Shown here: positions 1 to 64,000 of the stretch, piece after piece
Layout of the letters: every line of letters begins with the position of its first letter
How positions within the stretch are numbered: the first letter of the stretch is position 1
From: Gemmatimonadota bacterium
Lineage (GTDB): Bacteria > Gemmatimonadota > Gemmatimonadetes > Gemmatimonadales > GWC2-71-9
Assembly: GCA_039586365.1 (NCBI GenBank)
Contig: JBDHKN010000009.1
Location: 1-64,000, forward strand
Direction of reading: 5' to 3'
Length of the DNA stretch: 64,000 bases
Notes under the pieces: generated by a model
Database searches by the model: none
What the model was told of the DNA's origin: nothing
What the model saw: only the letters and a program-made list of their open reading frames with translations
Position numbers and translations under genes: made by a program

Positions 1-1
1 C

Positions 2-1465
2 CGCTCGCTGGCCGACGGCTTCCTCGAGATTCAGCTTGCTGAGTTGGACGGCGATCACTTCCAGCGCGGGAACCCGGCCCTGTATACCGGCGAGGCGATC
101 TTCGCCGTCCTGTCACTGATGTTGCGGGACTTCACTTCTGCGGAACAGCGCGTTGAAGCAATCACCCACCGTATCGCAAGCATGCCGGGATTCTTGCGTG
201 ATGCCCAACGCACGATAGGCAGCAAACCAATACCACGATCATGGACGACTCGGGCTCTCAACGAATGTGACGGCGCGGTCCACGCCTTGGGCAACGGGCT
301 CGAGTCTTGGTGCCAGAGCCATGGATTCGATGAGCGATCCACTGGTAGCCTGAGGGATGCCGGGCAGCGGGCGTTGTCCGCCGTGGCGGGATTCCGCTCC
401 TGGCTCGGCTCGATCCCTGACGCGCAAGCCAGGCGCTCGGGTTGCGGTCCGGAGTTCTATGACCTGCTTCTCCGACGCGGACACTGGAGCACGCGGACCC
501 GCGGCGATCTGCTGGCTGAGGCTTGGCACCGGTTCGAGCAAGCGGAGGCGAGGTTGGGAGAGATGGCACAGTCGGTGGATTCGGGTGGGTGGCCCGCGGT
601 AGCAGCGCGACTGGCCGAGCTTCACCCCACCCGCGACGATTACCTGGGCGCGTATCAACGGACCTGGGACGCCTGTCAACGGATCGCAGTCGCACGGGGC
701 CTCGTCAACTGGCCCAGCTTCCCGATCCGGTACGTTCCTATTCCGCAGTGGGTCAGAGAGTCAGCTCCCAATCTCTACTTCTTGCATTATCGGTCGCCGG
801 CTCCATATGACCTTCCGGAGGTAGTCGACTACCTGGTGCCTCCGATCGACCACCGGCTAGCACCAGAGCTGGTGGAGTCTCTATTGCGGGCTACCAACGA
901 CAGTGTGATCAAGTTGAACCACGTAGTGCACCACGGTGCACTTGGCCACCATGTGCAGAACTTCTACGCGTACCAATCGGCATCGCGGGTGGGACAGTTA
1001 GCTGCAGTGGACTGTGCCAGCCGGATTGGGATGTTTTGTGGCGGCTCACTTGCCGAGGGGTGGGCCTGCTACGCGACGGACCTGATGGGCGAATCGGGTT
1101 TCTTGACCGAGCTAGAACTGGTAGCGGAGCAGCACTCGCGGCTCCGCCAACTGGGCCGGGCCATCGTCGATATCGAGCTACATCAGCATTCCATTGATGA
1201 AGGAGACGCGCAGCGCTTCTACGAGGAGAGGGTGGGCATGACTTCGGCTGCTGCGGCCAAGGAAGTGACGCGCGACTCCATGTTCCCGGGAACGGCGGTA
1301 ATGTACTGGCTCGGTACCCAGGGGATACATGACTTGCGGATTGCACGTCAACAGGCAGAGGGTGCAGCATTCTCGCTCCGCGCCTTTCACGACAAGTTAC
1401 TGAGCTTCGGGTCCATCCCGGTGCTACTGATCGCACAGCTAATGTCAGGGAGTGCCTTCGTATGA
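2..1465 (+). CDS. DUF885 family protein (zincin-like metallopeptidase fold), 5'-truncated by window edge
   Basis: Frame is open from position 2. Motifs HHGALGHHVQ, EGWACYA, RAIVDIELH, YWLG and FSLRAFHDKLLSFGSIP match DUF885. The usual HE of the HExxxGHH motif reads HG here. Confidence 0.8.
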   Translation, partial: RSLADGFLEIQLAELDGDHFQRGNPALYTGEAIFAVLSLMLRDFTSAEQRVEAITHRIASMPGFLRDAQRTIGSKPIPRSWTTRALNECDGAVHALGNGLESWCQSHGFDERSTGSLRDAGQRALSAVAGFRSWLGSIPDAQARRSGCGPEFYDLLLRRGHWSTRTRGDLLAEAWHRFEQAEARLGEMAQSVDSGGWPAVAARLAELHPTRDDYLGAYQRTWDACQRIAVARGLVNWPSFPIRYVPIPQWVRESAPNLYFLHYRSPAPYDLPEVVDYLVPPIDHRLAPELVESLLRATNDSVIKLNHVVHHGALGHHVQNFYAYQSASRVGQLAAVDCASRIGMFCGGSLAEGWACYATDLMGESGFLTELELVAEQHSRLRQLGRAIVDIELHQHSIDEGDAQRFYEERVGMTSAAAAKEVTRDSMFPGTAVMYWLGTQGIHDLRIARQQAEGAAFSLRAFHDKLLSFGSIPVLLIAQLMSGSAFV

Positions 1466-3078
1466 CCGAAGTGCGTCGGTGTGTCTGGTTCCTTGCGACC
1501 GCGTTGATCGCGGCCGCTGGCTGGGTTGCCTGTGGATCAGACGTTGGTGCTGCGGGTCCGTCGAACGACCTCCTGATCGTCGGCTACGATCGCGAGCCTG
1601 ACCTTCTCAACCGCTTCAGCACCCACATACTCGAGGACATCCACTCTTGCGTGATTGAGGGACTCACGACCACTGACGAGAACATGAACGTTATCCCGGT
1701 GCTTGCAACCGAGGTCCCCACGCTGACAAACGGCGGCGTACGGCTCCGCGCGGATGGCGGTATGGATGTCATCTGGAAGCTCAGGCCAAACGTTGCGTGG
1801 CACGACGGGACACCGTTCACTGCGGCAGACGTCAAGTTCACGGTCGAAGCCCTGAACGATCCGAATTACAATCCGGAGAGCACCGATGGGTTCGACCGCA
1901 TCGAATCGGTCGACACCCCCGACTCACTGACCGCGATCGTGCACTACAGAGAGATCTACGCACCGTACGCAATTCAATTCTTCCGGGGCACCTTCCCGAA
2001 ACATGTCCTCGAGGGTCGCGACATAGACCGTGCCATCGATTACAACCGGAATCCCCTCGGCACCGGTCCGTACCGTGTGGCGGAGTGGAAGACGGGGGAG
2101 TACATCCTGCTGGAGCGGGTGCCCAACTATTGGCGCGGTACGGAGTATCCGAAAATCAGGCGTTTGATGTTCAAATTCGTTGCCAACACCAATACGCGGA
2201 TCAATCAGCTCAGGAGCGGTGAGGTCCACGTTGTCGCTCTGGTGCCCTGGGACAAGGCTCGTGAGGTGCGGGAGACCGAGGGCATCACGCTGCATCGGCT
2301 GGTGGGAAACAGCTATGAACACGTGACACTCAATCAGCGTGAGTTTGCGCCATTTAGAGACGTCAGGGTCCGTCAAGCGCTGGTCCACGCGATCGACCGC
2401 GAGCTGATCGTGAACACGATCCTCGATGGACTTGCTCCTGTCATCCATGGCCCGATCCAGCCACCTTCGTGGGCATTCACAGATGAAGTGCGCCACTACC
2501 CGTACGATCCCGGACGAGCAAGTGAGTTGCTCGACGCTGCTGGATGGCGCGACGCTGACGGTGATGGGATTCGCGAGCGTGATGGCCGTCCGTTGTCATT
2601 CACACTGATAACTCAAGCCGGTTATGCCATTCGTGAGAATGTTGCCCAGACCTTGCAGCGCCAGTTCCGCGATGTCGGGGTAGCTATGCAGATCCGTATG
2701 ATCGATGGGACTGCGATCAGCAGTCTCTGGTTTGAAGGCAAGTTCCAAGCGATGCTACACTGGTGGCACATGCCATCCGATCCAGAAATCACTCTGTTCT
2801 TCGCCAAGGACCGGATACCGCCAGCAGGACGCAACATCAACTACATCGAGAACGACAGTCTGACAGCGCTGCTCTATGCCTCTGATCGCACGGTGGATGT
2901 GGACGAGCGCCGTTCCCTACTGTGGGAGGCACAAAGGCTCCTTGCCGAACTAGTGCCAGAGATCCCGCTCTACAATGTGACACGGCTCGACGCGGTGCCA
3001 GTGAATCTGCTGAACTTCAGAGGGAACCCGACGAACACGGGCATCTTTTGGAACGTGCACGAATGGGAGATCCGCTAG
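1462..3078 (+). CDS. Peptide/nickel ABC transporter substrate-binding lipoprotein (family 5)
   Basis: Lipobox-like WVAC; motifs LRPNVAWHDGTPFTAADVKFT, PLGTGPY, DVRVRQALVHAIDR; ATGA overlap with upstream gene. Confidence 0.93.
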   Translation: MTEVRRCVWFLATALIAAAGWVACGSDVGAAGPSNDLLIVGYDREPDLLNRFSTHILEDIHSCVIEGLTTTDENMNVIPVLATEVPTLTNGGVRLRADGGMDVIWKLRPNVAWHDGTPFTAADVKFTVEALNDPNYNPESTDGFDRIESVDTPDSLTAIVHYREIYAPYAIQFFRGTFPKHVLEGRDIDRAIDYNRNPLGTGPYRVAEWKTGEYILLERVPNYWRGTEYPKIRRLMFKFVANTNTRINQLRSGEVHVVALVPWDKAREVRETEGITLHRLVGNSYEHVTLNQREFAPFRDVRVRQALVHAIDRELIVNTILDGLAPVIHGPIQPPSWAFTDEVRHYPYDPGRASELLDAAGWRDADGDGIRERDGRPLSFTLITQAGYAIRENVAQTLQRQFRDVGVAMQIRMIDGTAISSLWFEGKFQAMLHWWHMPSDPEITLFFAKDRIPPAGRNINYIENDSLTALLYASDRTVDVDERRSLLWEAQRLLAELVPEIPLYNVTRLDAVPVNLLNFRGNPTNTGIFWNVHEWEIR

Positions 3079-3081
3079 CCG

Positions 3082-4032
3082 GTGTTTAGGTTCGTTGTGC
3101 GGCGGGTTGTGCAGGCTGTACCTCTTCTGGTTCTCATATCGGTCCTAGTATTCGCCCTCATTCACGCCGCGCCCGGCGGTCCCTTAGAGATGTACCTCGC
3201 CAACCCAAACGTGCGGCCAGAGGATATCGAGCGGCTTCGCGTCGCGCTGGGATTGGACCGTCCGATCACGGAACAGTACTTGGCCTGGCTGAAGGGGTTC
3301 ATCGTTGGTGAGTGGGGATACAGCTTCACCGATGGGCGGCCGGTACTTGAGCGTCTGCTCGAGAGATTGCCGGCGACGCTAGAACTCATCGCCAGCGCAG
3401 TACTTGTGGCAGCCCTCGCTGCGCTGCCGCTGGGCGTGTTCGGTGCACTGAAGAAGGGTGGGTGGCTCGACCACACGACGACTGTCGTCTCGTTTGCAGG
3501 GATCTCGCTTCCAGTGTTTTGGGTGGGACTGCTACTCCAACTCGTCTTCGCCGTGGCACTCGGTTGGCTTCCGTCGTCAGGGCGAGCCTCCTTCGGAGAC
3601 GGAGATCTGACTGACCGGCTGAGCCACGTGATCATGCCGGCAATTGTACTCGCGGCCGTACACGCTGCGGCTTGGTCACGGTTCCTACGATCATCGATGG
3701 GTACAGCGGTACAACAGAGGTTTATCCTGGCTGCACGGGCGCGCGGCATACACGAGAGACGTGTTGTGTGGCGGCACGCGCTCCAAAACGCACTGCTTCC
3801 CTTCGTCACAGTACTGATGATGGATGCAGCGATCATGGTGACAGGTGCAGTAATCACGGAAAGTGTGTTTGCCTGGCCAGGTCTGGGGAGTCTTTTCACG
3901 GAGGCGCTGGCGCGGCGGGATTACACCGTATTGATGGCCTTCTTGATGATGACATCCGCCGCGGTGGTGTTCCTGAATCTGGCCGCAGACGTGTTATACC
4001 ACATACTCGATCCGCGCGTGAGTGTGCGATGA
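3082..4032 (+). CDS. Oligopeptide ABC transporter permease (OppB/DppB-like)
   Basis: LGLDRPITEQY, RLPATLEL, EAA loop AARARG, RHALQNAL, ITESVFAWPGLG, LDPRV. Confidence 0.93.
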   Translation: MFRFVVRRVVQAVPLLVLISVLVFALIHAAPGGPLEMYLANPNVRPEDIERLRVALGLDRPITEQYLAWLKGFIVGEWGYSFTDGRPVLERLLERLPATLELIASAVLVAALAALPLGVFGALKKGGWLDHTTTVVSFAGISLPVFWVGLLLQLVFAVALGWLPSSGRASFGDGDLTDRLSHVIMPAIVLAAVHAAAWSRFLRSSMGTAVQQRFILAARARGIHERRVVWRHALQNALLPFVTVLMMDAAIMVTGAVITESVFAWPGLGSLFTEALARRDYTVLMAFLMMTSAAVVFLNLAADVLYHILDPRVSVR

Positions 4033-4835
4033 AGCGGTCCCAAGACAGACGTGCTGCGTGGACGGCTGGCGCCGTGCTGCTGCTGCTCGCCGTAACGGCG
4101 GCAGCTGCACCGTTACTCACGCCGTACGTGCCCGACGGTATCGATCTCGCGAACCGTCGGGCGGCGCCATCGTTCGCACACCTGTTTGGAACCGACGAGC
4201 TGGGACGCGACGTGTTGACGCGGACTCTTTTCGGAGCACGCATTTCACTCGTCATCGGCCTCCTCGCAGCCGCCGTCACGGCTGTGGTCGGTGTTACGAT
4301 CGGAGCGGTGAGTGGGTATGTGAGGGGTTGGATCGACAACGCGCTGATGAGATTGACGGACGCAATGCTCTCCGTTCCCAGACTTCCCCTGCTCATGATC
4401 GCGGCCGCAATTTTCGAGCCTTCCGTGCCGGCGCTGATCATCCTAATCGGCCTTGCCGGTTGGATGGAGACCGCGAGGATCGTGCGCGCCGAGTTCTTGT
4501 CGCTCAAGGAACAGACGTACGTCGATGCGGCGCGCGCCGTTGGAATGCAGCCAGTGAGGATCGTGGTCCGACACCTGCTTCCCGGTGCGGCACCAGCGGC
4601 GGTGGTTGCTGCGACTCTCGCGGTGGGCAGGGCGATCATGCTCGAGTCGGCAATGAGCTTTTTCGGGGTGGGGATCCAGCCACCCCAACCCAGCCTTGGG
4701 AACATGCTGTACCAGGCCCAAACGTCCATGAGCACTGAGCCTTGGCTCGCGTTCTTTCCGGGTATGTTCATATTCCTGACCGTGCTCACCGTGTACGTAG
4801 TTGGGGCGGATCTTGGGGCGAGGGAGTTGCGGTGA
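4029..4835 (+). CDS. Oligopeptide ABC transporter permease (OppC/DppC-like)
   Basis: HLFGTDELGRDVLTR, GARISL, YVDAARAVG, RHLLP, ESAMSFFGVG; start placed at ATG 4029, which overlaps the upstream stop (ATGA). Confidence 0.92.
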   Translation: MKRSQDRRAAWTAGAVLLLLAVTAAAAPLLTPYVPDGIDLANRRAAPSFAHLFGTDELGRDVLTRTLFGARISLVIGLLAAAVTAVVGVTIGAVSGYVRGWIDNALMRLTDAMLSVPRLPLLMIAAAIFEPSVPALIILIGLAGWMETARIVRAEFLSLKEQTYVDAARAVGMQPVRIVVRHLLPGAAPAAVVAATLAVGRAIMLESAMSFFGVGIQPPQPSLGNMLYQAQTSMSTEPWLAFFPGMFIFLTVLTVYVVGADLGARELR

Positions 4836-4838
4836 AAG

Positions 4839-4866
4839 GGGAGCAGGGAGCAGGGAACAGGGAACT
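4839..4866 (+). repeat. Intergenic heptamer tandem repeat (GGGAGCA)2-GGGAACA-GGGAACT
   Basis: Four 7-nt units directly after the permease stop codon. Confidence 0.75.
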
Positions 4867-4911
4867 AGTGAGTGAGAGAGGTGAACTAATTCGAACGGTG
4901 GAGGACCCGGT

Positions 4912-6585
4912 ATGTCGCAGAGCACAGGCTCGTTGCTGAGGCGCCTGTTCGAGATCCGCAGTAGCTACGGCTCTGGAGAGGCAGAGGAAAAGACCCGACT
5001 GGTGACACTGCTGGCGCGACGTCGCCTCGGGTCCAGCCGGGAAGTGGAGTCTTTTCATGATGCTGTCCTCTTCATGCGGGCGTTTCCCGATGATGCTGGT
5101 ATGCTCGACGCCTGTGAGCGGGCGCTGTGCGGCTTTCACCGACGGGGCGACGTAGTACGGGCACAGCGTGACCTCGAGGGAACGGGTATCGCCGGTACCG
5201 CCATGAGCTATCCGTTCTCCTACCCGATGGCTCATTGGCTTGCAGCCCGTGAACCCGAAGGTGCGCGACTCGTGTGGCCCGACTGGGAGCGGAGCGGCGA
5301 GCTGGATGACCTGCTGCCTCTCCTCACCCGTAAGGCCGAGGCTCCCGGAGTCGATGACGAAACGGTCTCCGCGAGAGAATGGCTCCACAACGCCCGCTGT
5401 GAGGGGAAGGGAGACTACGTGACTCTGGTGGAGCGGTTCGGAGCGCTCGACGCTGCGCCGGAAGTTCGCGAATATCTCTTCAACAATCTCGACGTGCCCG
5501 TACAATGGGATCTTGGTGGAGGGCCCGACTCGAGAACCTTGGCCCGCTGGCAGGGTGGTCCGACGCAGTATCAGTGCGGCCCGCTCGATCACAGTCGGCC
5601 CAAGCTACGTCAGGCGGTGCTGGAGGTACCACGCATCCGTGCAGTGGATCCCAGAGACGGGCAGCGCCTGGTCGACCTCAGCCGTTCCACCATGAGCGTT
5701 CGCTACCGGGAACTGGAGGCGTTCGACTACGGAGATCCGCGGGACGCGTGGCTGGCCGACGTGGGCCGTGGGCTGTTGATCAGTTTGGTGGGTTTGCGCC
5801 CCGAGCGACGGCTGTGGCCCGAGTCGCTCTACGGCGGTCTGTTCCTGAAGAACGGCGTACCGATTGGATATCATCTGGCGAGCGCTCTATTTGGTTCGTC
5901 CGAGGTGGCCTACAACGTCTTCCCCGAGTTTCGCCGAGGTGAATCAGCCTGGATGTTCGGTCGTTTGCTCGCGACGGTGCACGGCTTTCTGGGTGCCACG
6001 GACTTCACTGTGTTTCGCTACCAGATCGGATACGAAAACCAAGAGGCAATCGATTCCGGGGCCTTTTGGTTCTATCACAAGCTGGGATTCCGGCCCCGCG
6101 GTGGAGCCGTGCGGAAACTCATCCGCGCTGAGGAAGCCCGGTTGAGAGCGAGGCCCGGATACCGCAGTCCACCAACAGTGCTGCGGCGCCTGTCCGAGGA
6201 GCACGTCTACTTCCATGTGGGCGCACGCCGTGACGAGTTGATCGGCCTGTTTCCCTACGCCAATTTGGGTCATAAGGTCACGCAATGGTTCGCCTCACAT
6301 GGAGGCTCTACTGTTGCGGCAAGGCGTGACGCGGTGCGTGAAGCTGAAGCATTGCTCGGCGTGCGCCGCCGCTCCTCCTGGCCAGTTGCAGAGCGGCGAG
6401 CCTTCGCGACGTGGGCTCCGGCGGTTGTGCTCCTTGACGGTCTCAAGCGCTGGCGCACCGAGCGGCGCCGTGAATTGGTGCGCGTACTACGCGCAAAGGG
6501 GGGAATCCACGAAGTCCGCTTCGTGCAGCTATCGAACCACCACCATCCCTTCCGGCGGGCTTTGCAGACACTCTGCCTTTCTTGA
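4912..6585 (+). CDS. Hypothetical protein, 557 aa, possible C-terminal GNAT-like region
   Basis: Long ORF with SD GGAGG. VFPEFRRG and AFWFYHKLGFRP resemble GNAT motifs A and B. No family recognised. Confidence 0.75.
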   Translation: MSQSTGSLLRRLFEIRSSYGSGEAEEKTRLVTLLARRRLGSSREVESFHDAVLFMRAFPDDAGMLDACERALCGFHRRGDVVRAQRDLEGTGIAGTAMSYPFSYPMAHWLAAREPEGARLVWPDWERSGELDDLLPLLTRKAEAPGVDDETVSAREWLHNARCEGKGDYVTLVERFGALDAAPEVREYLFNNLDVPVQWDLGGGPDSRTLARWQGGPTQYQCGPLDHSRPKLRQAVLEVPRIRAVDPRDGQRLVDLSRSTMSVRYRELEAFDYGDPRDAWLADVGRGLLISLVGLRPERRLWPESLYGGLFLKNGVPIGYHLASALFGSSEVAYNVFPEFRRGESAWMFGRLLATVHGFLGATDFTVFRYQIGYENQEAIDSGAFWFYHKLGFRPRGGAVRKLIRAEEARLRARPGYRSPPTVLRRLSEEHVYFHVGARRDELIGLFPYANLGHKVTQWFASHGGSTVAARRDAVREAEALLGVRRRSSWPVAERRAFATWAPAVVLLDGLKRWRTERRRELVRVLRAKGGIHEVRFVQLSNHHHPFRRALQTLCLS

Positions 6586-6659
6586 CCCCTCCTTCACTCG
6601 CGTGGCGTACTGATAGTACGCGATCCCCGTCTGCGGTTTCCCAACCGCCGGCCCAGCAA

Positions 6660-6874
6660 TCGGCCGAGGCAAGGAGCAACGTAGACGCATGTCTCGGCTG
6701 CTGGTATGCCTTCAGGAGAGAGTCGGACACTGCGATGTCCCTGCGAGGTTGCAGGGAGAAACTCCGCCTGGGATTGAGAATACTCGTGCGGAATGGAGTT
6801 CGCAGGAGGATCGAGCGGCGGAGACAGTGGAGTTGAGGCATCACGGTCTACGTCGTCCTTTGACTACCGGCCGA
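6660..6874 (+). ncRNA. Candidate structured RNA element (unassigned)
   Basis: Nested long-range helix 6660-6703/6825-6874 (about 35 bp in five segments, several G-U on the + strand) enclosing hairpins 6738-6757 and 6762-6823. Confidence 0.35.
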
Positions 6875-7161
6875 GACAGATTCTCGCTGATGGCCAACCG
6901 GTCCAACGGCCAAACGAACTCCGACGTCGATACCAGCGACCGAACAGCCGAGCCGTGGCTGTTGGGCGGGAGAAACGACGCAACCGCCGGCCGGGTTCGT
7001 CATCCGACTCATGACGGTCAGCCGAATTGCCCATGCGGTTGTCACGGGTTACAATCGCAACAATATGCTGGCTCGGCGGTATTACGGCAGCCATGTTCGT
7101 TCCTCCCTCCTCGAGAGGGGAATTGCTGAGAACTCGAACGCCACGCGACTGAGGATCAAGA

Positions 7162-7526
7162 ATGGTGGAGGCGCAAACCCGAGAGAGGCTCGTCGCTTTT
7201 ACCGAAAGGCATGCAGCCGAACAGTTGCAGTTCCTGATGCATCTGCGCCGGCAGAGCAGCTGCACGTACAACAAGGCCGGGACGGATCGGGTGGCCGACC
7301 GGGCGCAGAGTTGGGCCAGACGTTCGCCCGCGAGCACCGGCGCGGGACCTCTGATGCCAACTTCTTCGGATCGTTCGGCGTGCCGACGGTCGACGGCCTC
7401 GGCCCCGTCTGCAAGGACTATCACACTCCGGAGGAGTTCGTCTTCGTCTCCAGTATCAAGGAGAGGTCGGCCTTGCTGGCAATGGCCGTCGTGTCCAAAG
7501 GTCGGCATTTCGCAGGGAACGGCTAG
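7162..7526 (+). pseudogene. M20 metallopeptidase remnant with large internal deletion and frameshift
   Basis: M20-like N-terminus (QLQFLMHLRRQSSCTYNKAGTDRVAD) is joined near 7300, in another frame, to an M20 C-terminus (GTSDANFF..GVPTVDGLGP...HTPEEF..SIKERSALLA). The metal-binding core is missing. Confidence 0.75.
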
Positions 7527-7539
7527 CCGGTCGGGGTAG

Positions 7540-9126
7540 ATGGGAAAGGCAGAGGCCAGCGGGCACCGCCCACCGAACCGGTTCTTCGACCGCCTGATCC
7601 GAACGACGGAACGCATCGGGAACTTCCTGCCCCACCCGTTCACTGTATTTGTCATCCTCATTGGTGTGGTGGTGGGGCTTTCCATACTGCTTTCCCAGCT
7701 GGGCGTCTCCGTTTCCTACGTTACCATCGATCCGGCAAGCGGCGCAGAGGTTGCCAACACCGTCCGAGTTTTGAGTCTCGTCCAGAAGTCCATCATTCAG
7801 GCGACGATGCAGGACTTCGTGAACATCTATGCGTCGTTTACCCCAGTGGGTTTCGTCATCATCATGATTCTGGGAGTGAGCGTAGCAGAGCACACGGGGT
7901 TCTTCTCCGCTGTGATCCGCACGGTCGTCCAGAGGACCCCACCAGCGTTGATCACCTTCGTTATTGCGCTGGTGGGGATCTGTGCCAACGTGGCGTCGGA
8001 TGCCGGAATCATCATCGCGCCAACTTTGGGAGGAGCGATCTTCCTGGCGCTGAAACGCCATCCCGTGGCCGGAGTGTGCGCGGGCTACGTGGCGGCTTAC
8101 GGCGGCTTCTCGGCGAACATCTTCCCTGCTGGGACGGACGTCGTATTGGCCGGCATCACTCAGTCGGCGGTGAGCCATTTCGCCGTGGACGCGGCAGTCC
8201 ATCCGCTGATGGACTGGTACTGTATGATGGGATCCACCTTGGTTCTGGCCTCCGTCGTAACCCTCATTACGGAGAAGGTGATCGTCCCCTTCCTCGGTGA
8301 CTACGGTCCTCCCGGAGAAGTGGGGCTCCCGACGCCGGAGCAGTTCCACCTGGAGGCAGAGGAGAAGCGGGGCCTCGTAGCGGCGGCGGTGGTCACGGTG
8401 ACGTTTCTCGGTGTCCTCCTCCTCCTCACGGTTCCAGGCGACGCACTGCTACGCAACGCGGAGGGCAAGCTGCTCCCGAGGTCTCCACTGATCTCGGGGA
8501 TCATCGCCATTCTCTTCATCTACTTCGTCATCGTCGGGATGACGTACGGGATCGCAGCAAGGAGGTTGCACTCCGAGAAGGACGTTCCGAAAATGATGCA
8601 GCGAGGATTGGCTGGGGTGTCCAGTTTCCTCGTGGTCTGCCTGCCTGCTTCCCTGTTCATCCATCTCTTTCAGGAGAGCAACCTGACGGCGGTCATTGCC
8701 GTGCGGGGGGCGGATCTGATCAAGGGACTGGATATCGGCATGATCCCGACCATCTTGTTGTTCGCTCTCTTTTGTGCGGTCATGAACGTGTTCATCACCA
8801 GCGGCTTCACTAAGTGGCTGATCCTTGCTCCCATCTTCATCCCCCTGTTCTATCAATTGGGTGTGAGCCCAGCAACGGCGCAGATGGCGTACCGGATCGG
8901 CGATTCCACCACGAACATCATCTCGCCGGTATCCGCGTACCTGCCGTTCCTCCTTGGTTTGTTGGAGAAGTACCGCAGCGAAGGTCAGGATGTCGGTATC
9001 GGGTCGGCCATGTCGCTGATGCTGCCCTACTCAATGACGCTTTCCGTGGTGTGGATTGCCTACCTTGGTGTGTGGCTGATACTGGGACTCGATCCGGGAC
9101 CCGGGGTAACATTGTTCCTGGACTAG
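7540..9126 (+). CDS. abgT: AbgT family transporter (p-aminobenzoyl-glutamate transporter-like)
   Basis: ERIGNFLPHPF, GVSVAEHTG, ASDAG, RHPVAG, GGFSAN, AYRIGDSTTNIISP, MLPYS; multiple TM segments. Confidence 0.92.
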   Translation: MGKAEASGHRPPNRFFDRLIRTTERIGNFLPHPFTVFVILIGVVVGLSILLSQLGVSVSYVTIDPASGAEVANTVRVLSLVQKSIIQATMQDFVNIYASFTPVGFVIIMILGVSVAEHTGFFSAVIRTVVQRTPPALITFVIALVGICANVASDAGIIIAPTLGGAIFLALKRHPVAGVCAGYVAAYGGFSANIFPAGTDVVLAGITQSAVSHFAVDAAVHPLMDWYCMMGSTLVLASVVTLITEKVIVPFLGDYGPPGEVGLPTPEQFHLEAEEKRGLVAAAVVTVTFLGVLLLLTVPGDALLRNAEGKLLPRSPLISGIIAILFIYFVIVGMTYGIAARRLHSEKDVPKMMQRGLAGVSSFLVVCLPASLFIHLFQESNLTAVIAVRGADLIKGLDIGMIPTILLFALFCAVMNVFITSGFTKWLILAPIFIPLFYQLGVSPATAQMAYRIGDSTTNIISPVSAYLPFLLGLLEKYRSEGQDVGIGSAMSLMLPYSMTLSVVWIAYLGVWLILGLDPGPGVTLFLD

Positions 9127-9200
9127 GTGGCCGCCGTGGAGGGTCGCGGAGGTGTGACTATTTGACTGACTCCCTACGATATCGAAGGAGAGACCGTCGT

Positions 9201-10769
9201 ATGAGAGGGATGTTTCCGGTCCTGTTCGGGCTCCATCTGGTCGCTGCTGGGCTCGCTGTTCCTCAGGAGAAGACCGCCCAGGGAACAGAGCACATGGTGA
9301 GTGCGCCGACCGTTGAAGCCCTGCAAGCGGGTTTGTCGATCCTACAACGGGGCGGCAATGCGATCGACGCGGCGGCTGCCACCGCCTTCGCCCTCATGGT
9401 CACCGACCCGGCAATGAGCAGTGTGGGAGGGAGGTCGCAGATCCTGGTACGCCTGAACGACGGGACGTTGGTCGGCTTCGACGGGGCCACGCAGGCACCG
9501 TTGCGCGTGGATCAGCCAGCCAATCTCGGGCATGGGTACAAGACTGTGCCGATTCCGGGTAGCCCGGCTGCCCTGGAGCAGATGGTACGGGAGCACGGAA
9601 CGCTACCTTTGGCAGAGGTGCTCGAACCCGCCGTGCGGCTGGCAGAAGAGGGATTCCCCATCAAGCAGGATCTGCACGACCAGTTCCGAAGGTACGCCGA
9701 GACGCTGCGTCTCTATCCCGGCACGCGGGAGCATTTCTTCAAGTCAGATGGAACTCCCTATTCAGCGGGAGAACTGTTCCGCCAGCCCGCGTTGTCGAAG
9801 ACGTTGCGTATCATTGCCGAGCAAGGCGCGGACGCCCTCTATCGCGGCGAGTTGGCTCGACTGATGGTAGCCGACATGGAGCGGAACGGCGGACTCGTCA
9901 GGCACGACGACCTCGACCGGTATCAGCCACGAGACGGCGAGATCGTTGAGGGTGAGTACCGGGGGCACCGCATCGTGAGTCGAGGGGGCAATTGCGACGG
10001 AGCGTCGGTCGTGGAGATGCTGCAGATCCTCGAGCACTTCGACGTGGGGGAGTATGCCATCGACGATCCGGAGTACATCCACTTAATGGCGCAGGTCCTG
10101 TACCTCGGCAACGCCGACGAGCACGTGCCCGATTGGCAGCAGGTGTCCAAGGCTCTGGCGGCGCGGCGTGTGCGCGAAATCGATTTGCAGACTGCATTGC
10201 CGGTTCCAGTGAGGCCCGGCGGCGGTCTGGACGGCGAGACGAATCACCTCTCCGTGGTCGATGCTACAGGTAACGCAGTGTCGATTACGCAATCCATTGG
10301 ACCGAATTTCGGGTCCAAAGCGGCCAGCCCGGAATTGGGCTTCTTGTACGCGTACAGCTACGACATGAACGACGATCCGATCCCGTACCAGCGCGAGAAG
10401 ACAAGCCAGTCGCCGACCATGGTGTTGCGGGAGGACATGCCATTCATCGTGGTGGGGTCGGCAGGCAGCAGCCGGATTCCAGGTTCCATCATGCGAGCCA
10501 TCGTAAATGTCATCGATCACGGAATGACACTGGGGGAGGCATTGGCCGCGCGGCGCTGGTTCATCTATGAGAACGAACTCCGGATCGAGGTGACAGACCT
10601 TGCGGAATCGACTTTGGGTTCGCTCCGAGACTACGGCTACACGCTGCGTACCTACGACGGATTGGACAGCTACTTCGCCAGCGTCCACGCCGTCATGTTC
10701 GACCGCTCAGCCGGAATTCTGCACGGGGCCGCCGACCCGAGGGACTTTGGAGCGGCCGGAGGGCGCTAG
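9201..10769 (+). CDS. ggt: Gamma-glutamyltransferase family protein, secreted
   Basis: GGNAIDAA, TVPIPG, PAVRLAEEGF, QPALSKTL, nucleophile T in ETNHLSVVD, GAADPR; ATG 9201 with SD GAAGGAG and signal-like N-terminus. Confidence 0.9.
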   Translation: MRGMFPVLFGLHLVAAGLAVPQEKTAQGTEHMVSAPTVEALQAGLSILQRGGNAIDAAAATAFALMVTDPAMSSVGGRSQILVRLNDGTLVGFDGATQAPLRVDQPANLGHGYKTVPIPGSPAALEQMVREHGTLPLAEVLEPAVRLAEEGFPIKQDLHDQFRRYAETLRLYPGTREHFFKSDGTPYSAGELFRQPALSKTLRIIAEQGADALYRGELARLMVADMERNGGLVRHDDLDRYQPRDGEIVEGEYRGHRIVSRGGNCDGASVVEMLQILEHFDVGEYAIDDPEYIHLMAQVLYLGNADEHVPDWQQVSKALAARRVREIDLQTALPVPVRPGGGLDGETNHLSVVDATGNAVSITQSIGPNFGSKAASPELGFLYAYSYDMNDDPIPYQREKTSQSPTMVLREDMPFIVVGSAGSSRIPGSIMRAIVNVIDHGMTLGEALAARRWFIYENELRIEVTDLAESTLGSLRDYGYTLRTYDGLDSYFASVHAVMFDRSAGILHGAADPRDFGAAGGR

Positions 10770-11154
10770 TCACGGGAGCCGTGAGCTCCACGGTCGGCCT
10801 CAGGTCGCAGCCGAGTGGGCCCCCGGCCGAGACGTTTCACGTGCGGCGAGCTAGCTCGGCGTTTGTACCTGTCACGGCTGCTCTCCGCGTCATGCTCGAC
10901 AGTAGCTCGTTCGGGGTCGCTCCGGACCAGTGCACCCGCAAGACCGTCACATTGGCTCCGTCCCTAGCGCCGTGCAGCGGGCCTGACAGTGCCGCACCCA
11001 GACTGGGATACAGAATGAAGAAGCTACGCGAGGTCCTTCAATTGATGTCATCCTTTCTTGCCTTCGAAGCACGACCCAATTGGTATGGCGCTCAATCAAG
11101 ACACACCAAGTCCCGCCACGAGCCTACCAGCCCTTTTCCCAGCGCTAGGCGCAT

Positions 11155-12018
11155 GTGTTAGAGGACACCGATTCGCGATTTAGTGGGGACCTGGGAGTTC
11201 CTGGGGCCCCTTTTCTCCGCAGGCTGCGTCATTTCGCGTGCGGTTCCGGGGTAACAACTGAAGTTGGTGACACCGGATTGTATCATGCTGTGCGGCGATT
11301 CTTTGAGGCGTTCGACGATGAGCGTGAAGACCACCATGTATCTGTCTCGCTGATGCCGATACCCGATGGCTATGCAGTGACACAGCCGGGGGAACGGACT
11401 GTAGTGTGTGACTCAACTTCAGATGCAATAGCCGCTTATGAGTTTGCCGTTACAAACAACCTCCTCAGAGGCTGCGATCACGTTCAGATCCACTCGTCGG
11501 GCTCAGTCCTAAACGACCGAGCCGTTCTGGCTTTGGGGGCATCGGGCGCGGGAAAGTCCAGTCTTGCACTGGCGTGGCTAGCTGCGGGTTACCCCACTCT
11601 GGGAGACGACGTCGTGCATCTCGCTGCCGACGGTCGCGCGCTTCCCTTCAAGCGACTGTTCAAGGTCTCTCCCGAGATGCTGCAACTCGTGGGAATAGAT
11701 CCGGCCACAACGCCATTCTGGAATGCGGAATGCGAAGAGGCATGGTACGATCCCGACGACGCGGCGGGTTGGGCAGACACAGCTCAAGTGGAATTGGTAG
11801 CGCTGTGTCGCAGGCAGGTCGGCGCCCGGCTGTCCGTTCGACCAGTCGATCGCACCGCCGGACTCAATGCTCTCATGCATAGCCTGATGGAGACGTGCCG
11901 CTGTGCAGAGAATAGCCTCGATATTCTGGTGGAGGTCGTCAAGCACGCTCGCGTGGTTGAGGTCACCTTCGAGTCGGCTTTGCCAGCCGCAGCAGCCATC
12001 ACAGAATACCTGCAATGA
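11155..12018 (+). CDS. HprK-related kinase (HPr kinase-like P-loop), RiPP-associated type
   Basis: IHSSGSV...ALGASGAGKSSL (Walker A)...GYPTLGDDVV (HPrK DD signature); exact start uncertain. Confidence 0.85.
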   Translation: MLEDTDSRFSGDLGVPGAPFLRRLRHFACGSGVTTEVGDTGLYHAVRRFFEAFDDEREDHHVSVSLMPIPDGYAVTQPGERTVVCDSTSDAIAAYEFAVTNNLLRGCDHVQIHSSGSVLNDRAVLALGASGAGKSSLALAWLAAGYPTLGDDVVHLAADGRALPFKRLFKVSPEMLQLVGIDPATTPFWNAECEEAWYDPDDAAGWADTAQVELVALCRRQVGARLSVRPVDRTAGLNALMHSLMETCRCAENSLDILVEVVKHARVVEVTFESALPAAAAITEYLQ

Positions 12019-13127
12019 CAGTTGAGGTAGCTCGGTCGTTCGCGCAAATCCTCGCGCGGTCCGCGGCAGAACTCGGGAGCCGGGATCCAGGTGCTGGGAA
12101 CCGGCTGGCCGCGGGCTTCGGGATCCTGGGGTTCCTTGCTCGCAATACCGGCGATGGGCGGGACGAAGCACTGGAGGGCGCCAGACTACTTGCCGGGATT
12201 ATCGAGTCTACGCTGTTCGAAGCGGCGGTTCAGATCTCGCGCGCGCTGTCGGTTGGGACGGTACCGCATTTCTTCGTGAAGGGGATCGCCCTGTCCGGTC
12301 GAGCGTACCGGTCCGGCGACCGAGAAATGGCTGACATCGACCTGCACGTGATGCCTAGCCTGTGGTCCAGAGCAGTCAATATCCTGAGCGATCTGGGCTA
12401 CACATTGCTGCCGCCCGAAGAACAAGACGGACCCGCAGCTCTGCGAGCTGGAGTAGCGCTGCAAAGAGGCTCAGCGGGTTCGGAGATCACCGACATTGCA
12501 GTGGACCTCAGATGGGGCCTGGATCCGGTGAACCGATTGTTGCCACGGCCCGATCTGCCCGTCCCGCAGACTGTCTGGAGAGACCTCGATCGGACAGGAC
12601 CGATACCGGTGCCGTCCGATCACCATCACGCTGCGCTGATCGTTCACCACCTAGTCCATCACGACATGTTGCACGTTCGCGGCCTACTGGATCTAGCGCT
12701 GCTATGGAGTCGACTGTTACCCGAAGGTGGCAGGAAGTTCGAAGACTTGGCGCGCGAACTCGGGGTGCTGCGGGCTTCACGAATGCTGGGAAAGGTGCTG
12801 GTGAAACACTTCGATCTCTCACCGTGCGGACTGGAAGCTCCACCGGACGATGTGAGAAGTCGCAGGGCCCTGGCACTGCTCGAACCAGTACGTTGGTGCT
12901 GCTGGGCCGCGCGCGCCAGTGAGAGCGAGTTTGTGGAGATCACGTGGCTGCGCGTTCGGAGACGGTTACTGTTTCTCGACAGCTTGCGGTCAGTGCCGGC
13001 TCTGGTACAGGACGCGGTGCTTCCGCCCAGGGAGTACCTGCGTTGGCGCTGGCCGTATTCGAGATCGGCGGCCACAGCCTTGGGCCGGCATCTCAGTCGA
13101 GTGATTGCGAAGACTTTCGTGCGCTAG
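12015..13127 (+). CDS. Uncharacterised nucleotidyltransferase (NTP_transf_5-like)
   Basis: FVKGIAL...Y...REMADIDLHV, VDLRW, His-rich HHLVHH, RGLLDLALL; ATGA-coupled to the kinase. Confidence 0.85.
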   Translation: MTVEVARSFAQILARSAAELGSRDPGAGNRLAAGFGILGFLARNTGDGRDEALEGARLLAGIIESTLFEAAVQISRALSVGTVPHFFVKGIALSGRAYRSGDREMADIDLHVMPSLWSRAVNILSDLGYTLLPPEEQDGPAALRAGVALQRGSAGSEITDIAVDLRWGLDPVNRLLPRPDLPVPQTVWRDLDRTGPIPVPSDHHHAALIVHHLVHHDMLHVRGLLDLALLWSRLLPEGGRKFEDLARELGVLRASRMLGKVLVKHFDLSPCGLEAPPDDVRSRRALALLEPVRWCCWAARASESEFVEITWLRVRRRLLFLDSLRSVPALVQDAVLPPREYLRWRWPYSRSAATALGRHLSRVIAKTFVR

Positions 13128-13144
13128 AGTCGCAGGGCTCGTTC

Positions 13145-13173
13145 TTGCCCGGCATGAAGCGGTTTCCTAGTTT
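13145..13173 (+). promoter_or_regulatory. Putative sigma-70-type promoter for a leaderless RRE transcript
   Basis: TTGCCC-N17-TAGTTT ends 5 nt before ATG 13179; no SD in front of that ATG. Confidence 0.4.
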
Positions 13174-13178
13174 GCGGC

Positions 13179-13466
13179 ATGACCTCATCAACCTCTGACG
13201 TGGGTCCCAAGGGCCGTTCTGACGTGGTCTTCCGGCAACTCGATGATGGATGGGTGTTGTTTGACCCACGCGCGACGAAGCTTCATGCTTTGAACCTGTC
13301 CGCGGCGCTCGTGTGGGCGCACTGTGATGGCGGGTACGATGCAGACGGAATTGCCCAGGCACTCGCTGCATCGTTCGACCCGCCGGTTTCCATGTCCCGG
13401 GCCCGACAGGACGTCGACGCAACTCTGAAACGGTTTCGAGCAGCCGGACTCCTCGAGCCGAAGTGA
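13179..13466 (+). CDS. PqqD family protein / stand-alone RiPP recognition element (RRE)
   Basis: 95 aa; VVFRQLDDGWVLFDP...LHALNLSAALVWAHCDG...IAQALAASFD...DVDATLKRFRAAGLL is the classic three-strand/three-helix PqqD pattern. Confidence 0.92.
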   Translation: MTSSTSDVGPKGRSDVVFRQLDDGWVLFDPRATKLHALNLSAALVWAHCDGGYDADGIAQALAASFDPPVSMSRARQDVDATLKRFRAAGLLEPK

Positions 13467-13470
13467 CTTA

Positions 13471-14622
13471 GTGCAGTACTATCGCGATCTCTTGGCCCAG
13501 GTGCCGCGGATAGAGGCGTTCCGTGCGGCGATCCGTCGCGTGGTCCGACCGGACGACCGTGTACTGGAGGTGGGCACCGGATTGGGTACCTACGCCTTTT
13601 TCGCGGCTGACGCGGGCGCCGCGCGCGTGTGGGCGGTGGAAGGGAATGCGGTCGTGCACGTGGCCGAGACGATCGCGCGATTGAACGGTTATGGCGGGAA
13701 GATTGACTTCATGCGAGGCTGGATACCGGAGGTCCAGTTACCCGAGCGTGCCACGGTTCTGATTTTTGAGGATTTCCCGGCCCGGCTGCTGGACAGCAGA
13801 ACCTTCACCTTGCTCAGGAATCTGCATGAGTCATATCTCGAGGCTGGTGCCCGCGTGGTCCCGGCGAAGGCCCAGTTGTTCTTGGCACCAGTTGGTTTCG
13901 CGATGTCCGTTGATCTGCTGGGTGAGGCAGATGACGTAGCGTACGGGATCGACTGGAAACCGAGTCGGGAGTATTGGGCGAATACGCCGCACCATACCGC
14001 CGTACCCGGACACGCCGTAGCTGGCGATCCGGTGGCTATTGGAGAGATCGACTTCGGCCTCCACCCGGATGCTGGGGTCTTGGGCGGCGAGGCCAGCTGG
14101 ATCTGGGACCATGATGTCGTGGTTCATGGCCTGGCCTACTGGTTCGACTTGGATCTTGGTGGAGATCAGCACCTGTCCAACGCACCCGGGGCCGAGCCGG
14201 CTTCTTGGGGCCAACTCCTGCTGTCCATCGACTCACCCATTACGGTAGCTGCGGGGGCGGAACTGCGAGCGGCGGTGGCCTGTGACAACTTCCCAGACGG
14301 TGCGCCTGGCTGGCTCAGGTGGAGTGCCAAGACTGCCGCGATGAGCGGTGGAGGCCACGAGTTCGCAGCGAGGCCGGCATCGTTCGCTGACCTCTACAAC
14401 CAATCACCCGACGCCGTGCCGCGTTTGAGCGCGCAGGGGGAGCTGGAGCTGCAAGTAATGCGGCTCACAGACGGGAAGCGGACAATATGCCAGATTGCAG
14501 AGGAAGTGCGCCGGGTGCAGCCGCGATTGAGAGAGCTCGATGCCCAGCGCCTTGTGGTGCGCATGTTGGCGGGGAAACTTGAACAGCCTGCGTGGCGTGA
14601 TGTTGCCGAGGCAGGAGGTTGA
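13471..14622 (+). CDS. Class I SAM methyltransferase, PRMT-like, with C-terminal PqqD/wHTH-like domain
   Basis: VLEVGTGLG, VWAVE, LPERATVLIFE, YLEAGARVVP, GLAYWFD, SNAP..ASWGQ; C-terminal LTDGKRTICQIAEE. Confidence 0.85.
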   Translation: MQYYRDLLAQVPRIEAFRAAIRRVVRPDDRVLEVGTGLGTYAFFAADAGAARVWAVEGNAVVHVAETIARLNGYGGKIDFMRGWIPEVQLPERATVLIFEDFPARLLDSRTFTLLRNLHESYLEAGARVVPAKAQLFLAPVGFAMSVDLLGEADDVAYGIDWKPSREYWANTPHHTAVPGHAVAGDPVAIGEIDFGLHPDAGVLGGEASWIWDHDVVVHGLAYWFDLDLGGDQHLSNAPGAEPASWGQLLLSIDSPITVAAGAELRAAVACDNFPDGAPGWLRWSAKTAAMSGGGHEFAARPASFADLYNQSPDAVPRLSAQGELELQVMRLTDGKRTICQIAEEVRRVQPRLRELDAQRLVVRMLAGKLEQPAWRDVAEAGG

Positions 14623-14625
14623 GGA

Positions 14626-14889
14626 ATGTCGCAGGAAGATAGACGAGCCTTTCTCAAGAAGCTGGCCAAAGGAACAGTTTACGCCGCTCCGGTGGTGCAT
14701 TCGCTGGCGGCACCGCTCGACCTCGTGGGGCAGGGTAAATCGTCTGAACACAAGCGCGAACGCGGGAGCCGGGCAGCGACGGCGTCCCCCGGCGGGAGCA
14801 GCGTTACTCAGCAGACGGACATCGGTGCTCCGCCGCCGGGGCAGCAACCGCCGCCGGGGCAGCCTAACCGGCCGCCATTCCAGCGATAG
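14626..14889 (+). CDS. Putative RiPP precursor peptide, 87 aa
   Basis: SD GGAGGT at 14614-14619, 3 nt after the MTase stop; leader DRRAFLKK...VYAAPVVHSL; low-complexity S/T/R/P/Q-rich C-terminus. Confidence 0.75.
   Translation: MSQEDRRAFLKKLAKGTVYAAPVVHSLAAPLDLVGQGKSSEHKRERGSRAATASPGGSSVTQQTDIGAPPPGQQPPPGQPNRPPFQR
14830..14863 (+). repeat. Direct repeat CCGCCGCCGGGGCAGC x2 (18-nt period) encoding PPPGQ-Q-PPPGQ
   Basis: Exact 16-nt copies at 14830-14845 and 14848-14863. Confidence 0.85.
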
Positions 14890-15435
14890 TTCCAGGAGCC
14901 CTCGATGGAGTTCTGGGGCTCGCTACAACTTGATATCTGCCGTGCTCCCTCAGCGGGCTGTCGGGCGGGGGGAGTTGCCGGAGGTGCCGCCCGCCATTCC
15001 TGCATGGAAAGCTGAGCCAGCCTGGTTTCTCCCTCGCTTCTGAATTAGTCAGGAAACCAGTCTCCCTTCACGGCGCTCTGCCTGGCCAACTATGGGCCGT
15101 TTGAATCTCGTAGCAATCGGCGGGGCAGGCAGCGTTGGCGACGGGCAGCCAGACTCACGGCGGCTCTCGCAGAACGGGTCTCCGTCGCGGTATTCAGCCG
15201 ATCCATGCCTCGCGTCTTCGCTGGCGTTTGCCGGATCGCATCCCGTGTGTTCCAGGTCACCGCAGAAATCTGCGTCACATACCATCTTGTCGTAGTCGAG
15301 CTGGAGGTGCTGCGGGAGATGGATTCAGGAGAGGATTTGGTGGTTTTGGATCTCGATTGCTCTTGACCAATGGTCGCGAAGCGGATCATATTACCCGCCC
15401 CTTCCTGGCGTTCGTAGCAAAAGGATTTCAAGCAG

Positions 15436-15681
15436 ATGGCGTGGAGAGTAATCGACACAGACGGAGAAGAGTGGCAGGTCCAAGCCGCAGCCGAACGTAG
15501 AGCCAACACCAAGCTGTGGCAACTGAGCTTGTCTTTCCGGCCGCGGAGCTCGGACCGGGAACCTCGAGCCATCTGGGCCCAGTATCCACTAGAATCTGTC
15601 TCGAAATCCAGTCTGTTTCAGGCAGCGGACCGCATTTCGGACGAGGACCTCAGGGAGATTCTCGTCCAACACATCTCCTGA
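15436..15681 (+). CDS. Hypothetical protein, 81 aa
   Basis: SD AAAGGA, protein-like composition, first of a co-directional run. Confidence 0.75.
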   Translation: MAWRVIDTDGEEWQVQAAAERRANTKLWQLSLSFRPRSSDREPRAIWAQYPLESVSKSSLFQAADRISDEDLREILVQHIS

Positions 15682-15705
15682 CCGGTCGTTTGACTGGAGT
15701 TCGAC

Positions 15706-15960
15706 ATGCCAATCGCCCCTGTGCAGGACCTCCGCCGCATAGCCGAGGCGGTGGGACAGTTGCGCGGGCGTACAGTTGAGGACGTGCAAGTACGCTCAGA
15801 TTGCCGTTTCCTGCGGATAGCGTTGGAGGGAGGACAGATCCTCCTGATTTCGGCATTGATTGATGAATTCGGTAAGCCGCGTCTGGACGTAGATCTACTG
15901 CGTGCCCCCGAAGAGTTGGCTCACAGGCAGCTTGAGGTGCCGTTTAGCGTCCAGGAATAG
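15706..15960 (+). CDS. Hypothetical protein, 84 aa
   Basis: SD GGAG; beta-rich pattern LRGRTVEDVQV...LRIALEGGQILLI. Confidence 0.75.
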   Translation: MPIAPVQDLRRIAEAVGQLRGRTVEDVQVRSDCRFLRIALEGGQILLISALIDEFGKPRLDVDLLRAPEELAHRQLEVPFSVQE

Positions 15961-15980
15961 CGCCACAACAAGGAGTTGGA

Positions 15981-16394
15981 ATGACCACCGGGCGAGCGCC
16001 CGAGCGACTCAGATTCGTCGATTTCGAGTTCGCGACGGAGGCGAGTGGGCAGTGTCACTCGCGAGTGGTGCTGGAATGGACGCCGGGAGCCTCGTTCGTG
16101 GGTGAAGCGAGGGGGTTGGCGTCCGCCGCCGGGGAGTTGAGATGTGCGGCCGAAGCCACGGTTGACGCACTTGAGAAGGCTGTGGAGGGGAAAGTGAAGC
16201 TGGAGCTACTTGGAGTTAAGGCTGTGAGGGCATTTGATTCAGTCGTCGTTATCGTTTCCCTGTCTTGCCACAACGGATTCGCGCAGCGCGTCGTGGGTTC
16301 CTATCTCTCGGCAGATGAGGTCCCCCGCGGGGCCGCCTTGGCGGTGCTGAATGCCACGAACCGCCTGCTCGGGAATATCGTCTTCGTCCGATGA
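15981..16394 (+). CDS. Hypothetical protein resembling the LeuA allosteric (dimerisation) domain fold
   Basis: SD AAGGAG; FVGEARG...AAEATVDAL...GAALAVLNATNR; ATGA-coupled to the next gene. Confidence 0.7.
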   Translation: MTTGRAPERLRFVDFEFATEASGQCHSRVVLEWTPGASFVGEARGLASAAGELRCAAEATVDALEKAVEGKVKLELLGVKAVRAFDSVVVIVSLSCHNGFAQRVVGSYLSADEVPRGAALAVLNATNRLLGNIVFVR

Positions 16395-17914
16395 CAAAGC
16401 CCTGTTGGACTAACCGTTGGCTCTACGCCGGCGGGGCGATGCTGATCCTCGCACCGGCCTGTTCGCGCGGACCAAACGACTTGGCTATCCGGCCGGATTC
16501 GTCACAGGATGTACCCGAGGAAAGACCTGTGGCGGTTGCGGCGCCGGTTCCGTCACCGGAGGACTCCGCTGCAGACCTCAGGGCACTCGAAGCGCTTAAG
16601 AACCTGGAGTATCGCAGTGTGGCGAAGGGCGCCGACCATGTGCATGGAACTCTGACGGCGTCAGACCTAGGTGATGTTGCGTCCAGCTCGGGAATCACCC
16701 CACCACGCGCGACGCCAGGCCCACGTGGTGGACCGGCGCGAGCAGCTGGGCCGAGCTACGATATCGATGTAGAGTCGTACGCGGACCATGAAAGGGTCGA
16801 GTATTACAAGGAGTTCTTCCTGGGTCCCTCCCGGGAACGTTTCTCCATCTGGCTGGGGCGACTGAATCGATATGAGGGGATGATCAGGAACCGGTTCCGT
16901 GCCTATGGCGTTCCTGAGGACCTCGTGTATCTGGCCATGATCGAGAGTGGTTACTCGAATACGGCCGTGTCCCGGGCCAGCGCAGTGGGGATGTGGCAGT
17001 TCATGGCGGGGACGGCTCCTCGCTACGGGCTCGTCGTAGATGAATGGGTGGATGAGCGTCGGGATCCGTTCAAGGCAACCGATGCGGCTGCGCAGTACCT
17101 AGCGGAGGCGAAAGAGCAATTCGGCTCTTGGTACCTGGCAGCGGCGGCGTACAACGGCGGCCCGAACCGAGTATTGCGGGGTATCCGGCGGCTGGGAGAT
17201 ACGCTGACGAGTGACGAGACGTTCTTCGAATTGTCGGACCGGCGCTGGCTTCGGCGCGAAACCCGCGACTATGTCCCCAAGCTCATAGCCGCAACTTTGA
17301 TCGCCAAGGCGCCATTGAGCTCCGGGTTCGACAGCATCCCGTACCTGCAACCGCTGGTGTTCGACGAGATTACGGTTCCCGGCGCCACAGGCCTGGACGT
17401 TCTGGCCGACCTAGCGGATACGACGGTCAGGGCGCTGGTGGAGCTCAATCCGCACTACTACCGCGGTGTCACACCTCCCAAGAGCAACGCGATTGTTCGG
17501 TTGCCGCGTGGCACCGGCAGTATGGTCGCACGGCGCTACGCCGAGTTGCCGCCGGAGGAGAGGGTGAACTTCCTCCAGCACAAGATCGCTAGGGGCGAGA
17601 CACTTGGCGAGATCGGGCAGCGCCATGGAGTGAGCGTGAGGCTCTTGATGGCGGCCAATCCCGGTGTGGAGCCACGGCGCCTGCGGATTGGGCAGCGGCT
17701 CGTAATCCCCGTTAGCTCAGCCGCAAGAGCTGCTCCCAGGTCGGCACCAAGCGTGCTGCGATCTGGTACCCGCTACCATTTAGTCAGCTGGGGCGAGAGC
17801 CTGTGGGTGATCGCTCGTAGGTATGGAGTGACGGTCGAGAACCTGCTGCGTTGGAATGGTATGGGCCGGGACGATGTGTTGCACGCAGGTCGGAGGATAG
17901 TGGTAGCGCCGTAG
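16391..17914 (+). CDS. mltD: Membrane-bound lytic murein transglycosylase D-like (SLT + LysM domains)
   Basis: LAMIESG, AVGMWQFM, DERRDPFKAT, AAYNGG, ETRDYVPK; C-terminal LysM repeats; lipobox-like APAC. Confidence 0.9.
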   Translation: MTKPCWTNRWLYAGGAMLILAPACSRGPNDLAIRPDSSQDVPEERPVAVAAPVPSPEDSAADLRALEALKNLEYRSVAKGADHVHGTLTASDLGDVASSSGITPPRATPGPRGGPARAAGPSYDIDVESYADHERVEYYKEFFLGPSRERFSIWLGRLNRYEGMIRNRFRAYGVPEDLVYLAMIESGYSNTAVSRASAVGMWQFMAGTAPRYGLVVDEWVDERRDPFKATDAAAQYLAEAKEQFGSWYLAAAAYNGGPNRVLRGIRRLGDTLTSDETFFELSDRRWLRRETRDYVPKLIAATLIAKAPLSSGFDSIPYLQPLVFDEITVPGATGLDVLADLADTTVRALVELNPHYYRGVTPPKSNAIVRLPRGTGSMVARRYAELPPEERVNFLQHKIARGETLGEIGQRHGVSVRLLMAANPGVEPRRLRIGQRLVIPVSSAARAAPRSAPSVLRSGTRYHLVSWGESLWVIARRYGVTVENLLRWNGMGRDDVLHAGRRIVVAP

Positions 17915-18013
17915 TGGGGGCCGCATGAGGCGCGCGAACTGTAGGGGCGCAGGAGATCGGGTCGGGACGTTACCCGCACCTCTTGAATCACGCAGATTCC
18001 CGCTGAGTCCGCT

Positions 18014-18727
18014 TCAATTCCCTCCTGGATACCCTTCCATCAATGACGACGGGTAGCCGTTGTCGGGATTCTGTCCTTCCTCCAACAGCGTCTTGATTCT
18101 GGTGGGCCCCCGGTTGTAGGCCAGCAGCGCCAGACGCATGTCACCGTAGGTTTCCATCAGGTCGCGCAGGAATCGGAAACCGATCCTCAGGTTGGTTTCC
18201 GGCTCATAGAGTTGTTCGGCTGTGATGGAGGGATCGTAAAAACGCGCTGTTGCAACCTGAACCTGGGCCAAACCGAGAGCTTTGGCTGTGCTCGTGGCCC
18301 GCGGGTTGAATCCACTCTCCAAGTTCACCAAGCGGAATCCCAGTTCCGGATCGATTCCCTCACGGAGTGCGATGTCGTAAACCAGAGCAGTGAAATCGGC
18401 AGGAATCCGATAGCGTGTGGAGTAGAGCAATAGCGATTCGGCACGCTCGAGCTTGAGTCGGACCAACTCCAATTCAGCCGTTGTCGAGTCGAGTGTGGTC
18501 CGCAGCCTCGCGTATTCGGAAAGGACGGCCGCACCAGTGTAGGTCTCGGATTCCGCTGATGCCGTCGCCCGGGGTGGCCATCCTCCTACCACGGTCGCGA
18601 ACAGAATGAGTGCTGCAAACAGGGCCAATCCCCGCAGTATCAACTTCTGTGTTGCCGAGAATCGGTTCCGACCGTGCCGCGGAGCTACGGTTGCCTCAGC
18701 GATCAGGCGCTTTGTCAGGTCCACCAT
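18014..18727 (-). CDS. Lytic transglycosylase (SLT domain) with N-terminal membrane anchor
   Basis: VNLESGFNPRATS, ALGLAQV, LYEPETNLRIG, ALLAYNRGP. Confidence 0.9.
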   Translation of the reverse strand: MVDLTKRLIAEATVAPRHGRNRFSATQKLILRGLALFAALILFATVVGGWPPRATASAESETYTGAAVLSEYARLRTTLDSTTAELELVRLKLERAESLLLYSTRYRIPADFTALVYDIALREGIDPELGFRLVNLESGFNPRATSTAKALGLAQVQVATARFYDPSITAEQLYEPETNLRIGFRFLRDLMETYGDMRLALLAYNRGPTRIKTLLEEGQNPDNGYPSSLMEGYPGGN

Positions 18728-18784
18728 CCTTAGATCTCTACCTCCATCTCTTATTCTCTACCTCCATCTTTCATTCTCTACCTC
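18725..18784 (-). repeat. Three tandem 20-nt units, GAGGTAGAGA-N7-ATG
   Basis: Minus strand reads GAGGTAGAGAATGAAAGATG / GAGGTAGAGAATAAGAGATG / GAGGTAGAGATCTAAGGATG. Confidence 0.85.
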
Positions 18785-19281
18785 TCCTCATGGGGAAGTT
18801 GGTTGTCTGGCTGCCGTCGCCAGTCACCGTGAGTCCCGCCGGTCTTCTCCAACAGCCGGACCCCCCCTATCTCCATCGTGTGGCCGGCTGCTTTGACCAT
18901 GTCGTAAACCGTGAGTAATGCTGCCGTAACTGCAGTCAAAGCCTCCATCTCAACCCCCGTCTTGCCTTCCGCTTTGACCTCAGCTTCAACGCGCACGCCC
19001 GCCAAGCTCCGATCCGCAACGGCAACCACTCGGACGTGATCCAGTGGCACTGGGTGGCACAGTGGAATCAGCTCACTGGTACGCTTTGCTGCGGTTACCC
19101 CGGCCAGCTCCGCTGTCGTCAGTACGTGACCCTTGGGTCCTGAGTTCTCCTCGACCAGTGCCAGTGCCGCCGCGGACATTCTGATGACGCCAGTGGCCAA
19201 AGCCGTGCGGACCGACGACGGTTTTCCGCCAACATCCACCATTCTGGCCCGGCCACTCCCATCCACGTGCGAGAGGGTCAC
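18778..19281 (-). CDS. moaC: Cyclic pyranopterin monophosphate synthase
   Basis: LSHVD..GRARMVDVG, AAKRTSELIPLCHP, KTGVEMEALTAV, LTVYDMVKA, EKTGG. Confidence 0.97.
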   Translation of the reverse strand: MTLSHVDGSGRARMVDVGGKPSSVRTALATGVIRMSAAALALVEENSGPKGHVLTTAELAGVTAAKRTSELIPLCHPVPLDHVRVVAVADRSLAGVRVEAEVKAEGKTGVEMEALTAVTAALLTVYDMVKAAGHTMEIGGVRLLEKTGGTHGDWRRQPDNQLPHEER

Positions 19282-20333
19282 AACAGCCGCTCCAAATCAC
19301 TGGCCAAGACGGCCATGGCTAGCTGAGGGTTGGCGTTGGCTTGGGCTTCGGCTCGGGTCTCCTCGACCCGGCGCAGTGCCGCAATGCGGTACTCCAGGTC
19401 GTTGCCCGCCAACGTGTCTGCGGCCAACCTGTCACGCAGCCTGACGGCTAGCGCCTCCAGGATTGCGGAGAAGTCACCCCTTGCCGCCCAAGGCGCCTGC
19501 GCCAGTGTACGGAGTGACCACTCACTTGCTCCACCTTCGATGGCCTTGAGCAAATCTTCCGCAGCCCTATCCGCTTCGTTGTCACTATCCTGCGCCCATA
19601 GGGCGCGTCCGATGCTCCCGTCGGCCAAGAGTGTGCGCCGTTTCAAGGCTTCCCCCTTCATGGGGGGGTCAATTTCACGTTGGAGGAATTCCTGGACCTC
19701 GGCGTCCCCCACTCGAGTAACCCGTAGGGGCACGAGCCGCGACCGTATGGTCGGCAAGAGGCCTTGTGGCTCGGATGCGGTCAGGATTATCACGGTGTCG
19801 CTCGGCGGCTCCTCGAGCACCTTGAGCAGCGCGTTCGCCGCCTCTTGACTGGCCTCCTGGACCACGAGGCGCTCGGCATCACCGAGTACGACCACCTTGC
19901 ACGGACCCTGGAACGGGGTCAATGAAACCACGCGCTGAAGCAATCTGATTGACGCCAACGCGTGGCTGACCATGCCTTCGGCACGCCGATAGAGGGGCTG
20001 GTTGCGCCGCTCCTGCATGACCTCCGCCAACAGCTCCTTCACCTGCTCGACCTGCTTGTCGGAATCCCCGGTCTTGGGACGTGGGACCGGGACGAACCAG
20101 TGCAGGTCCGGGTGACTGAGGCGGAGTACCTGAGCACAGGCCGAACATTTACCGCACGGTTCCCCTGGTCCTGTTTGGCACAACAGTCCCTGGGCAACCC
20201 AGAGCGCCAACCTCTGCTTGCCCACGCCCGGCGCGCCAGCAAACAGCGCTGCTTGCGGGAACCGGCTGGAGGCGAGGGCGCCTGCCAGCCGGTGCAACAA
20301 GGCCGTGTGGCCGTAAATTGGCCGTAGATTCAT
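19278..20333 (-). CDS. holB: DNA polymerase III subunit delta'
   Basis: LFAGAPGVGK, Zn module LLC...PCGKCSAC, HPDLH, AANALLKVLEEPP, LLPTIRSR. Confidence 0.92.
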   Translation of the reverse strand: MNLRPIYGHTALLHRLAGALASSRFPQAALFAGAPGVGKQRLALWVAQGLLCQTGPGEPCGKCSACAQVLRLSHPDLHWFVPVPRPKTGDSDKQVEQVKELLAEVMQERRNQPLYRRAEGMVSHALASIRLLQRVVSLTPFQGPCKVVVLGDAERLVVQEASQEAANALLKVLEEPPSDTVIILTASEPQGLLPTIRSRLVPLRVTRVGDAEVQEFLQREIDPPMKGEALKRRTLLADGSIGRALWAQDSDNEADRAAEDLLKAIEGGASEWSLRTLAQAPWAARGDFSAILEALAVRLRDRLAADTLAGNDLEYRIAALRRVEETRAEAQANANPQLAMAVLASDLERLL

Positions 20334-20667
20334 CGGTCCCTAATCTAGTGACCCTGGGTTTTTCGGGGTAGTGGAGGGGAGATAAATGGTTATTTGGTAA
20401 ACTTTTACGCCGATTCTGCGGAGCTATGCTGGGGGTCTCGACATGGAGTGCCAATTATGTGAGCGCTCGCTCATTTGCTGTAGTTCGGTAAGGCTACACT
20501 GCCAAGAATAGCGAAGCCAGATCTTGTAGTGACTCTATGCCAGCGCCATGAAGGTGACTTGACGGTGGCGGCATTGTGAAATGCTCTCTGCAGCACCCCG
20601 GTCCCCTATTGTACCAGTCTGGCGGGCAGACATATTTGCACCGTACGCTGGAAAATGGGGGTTGATT

Positions 20668-22380
20668 GTGAGATCCAAGTTGCTAGGCCAGGCAGCTGTT
20701 ATCCTCTTCAACGGTGCGCTGGCAGGTTGTGTGTGTATCTCTGCATGTGGAGGTGCCGACGTGGCAGATCTGGCATTGACGGGAGGTTTGGTCTGGGAGG
20801 GGACGGCGCCTGTGCCGTCTGATGCCGCTGAGCCTACGGCAATAGCCATTGCTGATGGCAGAGTTATGGCTGTTGGCACAGATGCCGAAATTGGGGCGTT
20901 GGTCGGCCCCGACACACGACGCATCGAGCTGGCGGGTCGGAGGGTGGTGCCCGGATTCATGGACGCCCACACCCACTTCCTCGACGGGGGTTTTACCCTC
21001 GCGGGTGTGCAACTCAGGGATGCGGCAACACCCGCCGAGTTCGCGAGCCGAATCGGCGCATTTGCGGGGGAACACCCGGGGGCATGGGTGGTGGGCGGTA
21101 CCTGGGATCATGAGCTGTGGGGTGGGGAACTCCCCCGGCGTGATTGGATAGACTCGCTGACTTCGGAGACGCCCGTGTTCGTTGCCAGGCTTGACGGCCA
21201 TATGAGCTTGGCAAACAGCAAGGCCCTTGCGGTGGCAGGGATTACGGCCGCCACGGTAGATCCGCCTGGAGGGACTGTGGTGCGCTATGGGGATGGCCGG
21301 CCCACTGGGATTCTCAAAGACGCTGCCCAGGATCTCGTTGCTCGAGTGATCCCGGACCGTAAAGAGGCGGAGCTGGATCGAGCTCTGGATGCAGCGGCGG
21401 AGCATGCGCTAGCCCGAGGCGTGACCTTCGTGGCAGATATGGGGACGTGGGAGGGATTAGAGGCCTATCGCCGCGCAAAGGAGCGCGGGAACCTTCCACT
21501 GCGTGTGTATGCAGTTGTGCCGCTAGTGACGGAGCAGCGCCTCAAGCAGTTCGTCGACCAACACGGGAGGGGTGACGACCGGCTGTTCTGGGGAGGTCTC
21601 AAGGCCTTTGTGGACGGCTCGCTCGGTTCCACGACAGCATGGTTCTACGAGCCCTATGAAGACGAGCCGAGCACGACGGGATTGCTGGTGACCGATACTG
21701 CGAACCTGCGAGAGGGAATGATCGCAGGCGACCGTGACGGGTTCCAGCTAATCGTGCACGCCATCGGTGATCGAGCCAACGATTGGCTGTTGGACGCTTA
21801 TGCCGCGACCAGAGCGGCCAATGGAGAGCGGGACCGACGCCCACGGATTGAGCATGCGCAGCATCTCAGCAGGGACGCGATCACGCGCTTTGCTGAACTG
21901 GGTGTGGTCCCGTCTATGCAACCGTATCACGCTATCGACGACGGGCGCTGGGCCGAGAAGCGGATCGGTCCGGAGCGAATCAAGACGACATATGCGTTCC
22001 GCGATCTGCTGGACGCGCATGCTTCGCTTGCCTTCGGCAGCGATTGGACCGTTGCCCCGATCGATCCGTTGCTCGGCATCTATGCTGCTGTAACAAGACG
22101 GACCACAGATGGAGTGACTCCCCAAGGATGGGTCCCCGAGCAGAAGATAGCGGTCGCCGAGGCCGTGAAGGCCTACACCACTGGTACTGCGTACTCGGTG
22201 TATCTGGAGGATGTGTTGGGCACGCTGGAGCCCGGCAAGCACGCCGACTTGGTTGTTCTGTCTGACGACATCTTCGCGATCGACCCAGCTGGGATCGAGG
22301 CCGTGAAGGTAGACCTGACACTTGTGGCAGGGGAGGTAATGTATGAACGGGAAGCGGGGAGCGGGGGGCCGGAGTCCTAG
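20668..22380 (+). CDS. Amidohydrolase (YtcJ-like, Amidohydro_3), probable lipoprotein
   Basis: PGFMDAHTH, DGHMSLANSKAL, KAFVDGSLGSTTA, HAIGDRAN, RIEHAQH, FGSDW, GKHADLVVL; start GTG 20668 inferred (ORF is open from 20581). Confidence 0.9.
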   Translation: MRSKLLGQAAVILFNGALAGCVCISACGGADVADLALTGGLVWEGTAPVPSDAAEPTAIAIADGRVMAVGTDAEIGALVGPDTRRIELAGRRVVPGFMDAHTHFLDGGFTLAGVQLRDAATPAEFASRIGAFAGEHPGAWVVGGTWDHELWGGELPRRDWIDSLTSETPVFVARLDGHMSLANSKALAVAGITAATVDPPGGTVVRYGDGRPTGILKDAAQDLVARVIPDRKEAELDRALDAAAEHALARGVTFVADMGTWEGLEAYRRAKERGNLPLRVYAVVPLVTEQRLKQFVDQHGRGDDRLFWGGLKAFVDGSLGSTTAWFYEPYEDEPSTTGLLVTDTANLREGMIAGDRDGFQLIVHAIGDRANDWLLDAYAATRAANGERDRRPRIEHAQHLSRDAITRFAELGVVPSMQPYHAIDDGRWAEKRIGPERIKTTYAFRDLLDAHASLAFGSDWTVAPIDPLLGIYAAVTRRTTDGVTPQGWVPEQKIAVAEAVKAYTTGTAYSVYLEDVLGTLEPGKHADLVVLSDDIFAIDPAGIEAVKVDLTLVAGEVMYEREAGSGGPES

Positions 22381-22540
22381 GAAGCTAGCCGCGGAGATGC
22401 TGAAGGGGGGGCACTACGTTACCGGGCCACTTCGTGTGGCTGTTTGGCCCCGAAAGCGCTGACGGCTGATAGTTGATCACCGCCTTTTCCCCAACCGCCG
22501 CCATCGGTACAATTCGCTGCCGACTTCCGATAGATGTGAA

Positions 22541-24616
22541 ATGACACGAGCCGAGACTGCAGTGCAGTCCGGGCCTCGACCGCCCGGAGACTTGAATCCA
22601 CGACGGGATCCTCCACTGGACTTTCCCGACGCGGATTATGGGGAGCTCTCAGTTGCCGACTACCAAGCGCTGGGATTCATGGCTGGCCTCGAGGTGCATC
22701 AACAGCTGGTGACTCGCTCCAAGCTGTTTTGCCGCTGCCCGGCCGGACGCAGGGCGAAGGTATATGATGCGGAGGTACTCCGGCATATGCGCCCGACCTT
22801 GAGTGAACTCGGCGAATATGATGGTACCGCGCTCATGGAATTCAAGACGCGGAAGGAGATCGTTTACCAGCTGGAACGTGGATCCGTGTGTACCTATGAG
22901 ATGGACGACACACCTCCATTTGAGGTGGATCAGGAGGCTGTGCGGGCCGCCCTCGAAATAGCACAGCTCCTTGATCTGAATCTGGTTTCCGAGTTGCATG
23001 TGATGCGGAAGCAGTATCTGGACGGCTCGATCCCCACCGGATTCCAGCGCACTGCGATGGTCGGGCTGAACGGAACAATTCCGTTCAAGGTCCCGGAACT
23101 CGGTGTGAACCGGGAGCTGCACATCCGACAACTCTCCTTGGAAGAAGACTCGTGCCGCGAAGTAACCGACATTGGTCACCGAATCACCTTTCACACTGAT
23201 CGGCTGGGAACGCCACTCACGGAGACGGTCACCGAGCCGGAATTGTACACTCCTTTGGAGTTGCAGGCAGCGGGGCGGTGGTTAGCCCAGATTGCGCAGG
23301 CTACGCGCAAGGTGCGCCGAGGACCTGGTGCTGCGCGACAGGATGTAAACGTCTCGGTAGCAGGTGGTCGCCGCGTGGAGATAAAGGGCGTGGACAACCA
23401 TCGGGGGTTGCCCCAGCTAGTGCACATCGAAGCGTTTCGCCAATTGAACTTGCTCCGCCTCCGCGCTGAACTCCACCGCCGCGGCGTCGTCAAGGAACTG
23501 CTCGATGTACCGGCCGTCGGCTGGCCGTGGGAGGAATCCGCGAACGTCGTCGACGCTGGGGCCGCACTCTTGGACTGTGATTTCGCTCCTATCCAGCAGG
23601 CTTTGGAACGAGGAGAGAAGATATGTGCAGTGAGATTGCCGGGGTTCGGTGGATTGCTGGCCCGCCGGACCCAACCTGGCACATCGTTCGCACGTGAGTT
23701 CGCGGACCGGATCCGAGTGATCGCATGCCCGGAGCACCGACCGTTCCTGATCCACTCAGATCTCACGGATTACGGGCTGGATCCGCGGCAGTGGCGCGCC
23801 CTCGGCAAACAACTGAAGAGTGAGCCCGGTGACGCACTCATCGTGGTCTGGGCTCCGGAGCAGGATGCAGCGACGGCAGTGCGGGAACTTTTCATTCGCG
23901 CCCAAGACGCACTCGTGGGCATCCCAGCCGAGACGCGGCAGGCATTTAGTGATGGTACGAACGGCTTTGAGCGCATCTTGCCCGGTCCTGACCGGATGTA
24001 CCCCGATACGGACACTCCGCCACTGCCCATAGCGGACGCGCTAGTGGCGGAGATAGAGGCGCTGCTGCCTGAGGCACCTTGGCAGCGGGAAGAGCGCTAC
24101 CTCGAACTCGGTCTCGACGCGCGTACAGCACGGCGGTTGGTTGACTCCTGGTGGGCCGACCTGTTCGACGAGTTGGAGCCGCCGGCGGGGGACGTGGCTC
24201 GCAGGATAGCAACCGCCCTCGAAAAGCGGCTCCCGTATCATCGCCGAAAAGGACGGCTCGAGGGTATCCGGGCGGCCAGGCGTCTGGCCCCACTGATTCA
24301 CGCACTTGAGTCGGGCGAGCTAAGGCTCGAAGCAACGGAACGTGTCCTGGATATGCTGTTCGAGCGAAGCGACATATCTGCCGACGGGGTACTCGACCAG
24401 TACTATACACGACTGCACGATCCGGCCGAACTGCAGCAACTGCTTGCCCAGATCATCAATGATGCCGAGGAGCTGGCTGGAAAGCCCTTTGACGCAGTCG
24501 TGCGGTGGGCGACAGGGAGGGTGATACCTCGCTTCTTGGGTCGGCTGGACCCTGATGCATTGGTGGGTCAATTGCTCGCAGCGCTGCGTGAGAAGGTGGT
24601 GGAGGTGGGGACATGA
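22541..24616 (+). CDS. gatE: Glu-tRNA(Gln) amidotransferase subunit E (archaeal type)
   Basis: GLEVHQQL..KLFCRCP, RPTLSELGEYD, MRKQYLDGSIPTGFQRT, LEEDSCR, DRLGTPL, VRRGPGAARQDVNVSV, EIKGV, AspRS-like insertion, ETR...PGPDRMYPDTD. Confidence 0.93.
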   Translation: MTRAETAVQSGPRPPGDLNPRRDPPLDFPDADYGELSVADYQALGFMAGLEVHQQLVTRSKLFCRCPAGRRAKVYDAEVLRHMRPTLSELGEYDGTALMEFKTRKEIVYQLERGSVCTYEMDDTPPFEVDQEAVRAALEIAQLLDLNLVSELHVMRKQYLDGSIPTGFQRTAMVGLNGTIPFKVPELGVNRELHIRQLSLEEDSCREVTDIGHRITFHTDRLGTPLTETVTEPELYTPLELQAAGRWLAQIAQATRKVRRGPGAARQDVNVSVAGGRRVEIKGVDNHRGLPQLVHIEAFRQLNLLRLRAELHRRGVVKELLDVPAVGWPWEESANVVDAGAALLDCDFAPIQQALERGEKICAVRLPGFGGLLARRTQPGTSFAREFADRIRVIACPEHRPFLIHSDLTDYGLDPRQWRALGKQLKSEPGDALIVVWAPEQDAATAVRELFIRAQDALVGIPAETRQAFSDGTNGFERILPGPDRMYPDTDTPPLPIADALVAEIEALLPEAPWQREERYLELGLDARTARRLVDSWWADLFDELEPPAGDVARRIATALEKRLPYHRRKGRLEGIRAARRLAPLIHALESGELRLEATERVLDMLFERSDISADGVLDQYYTRLHDPAELQQLLAQIINDAEELAGKPFDAVVRWATGRVIPRFLGRLDPDALVGQLLAALREKVVEVGT

Positions 24617-26007
24617 GTGACGCCGACGATCGCTACAAGGGCTATCGTGGTCCGTGCGTCGAGCTCATGAAGCAGTACGGCGTAACAGTGTGGAGCGAAG
24701 TCAGGGCGCGGACCACTCGAGGGGACTTCGAGGGTCTGCTGTTGCCCCGGTCAGAGACCAGTGACGCTGAGCATTTAGTGCTCAAGCTCATCAGCGGCTA
24801 CAATGTGGGCCTGCGCCATGACACGATTGTGTCAATGGAAAAGTGGGGGTATCGCGAGGCTCACTACAAGATACCTGAGAAAGAGTTCCCTGCCGATCCA
24901 GTGAATCCGAAGGTGAAGCTGCTAGGTACCGGAGGGACCATCGCCTCGAGGCTCGACTACCGCACCGGGGCGGTCATTCCCGCATTCAGTCCTGGAGAAC
25001 TGTATGGCTCGGTACCGGAGCTCGCCGACATCTGCAATCTCGAGACCGAGAAACTGTTCGGTGTGTTCTCCGAGAACATGGGACCCGAACAGTATCTGAT
25101 CCTGGCGCAGAAGGTAGGTGAAGCAATCACTGAAGGATACGACGGAGTCGTTATCGGCCATGGTACCGACACGATGCACCACACAGCCGCTGCGTTGAGT
25201 TTCATGGTTCAGCGACCTCCGGTACCGATCATCATGGTGGGAAGCCAGCGCTCCTCTGATCGCCCTTCCTCCGACGCGGCGCAGAACCTGATCAACGCCA
25301 CCTGGGCCGCAGCTCACGGCCCGATCGCCGAAGTGCTGGTGTGCATGTTCGGGCCCACCTCTGATCGATACAACTTGCTGCACCGTGGGACTCGGGTGCG
25401 GAAGATGCACAGTTCCTACCGTAGCACCTTTCGCACAGTGGGGGACATACCTTTGGCCATGGTTGAGAAGGGGATAATAACCCCGCTAAAGAACGACTTC
25501 CAGCCGCGGCGCCGCGACACGGAAGTGGACGTCAGCGCCGTGTTCGAAGAGCGGGTCACGCTCACGTACTACTACCCGGGGATGCATTCAGATGTGATCG
25601 ACTGTCTGATAGACCGAGGCTACAAGGGGATCGTCATCGCAGGAACTGGACTCGGGCACGTGAATCGCAAGATCTATCCCGCGCTGGAGCGGGCCCGCGA
25701 TGCTGGTGTGCAAGTTTACATGACGTTGCAGACGTTGTGGGGTTTCGTGCAGATGCATGTCTACGAAACCGGCCGTGAGATTCTGGGGCTCGGCGTGATT
25801 CCCCTCCAGAACATGTTGCCCGAAGTGGCTTACATCAAGCTGGGTTGGGCGTTGGGTGTTCACCCCGATGATCCCTCAGCGGTACGCAGTCTCATGCAAG
25901 CAGTTGTTGCTGGTGAGACGACTGAGAGAGAGCCGCACGACGGCTATCTGGTGTTGCAGGGCGGAGTGCCGGAAGTGCAAGAATTCCTGGAGAAGGTGTG
26001 GAGGTGA
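24613..26007 (+). CDS. gatD: Glu-tRNA(Gln) amidotransferase subunit D (glutaminase)
   Basis: GatD N-domain EGLLLPR...LKLISGYNVG; TGGTIASRLDYRTGAV, FSENM, HGTDTM, GSQRSSDRPSSDA, RKMHSS, MLPEVAYIKL; ATGA-coupled to gatE. Confidence 0.94.
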   Translation: MSDADDRYKGYRGPCVELMKQYGVTVWSEVRARTTRGDFEGLLLPRSETSDAEHLVLKLISGYNVGLRHDTIVSMEKWGYREAHYKIPEKEFPADPVNPKVKLLGTGGTIASRLDYRTGAVIPAFSPGELYGSVPELADICNLETEKLFGVFSENMGPEQYLILAQKVGEAITEGYDGVVIGHGTDTMHHTAAALSFMVQRPPVPIIMVGSQRSSDRPSSDAAQNLINATWAAAHGPIAEVLVCMFGPTSDRYNLLHRGTRVRKMHSSYRSTFRTVGDIPLAMVEKGIITPLKNDFQPRRRDTEVDVSAVFEERVTLTYYYPGMHSDVIDCLIDRGYKGIVIAGTGLGHVNRKIYPALERARDAGVQVYMTLQTLWGFVQMHVYETGREILGLGVIPLQNMLPEVAYIKLGWALGVHPDDPSAVRSLMQAVVAGETTEREPHDGYLVLQGGVPEVQEFLEKVWR

Positions 26008-26076
26008 GCGAGATGCGGTTAACGGAATCGCAGCTGCGCTCTGGTCAGCCACCACCACATCCCGCCGCCCGCCTAC

Positions 26077-27174
26077 TCATCTGTGGCGCCAGATCCTCCA
26101 GCGGTCTGCAATGTTGTCGCCCTTGACCACGTAAAACTCATCGAACTGAGCAACGGCAAGGCACGCATGGTTGGGGAGTATGCGGACCTTTGTCCCGACT
26201 GACAGGGGATAATTGACAGTGCCGTGCTCCTGGCTCACGGAGGTGACTCGAAAGTCACGCTGCAACACGCCATTCGAGTAGTCGTCGAATATCTCACCCA
26301 TGGTCCGCGGCTGCGCGTCCACAGGTCCAGCATCCTTCGATAGAGCGAGCGCGCCGGCGTCAATGACGCAGTGTCCCATGCCTGGTTGGGTCGATACTAC
26401 GCTTGCCAGAACGGTGACGGCACAATCCGGCACCGAACACGATCCGATCACTGTCTGGTTGTGATCATACAGGGCGTAGTTGCCTGGTCTCACCTCGGTA
26501 ACACCGTGCAAGTGTTCGACAGAGCTCATCGCCGGTGTGGACCCGACACTGATGTTCGACACATCGATTGCTCCGTCTCTCCTGAGCCGGTCCGCAAACT
26601 CCACCATTATCAGCCGCTCTTGCTCGGCGACCTGCTTCAGCGCATCTCTTCCGCGTGCCTGGTAAGAATGTCCCGAGTGCGTCAGAATTCCGTCGAATGT
26701 GAGCGTCGGAGACTCGAACAGCTCGCGTGCCAACGTGAGGGCGACTTCGCTTGTCGGATCCACTCCGGCTCTATGATAGCCGCAATCGACCTTGATCCAG
26801 ACGTGAAACGGATAGCCAGTGCTTTGAAGCCGACAAAGGGCGTCAGGTGTGTCCACAACGAGCCGCAGCGTGAGGCGCTCAGCCAGGTGCTTTGCCTCAT
26901 CGATTCGGCTCAGGACCACCGGGAACGCCCAAGTGATGTCAGCAAACCCGTGATCAGCGAATATGCGTGCTTCTTCCAGCGTGGCTACTGTGATGCCACT
27001 TGCGCCGAGTGACTGCTGCATCCGTCCGATCTCGATGCACTTATGGCTCTTGATATGGGGACGTAGAGCCACACCCAGCTCACGGCTCCGGGCTGCCATT
27101 GTCCCCAGATTGGACTCGAGCTTATCGAGATCGAGGAGCAACGCTGGTGTGGCTAGCTCTGCGATCTCGGTCAT
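26077..27174 (-). CDS. Fold-type III PLP enzyme (D-serine dehydratase / D-threonine aldolase-like, DSD1 family)
   Basis: TPALLLD, LRPHIKSHK, VDCGYHRAGV, HSGHSY, GSTP, EVRPGNY, DAGALALSKD, QEHG, PNHAC. Confidence 0.9.
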   Translation of the reverse strand: MTEIAELATPALLLDLDKLESNLGTMAARSRELGVALRPHIKSHKCIEIGRMQQSLGASGITVATLEEARIFADHGFADITWAFPVVLSRIDEAKHLAERLTLRLVVDTPDALCRLQSTGYPFHVWIKVDCGYHRAGVDPTSEVALTLARELFESPTLTFDGILTHSGHSYQARGRDALKQVAEQERLIMVEFADRLRRDGAIDVSNISVGSTPAMSSVEHLHGVTEVRPGNYALYDHNQTVIGSCSVPDCAVTVLASVVSTQPGMGHCVIDAGALALSKDAGPVDAQPRTMGEIFDDYSNGVLQRDFRVTSVSQEHGTVNYPLSVGTKVRILPNHACLAVAQFDEFYVVKGDNIADRWRIWRHR

Positions 27175-28527
27175 CTACCGCACGAGGTGGAACTCTGTCT
27201 GACGCCGCTTGATCCAGCGCATGGTCCCTTCAGCGGTCACTTCCGCGTCTTCTTCCAGCGCCATGCGGACGTTCTGGTCATCCCATTCGGCAACGGGAGT
27301 CGTCGCCTGCAACTCGATGGAGAACCAGGTGTTAGGGCGGACCAGCACGTCGCCGCGGCCAGGGACACCTTCCTGTCGGTCCCACAGGCCGATCAGTGGA
27401 CCGGAACCATGCCCATGGTCACCAACCGGGTGGCTGTAAACCGACCCGTTTATGCCGGCCTCACGCATCTTCGCCAGCGCCGAGTGCAGCACCTCGTTTC
27501 CGCTACGGCTCGTCCGCATCTCCTGCATCACGATGTCCTGCAGCTGGTTGCCCGCCGCCAGTGCGTCCTTCAGGCCCTGGGGTGCGTCCGTCTCCCCCAC
27601 CCGCAGCACATATGCCATGTGCTGCGTGTCGGTATTGAGTCCCAGGGCAGTGATACCGATGTCGCAATGCAGCACGTCGCCCTGCTGGATTACCGGTGGC
27701 TGTTCATCCGGTCCTCCGCCGCGCCGCTGCAAATCAACTGAAGGCTGGAACCAGGTGCCCAACCCCAGATCGTTGATCCGCTGCCGCATCCACCAGACCA
27801 CATCCTCGGTCGTCGTCTCGCCAGGAGTTATGACGTCGCTGGAGAACGCCGTGGCGATGATTTCCCACACGATGTCCTGCATGCGCCGGTATGTGGGTAG
27901 CATCCCGGGTACGCGGACGTAGAGGTAATCGACTGCCAGTCCTTCGGCGTGGACGATACGGCTCACAAGCTCTGGGCCGAGGGCATCCTGCATCTGAGCC
28001 CACTCGCCCGCCGTCAGGCCGTCTGCAAAAGCGTGGGTCTCTGATATGTTCACGGCTATGACGTTGGGGTCTCTCTCACGAACCATATCCGCGAACAGAT
28101 CCCACTGCTCACGTCCCCAGAGTTCCTGCTGTTGGCCGTCTGGGGTCGCCTTCGTACCTCTTACAGCCTCGTAGAGACCACCCTGACTGGAGCCACCCAA
28201 GGCGATTCGCTCAACTCCTTGCTCTGGCCCGCGGTCATAGAACAGGTATATGGTGCGTCTGCGCGCAGCAAAACTCTCGGGCGCGACCAAGCCGCGAAAG
28301 ACTGGGTCTTCGTTGTATTCCCGCATGGCCAGCACCCACATGTCCACCCCGTACTCGCGCATCAGGTTGGGGAGCACCGATTCGAGTCTATCCTTGAGCC
28401 ACTCCTGCTGTAGTTTCGCCTGTTCACGCAATGTTCCCAGGGGATGCTGGGGTTGCGGCGCCTGGGCAAGCGCCGGCGAAGTCACCATCATGATCGCGAG
28501 CGCGAATTGGTGGATCGTCTTCTTCAT
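27175..28527 (-). CDS. M24 family metallopeptidase (Xaa-Pro aminopeptidase-like), secreted
   Basis: Signal peptide MKKT...ALA-Q; GDVLHCDIG, TDTQH, HPVGDHGH, SIEL, LEED. Confidence 0.88.
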   Translation of the reverse strand: MKKTIHQFALAIMMVTSPALAQAPQPQHPLGTLREQAKLQQEWLKDRLESVLPNLMREYGVDMWVLAMREYNEDPVFRGLVAPESFAARRRTIYLFYDRGPEQGVERIALGGSSQGGLYEAVRGTKATPDGQQQELWGREQWDLFADMVRERDPNVIAVNISETHAFADGLTAGEWAQMQDALGPELVSRIVHAEGLAVDYLYVRVPGMLPTYRRMQDIVWEIIATAFSSDVITPGETTTEDVVWWMRQRINDLGLGTWFQPSVDLQRRGGGPDEQPPVIQQGDVLHCDIGITALGLNTDTQHMAYVLRVGETDAPQGLKDALAAGNQLQDIVMQEMRTSRSGNEVLHSALAKMREAGINGSVYSHPVGDHGHGSGPLIGLWDRQEGVPGRGDVLVRPNTWFSIELQATTPVAEWDDQNVRMALEEDAEVTAEGTMRWIKRRQTEFHLVR

Positions 28528-28690
28528 CGGTTCATCCTTTTCAAGACGCAATGAATTGCAGATCTTCAGCGGGATTCCTGGCGCTTAAGGTACCCTCAAG
28601 AGTGCCGATCCACTACGGCTGCCGCGCCAAATCCGTGGATTGAAGATTGGGTTGCAGGTGTCTTCCAAACGAGAGGATTTGATCGCAACA

Positions 28691-30118
28691 ATGAGCCCTG
28701 ACGAAACACCGCTTGAGCTGAGTGGAGCGGAGCTGCGGCAGCTGGTGGATGCCGCCATGGAGCGCATTGTCCCGCATGTTGACTCCCTCCCGATCCAACC
28801 AGCGGCGGACGTAGCAGGCGGAGCCGAGCTCGCCCGCTCACTGGTTGAGCCACTGCCGGAGCACGGGGTGCCGGTCAGTGAAGTGCTCGGATTGGTCTTC
28901 GACCGGGCGTTGCCAAAAAGCTTCAACACGGCCGGGCCTGGCTATCTCGCCTATATCCCGGGGGGAGGGATCCTCCACACAGCCGTGGCCGAGCTCATCG
29001 CGGCTGCGGTTAATCGATACGTGGGTGTATGGATAGCGGCTCCCGGCCTCGCTCAGCTCGAAGCAAACGTGATCCGCTGGTTCTGCGGAATCATAGGGTT
29101 CGGCAGCGGTTCGTCGGGTTTTCTCACCAGTGGCGGGTCACTGGCTAATTTCTCGGCTGTGGTCGCGGCCCGGCGGAACCTCCTGGGGGAAGACTTCCTG
29201 AGCGGCACCATATATGCCTCTGACCAGGTCCATCACTCCATCCTCAAAGCTGCGATGCTCGCGGGCTTCCCAGCAGGGAACGTGCGCGAGGTGTCTTCGG
29301 ACGAAGTGTTCCGGATGCGCTGTGACGAACTCACAGCAGCGATAGCGGCAGACAAGGCATCAGGGCACTCGCCCTTGATGGTCGTGGCCAGTGCCGGCAC
29401 CACCAATACCGGAGCGGTGGACGACCTTCAAGAAGTGGCGGCGATCGCGCAGCGACACGGCATGTGGTTTCACATTGACGCAGCCTACGGCGGCTTCTTC
29501 ATGCTGACCGAACGTGGCAGGCGAGCAATGCGTGGGATCGAACAGGCCGATTCGGTAGTGCTCGACCCGCACAAGGGTCTGTTTGTGCCGTACGGTACGG
29601 GATCATTGCTCGTGCGCGATGGGGCAGCACTCAAACGGGCACACGCTGTGGGTGCTGACTACATGCCCCCAATGCAACAGGACGAGGATCTCATCGACTT
29701 CTGCCAGGTTTCACCCGAGCTGTCTCGTCCGTTTCGGGGGCTCGGGGTTTGGCTTCCGATCAAACTACTGGGGATCGATCCGTTTCGCCGTAGCCTAGAC
29801 GAGAAACTAGACCTGGCCCAGTGGGCATGCGAGCAGCTGAGGCAGGTCGATGGCATGGAGATCGTTGCCGAGCCCCAGCTCTCCGTCGTTGCTTTCCGAC
29901 TGACCCGCCCGAAGATGAATACGGAGGCGTTGAACCGCCTGAACCGTGATTTTCTCGACCGCGTCAACAGTCGCAAGCACGTTTATCTCACCGGCACCAT
30001 GCTGTCGGGCCAGTTCACCGTGCGGATTTGCGTGCTTTCCTTCAGAACCCACAGGGACAGAATGGAGTGGGCAATGGAAGACATCAGGGCGGCTGCGGAG
30101 GACGTGCTGCGAAGGTAA
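28691..30118 (+). CDS. Group II PLP-dependent decarboxylase (aromatic-L-amino-acid decarboxylase-like)
   Basis: TSGGSLAN, HHSILKAA, AGTTNTGAVD, HIDAAYGG, DSVVLDPHK, PELSRPFRGL; ATG 28691 with SD GAGG. Confidence 0.92.
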   Translation: MSPDETPLELSGAELRQLVDAAMERIVPHVDSLPIQPAADVAGGAELARSLVEPLPEHGVPVSEVLGLVFDRALPKSFNTAGPGYLAYIPGGGILHTAVAELIAAAVNRYVGVWIAAPGLAQLEANVIRWFCGIIGFGSGSSGFLTSGGSLANFSAVVAARRNLLGEDFLSGTIYASDQVHHSILKAAMLAGFPAGNVREVSSDEVFRMRCDELTAAIAADKASGHSPLMVVASAGTTNTGAVDDLQEVAAIAQRHGMWFHIDAAYGGFFMLTERGRRAMRGIEQADSVVLDPHKGLFVPYGTGSLLVRDGAALKRAHAVGADYMPPMQQDEDLIDFCQVSPELSRPFRGLGVWLPIKLLGIDPFRRSLDEKLDLAQWACEQLRQVDGMEIVAEPQLSVVAFRLTRPKMNTEALNRLNRDFLDRVNSRKHVYLTGTMLSGQFTVRICVLSFRTHRDRMEWAMEDIRAAAEDVLRR

Positions 30119-30234
30119 ACGACGGTGAAGATGGGATTATGCCAAGCTGCCACGCAGCACGATCCCATTAATGCCACAATGACAGTCCGTTGAACGGTAC
30201 CTCGCCGATTCCTGCCATATCGGCCGGCTTGTCC

Positions 30235-30250
30235 TGGCACTCCACATGCT
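30235..30250 (+). promoter_or_regulatory. Sigma-54 (-24/-12) promoter upstream of hsp20
   Basis: TGGCAC-TCCAC-ATGCT, with exact GG-N10-GC spacing. Confidence 0.65.
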
Positions 30251-30334
30251 ATTGGTCAGAGCAGAAGCGGGTCAAGAACCCAACGAGCCAACTAACTAGT
30301 TGTTACTAGAGACCTTAGCAAAAGGAGTTTCAAG

Positions 30335-30787
30335 ATGGTGTATCCGACTCTTTGGAGGGCGGGCCGCCCGGCGGCGTGGGAAGATCTGTTCAATGCTCGG
30401 CGTGATGTTGATAGGATCTTCGACCGGTTCTTCAACGGGGCTCCGTCAGCCGTGACCGTCTGGTCGCCCAGCGTGGATGTTCGTGAGTCAAAGGACGACA
30501 TCGCGGTGTCGGTGGAGCTGCCCGGGCTGCGGCGTGAGGACGTGAATCTCACGGTCGAGAACAATGTGCTCACGATCAGCGGTGAGAAGAAGCAGGAGTT
30601 CGAGGAGGGCAAGGAAGATGGCGACTACCACCTGATCGAGCGTTGCTACGGCAAGTTCGAGCGTTCATTCACACTGCCGCGGAGCGTGGATCCGGAGAAC
30701 ATCACGGCGAGGTTTGACGATGGTGTGCTGAAAGTCGTTCTATCCAAGATCCCCGCTGCCAAGCCGAAGCAGATAGCGATCAAGTAG
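30335..30787 (+). CDS. Small heat shock protein (Hsp20/alpha-crystallin)
   Basis: WSPSVDVRE, VELPGL, LTISGEK, YGKFERSFTLP, DGVLKV, PKQIAI; SD AAGGAG. Confidence 0.96.
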   Translation: MVYPTLWRAGRPAAWEDLFNARRDVDRIFDRFFNGAPSAVTVWSPSVDVRESKDDIAVSVELPGLRREDVNLTVENNVLTISGEKKQEFEEGKEDGDYHLIERCYGKFERSFTLPRSVDPENITARFDDGVLKVVLSKIPAAKPKQIAIK

Positions 30788-30811
30788 GCTGCGGTCGGTG
30801 ACTAAGTGAGG

Positions 30812-30841
30812 GCAAAGCCCGGCTCCACAGCCGGGCTTTGC
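30812..30841. terminator. Perfect 13-bp hairpin between convergent hsp20 and GH65 genes (probable bidirectional terminator)
   Basis: GCAAAGCCCGGCT-CCAC-AGCCGGGCTTTGC. Confidence 0.75.
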
Positions 30842-30886
30842 AGTTACTGAGTAGAAGAGAGATCGGCATGGTCCGACAGTGGCGAT

Positions 30887-33310
30887 TCAGAGATCTATCT
30901 CCAGAACACCCCCCGGCTCCAGCCGGTGCGGCATGCTCCTGGCCTCAATGAGCTGGAACCGGTCCGCGCAGTCCTCCAGCGCCACACGCAGCTTGCCATG
31001 AGTCACGGTGATATCAAACCAATTTCCTCGGTACTGCACTTTGAGGCTGATCTTGCGAATCTGCCTTGGCAGGTTTGGATTGATTGCGAGAGTCTCCCCC
31101 CGCGTGTCGACACCAGCGAACCGGTTGAGGACGATGCTTACGGTGCCGGCCATCGCTCCGAGGTGTATGCCCTCCTTGGTGGTGCCACCCTGTACATCTG
31201 CGAAGTCGCTCCGTAGGGCCTGGCGGAACAACTCCCAGCTGTGCGTCCGGTCTATGCGATCGAGCAGGGCAGCGTAGACTACACGACTGAGGGTAGAACC
31301 GTGTGAGCAGCGAGCCAGGTAGTAGCGGATGTTGTCCGAGATGGTTTCCCCATCGAACGCGTATCCTAGCTTGCGGAAGATCCGCCCGACCTCATCTGCC
31401 CGCAGCAGGTAGAAGAGCATGGTCACATCGGGCTGCTTGGCAACCTTGTACCTGTCCGGTGTGTCGTCTTCCGCTTTGAGAATCCGGTCGAGCCGTTGGA
31501 TGTCTCCGTACTTGGTGCGGTATTCAGCCCACGGGAACTCCTCGAGATCCTCGAATCCCTCGAACTGACTGATGATGCCGTTACCATGGAACCTGATGGT
31601 CATCTTGTGCGTGATTTCATTCCACCGGTTCAGCTCTGCGTCGTCAATCTCGAGCAGGCCGAGGAGCTCCTCTCGCCGCTCGGGACACATCTGCTTGAGC
31701 ACCTCCTGGGCTCGTTCAATGCACCAGACAGCCATTATGTTGGTGTAGGCGTTGTTCCGGAGGCCACCTTCTGAGGCGCCCGGATAGCCCTCGTGGTACT
31801 CATCCGGGCCCATCACTCCGTGTATCTCATATCGCCCGCTTTCCTCGTTCAGGTGGGCGATGGAGCTCCAGAACTTGGCAATATCGAGGATTATCTCTGC
31901 CGCAAACTGTTCCAGGAATGGTCGTCTCCTGGTCGTCAGGTAGTGTTCCCAGATGTTGTAGACGATGGCAGCGTTTATGTGTCTCTGATTCCTACTGTTG
32001 TCGGGATCCCACCGTCCCGATTTCGGATTGAGATGGATGTATTGAGTCTCCTCTCGACCGTTACTGCTGCTCTGCCACGGGAACATGGCACCGCGATAGC
32101 CGCACTCGCGTGCGTAGGCACGGGCTGCGCTCAAGCGGAAGTAGCGGTAGCGCGTCAGCGACCGGTCGATGTCGGGGAAACTCTCCAGATAGAACGGCAA
32201 AATGAAGATCTCGTCCCAGAAGATGTGCCCACGATAAGCCTCTCCGTGTAGGCCTCGAGCTGGAACGCTGACATCCAGGCCCCGAGTGTTCTCAGAGACG
32301 GTCTGTAGCAAGTGAAATATGTGAAATCGAACCAGAATGCCATCGTCTGGATCACCGGGTGCTGCTGTCGGGTCGGTTTCGACGTCCACATCGGCGCGTC
32401 GCCACAGAGAGCGCCATACTATGCGTTGAGTGCGCAGCAACTCAGTGAAGTCCGGGGAGCTCGTAATTGCCAAGCGAACGTCGCGCGCACTCTCTGTGAT
32501 GCCGCGATCTCGCGACGTGTGCAGAGCAACCACCTTCTCTGCCGCTATGGTCTGGCCTTTTCCGACTTCTGTTGTGAACACCTGGCCTACCTCTGCATCT
32601 TCTACGACCGTGTTCACGTGAACGTGAACCTGCGGGTCGGGATGTAAGACTCGCGTTCGAGCGGCCTCGGCAACTTCGAGGTGTGACTGGCTGGTCCTGA
32701 CGAGCAGGTAGACCCCCTCCGGTGCAACGGTGCCCTTGTTGAGGATTGTCAGATGCTTGGGATTGAGTTGGCGGTATCGTTCCACACCGGTGTTGGTGAC
32801 TGTGCCGTTCAACATCGATCGAATGTGGATGGTCCCGGACCAGTCTGCTGGAGTAATGCTGTACTGCAACGCAGCCAGGTTGGGGCGGTACATGTGAACA
32901 ATACGCCTGCTGGTGACGCCAGTGGTTCTCCCCTTTGCGTCCCGTACCGTGTACGTCCGTGTCAGAAGCCCGTCATCTAGATTTAGCTCCCGTCTGTATG
33001 AAAGGATTTCGAGCCTGTTGAAATCGACCCAGTCACCGTCGTCGGGGCGCCACGTTAGACATAACCAGTTGGGGAAGTTCACGAGATCTTCGTTCACGAT
33101 TGTGCGGCCCCCTACCTCACTTGCCAACCGGTTGTAGCCGCCGGCGATGTAGGTACCGGGGTAATGGATTCCATCGGCTGACACTTCTTCTGCCGCACCG
33201 CGCGTTACAAAGAACCCGTTCCCCAACGCACAAAGAGACTCACGCAAGCCTTCTTGATTGGGGTCGTATCCGTCGAACGCAATGACCCACCTGTCGCTGT
33301 TATGTGTCAT
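30887..33310 (-). CDS. Glycoside hydrolase family 65 (trehalose/maltose phosphorylase or hydrolase)
   Basis: ESLCALGNG..TRG, PARGLHGEAYRGHIFWDE, GAMFPWQS, VMGPDEYH, NNAYTN, KQPDV, HGSTLS. Confidence 0.94.
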   Translation of the reverse strand: MTHNSDRWVIAFDGYDPNQEGLRESLCALGNGFFVTRGAAEEVSADGIHYPGTYIAGGYNRLASEVGGRTIVNEDLVNFPNWLCLTWRPDDGDWVDFNRLEILSYRRELNLDDGLLTRTYTVRDAKGRTTGVTSRRIVHMYRPNLAALQYSITPADWSGTIHIRSMLNGTVTNTGVERYRQLNPKHLTILNKGTVAPEGVYLLVRTSQSHLEVAEAARTRVLHPDPQVHVHVNTVVEDAEVGQVFTTEVGKGQTIAAEKVVALHTSRDRGITESARDVRLAITSSPDFTELLRTQRIVWRSLWRRADVDVETDPTAAPGDPDDGILVRFHIFHLLQTVSENTRGLDVSVPARGLHGEAYRGHIFWDEIFILPFYLESFPDIDRSLTRYRYFRLSAARAYARECGYRGAMFPWQSSSNGREETQYIHLNPKSGRWDPDNSRNQRHINAAIVYNIWEHYLTTRRRPFLEQFAAEIILDIAKFWSSIAHLNEESGRYEIHGVMGPDEYHEGYPGASEGGLRNNAYTNIMAVWCIERAQEVLKQMCPERREELLGLLEIDDAELNRWNEITHKMTIRFHGNGIISQFEGFEDLEEFPWAEYRTKYGDIQRLDRILKAEDDTPDRYKVAKQPDVTMLFYLLRADEVGRIFRKLGYAFDGETISDNIRYYLARCSHGSTLSRVVYAALLDRIDRTHSWELFRQALRSDFADVQGGTTKEGIHLGAMAGTVSIVLNRFAGVDTRGETLAINPNLPRQIRKISLKVQYRGNWFDITVTHGKLRVALEDCADRFQLIEARSMPHRLEPGGVLEIDL

Positions 33311-34895
33311 TATGTCGTTCCCTTGTGGACGACTGTGAGATCTGCCAAGAACTCAGGATTCTGAGAAATCTCCCGACTTCGACGGGATTCTTGAGTGATA
33401 GATGCGCCTTCGTGTCGCGTGGAGTCTCACTGACGAGGATGCCCAGTCCACGATCCTGTAGCGCAGCGAAGGCGTCTTCATCGGTAACGTCATCACCGAT
33501 GTACAGCGGAACCACATCAGGTGTGTCCAACTCGAGTGTTTGGAGCAGCCACAAGACGGCTCTTCCTTTGTCCCATTCCAGGTTCGGTCTGACTTCGAAG
33601 ACCTTCTTGCCATGTGCCTTCCTGAGTTCGGGATGACTCTTTACGACCTCGTCAACCACACTCTCAATGCTGGACACTTCGCTCTCCTTCACGAGTCGGT
33701 AGTGAACGGCGAGCGAAAACCGCTTGTCTTCAATCAGTGCACCTTCGATAGGTGCTATTTCGTCATTAAAGACCCGCGCGGCGTCGTCGAGAATTGGCCG
33801 GTACTCAGAGCCGATCTCATGGCGTATCGCCGTAGCCTGTGGACCAGCTATGTCGAAGCCGTGGCTGCCCGCGTAGTAGAGGTTGTCGAGTGCCACCAAG
33901 GCGTGCACATCTTCGCGGCCCCTACCGCTGACGATCACGGTGGGGCATACGTCGGCCACTTTACGGAGAACCGCCCGCATCTCCTGGGATATCTTTGCTA
34001 AGTCGGGAGTTGCCACTATCGGTGTGAGAGTGCCGTCGTAGTCAAGAAACACGGCCACTCGCTTGCCGGACCATTGGCTGCTGATCTCTTCCCACTGGTC
34101 CAGCGCGGACGGCTTGGCAGAGTCTTTCATGGTGAACCACTCGTTGATTTGGTCTATCGAGGTTTCAGCGAGGTCCGACACAACGATATCAGCGCCGGCC
34201 TCACGCAGTTCCTCCTGATGCCCGGCTCGATCCACTCCGATAACTAGCCCAAAATTCCCCCTACGACCGGCTTCAACTCCTGCTACTGCATCTTCGACAA
34301 CGAAGCATTGCTGGGGCGAGACACCCAGTTCCTCGGCAGCCTTCAGATAGGAGTCAGGGTGAGGTTTGCCTCGCAAACCCAGTTCTTCTGCGACCACTCC
34401 GCAGACGCGGCTCTGGAACAAATCTTCCAACCCGGTGAGGCGGAGGATGCGTACTGTGTTCTTACTCGAGGACATTAGTCCAACCCTGATATGTCTGCTA
34501 CGCAGCTCCTGGATAAGTGCGACCGTAGAGTCGAACACATCCACACCATCGGTCTCCAGTAGTGCGTTGTACAACTCGTTCTTGCCGTTTCCCAAACCGC
34601 AATAGGTTTCCTTCCTCGGCTCGTCCTGAGGTGTCCCGAATGGAAGTTCGATCCCCCGCGACCGGAGAAAGCTCTCGACGCCCTTGTATCTGGGCTTACC
34701 GTCCACGTAGATGCGGTAGTCGTCATTGATATCGAAGGGCACGAATGCGACGGAGTTTCTATTGGCGTACAACCGGAGATATTCGTCGAACATCTCCTTC
34801 CAAGCGTGCGCATGCACTCGCGCGGTGTGTGTCACGACACCGTCCAGGTCAAAGATGCCAGCCTGGAAGTTCAGACTCGTATTGTCGGCTTGCAT
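33300..34895 (-). CDS. otsB: Fusion of a beta-phosphoglucomutase-like HAD domain and trehalose-6-phosphate phosphatase
   Basis: N-domain IFDLDGVV...GKPHPD...VEDAVAG; C-domain FLDYDGTL, SGR, AGSHG, GKKVFEVRP, WDKG, IGDDVTDEDAF. Confidence 0.9.
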   Translation of the reverse strand: MQADNTSLNFQAGIFDLDGVVTHTARVHAHAWKEMFDEYLRLYANRNSVAFVPFDINDDYRIYVDGKPRYKGVESFLRSRGIELPFGTPQDEPRKETYCGLGNGKNELYNALLETDGVDVFDSTVALIQELRSRHIRVGLMSSSKNTVRILRLTGLEDLFQSRVCGVVAEELGLRGKPHPDSYLKAAEELGVSPQQCFVVEDAVAGVEAGRRGNFGLVIGVDRAGHQEELREAGADIVVSDLAETSIDQINEWFTMKDSAKPSALDQWEEISSQWSGKRVAVFLDYDGTLTPIVATPDLAKISQEMRAVLRKVADVCPTVIVSGRGREDVHALVALDNLYYAGSHGFDIAGPQATAIRHEIGSEYRPILDDAARVFNDEIAPIEGALIEDKRFSLAVHYRLVKESEVSSIESVVDEVVKSHPELRKAHGKKVFEVRPNLEWDKGRAVLWLLQTLELDTPDVVPLYIGDDVTDEDAFAALQDRGLGILVSETPRDTKAHLSLKNPVEVGRFLRILSSWQISQSSTRERHNDT

Positions 34896-35117
34896 GTTTG
34901 GTGGCCTGCTGGGGATTGTGGTCGCTGTTCAGACAGCGGTACGAGGTTGACGCTGGCTGTCACCCGGGAGAAGATACTAAGAGGTAGCAATTCGCCTCCT
35001 GGGGCGCGTGCTACAATCATGACTCAGCCTATCTTCATGGATCTGGGACACCCAAGGGATGTGATCAGGCGGCGGCCGTGTCAAGATCCATCCCGAGGCT
35101 GCGTGAAAGCAAAGGCG

Positions 35118-37322
35118 ATGGCTGACCCAAAGCTAATCGTAGTTTCCGTACGCCTGCCCGTGCGGCTCTCGCACCGGCGGCAGGAGTGGCAAGTGGAGCC
35201 GAGTCCCGGAGGCCTCGCGACCGGTCTCCGCTCCGTAGCCCAAAGGCGGCCTTTCACTTGGGTGGGGTGGCCGGGAACGTTCGTTCCCGCCTCTGCGCAG
35301 GAGACAATAGTCAAGCTGCTGGAGTCACACGGAGTTCCCGTGTTTTTAGCCGAATCCGAGTATCAAGGATTCTATGAGCAAGTCTCCAATCGGCTCCTCT
35401 GGCCATTGTTTCACAACATCTCCGGCCGCTTGAGTTTTGACCGGGACGCCTGGAACGACTACCGGACGGCCAATGAGCGGTTCGCGAACGCAGTATGCGA
35501 AGTAGCACAGCCCGGAGACACTGTGTGGATTCACGACTACCAGTTGACGCTGGTGCCAAGGATGCTGCGTGACAGTGGCCTGGATTGTGCCATCGGCTTC
35601 TTTCTTCACATTCCATTTCCTTCGCACGAGACCTATCGCACACTGCCAGTGCGCGAGGAGGTGCTGCGTGGGATGCTTGGAGCCGATCTAGTCGGATTCC
35701 ACACTTACGAATTCGCCCAGCATTTCCGTAATGCTTGTCTGCGTGTCTTGGGCCTCGAATCCGAGCAGGATGTCATCTCCCTTCCCAGCCACTTGGCCCA
35801 CTTGGGCGTCCATCCCATTGGAGTCGATCCGGCGGAGATTCTGGGGTTTGCCGAGCTACCTGAAGTGCAGCAAGAGCTGGCTGATCTTGAGCGGAAGTTC
35901 TCGGGGAAAAAGGTCATCCTGGGTGTAGATCGCCTCGATTACACCAAGGGTATTCCCGAGAAGCTACTGGCCTTCGAGGAATTCTTGCAGCGCAACCCCG
36001 AATGGCGTGCCAGAGTTGTTCTCATTCAGGTAGCCTCTCCAACCCGCACCGAGGTGAAGGAGTATCGCGAGCTCAAGCGAGAAGTGGATGAGTTGGTCGG
36101 TCGGATAAATGGTAGCTACGGCAGCTTCAGTCACACCCCGATCGTCTACATAAACCAGTCGGTGCCGCGCGAGCGCCTCACTGCGCTGTATCAGATAGCC
36201 GACGTGGCGTTTATAACGCCGCTTCGTGACGGCATGAACTTGGTGGCTCTGGAATACGTCGCGGCGCGTGGGCCGCGTCCGGGAGTGTTGATACTCAGTG
36301 AGTTTGCTGGAGCGGCGGCGTGCTTGGGTGGCGCACGGTTGGTGAATCCGCACAACACCAGCCGCATGGCGGATGTGCTCACTGAAGTGCTAGTCAATCC
36401 GGCAACCACCGGAGAGACATTCCGACAGATGCAGGAGTTCGTCCGTAACAACACGGCGTACGCCTGGGCTAATCGGTTTCTTGTTCGGCTCGCAAGTGTC
36501 CACGACACCCGCCGTTTCGGGGCGCGGCGGCTCAGGTTTGCGGCAGCGCCGCCGGATGCAGCTCGACCCCAAGCAGGTGCCCTGTTCCTCCTCGACTACG
36601 CTGGGACTCTACACCCTCACGTTCCCGTCCTGAGTGAAGCTGCTCCGGATGCGCGGCTCAAAGGAGTGCTCGAGGCACTCGGTGGAATGGCACGACTCTA
36701 CATAATGAGTGGCCAACCCGCGGACGTGATGGATGATTGGTTTGGTGAGCTGCCAGTTGGTCTGGTTTGCGAGGATGGTCTCGCCGTGAAGCACCCTGGC
36801 CAGGATTGGCCAGAAATGCCCGCGGTAGATCAAGCCGTGTTCGAGGAGATCGTAGAACCCGTGATGGTGGATTTCTATGAGCATACACCCGGTAGCAGGA
36901 TCGAACAGAAGAAGGCAGCGATTTCGTGGCGCTACCGGGCCGCTGACCCGAAGCTCGGTCCGCGCCGTGCCAAGGAACTCTACGCTCAACTGGAGGATCT
37001 GCTTCACGGAATGCCGTACGCAGTGAAGGCCGGGAAGAGAGCGATTGAGGTCAGGCCCGTGCATCTGACAAAGACGAGTGTCGCCGGCGCGCTCCTGGCG
37101 CAGTACCCGGAAGCGGAATTTGTCTTCTGCGCCGGGAACGACGGTCCGGATGAAGAGATGTTTGAGGTTGTGTTGCGGTCAAAGCGACCACACCTGTACA
37201 CATGCTACGTAGGTGGAAAGGACACGGTGGGGCAGTACTTTGTGGAGTCACCGGATGAGTTGTTGACGCAGCTCGAGACCTTAATCTCGGTGTGGTCTAG
37301 TTCTCCGGTTCCCAGTTCCTGA
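35118..37322 (+). CDS. otsA: Trehalose-6-phosphate synthase fused to a degenerate phosphatase domain (OtsA-OtsB-like)
   Basis: PGGLATGL, WVGWPG, LWPLFH, WIHDYQL, FFLHIPFP, GVDRLDYTKG, DGMNLVALEY, LSEFAGAA; start placed at ATG 35118. Confidence 0.92.
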   Translation: MADPKLIVVSVRLPVRLSHRRQEWQVEPSPGGLATGLRSVAQRRPFTWVGWPGTFVPASAQETIVKLLESHGVPVFLAESEYQGFYEQVSNRLLWPLFHNISGRLSFDRDAWNDYRTANERFANAVCEVAQPGDTVWIHDYQLTLVPRMLRDSGLDCAIGFFLHIPFPSHETYRTLPVREEVLRGMLGADLVGFHTYEFAQHFRNACLRVLGLESEQDVISLPSHLAHLGVHPIGVDPAEILGFAELPEVQQELADLERKFSGKKVILGVDRLDYTKGIPEKLLAFEEFLQRNPEWRARVVLIQVASPTRTEVKEYRELKREVDELVGRINGSYGSFSHTPIVYINQSVPRERLTALYQIADVAFITPLRDGMNLVALEYVAARGPRPGVLILSEFAGAAACLGGARLVNPHNTSRMADVLTEVLVNPATTGETFRQMQEFVRNNTAYAWANRFLVRLASVHDTRRFGARRLRFAAAPPDAARPQAGALFLLDYAGTLHPHVPVLSEAAPDARLKGVLEALGGMARLYIMSGQPADVMDDWFGELPVGLVCEDGLAVKHPGQDWPEMPAVDQAVFEEIVEPVMVDFYEHTPGSRIEQKKAAISWRYRAADPKLGPRRAKELYAQLEDLLHGMPYAVKAGKRAIEVRPVHLTKTSVAGALLAQYPEAEFVFCAGNDGPDEEMFEVVLRSKRPHLYTCYVGGKDTVGQYFVESPDELLTQLETLISVWSSSPVPSS

Positions 37323-37385
37323 TCCGCACCAGTTTCACACTGCCGAGCTGAGCAGCCGGAGTGGATTAGGAGACAACGGCCGGCC

Positions 37386-39554
37386 TCACCCGGACCGAAT
37401 TGCACGCGTGGCGACACCGTCCAGGAGCAACTTCGTTGCAGTACGGCGAAACAGCTCTTCCAACGAGACAGACATCCGCCGTGACCAGTTGGGGAACCGA
37501 TCCATCGGTACCCCGGGCAGATTCACGGGATCTACTTCGCCGGCGAGATCGTCCACGGAGACCGCGAGGAGTGGCGCTGGCGTTTGGGCCAGGAAGGCAT
37601 ATATGGCAGCAGTCAGCTCGGTTAGATCGCGTGACTGATCAGTACCGGTTATGAAACCTTCCTGGCGCAGGCGTTGTACCAGCGCTCGCCGTTCTCTGTC
37701 ACGCTGCTCGACTGCTTCACGTGAGAGAATATCATCCGCGTAGGCTCCCGCCTGTAGCCGCAGCTTCAGATCTCGACCGCTCCAGTAGCCCGCAAGCGGT
37801 GCCTGATCGTGCGTATTGGCTGCAACCAGCGCACGGTCGGAGTACATCCTGGAAGATCGGAACCTTCCTCGCCGATCGCGCTCGTAATACAGTACGCGTG
37901 ACGACAGTATCCCCCAGCGAGACAATCGCGCCTGGAGACCAGCCGGTACGGTGCCAAGATCCTCTCCCACCACCACGGTACGGTGGCGTGTGCTCTCCAG
38001 CGCTAGGATACCAAGAAGCTCGTGCGCTGGGAAACGGATGTAAGCGCCCTGTGATGCTGACAGTTTCTGGGGTATCCAGAACTGTCGGAACAAGCCCATC
38101 ACATGGTCGATGCGCAGGGCACCGGCACCCCGGAGACAGCTGCGAACCACCTGAATCCAATAGTGGTACCGGTTCTCTCGTAGCTTCATGGGAGCAATCG
38201 GTGGCAGGCCCCAATCCTGTCCGCCGGTAGCGAAGTTGTCCGGTGGCGCGCCGATGTGCACGCCGGTGACGAAGTGATCCTTGAATGCCCAGGTGTCGCA
38301 CCCGTTTGGATGCACCCCTAGAGCCAAGTCGGCGTAGATGCCGATGGGCATCTTGGGCTTGACAGTGGCGGCCACCAACCCAAGTTGGCGGTCCAGTTCG
38401 AACTGCAAGTAGCGATGGTAGTCGATTTCGAACGCATGCTCTCGCTGGAACTGCTTCACTGCGGCGGAGTGCGGATCACGCAGAGGTGAGGGCCAGTTCT
38501 GCCACCCTCCCTGCCTTTGCTCCTGGCTCACCAGGTGGTCTTCCAATGCGCGGAACGTCGCGTACAATGCCAACGCCGATCCAGCGTTCTGTATATACCC
38601 CCGGAACTCGCCCGCCCGCCTGGTGGCGCGGTGCAGGTGTTGCTCCATGAATTCCAGATACAGCAGTCGTAAGACCTGGCGCTTCAAATCCGCAGTCCTC
38701 TGGTAATCGACTTGCGAACTCGATCTCAGCTGTCGTAGCTCCGCTGTGAAACTGTCCGACGCCACCAGTTCTTGGGCCGCATGACAGTGCTTGAACTCGG
38801 GGACTGCAGTCACGTCCAAGTAGATCTCGTTGCGGAATATGCGGCTGATTGGACTGTAGGGGCTGATATCCTGGCCTCGATTCCAGAGTGAGTGCAGCGG
38901 GTTGACTCCGACAAAGGCGGCGCCACGGTCAGCGGCCCAGTTCACCAGCTGCCACAGGTCCGTCAGGTCCCCCACGCCATAGTTGCTATTGCTCCTCAAG
39001 GTGTAGAGGTTCGTCCAGAGCCCGAAGCCACGCGCGGATCCCAGAACGGTGGCGACGCTGATGCACGACTTGGGAGATACGATTCGCATCTGTTCGGCAC
39101 TGCGAGAGCCGCCAGGACCAGCGACAGTGATCTCCAGTGAGTGATATCCGAAACCCAGTAGTTGTGGGATCTTGACTCGGGCGACCCCGTCACGGTGCAC
39201 ACTCAGTCGTCCTTCAGTCACCAGAGCGTCTTCACCTTCGGCAGTAAGAGACAGTTGATAGTCTGTTGCCGCGGATTTGACGCCGTCAGGAAGTTGCACC
39301 CGCAGAGTCTGGATCCTGGGGTCGGGGAATCTCCTGACCTCAACGGGTTCAACTAGACGCAGGCGATCCTGTGCGTCGAGTTGTCGCAAGGACTGTCTGG
39401 CGGCGCGTTCGCTGGAGACGGAAAACCCAAGAGCTTCCAGCAGAGCTACACGACTCGTATCGCTGGTTGTTTTGTGGCGGCCGCTGTGATCTCTGTAATG
39501 GCTCAGGATGCCGACGCGGTCGGCCAGATCTTGGATTTCCGACCTGTGTGACAC
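37386..39554 (-). CDS. malQ: 4-alpha-glucanotransferase (GH77)
   Basis: GVGDLTDL, SPYSPISR, DLALG, GAPPD, GQDWGLPP, RIDHVMG, GEDLG, THD, NLPG...PNW. Confidence 0.96.
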   Translation of the reverse strand: MSHRSEIQDLADRVGILSHYRDHSGRHKTTSDTSRVALLEALGFSVSSERAARQSLRQLDAQDRLRLVEPVEVRRFPDPRIQTLRVQLPDGVKSAATDYQLSLTAEGEDALVTEGRLSVHRDGVARVKIPQLLGFGYHSLEITVAGPGGSRSAEQMRIVSPKSCISVATVLGSARGFGLWTNLYTLRSNSNYGVGDLTDLWQLVNWAADRGAAFVGVNPLHSLWNRGQDISPYSPISRIFRNEIYLDVTAVPEFKHCHAAQELVASDSFTAELRQLRSSSQVDYQRTADLKRQVLRLLYLEFMEQHLHRATRRAGEFRGYIQNAGSALALYATFRALEDHLVSQEQRQGGWQNWPSPLRDPHSAAVKQFQREHAFEIDYHRYLQFELDRQLGLVAATVKPKMPIGIYADLALGVHPNGCDTWAFKDHFVTGVHIGAPPDNFATGGQDWGLPPIAPMKLRENRYHYWIQVVRSCLRGAGALRIDHVMGLFRQFWIPQKLSASQGAYIRFPAHELLGILALESTRHRTVVVGEDLGTVPAGLQARLSRWGILSSRVLYYERDRRGRFRSSRMYSDRALVAANTHDQAPLAGYWSGRDLKLRLQAGAYADDILSREAVEQRDRERRALVQRLRQEGFITGTDQSRDLTELTAAIYAFLAQTPAPLLAVSVDDLAGEVDPVNLPGVPMDRFPNWSRRMSVSLEELFRRTATKLLLDGVATRAIRSG

Positions 39555-39558
39555 GCGC

Positions 39559-41769
39559 CTAGCCGGTTGGGGTCAGCACAAGAACAGCGAGCGGGGGTAG
39601 ACGAAGGAGCAGGGACTGTTGTTGACCGTGCCATAAGATGGACTCGGTATCGAGTTGGGATAGAGTCCCAAAGTCGCTGCCTCCGTACTCCGGGCTGTCG
39701 GAGGAAAACCGCTCGACGTACTGTCCACTCAGTGGTGTCCCGACTCTGTACTGTTCGCGCGGCACGGGCGTCAAATTCAGCACGATCAGAGCGTGGTCGC
39801 TACCGTCGCGCCGCACGTACGAGAAGACGCTGTTCTCGCGATCGCCGCAATCGATCCACGCAAATCCCTCAGGATCGACGTCCCCACGCCATAGACAGGG
39901 GGACTCGCGGTACAATGTCCCGAGGTCGGCGAGGAAGCGCATAAGCGCGGTGCGGTTGGGATCCTCAAAGAGGTGCCATCCGAGGCTCTCGTCGTGATTC
40001 CACTCCCGGTCTGCCGCGATCTCGGTGCCCATGAACAGGAGCTGCTTTCCAGGGCGAGTATACTGGTAGGTCAGCAATGCCCGTAGGTTGGCAAGCCGCT
40101 GCCACTCGTCACCAGGCATCTTCTGGAGTAGAGATCCTTTACCGTGCACGACTTCGTCATGTGACAGCGGCATGATGAACCGCTCGCTGTACTCGTAGAG
40201 CATTGCGAATGTGAGTTGGTCGTGGTGGTACTTGCGGTGCACCGAATCCTTCCGGAAGTACTCGAGGGTATCGTGCATCCACCCCATGTTCCACTTGAAC
40301 GTGAATCCTAGACCCCCGTCAGCGATCGGCCGCGAAACTCCGGACCAGGCCGTTGACTCTTCAGCTACGGTGATACAGCCAGGATATTCAGTCGAGATGG
40401 TGCTGTTGAAGTCTTTGAGGAACTCCACGGCCTCCAGGTTCTCCCGCCCGCCGTGCTCGTTCGGAATCCACTGACCCTCCTCACGGCTGTAGTCGAGGTA
40501 GAGCATCGACGCCACTGCGTCGACACGCAAGCCGTCGGCGTGAAACTCCTCGAGCCAATAAAGGGCGTTGGCTACCAGAAAGTTCTTCACCTCCCGGCGG
40601 CCGTAGTTGAAGATAAGAGTGCCCCAGTCGGGATGTTCACCGCGTCTCCAATCCTCATGCTCGTAGAGTGCTGTGCCGTCGAACCGGCGTAGCGCAAAGT
40701 CGTCCTTTGGGAAGTGAGCGGGCACCCAATCCAGTATTACACCAATGTCGTTTTGGTGGCAGTAGTCGACGAGATGGCGGAAGTCATCTGGAGTGCCGTA
40801 GCGTGACGTCGGAGCATAGTATCCGGTAACTTGATACCCCCAGGAACCCGCAAACGGGTGTTCTGCGATGGGAAGCAACTCGATGTGAGTGAAACCCAGT
40901 CGCTTGACGTGATCGACGAGTCTGGGCGCGATTTCCCGGTAGCTGAGGGGGCGGTTGAATTCTTCCGGTACCCGTGCCCAAGAGCCCAGGTGCACTTCGT
41001 AGACCGCCATTGGCTCGCGTAGCGGATCTCGGCGCGGCCGCCGCTCCATCCAGTCTCCGTCGCCCCAACGGTAGCTCGATTGCGCGACCCTCGATGCTGT
41101 GTTGGGTGCCGGTTCCGCGGCGAAGGCGAATGGATCGGCTTTGATACGGATGGACCCGTCCTGCGTCTTGATCTCGAACTTGTACAGCGCTCCGGCATGC
41201 ACATCGGGGATGAAGACCTCGAACACTCCGGATGCGCCAAGCGATCTCATTGGGAAGATCCTACCATCCCAGCGGCAGAAATCACCCACTACGCTCACCC
41301 GTCTGGCATTCGGCGCCCAGACTGCGAACGACGTGCCATCCACGCCTTCGATCTGCCGAGGATGTGCGCCGAGAACCTCCCACAACCGCCGGTGGTTTCC
41401 TTCGTTGAACAGATGGAGATCCAACTCACCCACTGTCGGAAGAAACCTGTACGGGTCGTCTGATTCCCACGCATCCCCGTTGGCGAAGTGAAATCGCCGC
41501 CGATAGTGCAGCGGCAGGTCGATCCCCGGTAAGAATCCGGCAAAGAGCCCTCCTTTCCCCAGTGGTTCGAGGAGGACCGGCTCCTGGCCGGGCAAGAGAC
41601 ATTCAGCGGCCCGTGCCTCGGGATGAAAGGTCCTGATGACCACGCCATTCTCGTGGCCCACGGTTGCACCATGCGCTCCGAGAATACGATGCGGTTCATA
41701 GTGATCACCCGCGAGTAATAGGCTCCGATCGGAGGGAGACACATCGAAGACTGCTTGGCGTTTGGTCAC
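39559..41769 (-). CDS. glgB: 1,4-alpha-glucan branching enzyme
   Basis: FAVWAPNA, YEVHLGSW, SWGYQ, DWVPAHFP, DGLRVDAVASMLY, AEEST, LSHDEVVHGK. Confidence 0.97.
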   Translation of the reverse strand: MTKRQAVFDVSPSDRSLLLAGDHYEPHRILGAHGATVGHENGVVIRTFHPEARAAECLLPGQEPVLLEPLGKGGLFAGFLPGIDLPLHYRRRFHFANGDAWESDDPYRFLPTVGELDLHLFNEGNHRRLWEVLGAHPRQIEGVDGTSFAVWAPNARRVSVVGDFCRWDGRIFPMRSLGASGVFEVFIPDVHAGALYKFEIKTQDGSIRIKADPFAFAAEPAPNTASRVAQSSYRWGDGDWMERRPRRDPLREPMAVYEVHLGSWARVPEEFNRPLSYREIAPRLVDHVKRLGFTHIELLPIAEHPFAGSWGYQVTGYYAPTSRYGTPDDFRHLVDYCHQNDIGVILDWVPAHFPKDDFALRRFDGTALYEHEDWRRGEHPDWGTLIFNYGRREVKNFLVANALYWLEEFHADGLRVDAVASMLYLDYSREEGQWIPNEHGGRENLEAVEFLKDFNSTISTEYPGCITVAEESTAWSGVSRPIADGGLGFTFKWNMGWMHDTLEYFRKDSVHRKYHHDQLTFAMLYEYSERFIMPLSHDEVVHGKGSLLQKMPGDEWQRLANLRALLTYQYTRPGKQLLFMGTEIAADREWNHDESLGWHLFEDPNRTALMRFLADLGTLYRESPCLWRGDVDPEGFAWIDCGDRENSVFSYVRRDGSDHALIVLNLTPVPREQYRVGTPLSGQYVERFSSDSPEYGGSDFGTLSQLDTESILWHGQQQSLLLRLPPLAVLVLTPTG

Positions 41770-43901
41770 CGGGCGTTCTCGGTTCGAAAGGCGTTCCCGT
41801 ACCTCAGTAGCACGATCGTGTGGCTAACAAGTCGGATGCCCCGGGTTTTTCCCACCCGTCCAAGTTTGGCCCGTGCAGTGTTCATCAAGTATTCCCACTG
41901 CCCCGGCTCAGCAAGATCTGGCAGTGTGAAGAACCGTGCGCGGGCGCTGCCGTTTAGCAGCAGTAGCAGGGTACTACCTTCGATTGGCCTGCCGCGGTCA
42001 TCGACTTCATCGGTGGCTGCCCCGTGCAGTAGCATACCCAACACCCGATTCTCGGGGTCGTGCCAATCGGCTTCCGTCATCCGATTACCATCCGGACGCA
42101 ACCAGTCCACGTCTTGCGTGCCGTCGTCTGCCATGGGCTTACCACTGAAGAACCCACGGCGACGGAACACCGGATTTGCTTGGCGCAACGCCAACACTGT
42201 GCGTGTGAACCCAAGTAGCTGTCGTGCCCGCTCGTCCAAGTTCCAGTCGATCCAGGATATCTCGTTGTCCTGGCAATAGGCGTTGTTGTTGCCCCGCTGC
42301 GTTCTGCCGAGTTCGTCTCCGTGAGACAGCATAGGAACGCCCTGGGAAAACGCCAGGGTGGCAAGGAAGTTACGCTTCAACCGTTCGCGCAACCGCAATA
42401 TGTGCTCTGCGCCGGTCTCTCCCTCAGTACCCCAATTGGCACTCCAGTTCGCGTCTGTTCCGTCTTTGTTGTCCTCGCCATTGACCTCGTTGCGTTTGCG
42501 TTCGTAACTAACGAGATCCCGCAACGTGAAGCCATCATGACAGGTGACGTAGTTGATGCTCGCGTGTGGGCTACGACCGCGGCGATTGTACAGATCGCTG
42601 CTTCCCGAGAGGCGATACCCCAGATGAGCCAGCTGTCCTGCATCGCCCCTCCAGAACCTGCGGACCGTGTCCCGGTATTGACCGTTCCATTCAGCCCAGC
42701 CGCCCGGGAAGTTGCCGACTTGGTACCCACCTTTTCCCACATCCCATGGCTCCGCGATGAGCTTGACCTGCGACAGAATCGGATCTTGCTGAATGAAGTC
42801 GAAGAACCGTTGCAGCCGATCGAGGTCGAACAGGTCTCTGGCGAGGGCGGGGGCAAGGTCGAACCGGAATCCGTCGACATGCATCTCTTGAACCCAATAG
42901 CGCAGGCTGTCCATCATCAGTTGCATGGTCCGAAAATGCTGCATGTTGAGCGTATTGCCCGTAGCAGTGAAATCCAGATAAAAGCGCCGGTCATCCGGCT
43001 TGAGTACGTAGTAAGACACATTGTCGATGCCACGGAGCGACAGGGTGGGACCGAACCGCTTGCCCTCAGCAGTGTGGTTGTACACGACGTCCAGTATCAC
43101 CTCGATCCCGGCACGGTGCAGCACCTTGACCATGGTCTTGAACTCTGCCACTTGTTGGCCGAGGTAGCCTGTTGCGTAACGCTGGTCTGGAGCGAAGAAA
43201 CCGATGCTGTTGTATCCCCAGTAGTTCTTCAATCCCTTGTCACTGAGTGTGCGCTCCGTGACATGGTGGTGCAGTGGGAGGAGTTCGACTGCTGTGACTC
43301 CGAGGCTGATGAGGTGCTCGATTATGGGGTCCGATGCCATTCCCAGGTAAGTACCGCGCAGCTGCTCCGGCACGCCGGGGTGTCGCGCGGTCATTCCCTT
43401 GACGTGACATTCGTAGATTAGGGTGCGGTTCCAGGGTGTCCGGGGAGGGCGATCTCCGCCCCAGGTGAACGCGGAATCGATGACTACGCATTTCGGTATG
43501 TAAGGAGCGCTGTCTCTTTGATCGAAGGAGAGGTCTTCCCTGGGATCACCGATGACGTAGCCGTACACCGCATCATTGCCGACAACATCCCCGGCGACGG
43601 CCTTGGCGTAGGGATCGATGAGCAGCTTGGCTGGGTTGAATCGGTGGCCTTGCTCGGGTAGGTAGGGACCATCGACGCGGTAACCATAGAGTTGACCAGG
43701 GCGCACGTCGGGCAGATAAACATGCCACACCATGTTGGTGCGCTCTCGCAGACCAATTCGCTCGGTCTCACGTGAGTTGTCGTGGGAGTCAAATAGGCAC
43801 AATTCGACCGCGCTGGCGTGCTCTGAGAAAATTGCGAAGTTGACACCTTCACCATCCCACGTCGCACCTAGGGGATACGGCTCACCTGGCCAGGTCCTCA
43901 T
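41766..43901 (-). CDS. glgX: Glycogen debranching enzyme (isoamylase)
   Basis: PYPLGATWDG, NYWGYN, DVVYNHTAEG, DGFRFDLA, AEPWD, CHDGFTL, GNNNAYCQDN. Confidence 0.97.
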   Translation of the reverse strand: MRTWPGEPYPLGATWDGEGVNFAIFSEHASAVELCLFDSHDNSRETERIGLRERTNMVWHVYLPDVRPGQLYGYRVDGPYLPEQGHRFNPAKLLIDPYAKAVAGDVVGNDAVYGYVIGDPREDLSFDQRDSAPYIPKCVVIDSAFTWGGDRPPRTPWNRTLIYECHVKGMTARHPGVPEQLRGTYLGMASDPIIEHLISLGVTAVELLPLHHHVTERTLSDKGLKNYWGYNSIGFFAPDQRYATGYLGQQVAEFKTMVKVLHRAGIEVILDVVYNHTAEGKRFGPTLSLRGIDNVSYYVLKPDDRRFYLDFTATGNTLNMQHFRTMQLMMDSLRYWVQEMHVDGFRFDLAPALARDLFDLDRLQRFFDFIQQDPILSQVKLIAEPWDVGKGGYQVGNFPGGWAEWNGQYRDTVRRFWRGDAGQLAHLGYRLSGSSDLYNRRGRSPHASINYVTCHDGFTLRDLVSYERKRNEVNGEDNKDGTDANWSANWGTEGETGAEHILRLRERLKRNFLATLAFSQGVPMLSHGDELGRTQRGNNNAYCQDNEISWIDWNLDERARQLLGFTRTVLALRQANPVFRRRGFFSGKPMADDGTQDVDWLRPDGNRMTEADWHDPENRVLGMLLHGAATDEVDDRGRPIEGSTLLLLLNGSARARFFTLPDLAEPGQWEYLMNTARAKLGRVGKTRGIRLVSHTIVLLRYGNAFRTENAR

Positions 43902-43926
43902 GTCTTTTGCCCCGGGGGATGCAATT

Positions 43927-46900
43927 TCATTGGTGTTCCGCCGTCAGGCCGAGCAACTGAGCAATGCCGCGCAGTGGAATCCTGACCCACTCCGGACGGT
44001 TGTTGAGTTCATAGAGCAACTCGTAGAGCGCTTTGTCAAACAGGTGTGTGTCGAGCAGGATCCTCCGTTCGTCGGCAGTCTTGGGAAGGATTGTGGTGTC
44101 ACCCACAGTTGCGACATAGGACTGGAGAAAAGTGAGTGCCACCCAACCGTACCACGAATCCGCCCAGGCTTCCACCGCTGGGACGTCCTCCGGCCTCACC
44201 CTGCCACCGACTATTGCCGAGACAGACGCGTAGTGGAAGGAGCGCAACATTCCCGCGACGTCTCTCAGTGGTGAGCGTTTCAACCGCCGCTCTCCCAACG
44301 GGCGAGCCGGTTCACCCTCAAAATCCAGAATGACGAAGTCTCTTCCAGTGTCGAGTACCTGTCCGAGATGGTAGTCTCCGTGGACGCGTATTCGGGCGGC
44401 TCTGATCTTCCGATCCAACACTGCGCGGAGGCGCGGTTCGATCGCTTTGCGCGCAGCCAGCACTTGCCTCGCTTCGCGGCGTGCGTCCTTTGGCAAGTAG
44501 CGGATGCGTTTCTCGAGATGACGCAGTACCTCGTCTGCCCTACTACGCGTCGACTGATACAGTGAACGCTGGTACATGGTGTTGAACTGTTCGGGCGCAA
44601 AGGCTGGATCGTCGGTGCGGGAGGCCAAGCTGAGGTGCAGTTCAGCCGTGCGTCTGCCGAGTAGGCGGGCAGACTCCAGGTAGAGGCCAACTTGCGCTTC
44701 GGCTGCTGCGGGGATGCTGCTATCCACGAGGTCGACGATGTGTGCGTCGGGCAGCAGGATTGGCTTCTGTCCGTCCGCTTGAGCCAGCACTCGCTCGAAA
44801 TATTGCTCGATTGTGTCGAGCGTATGCTGCCAGGCGTCACCCTCACTGGGTACGAATCCGTGCACTACCGCCAGCGTCATTGGTTCTCGCCGGGGGCGGC
44901 CATATTCCAGAGCTCCGGCGACCGGAGGCATGTGCCTGAATGACGTGCGTTCTGTGAGAAATCGACCAACCTCGAGATCGGGATTGCGGCCTTCGTCTAC
45001 GCGGCGGAACAGCTTCAGAATAAACTTGTCGCCATACACGATGGAGGTGTTGCTCTGTTCGGCCTTGAGAAGTGCCGGCTCCACCGACGCACTCACTTCC
45101 TTGATTCGGTTGCGGAAGCCGCGGGTGGTGAATCCCTGCACGCTTCCTGAGGTCCCCTTCAGGAGTCTCCGACGCGCGATCGTATCAATGAGAAAAGTGC
45201 AAAAATCTGGTTCGAGCAGGGCGTCATACAATACTCCGTCGACCTGTCCGTCCTCCTGCGCCACACTCAGTCGTGCGAGAATCTCGTATGGGTGCGAATC
45301 GAAGAGCTCGGAGGCTCTATCCCCAGTGGCAAATGCAACAGGCAGGCTGTAGAAGTCCGGATCTCCTTCTGTGTAGGAGACCTCCACCAACGTGAGACAT
45401 GCACCCCTTTTATCAAGTGGTGCGGCGACAGTATCGGCAATACGTGCGGAGAGAATCTGTCTCGCCTTGCCACCGAACCAGCGTCTAGCGCGCAGATATC
45501 CAGGTAGCAGGCGTTCGAGATCTTTGACCTTCTTGCCGCGGAATACGGAGTGCCAACTGCCTGGGACCGAGAGGGCGTCGGCGCGGGATGCGGTGATCGA
45601 GATGGATTCCGGCCTTTCGGGTGGCGATTCCAATCCGAACCAATAGAAGGCGTGGGGCGCCAACGTGACGAAGTAGGGCTCGGAGCGAATCTTCGGAAAT
45701 GGTGTCCGCCCGAACAACTCTATCGGCACCATTCCCGCCAGCTGCTGGAGGTCGAGTTCAGCGCATTGCGCAAAGCGGGAGAGATTGGCCACGACGAGCA
45801 CGCGCCCTTCGCCAGATCCGCGCAAGAACGCCAGGACTTTGCGGTTGTCCGGATGCAGGAACTCTATGGCCCCACGCCCGAATACCGGTGATTCCTTACG
45901 GAGCGCTATGATCCGTTTCATCCACCAGAGTAGTGAGTTCGGGTTGCTCTGCTGAGCCTCGACATTGACAGCTTCGTAGTGATACTCGGGATCGATGATC
46001 ACCGGCAGATAGAGTTGCTGCGGATTGCTGCGCGAGAACCCGGCATTCCTGTCAGCACTCCACTGCATCGGTGTGCGCACTCCATTCCTGTCGCCCACAT
46101 AGATGTTGTCTCCGATCCCAATCTCGTCACCGTAGTAGAGCACAGGTGTGCCTGGTAGGGAGAGCAGCAGGCTGTTCATCAACTCGATCCGCCGCCTACT
46201 ACGTCCCATCAAAGGAGCCAAACGCCGTCGTATCCCCAAGTTCACTCGGGCCCGGGGATCCTGCGCGTAGACCCGGTACATGTAGTCTCGGTCTTCATCG
46301 GTGACCATCTCGAGTGTCAGTTCATCATGATTGCGCAGGAACACGGCCCACTGACAGCTATCCGGAACGCCCGGTGTCTGATCCAGTATGTCGACAATCG
46401 GGAACCGGTCCTCCATCTGAATACCCATGAACAGGCGAGGCATGAGTGGGAAATGAAAGGCCATGTGGCACTCATCTCCGTTACCGAAATAGGCCACCGC
46501 ATCTTCCGGCCACTGGTTGGCCTCGGCGAGCAGCATGCGGTCGTCGAATCTCTCGTCTACCCGTCGCCGCAGCTGTCTCAAGAATTCATGGGTCTCAGGT
46601 AGATTCTCGCAGTTGGTGCCCTCTCTCTCGTACAGGTAAGGCACCGCATCTAGTCTCAGCCCGTCGACGCCGAGTCCAAACCAGAAATCCATCAGCTGCA
46701 GAACTGCCTTGCTGACATCCGGGTTGTCGAAGTTGAGGTCCGGCTGGTGAGAGTAGAAACGGTGCCAGTAGTACGCTTGCGCCACCGAATCCCAACTCCA
46801 GTTCGAGTGCTCGAAGTCTTTGAAGATGATGCGGGTTTCTTGATATTTGTCCGGAGTATCACTCCAGACATAGAAGTCACGCTGCCGGCTGCCGCGCGGC

Positions 46901-47256
46901 GCACGGCGGGCCCGTTGAAACCACGCGTGTTGGTCTGATGTGTGATTGATCACTAGCTCCGTGATTACGCGGAGACCACGCCGGTGAGCCTCTCTGAGGA
47001 ACAGTTTGAAATCCCGCAGTGTGCCGTAATCGGGATGAACGTCTCTGTAGTCGGCAATGTCGTAGCCGTCATCTCTCAGCGGGGAAGGGTAGAATGGTTG
47101 GAGCCAGACGGTAGTAATGCCGAGATCTTCTAGGTAGTCGAGCTTCTGAGTGAGACCACGAAAATCACCGATGCCGTCTGCGTTGCTGTCGTGAAAGGCG
47201 CGAACATGCACCTGGTAGATGATCGCATCCTTATACCACAGAGTATTGCTGCTCAC
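43927..47256 (-). CDS. treS: Trehalose synthase fused to maltokinase (TreS-Mak/Pep2)
   Basis: WYKDAIIY, DDGYDIADY, RLDAVPYL, AEANQWPE, LRNHDELTLE; C-terminal RWFGGK, EQSNTS, RVHGDYHLGQ, DFEGEP. Confidence 0.96.
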   Translation of the reverse strand: MSSNTLWYKDAIIYQVHVRAFHDSNADGIGDFRGLTQKLDYLEDLGITTVWLQPFYPSPLRDDGYDIADYRDVHPDYGTLRDFKLFLREAHRRGLRVITELVINHTSDQHAWFQRARRAPRGSRQRDFYVWSDTPDKYQETRIIFKDFEHSNWSWDSVAQAYYWHRFYSHQPDLNFDNPDVSKAVLQLMDFWFGLGVDGLRLDAVPYLYEREGTNCENLPETHEFLRQLRRRVDERFDDRMLLAEANQWPEDAVAYFGNGDECHMAFHFPLMPRLFMGIQMEDRFPIVDILDQTPGVPDSCQWAVFLRNHDELTLEMVTDEDRDYMYRVYAQDPRARVNLGIRRRLAPLMGRSRRRIELMNSLLLSLPGTPVLYYGDEIGIGDNIYVGDRNGVRTPMQWSADRNAGFSRSNPQQLYLPVIIDPEYHYEAVNVEAQQSNPNSLLWWMKRIIALRKESPVFGRGAIEFLHPDNRKVLAFLRGSGEGRVLVVANLSRFAQCAELDLQQLAGMVPIELFGRTPFPKIRSEPYFVTLAPHAFYWFGLESPPERPESISITASRADALSVPGSWHSVFRGKKVKDLERLLPGYLRARRWFGGKARQILSARIADTVAAPLDKRGACLTLVEVSYTEGDPDFYSLPVAFATGDRASELFDSHPYEILARLSVAQEDGQVDGVLYDALLEPDFCTFLIDTIARRRLLKGTSGSVQGFTTRGFRNRIKEVSASVEPALLKAEQSNTSIVYGDKFILKLFRRVDEGRNPDLEVGRFLTERTSFRHMPPVAGALEYGRPRREPMTLAVVHGFVPSEGDAWQHTLDTIEQYFERVLAQADGQKPILLPDAHIVDLVDSSIPAAAEAQVGLYLESARLLGRRTAELHLSLASRTDDPAFAPEQFNTMYQRSLYQSTRSRADEVLRHLEKRIRYLPKDARREARQVLAARKAIEPRLRAVLDRKIRAARIRVHGDYHLGQVLDTGRDFVILDFEGEPARPLGERRLKRSPLRDVAGMLRSFHYASVSAIVGGRVRPEDVPAVEAWADSWYGWVALTFLQSYVATVGDTTILPKTADERRILLDTHLFDKALYELLYELNNRPEWVRIPLRGIAQLLGLTAEHQ

Positions 47257-47274
47257 TCCACGCCTCGGCCGTGA

Positions 47275-49257
47275 TCAGCGCACCACGCGGAGTACGTGCC
47301 CCGCGCGCACAGCAGGATCGAGATCCACATAGTTGCGTACTCCCCTCCATTCGTACCGCCGTCCGGTAAGCAGATCCTCTACCTCGTAACTGCTGTCAGG
47401 GGCGAGGCCCAACACCCCAACAGGCACGTCGGCCATGCCCGCTTGGCGGTTATTGGGATCCAGATTCACAAGTATCAGGAGATCGTTGCGCCACATGGTT
47501 CGGGAGTAGAAGATCAGTTGTTCGTTATCGGTTGGATGGAAAGCGAGATTTCCCTGGGTCTGAAGTGCTGGATTCTCCCGGCGAATGCGGTTCAGAGCCT
47601 GGATGTCGTCGTTGATGTTGCCTGGCGCCTCCCAGTCTCGCACGCGGATCTGGTACTTCTCCGAGTCTAGGTACTCCTCGCTGCCTTCCCTGATAGCCAC
47701 GTTCTCGCACAATTCAAAGCCACTGTAGATGCCATACAAAGGTGAAAGCGTGGCCGCTAGCAGCAGGCGGACGCGAAACGCGGGACGGCCACCCTTCTGG
47801 AGGTAAGCATGGAGGATATCTGGGGTGTTTGTGAACAGATTGCCGCGGAAGTACTGGACGAGCTCCGTGCTGTGCAATTCAGTAAAGAGCTCGCGCAACT
47901 CGGCGGCCGTGTTCTTCCAAGTGAAATAGGTGTAGGATTGAGTGAACCCAAGCTTCGCGAGCCCCTGCATTTTCTTGGGGCGAGTGAAGGCCTCGGACAG
48001 AAAAATGACCTCGGGATGCTCCTCCTTGATGCTTGCGATGAGCCACTCCCAGAAAACGAAAGGCTTGGTGTGCGGATTGTCCACGCGGAAAGTCTTGACA
48101 CCGCGCTCGATCCAGTAATCGAGTATCTCCTTACACGCGTTCCATAGATTGTCGCGGTCCTCACACCAGAGATTGAACGGTACGATATCCTCGTATTTCT
48201 TGGGCGGATTCTCCGCATGCTTGATACTACCGTCAGGTCGAATCACGAACCAATCAGGATGTTCGTGGATCCAGGGATGGTCCGGCGAGCACTGCAGCGC
48301 GTAGTCCAGGGCAATCTCCATTCCCAGGTCGGCTGCATGCTTGACGAACTGCTCGAAGTCCTCAACGGTACCGAGTTCTGGGGCGATCGCTAGGTGGCCA
48401 CCATCACTGTTGCCGATGGCCCAGGGACTTCCAGGATCGGCCGGCTGGGCCGTCAGAGAGTTGTTAGGCCCCTTGCGGTGTGTGATGCCAATCGGGTGTA
48501 TGGGAGGCAGGTAGACGACATCAAAGCCCAACTCGGCAAGGCGCCGTAACCTCTTCTCAGCATCCCTGAACTTCCCGTGTTTGCCGGGCTCTGTTCCCTG
48601 CGACCGGGGGAACATCTCATACCAAGCCGCAAACCGAGCCTCCGGGCGATCGACCATCAAGTGGTACTCGCGGCGGTGACGAGTGATGTGTGATTCATTC
48701 ACCAAGCCGGCCATGTTGGTCGCCAGTTCCGGGGCGAACGCGACCTTCAAGCGATCCTCGAGCTTGAGCTTTGGATCGCAGAGTTGCTTGGCTGCAGTCT
48801 GGAGTTCTCGGTGAGCACACGGATCACTGTTTGGCAGGGTATTGGTGATGACCTGCGCGCCCTCGAGCAACTCGACCGCTACGTCGTGCCCCGCAGCTAC
48901 TTTCTTACGCAGCTCTGCCAGCCAAGTGCCGAAGCTGTCCGGCCAGGCTTCCACGGTAAAACGCCAGAGACCGATCACGTCGAGTGGAAACTCTGCGTTC
49001 CAACGGTCCGTGTCGTAATCGTACGACATCTCAACACTGCGCCAGACGCGATCGTTCGGTCCACGGAATCGCGCGCGGGCTGCTATCAGGTCGTGACCGT
49101 CCATGTAGATGTCCGCCCCCACCCTGCAGCTATCTCCAACAATCCGCTTGATGGGGTAGCGACCAGCGTCGAGTTGAGGGTACACGTGCTCGATCGTGAT
49201 TCTTGAATACTCGATCCGGCTCTTCAACCGAGGCGCTGTCAGATCTGTGTTAGCCAC
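47275..49257 (-). CDS. glgE: Alpha-1,4-glucan:maltose-1-phosphate maltosyltransferase
   Basis: WYEMFPRS, YLPPIHPIG, GSPWAIG, QCSPDHPW, AENPPKKYEDI, FRVDNPHTKP, LSEAFT, TPDIL, SEKYQ. Confidence 0.97.
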   Translation of the reverse strand: MANTDLTAPRLKSRIEYSRITIEHVYPQLDAGRYPIKRIVGDSCRVGADIYMDGHDLIAARARFRGPNDRVWRSVEMSYDYDTDRWNAEFPLDVIGLWRFTVEAWPDSFGTWLAELRKKVAAGHDVAVELLEGAQVITNTLPNSDPCAHRELQTAAKQLCDPKLKLEDRLKVAFAPELATNMAGLVNESHITRHRREYHLMVDRPEARFAAWYEMFPRSQGTEPGKHGKFRDAEKRLRRLAELGFDVVYLPPIHPIGITHRKGPNNSLTAQPADPGSPWAIGNSDGGHLAIAPELGTVEDFEQFVKHAADLGMEIALDYALQCSPDHPWIHEHPDWFVIRPDGSIKHAENPPKKYEDIVPFNLWCEDRDNLWNACKEILDYWIERGVKTFRVDNPHTKPFVFWEWLIASIKEEHPEVIFLSEAFTRPKKMQGLAKLGFTQSYTYFTWKNTAAELRELFTELHSTELVQYFRGNLFTNTPDILHAYLQKGGRPAFRVRLLLAATLSPLYGIYSGFELCENVAIREGSEEYLDSEKYQIRVRDWEAPGNINDDIQALNRIRRENPALQTQGNLAFHPTDNEQLIFYSRTMWRNDLLILVNLDPNNRQAGMADVPVGVLGLAPDSSYEVEDLLTGRRYEWRGVRNYVDLDPAVRAGHVLRVVR

Positions 49258-49266
49258 TTCCTGAGC

Positions 49267-51423
49267 TCACGCGGTTGGTGGGTCGTCCTCAAGCGTGTCG
49301 CCTCTCATGATGGGCAAGTAGAAATCCTGCGCATACCGCTGAACCATGTATCGGGCAGTGAATTGCTCGCCAGCGGTCTTCACGGCGTGCTTCACACGCT
49401 GAACCCAATGAACCGGGACGCCGCGCTTATCACGCTCAAAGAACAGCGGGATTACGTCATCCTCCAACAGAGCATAGAGGTGCTCGGCATCCCATTCGTC
49501 TGCATCGCTCCCGGCCGGGACCTCCGGAATCGACCAGCCGTTTTCTCCAGTGAAACCTTCAGCCCACCAGCCGTCGGCCGTCCCCAACTGGGGAACGCCG
49601 TTCAACGCCGCCTTCATCCCGCTGGTGCCACATGCCTCCATGGGAACCCTTGGCAGATTGAGCCACAGGTCCACTCCCTCCACCAGTCGGTGCGCTATGT
49701 GCAAGTCGTAGTCCTCCAAGAAAGCAATCCTGCCTTCGAACTGCGAATCCCGAGTGAAGGAGTAGACATCATGCATCATCCGCTTGCCATGATCATCAGC
49801 GGGATGTGCCTTACCAGCGAAGATGAACTGCACCGGCCGCCATGGGTTCACCAGGAGTTTCCGCAAGCGGTCGGGCTGCCGGAATATCAGGCTGGCGCGC
49901 TTGTAACTGGCAAACCTCCTTGCAAAGCCGATGGTGAGAGCGCCCGGGCTGAGTAGCGTGCCGGCGCCCACCAGGTGTGCCGCTTCCTGCCAGTGATCCC
50001 GCCAATGCCGCCGAGCTTCCTCGTGGATGAAGTGCAACAGCCGGGACTTCATCTGCTGGCGGAGCGTCCAGAGCCGTTGATCATCCAAAGCCAGCACTCC
50101 ATTCCAGACTCCCGGCTCGTCGAGACGTGCACCCCAGTCAGGACCGAGGTGTTCGTCGAGAAGGCCCATCACCTTGTTCGACATCCAGGTGGCAAGGTGG
50201 GCTCCGTTCGTGACATGCACGATAGGAACCCTCTCCGGATTACGCTCGGGCCACAGGCAATGCCACATGTCTCGGGTGACCTGGCCATGACGCCGCGCGA
50301 CCCCGTTTACCCTGCCGGACAATCGAATCGCCGCTGCGGTCATGTGAAAACGGCCGTGATCCATGTCCGGATGATGTCCTAGCGCAAACAATTCCTCGCG
50401 GCCGATCCCCATCTCTCTCCAAACAGGACCAGTGCAGTGCTCTATCTGGTCGGAGTAAAAGGAATCGTGACCTGCGGGCACTGGGGTGTGTGTCGTGAAT
50501 AAACTCGTAGCCCGTACTTGCCGCACTGCCTCCTTGAACTCGACGCCGCTCGCACAGAGTTCGCGGACGCGCTCGACCAGCATGAATGTTGCATGGCCTT
50601 CGTTGGCATGCCACGCGGAAGGCCCGATTCCCAGCGCGCGGAGCACCCGGACTCCACCCACACCCAGTATCCACTCCTGCCGGAGACGCAATCCTGGCCC
50701 GCCGGCGTATAGCTTGTTGAGTAGTTGGCGATCATCCGGATGGTTCTCGACGAGGTTGGTGTCGAGGAGATAGACCGGTACTCGCCCCACCAGCATTTTC
50801 CACGCACCCACGTGGACGGATCGTCCGTCCGCTTGCACCGTGACGATGTAGGGTTCGTCGTTCGGTCCTCTGAGGTGCGTCAACGGTGTCGTGGCCGGAT
50901 CGTACGTTTCATCGCTGTCTTCCTGCCAACCGTCGATGCGTACCCTCTGATCGAAGTACCCCTTCGTGTAGAACAGTCCCACCGCAACGAGGGGCACGCC
51001 GAGATCCGAGCATGCCTTGCAGTGGTCGCCGGCAAGGACGCCGAGACCTCCCGAGTAGATCGGCACGGAATTGTGTAACCCGAACTCGGCGGAGAAATAG
51101 GCGATCGGGCCGGTTGCGAGACCTGAGTTGCCGACGGCAAACCAGGTGTTGTCGCTAGTCTCTTCCCGTGCCAGTTCGGTGGAAACCGAGTCGTACAGGG
51201 CGAGGAAGTCCGGATCGCCTGCGCACTGCTCGAGCCGTTCTGGTGACACCCGCTGCAGTAACACGATCGGATTGTGTCGCGTCATCCGCCATAGGGTTCG
51301 GTCGATCAGGCCAAACATTGCTCTCGCACGACGGTTCCAACTCCACGAGAGATTGGTGGCCATTGCGGCGAGATTGCCGATACGCTCGGGCAGTTGCGGA
51401 AACACTCTGACTGCTTGATCCAT
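49267..51423 (-). CDS. glgP: Alpha-glucan phosphorylase (GT35)
   Basis: YFSAEFG, YSGGLGVLAGD, NEGH, FTTHTPVPAGHD, GFARRFASYKR, AGKAHPAD, EACGTSGMKA; start placed at ATG 51423. Confidence 0.95.
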   Translation of the reverse strand: MDQAVRVFPQLPERIGNLAAMATNLSWSWNRRARAMFGLIDRTLWRMTRHNPIVLLQRVSPERLEQCAGDPDFLALYDSVSTELAREETSDNTWFAVGNSGLATGPIAYFSAEFGLHNSVPIYSGGLGVLAGDHCKACSDLGVPLVAVGLFYTKGYFDQRVRIDGWQEDSDETYDPATTPLTHLRGPNDEPYIVTVQADGRSVHVGAWKMLVGRVPVYLLDTNLVENHPDDRQLLNKLYAGGPGLRLRQEWILGVGGVRVLRALGIGPSAWHANEGHATFMLVERVRELCASGVEFKEAVRQVRATSLFTTHTPVPAGHDSFYSDQIEHCTGPVWREMGIGREELFALGHHPDMDHGRFHMTAAAIRLSGRVNGVARRHGQVTRDMWHCLWPERNPERVPIVHVTNGAHLATWMSNKVMGLLDEHLGPDWGARLDEPGVWNGVLALDDQRLWTLRQQMKSRLLHFIHEEARRHWRDHWQEAAHLVGAGTLLSPGALTIGFARRFASYKRASLIFRQPDRLRKLLVNPWRPVQFIFAGKAHPADDHGKRMMHDVYSFTRDSQFEGRIAFLEDYDLHIAHRLVEGVDLWLNLPRVPMEACGTSGMKAALNGVPQLGTADGWWAEGFTGENGWSIPEVPAGSDADEWDAEHLYALLEDDVIPLFFERDKRGVPVHWVQRVKHAVKTAGEQFTARYMVQRYAQDFYLPIMRGDTLEDDPPTA

Positions 51424-51492
51424 AGAGGATGCAAATAAAGCTACAGGGTGCGAAATTTGCCAGGTGGACAAGTGAGGCAACTATGGTTGGTG

Positions 51493-53133
51493 CTAGCTGG
51501 AGAGCTTCGTCACGGTGATCGGTTGCGTGTTGTCAGATAGGATTGGTGTGACACCCTGTCGCTCGACAGGTCGGTATTGGTTCCACCACTCGCGGGCCAG
51601 TTCGTCGGTCCAAGGCTGGTCAACCTCGATCGTCGCCAAATGTTGGTCGAGCACTTCCGCTGAGGGGGGGCGCTCGTCCTTGCTCTTGCGCAAACACTGG
51701 AGCACCAAGCTGTCGAGTGCGGGTGGAACTGCGAACCTAGCGTGCCGTGACGGTGGATCAGGTGCATCGTTGATGTGTTTGACGAGCATGACCGGGAGCG
51801 TCGGGGCCCTGAATACCGTGCGTCCAGTGAGCAGCCAGAAAGCCACGCAGCCCAGAGAGTAGATATCGCTCCGGATATCCGTTTCAGGGCTGCCTGACGC
51901 CAGCTCTGGCGATCCATATGCCGGGGTCCCGATGTAGGCACCGATCCTCGTGATTCCCACATCGCGCTCGAGTTCTTCCCCCGCCATCTTCACCAGCCCG
52001 AAATCCAATACCTTCACAAAATCAAGATCACAGCCGTAGCGGCAGACGTAGATGTTGGCCGGTTTGATGTCGCGATGCACCAGGTTCTTTCCATGGGCCT
52101 CCGCCAGCGAATGGCAGACCTGCCGCAGAATCCTGATTGCCCGCCCCGCGGGAAGCGGACCGTAACGGCCGACCAACTCGTCGAGACTGAGTCCCTCCAG
52201 CAGTTCCATCACGTAGTAGAACGTGCGGTCCTCCGTAATGCCAAAGTCATACAGTTGGATGGTGTGGGGCGACCGAAGCTGAGCCGTGGCCTGCGCTTCA
52301 CGCTCGAAGCGTAGCAAATGACTGCTTGGTGTATGTCCGGGTGTGGAATCACCGCCAGCGCTCCGGATCAGTTTTATAGCGGCCGAACGGGCTAGCATCC
52401 GGTGCTCGGCCTTCCACACCTCCCCCATTCCCCCCTTCCCCAGCAGGTCCGTCAGTCTGTAGCTACCCATCTGCCGGGCCTTGTGGACGTCGGTACCCAG
52501 GCCGTACACGACGCGAGATCCCACCATGGCCAGCCCCACGCAGATGAATGTGGGAAAGGTCACCATGAACACCATGTTTCCAGGGAGCGGTGGCAGGCCC
52601 CTGGCGACCGCGATCGAGTACATGAGCGGCTGCATGCACGCTGCGGCAATCGAAGCAAGCATTGTCTTGCCGGGTGTAGTGGGCACGAGTAGCGGAAAGA
52701 TCACTATCCAGACGCAAGTCCAGCTCAAGCCCACCATGCCTCCCGATTCCGGCCACTGTCTGAGAAACACAATGCCGATCTCGATCCCGGCTGCACCCAC
52801 GACTTCGTAGACGAGCCCCAGATTCATCACGAAGCAGTCGCTCAGACGGCCACTACGTGCGAGCAGAAACATCCCTACAGACAGGAGGATGAAGGAAGCG
52901 GCGGTGATGTCACTGATGAGGGCTGTGTCGGGGTCCCATTGCTCGGGAAAGCTCTGGGCGAAACGCGCTGATCCGTACGCCAGCGTGTACACGCAGGCGT
53001 AGACAATAGCAGCCGTGCCGAGTCGGCGGGTCGCCCGCTCTAGCAGGTCGGCCGGCAGCGCTGCGCTCACTGACGCCACGCCACTCACACGAGCGGCAGT
53101 GGAATCACGCTTCCGGAGAATATCATCACGCAT
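51493..53133 (-). CDS. Membrane-anchored Hanks-type Ser/Thr protein kinase
   Basis: About six N-terminal TM helices; GKGGMGEV, AIK, HRDIKPAN, DFG, GTPAYGSPE, DIYSLG. Confidence 0.95.
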   Translation of the reverse strand: MRDDILRKRDSTAARVSGVASVSAALPADLLERATRRLGTAAIVYACVYTLAYGSARFAQSFPEQWDPDTALISDITAASFILLSVGMFLLARSGRLSDCFVMNLGLVYEVVGAAGIEIGIVFLRQWPESGGMVGLSWTCVWIVIFPLLVPTTPGKTMLASIAAACMQPLMYSIAVARGLPPLPGNMVFMVTFPTFICVGLAMVGSRVVYGLGTDVHKARQMGSYRLTDLLGKGGMGEVWKAEHRMLARSAAIKLIRSAGGDSTPGHTPSSHLLRFEREAQATAQLRSPHTIQLYDFGITEDRTFYYVMELLEGLSLDELVGRYGPLPAGRAIRILRQVCHSLAEAHGKNLVHRDIKPANIYVCRYGCDLDFVKVLDFGLVKMAGEELERDVGITRIGAYIGTPAYGSPELASGSPETDIRSDIYSLGCVAFWLLTGRTVFRAPTLPVMLVKHINDAPDPPSRHARFAVPPALDSLVLQCLRKSKDERPPSAEVLDQHLATIEVDQPWTDELAREWWNQYRPVERQGVTPILSDNTQPITVTKLSS

Positions 53134-53251
53134 AGTTGGAGTATGGCAATATAATCCAGCTAGATTGCTGAGACAGGAGTGGATCCGAAATCCTCATGAG
53201 GCAGAGTTCGAGACGCGGACACGTCGTCGCGGGACCTAGAGGGACCATCAC

Positions 53252-54607
53252 ATGAAGCGTATGATCTGTCTGTCTGGCTGGATGTTCATTGCGACCAGTT
53301 CGTGTGCTGCGCCGGGTCAAGATGGTGCGGTTGACAGGGCGGCCCTTGCGCAGCAAGTGCGAAGCGAGTTCCTGCACGCCTGGGAGGGATACAAGAGCTA
53401 CGCCTGGGGCCACGATCAACTCAAGCCACTCAGCCGGAGCTATCGAGACTGGCACGCGGCGTCGCTCTACATGACCCCACTAGACGCATTCGACACGATG
53501 CTACTGATGGGCCTGGCTGTGGAAGCACAGGAGGCCAAGCAACTGATCCTGGAGAATCTCACGTTTGATCATGACTTCGATGTGCAGATCTTCGAAATCA
53601 ACATCAGACTCCTGGGTGGCCTGCTGACGGCCTACCAGATGGACGGCAACAAGCGATTCCTAGAGCTTGCGACCGATCTGGCGGATCGGCTCCTGCCGGC
53701 GTTCGACTCACCGACAGGGATGCCATACGTGAGAGTGAACCTGCGGACCGGTGAGGTGAGGCAGCGGGTGAACAACCCGGCCGAAATCGGCACGCTGATG
53801 CTGGAGATGGGAACGCTGAGTAAGCTCACCGGGAATCCGCTGTACTACGAGACGGCCAAGCGGGGAGTGGTGGCGGTGTTCGAGCGCAGGTCCGCGGTCG
53901 GTCTGGTGGGAACCACGATCGATGTCGAGAATGGACAGTGGCAGAACACCGACAGTCATATAAGTGGCAGGATCGATTCCTACTACGAGTATCTGCTCAA
54001 GGCATGGAAGTTGTTCGGCGACGAGGACTTCAGATCGATGTGGGAAGCCAGTATTGCAGCCGTGAATCGATACTTGGCTGACAGTGTCGAGACTGGCTTG
54101 TGGTACGGGCACGCTGACATGCACAGCGGCAGGCGAACGGCAACACGGTTTGGGTCGCTCGACGCGTTCATGCCGGCGGTGTTGGCGCTGGGAGGGCACC
54201 GGGAGCTAGCCGCACAGCTCATGCAGTCGTGTTTCGAGATGTGGCACCGCTTCGGAATCGAGCCGGAACAACTGGACTACGTGAGTATGGAGCTGGTCGA
54301 TCCGGCCTACCATCTCAGGCCGGAAGCCCTAGAGTCTGCCTACTATCTGTACCGTACGACGGGTGATGACCAGTATCTGGCCATGGGCAAAACAATGTTC
54401 CATAGTATCGTAGCCCATACCCGTACGGAGGCGGGCTTTGCGGCCCTAGAGAGCGTGGCCACGAAGGAGAAGAGGGATGCTATGGACAGCTTCTTCCTCG
54501 CCGAGACGCTGAAGTATGCCTATCTGCTGTTTGCCCCCGACAACGTCCTCGACTTCGAGTCGGTGATCTTCAACACCGAGGCTCATCCTATTAGGAAGAC
54601 TTGGTGA
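53252..54607 (+). CDS. Glycoside hydrolase family 47 (class I alpha-1,2-mannosidase), secreted/lipoprotein
   Basis: HAWEGYKSYAWGHDQLKP, FEINIRLLGGLL, AEIGTLMLE, DSYYEYLLK, LRPEALES, SFFLAETLKY, FNTEAHP. Confidence 0.95.
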   Translation: MKRMICLSGWMFIATSSCAAPGQDGAVDRAALAQQVRSEFLHAWEGYKSYAWGHDQLKPLSRSYRDWHAASLYMTPLDAFDTMLLMGLAVEAQEAKQLILENLTFDHDFDVQIFEINIRLLGGLLTAYQMDGNKRFLELATDLADRLLPAFDSPTGMPYVRVNLRTGEVRQRVNNPAEIGTLMLEMGTLSKLTGNPLYYETAKRGVVAVFERRSAVGLVGTTIDVENGQWQNTDSHISGRIDSYYEYLLKAWKLFGDEDFRSMWEASIAAVNRYLADSVETGLWYGHADMHSGRRTATRFGSLDAFMPAVLALGGHRELAAQLMQSCFEMWHRFGIEPEQLDYVSMELVDPAYHLRPEALESAYYLYRTTGDDQYLAMGKTMFHSIVAHTRTEAGFAALESVATKEKRDAMDSFFLAETLKYAYLLFAPDNVLDFESVIFNTEAHPIRKTW

Positions 54608-54759
54608 GTCACATATCAATGGCGGGACTCAGCTCTCTCTTCCCATCTATCCCTTCACACTGTAAATCTACGCTGCGTTCCGCAATGGCTCCCGTTTAGG
54701 GAGGTACGCCGTCGAGCGGTGCCAGGGAAACTAACCTCGCAAGCACGGGTTGAGGGTGA

Positions 54760-57000
54760 ATGACCAACCAAAGTGACCGTTCAGGAAAGTCTCGCGAATC
54801 CGCCACGGGTCACGGATTCGGGACCTCCCCAGTCTTCTTGGCGAGCATCAGTACGATCCTCGGTGCGATCCTATTCTTGCGATTCGGGTACGCGATAGGA
54901 CACACGGGATTGTTGGGTGCGCTAGGGATCATCTTGCTGGGTCACTTAGTAACCGTTCCCACTGCCCTAGCGATATCGGAGATCGCCACGAACCGGAGGG
55001 TTGAGGGGGGCGGAGAGTATTTCATAATCTCGCGCTCATTTGGCACGACTATTGGCGGCGCCATCGGCATTTCACTCTATCTGTCACAGGCAATCTCCGT
55101 CGCTTTCTACATGATTGCGTTTGCCGAGGCCTTTAGGCCGCTGGCGGCGTTGTTCTTGGAGGGATTCGACCCCCGTTTCGTCTCTTTGCCTGCGACGGGT
55201 GCTCTGGCCGTTTTGATGCTGCGGCGTGGTGCCAATGTGGGTGTCAAGGCTCTCTGGGGAGTGGTGGCTCTGTTGGCGCTCTCGCTCGTGCTCTTCGGCT
55301 TGGGTGGCACACCTGATGGGGTCGCGACTGGGGAGCTGGGCTTGGTCGACAGGGTGGCCGATCACGATCCGTTCTTCCTCGTATTCGCCATCGTCTTTCC
55401 CGCTTTTACCGGCATGACAGCTGGAGTGGGCTTGTCCGGGGATCTGGCCAATCCAGGCAAATCCATTCCGGTGGGCGTTATGTCGGCGACACTGACCGGC
55501 ATGGTGGTGTACGTGCTGGTAGCCGCGAAGTTCGCCACCTCAGTGCCGCCGGAGATACTGGCGACAGACCAGTTCGTCATGGCCAGGGTCGCTCTGTGGG
55601 GTCCGATCATTCCAATCGGCCTGGCCTGTGCAACGATCTCCTCTGCAATCGGTTCTATCTTGGTTGCCCCGCGAACCTTGCAGGCACTTGCCACTGACCG
55701 TGTCACACCGTTCGGGCGGATCAACAAGCTGCTAGCAGCTGGGGTTGGTGAGGAGAACGAGCCACGAGCCGCCACAGTGGTTACTGTGTTCGTCGCACTG
55801 GTGATGGTGGCGGTGGGGAACGTCGATCTGGTGGCCCGCATCGTGTCCATGTTTTTCATGGTCACTTACGGGGCGCTCTGTACCATCAGTTTCTTGGAAC
55901 ACTTCGCCGCCCGTCCCTCCTATCGGCCGAGCTTCCGGTCCAAATGGTACTTGAGCCTGCTCGGTGCCGTGATGTGTCTGCTAATGATGTTCCAGATGGA
56001 TCCGTTCTTCGCGCTACTCGCCATCCTGGTCATGGTGGGGCTGTATCGGGGACTGCGTGCTATCCACAATGCGGACGACCTCGCCGGGATCTTCCAGGCC
56101 GTCATGACGCAGCTCTCGCGGCGGTTCCAGGTGAAGCTGCAGTCCAGCGCGGTGCACCATCGCGGTGAGGCATGGCGTCCCAGCATCATCATGGTGAACA
56201 GTCGTACCTTTGAGCGTACAGCGCCGCAACAGTTGCTGACCTGGCTATGCCACAGATATGGGATCGGAACCTACCTCCACTACATCCAAGGCAGACTGGA
56301 CTCGGAGAAGTTCAAGGAGAGCAGGCAGGTGCAGGCCAAACTGGTCAAGATGATGCAGCAACGAGGTAGTGCGATCTACGTGGATACGATGATATCACCA
56401 TCGATCCGCTCGGCCGTTGGTCAGGCGTTGCAGCTCCCCGGCGTGTCCGGTACGGAGAACAACTCGATCCTGTCGGAGTTCATGCTCGACGACGCACCGG
56501 ATGTGTTGCGTGAGATCGAGGAGACTTGTCTCATGGCGAGCGCTGCCCGGATCAGTAGCCTGGTGCTACGTCATGGGGATCACTTCTTCGGGCAGCACTC
56601 GACCATTGATGTGTGGCTGACCTGGCATGACTACAAGAACGCAAGCCTCATGATCTTGCTGTCATATATCTTGTTGGGCCACCCCGATTGGAAGAAGGGT
56701 GAGATCAGGATCTTCGCTGCATTCCCGCAACACGAAGTGCGGGAACAGAGGGTCCAGCTACACGAAATGATCACCTCCGGCAGGCTGCCGGTCAGCAAGA
56801 AGAACCTGCGCGTGATACCAACGGACGAGAAATCAGATTTCACGCGGCTGGTGCAGAGTAGATCGTCGGACGCCGATCTGGTTATCCTCGGTTTCACCGA
56901 AGAGCGACTGCGTGAAAAGGGCATCGATCTGCTGCAGCGCCACACCGCTCTCAAAGACGTTCTGTTCGTTTCGGCAGAGGAGAGGGTCAAGATCGAGTAG
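54760..57000 (+). CDS. Cation-chloride cotransporter-like (SLC12/APC) transporter with cytosolic C-domain
   Basis: ILGAILFLRFG, ISEIATN..VEGGGEYFIISRSFG..IGGAIG, FPAFTGMTAG, SGDLANP.KSIP.G, APRTLQALA.D, YRPSF, WRPSI. Confidence 0.88.
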   Translation: MTNQSDRSGKSRESATGHGFGTSPVFLASISTILGAILFLRFGYAIGHTGLLGALGIILLGHLVTVPTALAISEIATNRRVEGGGEYFIISRSFGTTIGGAIGISLYLSQAISVAFYMIAFAEAFRPLAALFLEGFDPRFVSLPATGALAVLMLRRGANVGVKALWGVVALLALSLVLFGLGGTPDGVATGELGLVDRVADHDPFFLVFAIVFPAFTGMTAGVGLSGDLANPGKSIPVGVMSATLTGMVVYVLVAAKFATSVPPEILATDQFVMARVALWGPIIPIGLACATISSAIGSILVAPRTLQALATDRVTPFGRINKLLAAGVGEENEPRAATVVTVFVALVMVAVGNVDLVARIVSMFFMVTYGALCTISFLEHFAARPSYRPSFRSKWYLSLLGAVMCLLMMFQMDPFFALLAILVMVGLYRGLRAIHNADDLAGIFQAVMTQLSRRFQVKLQSSAVHHRGEAWRPSIIMVNSRTFERTAPQQLLTWLCHRYGIGTYLHYIQGRLDSEKFKESRQVQAKLVKMMQQRGSAIYVDTMISPSIRSAVGQALQLPGVSGTENNSILSEFMLDDAPDVLREIEETCLMASAARISSLVLRHGDHFFGQHSTIDVWLTWHDYKNASLMILLSYILLGHPDWKKGEIRIFAAFPQHEVREQRVQLHEMITSGRLPVSKKNLRVIPTDEKSDFTRLVQSRSSDADLVILGFTEERLREKGIDLLQRHTALKDVLFVSAEERVKIE

Positions 57001-57184
57001 CGTCGTAGCCTGGGGTGGCCACGCAGGCTAGAGAATTCGGTGTTGACCGGTAGAGACCAGCCCAGCCGTGTGCCGTAGTCGGAGCTTTGGCTGCGAACTA
57101 CTAGATTCCAGCGAGACTACCGGAACCTGATCGGCTGACGAAGTCAGCCGCTAGCCCTCAGCTGCAGGATAGCCTGACTGGACG

Positions 57185-58357
57185 ATGCCAAGAAACCAAA
57201 AGGACTTGACGGCCCCACCCTCACCGGAATCTGACAACGGACTCCAGGGAACCGTCGCTTTTCCCCTCGGCACCGAGCTCGTCGCGCAGGAGATCGGCGT
57301 TGACATCGGGCTGCTCGATGGGGCGGCCAGCATACCGCCGGAGATCGATTCGCAACGGCGGGTCGCGGCGGACCTGTCACGGCCGCTCGACGAGCGGCTC
57401 GAAGCCTATGAAGACATCATCGATTCGGAGGTCGGGGATACCACTCTCACGCGCGGTCGCAACCTCGAGCGTGAAGTCGGACTGCGACAGATCTACCTGA
57501 AGTTCGAGGGGGGGAATCCCTCCGGTAGCCAGAAGGATCGTATCGCTTTCGCCCAGGCACTGGACGCGCTGCGCAGAGGCTTCGACACCGTTACCGCAGC
57601 AACATGTGGCAACTATGGGGCTGCCGTGGCACTGGCGGCGTCACTGGCCGGCTTGCGCTGCATCATCTACATCCCCACTCCGTACCACGCCAAGAGGGTT
57701 GGCGAAATCATGAAGTTCGGGGCGGCAATCGAACGACGAGGGGATGACTACGAGACGGCCGTGGTGCTGTCCCGGGAGCGCGCTGAGCGGGAAGATCTCT
57801 ACGATGCCAATCCTGGTGGGCCGAACACACCGATTCAGCTGCAGGCTTACGGTGAGATAGCATATGAGATCTACGACGAACTGCGCGATGCCCCCGCAGC
57901 GGTGGCTGTACCGGTTTCAAACGGTACGACTCTCGCTGGTCTTCACAAAGGGTTCGTGAGTCTCTACCGCCGCGGCAAGACCTCCCGGATGCCCCGCATG
58001 ATTGCAGGTTCGTCGTTCCGCAAGAACCCAATCGTGCGGGCCTTTGTCGGTAAACTGCCTCGCTGTGAAGATTTAGAGCCGGGCCGCGTGCGTGAGACGT
58101 CGGTGAACGAGCCGCTCGTGAACTGGCATTCGATCGACGGAGATCACGCACTCCAGGCGATTCGAGAGACCAGCGGTTGGGCAACCGACGCCAGTGACAA
58201 GAGCATGCTCGACTACGCGCGGCTACTACGCGAACGAGAGGGCCTGAGCGTGCTTCCCGCTTCGACGGCAGGCCTGGCGGCGATGGCACAGCGACACCGA
58301 ACAGAGCCGCTCCCTGGCGACAGGTACGTCGTGCTTCTCACCGGGCGCAAGGCGTGA
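57185..58357 (+). CDS. Threonine synthase-like fold-type II PLP enzyme
   Basis: VGDTTL, IYLKFEGGNPSGSQKDR, ATCGNYG, IAYEI, VPVSNGT, VLPAS, VVLLTG. Confidence 0.85.
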   Translation: MPRNQKDLTAPPSPESDNGLQGTVAFPLGTELVAQEIGVDIGLLDGAASIPPEIDSQRRVAADLSRPLDERLEAYEDIIDSEVGDTTLTRGRNLEREVGLRQIYLKFEGGNPSGSQKDRIAFAQALDALRRGFDTVTAATCGNYGAAVALAASLAGLRCIIYIPTPYHAKRVGEIMKFGAAIERRGDDYETAVVLSRERAEREDLYDANPGGPNTPIQLQAYGEIAYEIYDELRDAPAAVAVPVSNGTTLAGLHKGFVSLYRRGKTSRMPRMIAGSSFRKNPIVRAFVGKLPRCEDLEPGRVRETSVNEPLVNWHSIDGDHALQAIRETSGWATDASDKSMLDYARLLREREGLSVLPASTAGLAAMAQRHRTEPLPGDRYVVLLTGRKA

Positions 58358-59454
58358 CGCAGCTGCTGGATGGGAATGCGATCGTCTATTGCCAGGGAGC
58401 TTTCGGCACGACCAACGGGAAGACTGCCCACGGCCTGGTGCGTCGTACGCGGCGCTACCGGGTGCTTTCGGTGGTCGATTCGTGGTGTGCCGGTAGCGAC
58501 GCGGGTGAGCTGCTGGACGGCAGATCGCTGGGCATCCCAATTCACTCAACGGTTGCTGCTGCCGTTGAGGCTACCAACGCCGGCACGAACCGGAGACCGA
58601 CCCACCTCGTGGTAGGGTTGGCTCCCGACGGAGGCCGGCTGCCGGCCGAGGCGCGCGAGGAGATCATGACGGCGCTCGAACTGGGTCTCAACGTCGACTC
58701 GGGACTGCACGACTTCCTGTCGGAGGATGCAGAGCTGGCCGGCCTGGCAGCCAAACACGGCGCTACGATTCGCGATATCCGTAAGCCACCCGACCGCCGG
58801 CAGTTGCACTTCTTCAGCGGAAAGATCGAACAGGTGAGTTCGCTCAGGGTCGCGCTGTTGGGAACAGATAGCGCTGTGGGAAAGCGCACCACCGCATGGC
58901 TGCTGCTCGACGCGCTCGAAGCTGCGGGCTTCAGGGCGGAACTGGTGGGCACCGGCCAAACCGCTTGGATGCAGGGGGCTCGCTATTCGGTGATACTTGA
59001 TTCGTTGGTGAACGACTTCGTGGCCGGCGAGATCGAGCATGCAGTGTGGTCGGCCTGGAACGAGACCCAACCCGACGTCATTGTGATCGAAGGCCAGGGG
59101 AGTCTAATGAATCCTGCCTACCCCGGTGGCCATGAGATCCTTGCTGCGGGGAGGCCCGATGTGGTCGTACTGCAGCACGCGCCCGCGCGCAGTGAATACG
59201 ACGGTTTTCCGGGGTATCCGCTGCACCCCCTCTCACGGCAGATCCAGGCGGTCGAAATCCTGTCAGGCAAGCCCGTGATCGCAATCACCATCAACCATGA
59301 GAACCTGACAGAGTCGGAAACCGAGGCTGCCTGTGCCAGTATCAGGGCCGAGACTGGATTGCCAACGAGTGCTCCCCTGCGTACCGGCTTGCAGCCGGTG
59401 CTGGCCGCAATCGAGCGGCACGTCACTCGGGGAGAGCAGCCGGCCCATGAATGA
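58354..59454 (+). CDS. DUF1611 family protein (DgcN-like N-acetyltransferase, P-loop)
   Basis: GKTAHGLVR, GLAPDGGRLP, SGLHDFL, GTDSAVGKRTT, TGQT, DFVAGEIE, EGQGSL; GTGA-coupled. Confidence 0.88.
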   Translation: MTQLLDGNAIVYCQGAFGTTNGKTAHGLVRRTRRYRVLSVVDSWCAGSDAGELLDGRSLGIPIHSTVAAAVEATNAGTNRRPTHLVVGLAPDGGRLPAEAREEIMTALELGLNVDSGLHDFLSEDAELAGLAAKHGATIRDIRKPPDRRQLHFFSGKIEQVSSLRVALLGTDSAVGKRTTAWLLLDALEAAGFRAELVGTGQTAWMQGARYSVILDSLVNDFVAGEIEHAVWSAWNETQPDVIVIEGQGSLMNPAYPGGHEILAAGRPDVVVLQHAPARSEYDGFPGYPLHPLSRQIQAVEILSGKPVIAITINHENLTESETEAACASIRAETGLPTSAPLRTGLQPVLAAIERHVTRGEQPAHE

Positions 59455-61036
59455 CGCGAGGGATGATGGCGCGGTGCAGCCGCGAGCTCCTGGGGAAAGC
59501 GGCCTGGACCAATCGTTGGTAGAGGAAGATCTGTGGAGTTGCCTGCGGGTGATTCGGCGGCTCGAGGTCGGCCCGATCAGATTGGAGCCTCAGCGGGTGG
59601 TCGCACCTTACACGGTGGTGACGGATAGCGGCAGCGACACCACGGAGCTGATCTATCGGTTCGGGCCAAAGGTGTTCGACCCGGCTGATCCCGGAGCGCA
59701 CAACCTCGCTAGCATGATAGCGGCGCAGGTGGCGCTGAACTACGGGTTGTTCGCGGACGAGATCCACTTCCTGGGTACCTACGACGCGGTTGACCGGGAG
59801 TTCCTACGGGACATGGCCGAAAACACCGCACGAGAGATCGCGGTGAAGAAATTCCTCGAGCCCAATCCGTTCCTCAGGGGTCAGGCAGCGAACTTGCCGG
59901 CCATCAAACGGCAACGCTACTGCCACGCCCGTATCCGCTTCCCCGTGGCGACAGGATCAGCTGGGAGGGGCGAGGTTCGTGTGATTGAGCCGTGGAGCGA
60001 CAATCCATCGCGTCACGCGATTCTCTCCAGCGGCGGGAAGGAAAGCCTGCTCACGCTTGGCCTGCTCAGGGAGATCGGTTGCGACACATATCCCATTTTC
60101 GTCAACGAGTCGGGCAGGCATTGGCTTACGGCCCTGAACGCCTACCGCCACTTGGCTGCATCGCATCCTGGCACAGGGCGCGTGTGGACCAACTCGGACC
60201 GCGTGTTTGCGTGGTTCCTCCGTCGCCTCCCATTTGTGAGACAGGACTTTGCCAATGTGCGCTCGGATGAGTATCCGATCCGGCTGTGGACCGTTGCCGT
60301 GTTTCTTTTCGGGGTTCTCCCGCTAATGCGTGTGAACAGGGTTGGTCGCCTCTTGATCGGTGACGAGTTCGACACCACCCGCCGAGCGTATCATCGGGGA
60401 ATCCCGCATTACGATGGGCTGTATGACCAGAGCCGGTACTTCGACCAGATGGTCGGCCGATATTTTCAGCGCAAGGGGTTCGCTGTCGCACAGTTCTCTG
60501 CGGTACGCAACCTGTCAGAGCCGCTGGTACAGAAGATTCTGGCAGAGCGGTATACGGACCTGTTTGAGCACCAGGTGTCGTGCCATGCGACACATCAAGA
60601 CGGGGTACGGGTCAGACCGTGCGGGCGTTGCGAGAAGTGCCGTCGCGTCGTGGGCATGCTGGTGGCGTTCCAGCTCGATCCGAAGCGGTGCGGCTACACC
60701 GACGAGCAGGTGGCAGACTGTCTCGCAGCGTTTGCTTCAGCTGGAGTGAACCAGGAATCGATCGGAGCACAGCATCTGGCCTATCTACTGACGCAGCGAG
60801 GTCTTTTGCCCAACGGCGCCGCGGGACTGGCCGCTCCCCGTATGAGACCCGAGGTGATGATGTTACGGTTTGATCCGGACAAGTCCCCACTGGACGGAAT
60901 GCCGCCGGATCTGCGAGGACCCGTATTCCGCATCTTGCTGCAACATGCCGAGGGCGCATTGAGACGAGTGGGACGAGATTGGCAGAGATTTGACCCACTC
61001 GACGACGCAGGGCGGAAACACCCTAACGATGTGTGA
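59447..61036 (+). CDS. PP-loop ATPase with C-terminal Cys cluster (MurL/QueC-like), function unknown
   Basis: SSGGKES PP-loop; QVSCH...PCGRCEKC; start ATG 59447 overlaps the DUF1611 stop. Confidence 0.75.
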   Translation: MNDARDDGAVQPRAPGESGLDQSLVEEDLWSCLRVIRRLEVGPIRLEPQRVVAPYTVVTDSGSDTTELIYRFGPKVFDPADPGAHNLASMIAAQVALNYGLFADEIHFLGTYDAVDREFLRDMAENTAREIAVKKFLEPNPFLRGQAANLPAIKRQRYCHARIRFPVATGSAGRGEVRVIEPWSDNPSRHAILSSGGKESLLTLGLLREIGCDTYPIFVNESGRHWLTALNAYRHLAASHPGTGRVWTNSDRVFAWFLRRLPFVRQDFANVRSDEYPIRLWTVAVFLFGVLPLMRVNRVGRLLIGDEFDTTRRAYHRGIPHYDGLYDQSRYFDQMVGRYFQRKGFAVAQFSAVRNLSEPLVQKILAERYTDLFEHQVSCHATHQDGVRVRPCGRCEKCRRVVGMLVAFQLDPKRCGYTDEQVADCLAAFASAGVNQESIGAQHLAYLLTQRGLLPNGAAGLAAPRMRPEVMMLRFDPDKSPLDGMPPDLRGPVFRILLQHAEGALRRVGRDWQRFDPLDDAGRKHPNDV

Positions 61037-61824
61037 TAGCAATGGACTTGATCAACCTAGGTGAACTGACTTGGCCAGAGGCCAAGGAGAGATTCGAGTT
61101 AGTCGACATCGCTCTTTTACCTGTCGGAGCAATCGAGCAACATGGACCTCATCTTCCGTTGGACACGGACGCATTCGATGCGGCATACCTTGCGAAGCAG
61201 GTCGCTACGGCCTGCAGCCAGCCGCGGCCGGTGGTCCTACCTCTGATCCCGTACGGAGTCTCGTATCACCATGCGGACTTCAAGGGTACGATCAGCGTCA
61301 GTCCAAATACGTTGGCAGGGCTGGTGCACGACGTAGGCATGAGCGCCGCACATAACGGAGTCAAGAAGCTGGTGATCGTAAACGCCCACGGCGGCAACGT
61401 ACCGGCGCTCCACTTTGCTGCGCAAACGATCAACCGTGACGCCCGGATCTTCACGTGCGTCGACTCAGGTGAGACGAGTGACGCCGACGTGTATGCCATG
61501 GCCGAAACCCCCAATGACGTACACGCCGGAGAGATCGAGACCAGTACGGTTATGGCTCTACGGCCTGACGCTGTGCGGTTGGGGAAGCGGCGCAAGTTCG
61601 TGCCAAAGTTCTCGAGTCACTACCTCGACTTCACTTCGAGACGAAGTGTCTCTTGGTACGCTAGGACGGCACGTATCTCGCCTTCCGGCGTACTGGGTGA
61701 TCCGACGAAGGCTAGTCGTGAGAAGGGGGAGCGGATTTGGGCCGTCATGATCAAGAACCTCGTCGAGTTGGTTGAGCACATCAAAGAGATGAGCCTCGAC
61801 GAGATCTACCAGACCAAGTACTGA
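61033..61824 (+). CDS. Creatininase / creatinine amidohydrolase family protein
   Basis: LPVGAIEQHGPHLPLDTD, YGVSYHH..FKGT, NAHGGN, HAGEIETS, GVLGDP; start either GTG 61033 or ATG 61042. Confidence 0.92.
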   Translation: MIAMDLINLGELTWPEAKERFELVDIALLPVGAIEQHGPHLPLDTDAFDAAYLAKQVATACSQPRPVVLPLIPYGVSYHHADFKGTISVSPNTLAGLVHDVGMSAAHNGVKKLVIVNAHGGNVPALHFAAQTINRDARIFTCVDSGETSDADVYAMAETPNDVHAGEIETSTVMALRPDAVRLGKRRKFVPKFSSHYLDFTSRRSVSWYARTARISPSGVLGDPTKASREKGERIWAVMIKNLVELVEHIKEMSLDEIYQTKY

Positions 61825-61831
61825 AGCACTG

Positions 61832-62899
61832 ATGGAGATCACTCGGGTCGAAGCCTGGCCGATAGCGCTGACCTTGACGGAGCCGTACACGATCGCCTAC
61901 GAGACGATCACGAGTGCAACAAATGTGTTAGTGCGGATCGAGACCAACGGCAAGCACGTAGGCTATGGCTGTGCCGCACCTGACATGCAGGTAACCGGAG
62001 AGAATGCAGCCATCGTATTGGAGGCCATCGGCAGTACGGCAGCATCGTTGTTGCGGGGAGAGGATCCCCTGCGGACGGCGATGCTGCTGGATCGATTGCA
62101 GCCCGATCTGCGTGCGAGACCCTCTGCGATGGCGGCCGTCGACATGGCGCTGCACGATCTTCTCGGTAAGGTGTGTGATCTGCCGCTGTGGAGAATTCTG
62201 GGTGGCTATCGGGACCGGATCGAAACGAGCGTGACGATTGGCATCTTGCCGGAGGCAGAGACCTTGGAGCGGGCGGTGGAATGGGTAGCCAGAGGTTTCC
62301 GCTGTCTCAAGCTCAAGGGTGGACGGGATGTAGATAGCGACATCGTCCGGGTGCTCAAGGTACGCGAGCGGTTCGGGGAACGCATCGAGATCCGGTTCGA
62401 CGCCAATCAGGGATATACGGTGGAAGAGGCACTCCGTTTTGTGGAGCAGACAAAAGCCGCACGACTGGAGCTGTTGGAGCAACCCACACCCAAGGGACAA
62501 CCGGATCTGCTTGGCGGTGTCACGCGGTCGGTACCCATCCCGGTGATGGCTGACGAGAGCCTCATGGGTCTACGCGATGCATTCAGGCTGGCACGGGACG
62601 GGCTGGCGGACATGGTGAACGTCAAGCTCATGAAGGTAGGTGGGATAGCAGAGGCGATTCAGATCAACGCCGTGGCCCGGTCCGCCGGCGTGGAGGTCAT
62701 GGTCGGTTGCATGGACGAAACCGAACTGGCCATTGCCGCCGGATTGCACTATGCGTTGGCGCGTCCCAACGTCATCTACGCGGACCTCGACGGTCACTTG
62801 GCGCTACAAGACGATCCAACGAGTGGTACGGTGCTGCTGCGAGACGGCACTCTGTACGCGAGTGAGAAACCGGGATTGGGGTTGCAATCGCTACGTTAG
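61832..62899 (+). CDS. Dipeptide epimerase (L-Ala-D/L-Glu epimerase / DgcA-like, enolase superfamily)
   Basis: KLK, DANQG, EQP, DES, NVKLMK, GCMDE, DLDG. Confidence 0.92.
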   Translation: MEITRVEAWPIALTLTEPYTIAYETITSATNVLVRIETNGKHVGYGCAAPDMQVTGENAAIVLEAIGSTAASLLRGEDPLRTAMLLDRLQPDLRARPSAMAAVDMALHDLLGKVCDLPLWRILGGYRDRIETSVTIGILPEAETLERAVEWVARGFRCLKLKGGRDVDSDIVRVLKVRERFGERIEIRFDANQGYTVEEALRFVEQTKAARLELLEQPTPKGQPDLLGGVTRSVPIPVMADESLMGLRDAFRLARDGLADMVNVKLMKVGGIAEAIQINAVARSAGVEVMVGCMDETELAIAAGLHYALARPNVIYADLDGHLALQDDPTSGTVLLRDGTLYASEKPGLGLQSLR

Positions 62900-62953
62900 T
62901 CCGTCGCGCGAACCCATTCCGCCGGCGAGTCTGCCTCAGTTGTGCTGGTCTTG

Positions 62954-64000
62954 TCAAGCCCCGACCTTATGCAGACGACGAACCAACGGTCGTAGAGTGA
63001 GACCCTGCACGATGATCGAAAACGCCACGACCGTGTAGGTGATGGGCAGGATGATGGCGCGACCCTGTGCGGCTGAGAGCGAAAGTGCCAGGGCAACGGA
63101 GATCCCACCTCGCAGTCCGCTCCACGTGAGCAACTTGATGACGTGGGGGCTGAACGACCGTCGCGCTCGCATCGCTGTGATCGGCAGCGCCACGCTGAGC
63201 CAGCGAGCACCCAAGACCATGGGAATGCTGAGCAAGCCGGCCAGCACTGCCTTTCCCGCAATGGTGACTACGAGTAGCTCGAATCCGATGAGCATGAATA
63301 GCAGGGCGTTCAATAGATCGTCCACTAGCTCCCAGAAGACGTCGAGACGCTCACGTGTGCGGTCGGACATGGCGAATCGCCGTCCGTGGTTCCCTATCAG
63401 TAATCCGGCCACGACCATTGCCAACGGTCCGGATAGCCGCAACTCCAATGCCAGTGCGTAACCCCCGGTTACGACAGCCAGCGTGATCAAGACTTCGATC
63501 TGATGTTGGTCGATGCGCTTCAACATGTGATACGCGATCCAACCGATGCCGAAACCAAACGCCAGACCGCCGATCACCTCACGTATCAGTACGTCGGCGA
63601 CTTCGCTCATTGCCACCTCGTGTCCCCCTCCAGTGAGTCGCAGCAACGTGAGGAAGAGCACGACTCCTACGCCGTCGTTGAACAGTGATTCACCCGCGAT
63701 CTTCATCTCGAGAGTCTTCGGCACGGTGAGCTGTTTCAACACACTCATCACGGCAATGGGATCGGTGGGAGAGATCAGTGCACCGAAAAGTAGGCAGTGG
63801 ATGAACGGGATCTCGATTCCGATGGCCCGGAACATGACGAACGTCCCTGCGGCAATGACCGCAGTTGAAACGAGTACACCAAGGATTGCCAGAACTCCGA
63901 TTATTGCTTTTTGCCTCGCCAGGTCATCCAGATCGATATGTAGTGCGCCGGCGAATAGCAGCGCCCCCAACATTCCATGCAGCAGAGTCCTATCGAAGTC
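62954..64000 (-). CDS. CPA1 (NhaP-type) Na+/H+ antiporter, 5'-truncated by window edge
   Basis: FGALISPTDPIAV, IAGESLFNDG, SGPLAMVVAG, GLRGGISVALAL, SIIVQGLT; frame open to 64000. Confidence 0.94.
   Translation of the reverse strand, partial: DFDRTLLHGMLGALLFAGALHIDLDDLARQKAIIGVLAILGVLVSTAVIAAGTFVMFRAIGIEIPFIHCLLFGALISPTDPIAVMSVLKQLTVPKTLEMKIAGESLFNDGVGVVLFLTLLRLTGGGHEVAMSEVADVLIREVIGGLAFGFGIGWIAYHMLKRIDQHQIEVLITLAVVTGGYALALELRLSGPLAMVVAGLLIGNHGRRFAMSDRTRERLDVFWELVDDLLNALLFMLIGFELLVVTIAGKAVLAGLLSIPMVLGARWLSVALPITAMRARRSFSPHVIKLLTWSGLRGGISVALALSLSAAQGRAIILPITYTVVAFSIIVQGLTLRPLVRRLHKVGA

Follow-up and report, generated by a model that had tools for sequence, protein, structure and literature searches.

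An open reading frame at positions 14626-14889 (+ strand) of the window, by which we mean the whole 64,000-nucleotide stretch of Gemmatimonadota DNA analyzed here, encodes a peptide that we are somewhat inclined to regard as the precursor of a RiPP like the Linear Polyphosphorylated Peptides (LPPs) of Bacillota. Its product would be linear, probably polyphosphorylated on Ser and further decorated, and its 35-residue leader would first dock to a RiPP recognition element (RRE) and then act as a Tat signal. In the order of events envisaged, the RRE would bind Y19, P22, and V24 of the leader as an added β-strand and present the peptide to an HprK-like kinase, which may load one or several phosphates onto Ser at core position 4 or 5 (S39/S40). 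An NTP_transf_5 enzyme might then decorate the phosphate, and a PRMT-fold enzyme would add methyl groups. Once the RRE let go, the twin-arginine leader would become accessible to TatBC, the small, hydrophilic and disordered cargo would cross the membrane via Tat, and signal peptidase I would cut between LVG and Q to leave an N-terminal Gln. All of this chemistry, from phosphorylation site to hexose and methyl acceptor, is proposed by analogy.

A wider reading, to which we give slightly less than an even chance, is that this is the first natural RiPP family exported via Tat. The 35-residue leader would itself be the twin-arginine signal, and the RRE would be a proofreading chaperone that masks the h-region until the kinase, NTP transferase and methyltransferase have finished. 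Housekeeping Tat and signal peptidase I would replace a dedicated exporter and protease. In at least two phyla, bulky polyphospho-(glyco)-peptides, many of them ending in metal-binding tails rich in Met or His, would thereby reach the periplasm or the cell surface.

The precursor gene and its cassette

The 87-residue peptide originally quoted, whose leader reads MSQEDRRAFLKKLAKGTVYAAPVVHSLAAPLDLVG, is the exact translation of 14626-14889 (87 codons plus stop). Its ATG begins 4 nt past the stop of the preceding methyltransferase gene and has AGGAGG 10 nt on its 5′ side. Twenty of 26 candidates in the protein collection are homologues, and in the alignment of these 21 sequences M1, R6, R7, F9, L13, A14, Y19, A21, P22, V23, S26, A28, A29, P30, and Q36 are invariant. 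These alignments bear out the prediction of a RiPP-type precursor whose leader is conserved while its core varies. In other frames, ORFs of 167 and 147 residues overlap it, which could suggest that this, too, is a chance open frame in GC-rich DNA and no gene at all. However, the reading frame and ATG start are kept in 22 of 23 related loci, many of which have a purine-rich, ribosome-binding-site-like stretch on the 5′ side, and the GC pattern by codon position is like that of the neighboring genes. A profile of the leader retrieved 348 proteins at E ≤ 1e-3 from 1.84 billion representatives. Over leader codons 1-35, comparison with the closest locus gave a dN of 0.06 and a dS of 1.75, and the median dN/dS was 0.17 (119 of 190 pairs computable), far below 1. 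The precursor ORF is a real gene under strong purifying selection, and the chance-frame reading, whose probability is negligible, is refuted by ordinary standards. A scan of 10700-15300 for promoters and terminators gave nothing exceeding shuffle expectation, and a hairpin on the 3′ side of the ORF was dropped (z -0.9). A genome-scan hit in Solibacteraceae (L039), with neither RR nor the context of a start codon, was taken as a chance match.

The precursor gene is the last of a five-gene cassette, following genes for an HprK-like kinase, an NTP_transf_5 nucleotidyltransferase, a PqqD-type RRE and a PRMT-fold methyltransferase. The genes lie close together, some separated by 4 nt and others overlapping, and the full order is found in 17 of 20 Gemmatimonadota loci; one other locus is cut by a contig end and two have no NTP_transf_5 match. 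Across a sample of 301 genomes of the phylum the leader occurs in 13, strongly in 11, and in nine of those 11 the methyltransferase gene directly adjoins it on the same contig. A PqqD of the window type is present in all five leader-bearing genomes tested for it. Two Acidimicrobiia loci (L036 and L037) combine the same leader type with PqqD, an HprK-like kinase, NTP_transf_5 and glycosyltransferases and have no PRMT-type methyltransferase; conservation of RR is therefore not tied to the methyltransferase.

This distribution bears on a simpler reading, in which the ORF encodes no more than a small periplasmic Tat substrate, such as a disordered peptide that binds metal; its neighbors would leave it unmodified, or PqqD would be only its signal-peptide chaperone. 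Such a protein might have the Met-rich (12/141) or His-rich (5/141) tails found in the family, which are like those of periplasmic copper-binding proteins, and one leader-bearing ORF (L051) indeed has no adjoining cassette. The genome of L051, however, has the cognate PqqD elsewhere, the five genes keep their order and tight packing, and the same triad of kinase, RRE and NTP transferase accompanies the leader in a second phylum. A homologous triad is reported to modify its precursor in the LPP system (Popov et al., Nat Commun 2026;17:6633; PMC13381572). We consider the simpler reading improbable.

The protease and exporter noted as missing are indeed absent from the cassette and its flanks. 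Neither the window cassette nor the regions flanking it in four related loci (L017, L029, L033, and L035) encode an S24/S26 peptidase, a B2 protease, a lasso cyclase or an ABC exporter, whereas a peptidase and an exporter are both core genes of LPP clusters. The upstream flanks of the cassette show no conservation across loci. An AbgT protein and a γ-glutamyltranspeptidase encoded upstream, candidates for exporter and protease, were dismissed since neither is kept beside the cassette in other loci. Also rejected was orf126 (10781-11161), considered as a hidden B2 protease or a sixth cassette gene; it is of low complexity, with no Pfam or NCBIfam match and no tblastn match in 24 loci.

Putative recognition motif and twin-arginine motif in the leader

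The leader was described as holding both a Tat consensus and an RRE-recognition motif, and the homologues conserve the two. The twin-arginine motif D5-R6-R7-A8-F9-L10-K11 (14638-14658, +) is of the Z-R-R-x-F-L-K type; D5, R6, R7, and F9 are each present in 24 of 24 aligned leaders and L10 in 23. The YxxPxV motif, of the type bound by lasso and LPP RREs, is Y19-A-A-P22-V-V24 (14680-14697, +). Here P22 is found in all 24 leaders, position 19 is Tyr in 21 and Phe in three, and position 24 is Val, Ile, or Met throughout. Among the small proteins matched by the leader profile the pair starts at a median of residue 6 and is RR in 142 of 146 (RK in three, KR in one), a count that is partly circular because RR belongs to the profile. 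Loss of RR or YxxP among homologues had been named as grounds for abandoning the prediction; both are conserved.

The proposed cut at G35/Q36 (14728-14733, +) is likewise in line with the alignment. Position 35 (-1) is Gly or Ala in 24 of 24 leaders and position 33 (-3) is Leu, Val, Ile, or Ala in 21, and the leader carries the small residues at -1 and -3 of a signal peptidase I site. Position 36 is Gln in 15 of the 24 sequences, and the Acidimicrobiia relatives have AYA followed by Q at the corresponding place. Counted from Q36, Y19 sits at -17, P22 at -14, and V24 at -12, as in the lasso precursor of L015; Tyr -17, Pro -14, and Val -12 is the canonical spacing of lasso leaders. Comparison of the leader profile with the PDB returned only two unrelated chains (E 0.18 and 0.71) and none from 9x8z.

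What would a Tat signal of this kind need from the host? The genome encodes TatC (217.5 bits), TatA (64.7 bits) and two signal peptidases I, its only ones, on contigs C95 and C84. The h-region of the leader has a best 14-residue Kyte-Doolittle value of 1.35 and an uncharged run of 16 residues, with K12 and K15 intervening, and the c-region has Asp/Glu and no basic residue. This hydropathy falls in the lower third of the 31 strict Tat-motif ORFs of the genome (median 1.47; 10 of 31 at or below 1.35). On TIGR01409 the window leader scored 12.6-12.8 bits, below the cut-off of 16.7, a threshold reached by nine of ten control Tat signals of the same genome that were hand-picked and thereby biased towards good signals. 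Pfam TAT_signal (PF10518) matched none of the 24 leaders. Just two NCBIfam families drew matches from several leaders, and both are Tat families: TIGR01409 (13 of 24 at E ≤ 10, best 0.0019) and TIGR02811 (14 of 24); the other matches, to TatB_1 and the Rieske protein SoxL2, came from one leader each. In the ESM Atlas the nearest clusters bearing a Pfam annotation are all Tat substrates, at scores of 0.79-0.82 that serve as a lead only, and unnamed clusters score 0.90-0.91. According to a review, hydrophilic cargo without structure is accepted by Tat up to a length of 100-120 residues, and chaperones of the TorD type are described as binding the h- and c-regions of Tat signals (PMC6708511). The dual-leader idea agrees with the comparative data, because a near-invariant DRRxFLK, an uncharged stretch and small -1 residues stand in place of the missing peptidase and exporter and because TatA, TatC, and signal peptidases are encoded; Tat export itself is predicted from these sequence features.

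The same residues can be read differently. The precursor could be LPP-like and DRRxFLKKLA an amphipathic helix that docks the kinase, the NTP transferase or the RRE, in which case leader removal and export (or intracellular retention) would fall to unlinked proteins. Two residues outside the Tat consensus, L13 and A14, are also invariant, and the stretch after RRxFLK, with K12, K15, and two invariant Pro, is conserved far above a normal h-region and may therefore serve protein binding only. A leader below the TIGR01409 cut-off and with no Pfam TAT_signal match would also suit a docking helix, and those parts of the LppA leader that lie off the RRE are thought to serve the enzymes (PMC13381572). 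Against this, the segment fits the Tat consensus at every residue, lies at the N-terminus, and is followed by an uncharged stretch and then by a site whose -1 and -3 residues are small. It is kept beside different accessory enzymes in two phyla and occurs where a dedicated peptidase and exporter are missing, with no conserved candidate for either nearby, whereas it is absent from the L015 lasso leader, whose cluster has both. We judge a docking helix unlikely, if by no means far-fetched, and still lean towards reading the segment as a Tat signal.

Predicted modification enzymes and core peptide

The first gene of the cassette (11155-12018, +) encodes an HprK-like serine kinase of 287 residues that is predicted to phosphorylate the precursor. 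Its profile matches are weak (Hpr_kinase_C, E 8e-4; TIGR04352 HprK_rel_A, E 6e-6 and 25.5 bits vs. a cut-off of 200), but the gene occupies the same place in 19 of the 20 Gemmatimonadota loci; the remaining one (L020) is truncated by a contig end. The next gene (12015-13127, +) encodes an NTP_transf_5 nucleotidyltransferase of 370 residues, assigned to the LppN/PsmN type from its PF14907 match (63.7 bits vs. a cut-off of 31.2); it was found in 17 of 20 loci. PsmN, a homolog, is needed for adding a hexose onto the phosphate in pseudomycoidin.

The third gene (13179-13466, +) encodes a discrete PqqD-type RRE of 95 residues, matching PF05402 at 51.5 bits and TIGR04353 at 40.3 bits against a cut-off of 35. 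Its profile also matches the lasso RRE TfuB1 (6jx3, 4.7e-6) and LppB (9x8z_B, 2.1e-5). N39, which is invariant, and D78, conserved in at least 90% of sequences, correspond in the alignment to LppB N33 and D70, the residues holding the leader at its Pro kink and its Tyr hydroxyl (PMC13381572).

The gene directly before the precursor (13471-14622, +) encodes a SAM methyltransferase of 383 residues with a PRMT fold and a C-terminal helical domain. Its profile matches PRMT6 at 5.5e-49 and CARM1 at 2e-40, and the AF2 model (pLDDT 83.8) retrieves PRMT6 in Foldseek (E 9e-25, TMt 0.74). In PRMTs the double-E loop and the THW loop hold the guanidinium. The window enzyme keeps the first Glu (E100), the second double-E Glu aligns with Ser/Ala (S109), and THW is replaced by GSW. 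For the proposed Arg/Lys methyltransferase, profile and structural matches both bear out a PRMT fold, but the enzyme is missing the second catalytic Glu and, in its THW loop, the residues TH. The C-terminal domain was considered as a second RRE and rejected; it gave a weak wHTH match only (E 0.074), and its model is a helical bundle with no β-sheet. The same PRMT-fold methyltransferase is present in Gemmatimonadota lasso clusters, and a literature search found no description of a PRMT-fold enzyme as a RiPP tailoring activity.

The core begins with a conserved head, Q36-G-K-S39-S40-E-H-K43 (14731-14754, +), in which S39/S40 is the predicted (poly)phosphorylation site from alignment and analogy with LPPs. 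Among the 21 close homologues G35, G37, S40, H42, and K43 are at least 90% conserved, and all but one of 20 cassette-linked precursors have their first core Ser at core position 2-5. The cassette-linked cores are 30-55 residues long and variable. In the window the head is followed by a Cys-free tail rich in Pro, Gly, and Gln (14755-14886, +). The composition given for the 52 residues from Q36 (six Ser, three Thr, five Arg, two Lys and no Cys) is correct, as is the duplication of PPPGQ at residues 69-73 (14830-14844) and 75-79 (14848-14862). The exact PPPGQ duplication and KRERGSR are, however, limited to the window sequence and its nearest relatives and are no features of the family. The description of the core as histone-tail-like is weak, with KRERGSR missing from the closest homologues, no Arg in three of 20 cores and no Lys in two. 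The conserved feature of the core is instead a Ser at core positions 2-5. Nor is the idea that many Ser and Thr of the tail are kinase targets favored, for the analogy with LPPs points to one Ser beside the cleavage site. As a separate observation, many tails of the family are rich in Met (12/141) or His (5/141), as in periplasmic copper-binding proteins.

Relationship to known peptide systems

The closest known system is the LPP family of Bacillota, which the original paper calls restricted to that phylum (Popov et al., Nat Commun 2026;17:6633; PMC13381572). As set out there, LPP clusters encode an HprK-like kinase, a discrete RRE and an NTP transferase together with precursors that have a YxxPxV leader and variable C-termini, and the kinase LppK puts several phosphates on core Ser3 (PMC13381572). 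The leader is cut by a signal-peptidase-I homolog, the SipW-like LppS, which is a core gene along with the MsbA-like LppD. In the heterologous system used there, LppN showed no activity, and final LPP structures were not established (PMC13381572). The window cassette shares the HprK-like kinase, the discrete PqqD-type RRE and an uncharacterized NTP transferase, a precursor in the range of 35-200 residues with a conserved YxxPxV leader and variable C-terminus, a Ser near the cleavage site, and the lack of a macrolactam cyclase. Leader removal by an enzyme of the signal-peptidase-I type, shown for LPPs, is predicted for the window. There are also differences. The window cassette and its flanks have neither a dedicated SipW-like LppS nor an MsbA-like LppD, an extra PRMT-fold methyltransferase is present, and the host bacteria belong to Gemmatimonadota and Acidimicrobiia. 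The window precursor has a variable tail, and its leader shares YxxPxV with the LPP consensus YxxPxVLxHQxIxFETxxS as published, but the remainder (VLxHQxIxFETxxS) is absent and DRRxFLK lies outside the consensus. The text and supplements of the LPP paper make no mention of Tat, twin-arginine, Gemmatimon* or methyltransferase (PMC13381572).

Phosphorylated lasso peptides of the paeninodin and pseudomycoidin type also combine an HprK-like kinase with an NTP_transf_5 tailoring enzyme and have a [Y/W]xxPx[L/V] leader bound by a discrete RRE, and lasso clusters of Gemmatimonadota carry the same PRMT-fold methyltransferase. Four such clusters with the same kinase and methyltransferase contain NTP_transf_5 in three, C in four, B1/B2 in three and an ABC exporter in two; the single lasso leader examined (L015) has YxxPxL and no RRxFLK. 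By contrast, the window has no cyclase, B2 protease or ABC exporter, its core is long, and its conserved Ser is N-terminal rather than C-terminal. With no cyclase in the cassette, the product would therefore stay linear.

Could the ORF nonetheless be a lasso precursor served by a cyclase and a B2 protease from other parts of the genome? The Tyr, Pro, and Val spacing relative to Q36 is that of lasso leaders, E41 would permit a ring starting from G35, and lasso clusters of this phylum use the kinase, NTP_transf_5 and methyltransferase for tailoring. But there is no Thr at -2, and a variable core of 30-55 residues argues against a lasso. Neither a cyclase nor a B2 protease in a lasso context was found in the cassette or in the genome, although their absence from the genome is not proven because it is only 86% complete. 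Three Asn_synthase matches (318, 288.6, and 33 bits) lack lasso context, the two strong ones being of housekeeping/EPS type and the 33-bit one lying on C77, and the sole Transglut_core3 match is an ordinary transglutaminase-like protein of 515 residues. No cyclase stands beside the cassette in 20 related loci, as judged from ORF and Pfam checks of six flanks and from the tight five-gene order. A lasso product is very improbable.

Three further systems share single features with the proposed one. In bufferins and oxazolins, which are MNIO-modified RiPPs, a general-secretion signal peptide replaces the dedicated leader, protease and exporter, and the products are periplasmic and in some cases metal-binding; they differ in using Sec rather than Tat, MNIO/DUF2063 enzymes and Cys-based chemistry, and their signal peptide has no PqqD-type RRE motif (PMC12452194). 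REMPs such as TorD have the role of Tat signal-peptide chaperone that is proposed here for the RRE, but they have unrelated folds and serve cofactor-containing redox enzymes, whereas the candidate here is a wHTH RRE acting on a short modified peptide (PMC6708511). Finally, the window PqqD passes the threshold of TIGR04353 (40.3 vs. 35 bits) in the NCBIfam "HPr-rel-A system" (TIGR04352/TIGR04353), whose name pairs PqqD with an HprK-related kinase, but the window kinase scores 25.5 bits against the TIGR04352 cut-off of 200. No paper on the HPr-rel-A system was found in the literature.

The LPP family, first described in 2026, was found by searching for its dedicated signal-peptidase homolog (PMC13381572), and clusters that do not encode this enzyme were therefore invisible to that search. 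Sec-dependent RiPP precursors (bufferins) have been termed "highly unusual" in the literature, and a full-text literature search found no natural Tat-dependent RiPP precursor. If the proposal is true, signal predictors for Tat could be used to mine RiPP precursors, the RRE would be a natural example of such a domain behaving like a Tat chaperone, and the system would be easy to test because the leader works with host machinery. The window locus brings Gemmatimonadota and Acidimicrobiia into the range of the kinase/RRE/NTP-transferase chemistry, in a family of at least 348 sequence clusters. It suggests how a RiPP pathway can manage with neither a protease nor an exporter of its own, namely by building the RRE-binding motif into a signal for general secretion, and Tat export of an LPP-like RiPP would be a new export route for such natural products.

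A precursor gene at the end of a five-gene cassette

The 87-residue ORF at 14626-14889 (+ strand) translates to exactly the peptide first described, and the composition claimed for the 52 residues from Q36 (6 Ser, 3 Thr, 5 Arg, 2 Lys and no Cys) is correct in every count; its two PPPGQ units lie at nt 14830-14862. This ORF is a gene. A Shine-Dalgarno-like AGGAGG lies 5' of the ATG, which is 4 nt past the stop of the preceding gene, and the codon-position GC pattern is the same as that of the neighbouring genes. Over leader codons 1-35, dN was 0.06 and dS 1.75 against the closest locus, and the median dN/dS was 0.17 over 119 of 190 pairs, the remaining pairs being dS-saturated. Among 26 candidates in the protein collection, 20 were homologues of 66-87 aa. 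Their alignment has 43 nearly invariant N-terminal residues followed by a variable tail, the conserved leader and variable core expected by the original prediction. Searched against 1.84 billion representatives, a 46-position leader profile matched 348 proteins at E<=1e-3, 50 of them at E<=1e-10; of the best 150, 146 are small (<=230 aa).

The precursor gene closes a cassette encoded on one strand, with genes that overlap or are separated by 4-50 nt. It is preceded by an HprK-like kinase (11155-12018), an NTP_transf_5 nucleotidyltransferase (12015-13127; PF14907, 63.7 bits), a PqqD-type protein (13179-13466; PF05402, 51.5 bits; TIGR04353, 40.3 bits against a cut-off of 35) and a methyltransferase with a PRMT_C domain (13471-14622), all on the + strand. 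A 126-aa ORF before the kinase was rejected as a cassette gene, being unconserved and apparently non-coding. A scan of the genome collection returned 24 loci: 20 from Gemmatimonadota, three from Acidimicrobiia or Actinomycetes and one probable chance match. By tblastn the full gene order is kept in 17 of the 20 Gemmatimonadota loci; one of the others is cut by a contig end and two (L031, L034) gave no NTP_transf_5 match. Sampling 301 genomes of the phylum gave the leader in 13, with 11 strong and two weak matches, the latter probably ordinary Tat signals within longer ORFs; in nine of the 11 strong cases the methyltransferase directly adjoins the precursor on the same contig. In one further database protein (P0105, 446 aa) a PRMT-fold methyltransferase reads through into a precursor, with the leader at residues 376-418; whether gene-calling artefact or natural fusion, this confirms the adjacency in another genome. 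The distribution is patchy: one of seven other genomes of the window genus (G002) gave a strong match to the methyltransferase query (E 2e-147); there the precursor directly follows the methyltransferase. The window genome itself is a Gemmatimonadota MAG of 5.44 Mb (132 contigs, 86% completeness).

Upstream flanks vary from locus to locus, and orf137 and an SLT-LysM transglycosylase are common downstream to 17 of the 20 Gemmatimonadota loci. Several loci (L016/L013, L017, L019 and others) carry an insert of ~4.5 kb right after the precursor, before orf160m, which the window lacks. The L017 insert has genes for a pyridine-nucleotide-disulphide oxidoreductase, a VTT/DedA protein, DUF547, GT2 and DUF2064, the first three of which were also seen in L013. 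The window's gamma-glutamyltranspeptidase ORF as listed (8814-10769, 651 aa) overlaps an AbgT transporter gene by ~300 nt (region 7540-10769); its true start probably lies further downstream, because the Pfam match starts only at residue 175.

Relation to linear polyphosphorylated peptides and lasso clusters

The closest known system is that of the Linear Polyphosphorylated Peptides (LPPs) of Bacillota. According to the text of its description (Popov et al. 2026, PMC13381572), five core genes encode a SipW-like signal peptidase (LppS), a discrete RRE (LppB), an HprK-like kinase (LppK), an NTP transferase (LppN) and an MsbA-like pump (LppD). Precursors of 35-200 aa share a YxxPxVLxHQxIxFETxxS leader and have variable C-termini; core Ser3 receives several phosphates from LppK, and LppS cleaves the leader only if LppB presents it. 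The same text gives the final structures and function as not known. The window PqqD profile matches LppB (9x8z_B, 2.1e-5) and the lasso RRE TfuB1 (4.7e-6). Two LppB residues, N33 (fixing the Pro kink of the leader) and D70 (hydrogen-bonded to its Tyr; both roles as described in the text of PMC13381572), align by HMMER with N39 and D78 of the window family; N39 is invariant there and D78 at least 90% conserved. The window peptide is very probably the precursor of an LPP-like cassette, and the RRE is likely to bind the leader through YxxPxV.

As described in that text, LPP clusters possess a dedicated peptidase and exporter as core genes and show no RR in the leader consensus, whereas the window cassette lacks both genes and has an RRxFLK leader. 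The protease and exporter noted as missing from the start are indeed absent: no S24/S26 peptidase, transglutaminase-type protease, Asn-synthetase-type cyclase or ABC exporter was found among the flanking ORFs of the window and four other loci.

A PRMT-fold methyltransferase and HprK-like kinase also occur in four genuine lasso clusters of Gemmatimonadota (L015 and L048-L050, the latter being all three methyltransferase-only genomes examined), which encode a cyclase (4/4), B1/B2 (3/4), NTP_transf_5 (3/4) and an ABC exporter (2/4). The one lasso leader examined, in the precursor of L015 (G032:C3, cluster 741-8742, precursor 4630-4803), has Y19, P22 and L24 at positions identical to those of the window peptide; unlike the window leader it lacks RRxFLK, and its cluster has a B2 protease and ABC exporter. 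No description of a PRMT-type enzyme in lasso tailoring was found.

The leader as a candidate Tat signal

In the absence of a dedicated peptidase and exporter, how might the peptide leave the cell? Loss of RR in homologues had been named among the findings that would refute the dual-leader idea; in 24 leaders from two phyla D5, R6, R7 and F9 are invariant and L10 is kept in 23. Among the best 150 of the 348 profile matches RR is found in 142 of the 146 small proteins (RK in three, KR in one), a figure that is partly circular with RR in the profile; over the matches the pair starts at a median of residue 6. In the window leader it is followed by KKLAK and then 16 uncharged residues. All 24 leaders have G or A at position 35, and 21 have L, V, I or A at position 33. 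Genes for TatC (217.5 bits), TatA (64.7 bits) and two signal peptidases I are present in the window genome. Thirty-one of its ORFs of at least 150 aa have a strict Tat motif; the best 14-residue hydropathy of the leader (1.35) is inside their range (median 1.47), and 10 of the 31 are at or below it. The only NCBIfam families matching more than one of the 24 leaders are Tat families (TIGR01409, 13; TIGR02811, 14), with single matches to TatB_1 and the Rieske protein SoxL2. According to passages of a review (PMC6708511), Tat accepts hydrophilic cargo that lacks structure if it is no longer than about 100-120 aa, and the h- and c-regions of Tat signals are where TorD-type chaperones bind.

Several features count against a Tat signal. 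On TIGR01409 the window leader reaches 12.6-12.8 bits, short of the 16.7-bit cut-off; nine of ten hand-picked control signals from the same genome pass it, the controls ranging from 16.1 to 34.6 bits. Pfam TAT_signal matched none of the 24 leaders. Also atypical are K12 and K15, a pair of invariant prolines and an acidic c-region, and the very high conservation of the "h-region" fits the need of an RRE-binding strand rather than of a signal peptide. The strongest argument for the Tat reading is comparative: RRxFLK leaders occur where peptidase and exporter are both absent, in two phyla and with differing accessory enzymes. Tat routing with cleavage at 35/36 is given a slightly better than even chance.

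The second phylum is represented by two Acidimicrobiia MAG loci, L036 (precursor 8962-9288) and L037 (8959-9225), which have the same kind of twin-arginine/F(Y)xxP leader, DRRAFLKKLAIGTAFAAPVVSSF...AYA/QT..., with a textbook AYA/Q, before Thr/Ser-rich tails ("TTTTTSPNQP"). Their clusters encode PqqD, an HprK-like kinase, NTP_transf_5 and GT1/GT4 and GT2-TPR glycosyltransferases, with an additional Methyltransf_11 enzyme in L037 and a PRMT-type methyltransferase in neither. The kit conserved over two phyla is therefore leader, RRE, kinase and NTP-transferase, and the Acidimicrobiia system looks like a phospho-glycopeptide version.

Cores, methyltransferase and proposed route

The methyltransferase matches PRMT6 by profile (5.5e-49) and, in a Foldseek comparison of its AF2 model (pLDDT 83.8), by structure (E 9e-25), identifying it, by sequence and modelled fold, as a true PRMT-family protein. 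However, of the double-E loop it keeps the first Glu alone and GSW stands in place of the PRMT THW, so arginine is not established as its acceptor. Conservation of KRERGSR breaks down even at 85-92% sequence identity, and with these loop changes the proposed "histone tail" analogy therefore fails as a family feature. Residues ~305-383 (window 14380-14619) form a separate helical C-terminal domain with a conserved L-T-D-G-x-R-S-I-x-x-I-A, which resembles the helix-turn-helix part of PqqD-like proteins (weak HTH_47 match, E 0.074); its model contains no beta-sheet.

Cys is absent from all 20 cassette-linked cores, Arg from three and Lys from two. In 19 of these 20 precursors the first Ser falls within core positions 2-5, and S39/S40 is the predicted phosphosite by analogy with LppK. 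Among 141 wider-family tails, 38 contain Cys, 62 end in a conserved (A)PW..PPPG(G) motif (counted as C-terminal PW..PP(G)), 53 have PPG, 12 are Met-rich and five His-rich; examples among matches P0024-P0172 are MGMGMGM, MMMNMMM, a run of eight His (P0024) and Gly-Lys-rich tails. Such sequences suggest that metals are bound in the periplasm and that a second recognition element lies at the C-terminus. Met runs and the Trp are both missing from the window peptide. A 129-aa ORF in L051 (G122:C58, 7765-8154, minus strand) joins the family leader to a Cys-rich tail of repeated C..NP.HP.CN but has no cassette next to it; its neighbours are MsrA/MsrB-like and sensor-kinase genes, and the cognate PqqD is encoded on a different contig (C10).

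In the proposed route the RRE would bind Y19/P22/V24 of the leader, the kinase would phosphorylate S39/S40, possibly several times, NTP_transf_5 would decorate the phosphate and the methyltransferase would add a methyl to some acceptor. Release from the RRE would then expose the RR leader to TatBC, and the peptide would be exported through Tat and cut at LVG/Q by signal peptidase I. In openly available full-text literature neither a natural Tat-dependent RiPP precursor nor a paper on the NCBIfam HPr-rel-A system was found. The terms "twin-arginine", "Gemmatimon", "Acidimicrob" and "methyltransferase" are absent from the main and supplementary text of PMC13381572. LPPs are a kind already known (2026); what is new here lies in the hosts, the lack of peptidase and exporter genes, the twin-arginine motif in the leader and the PRMT-fold enzyme.
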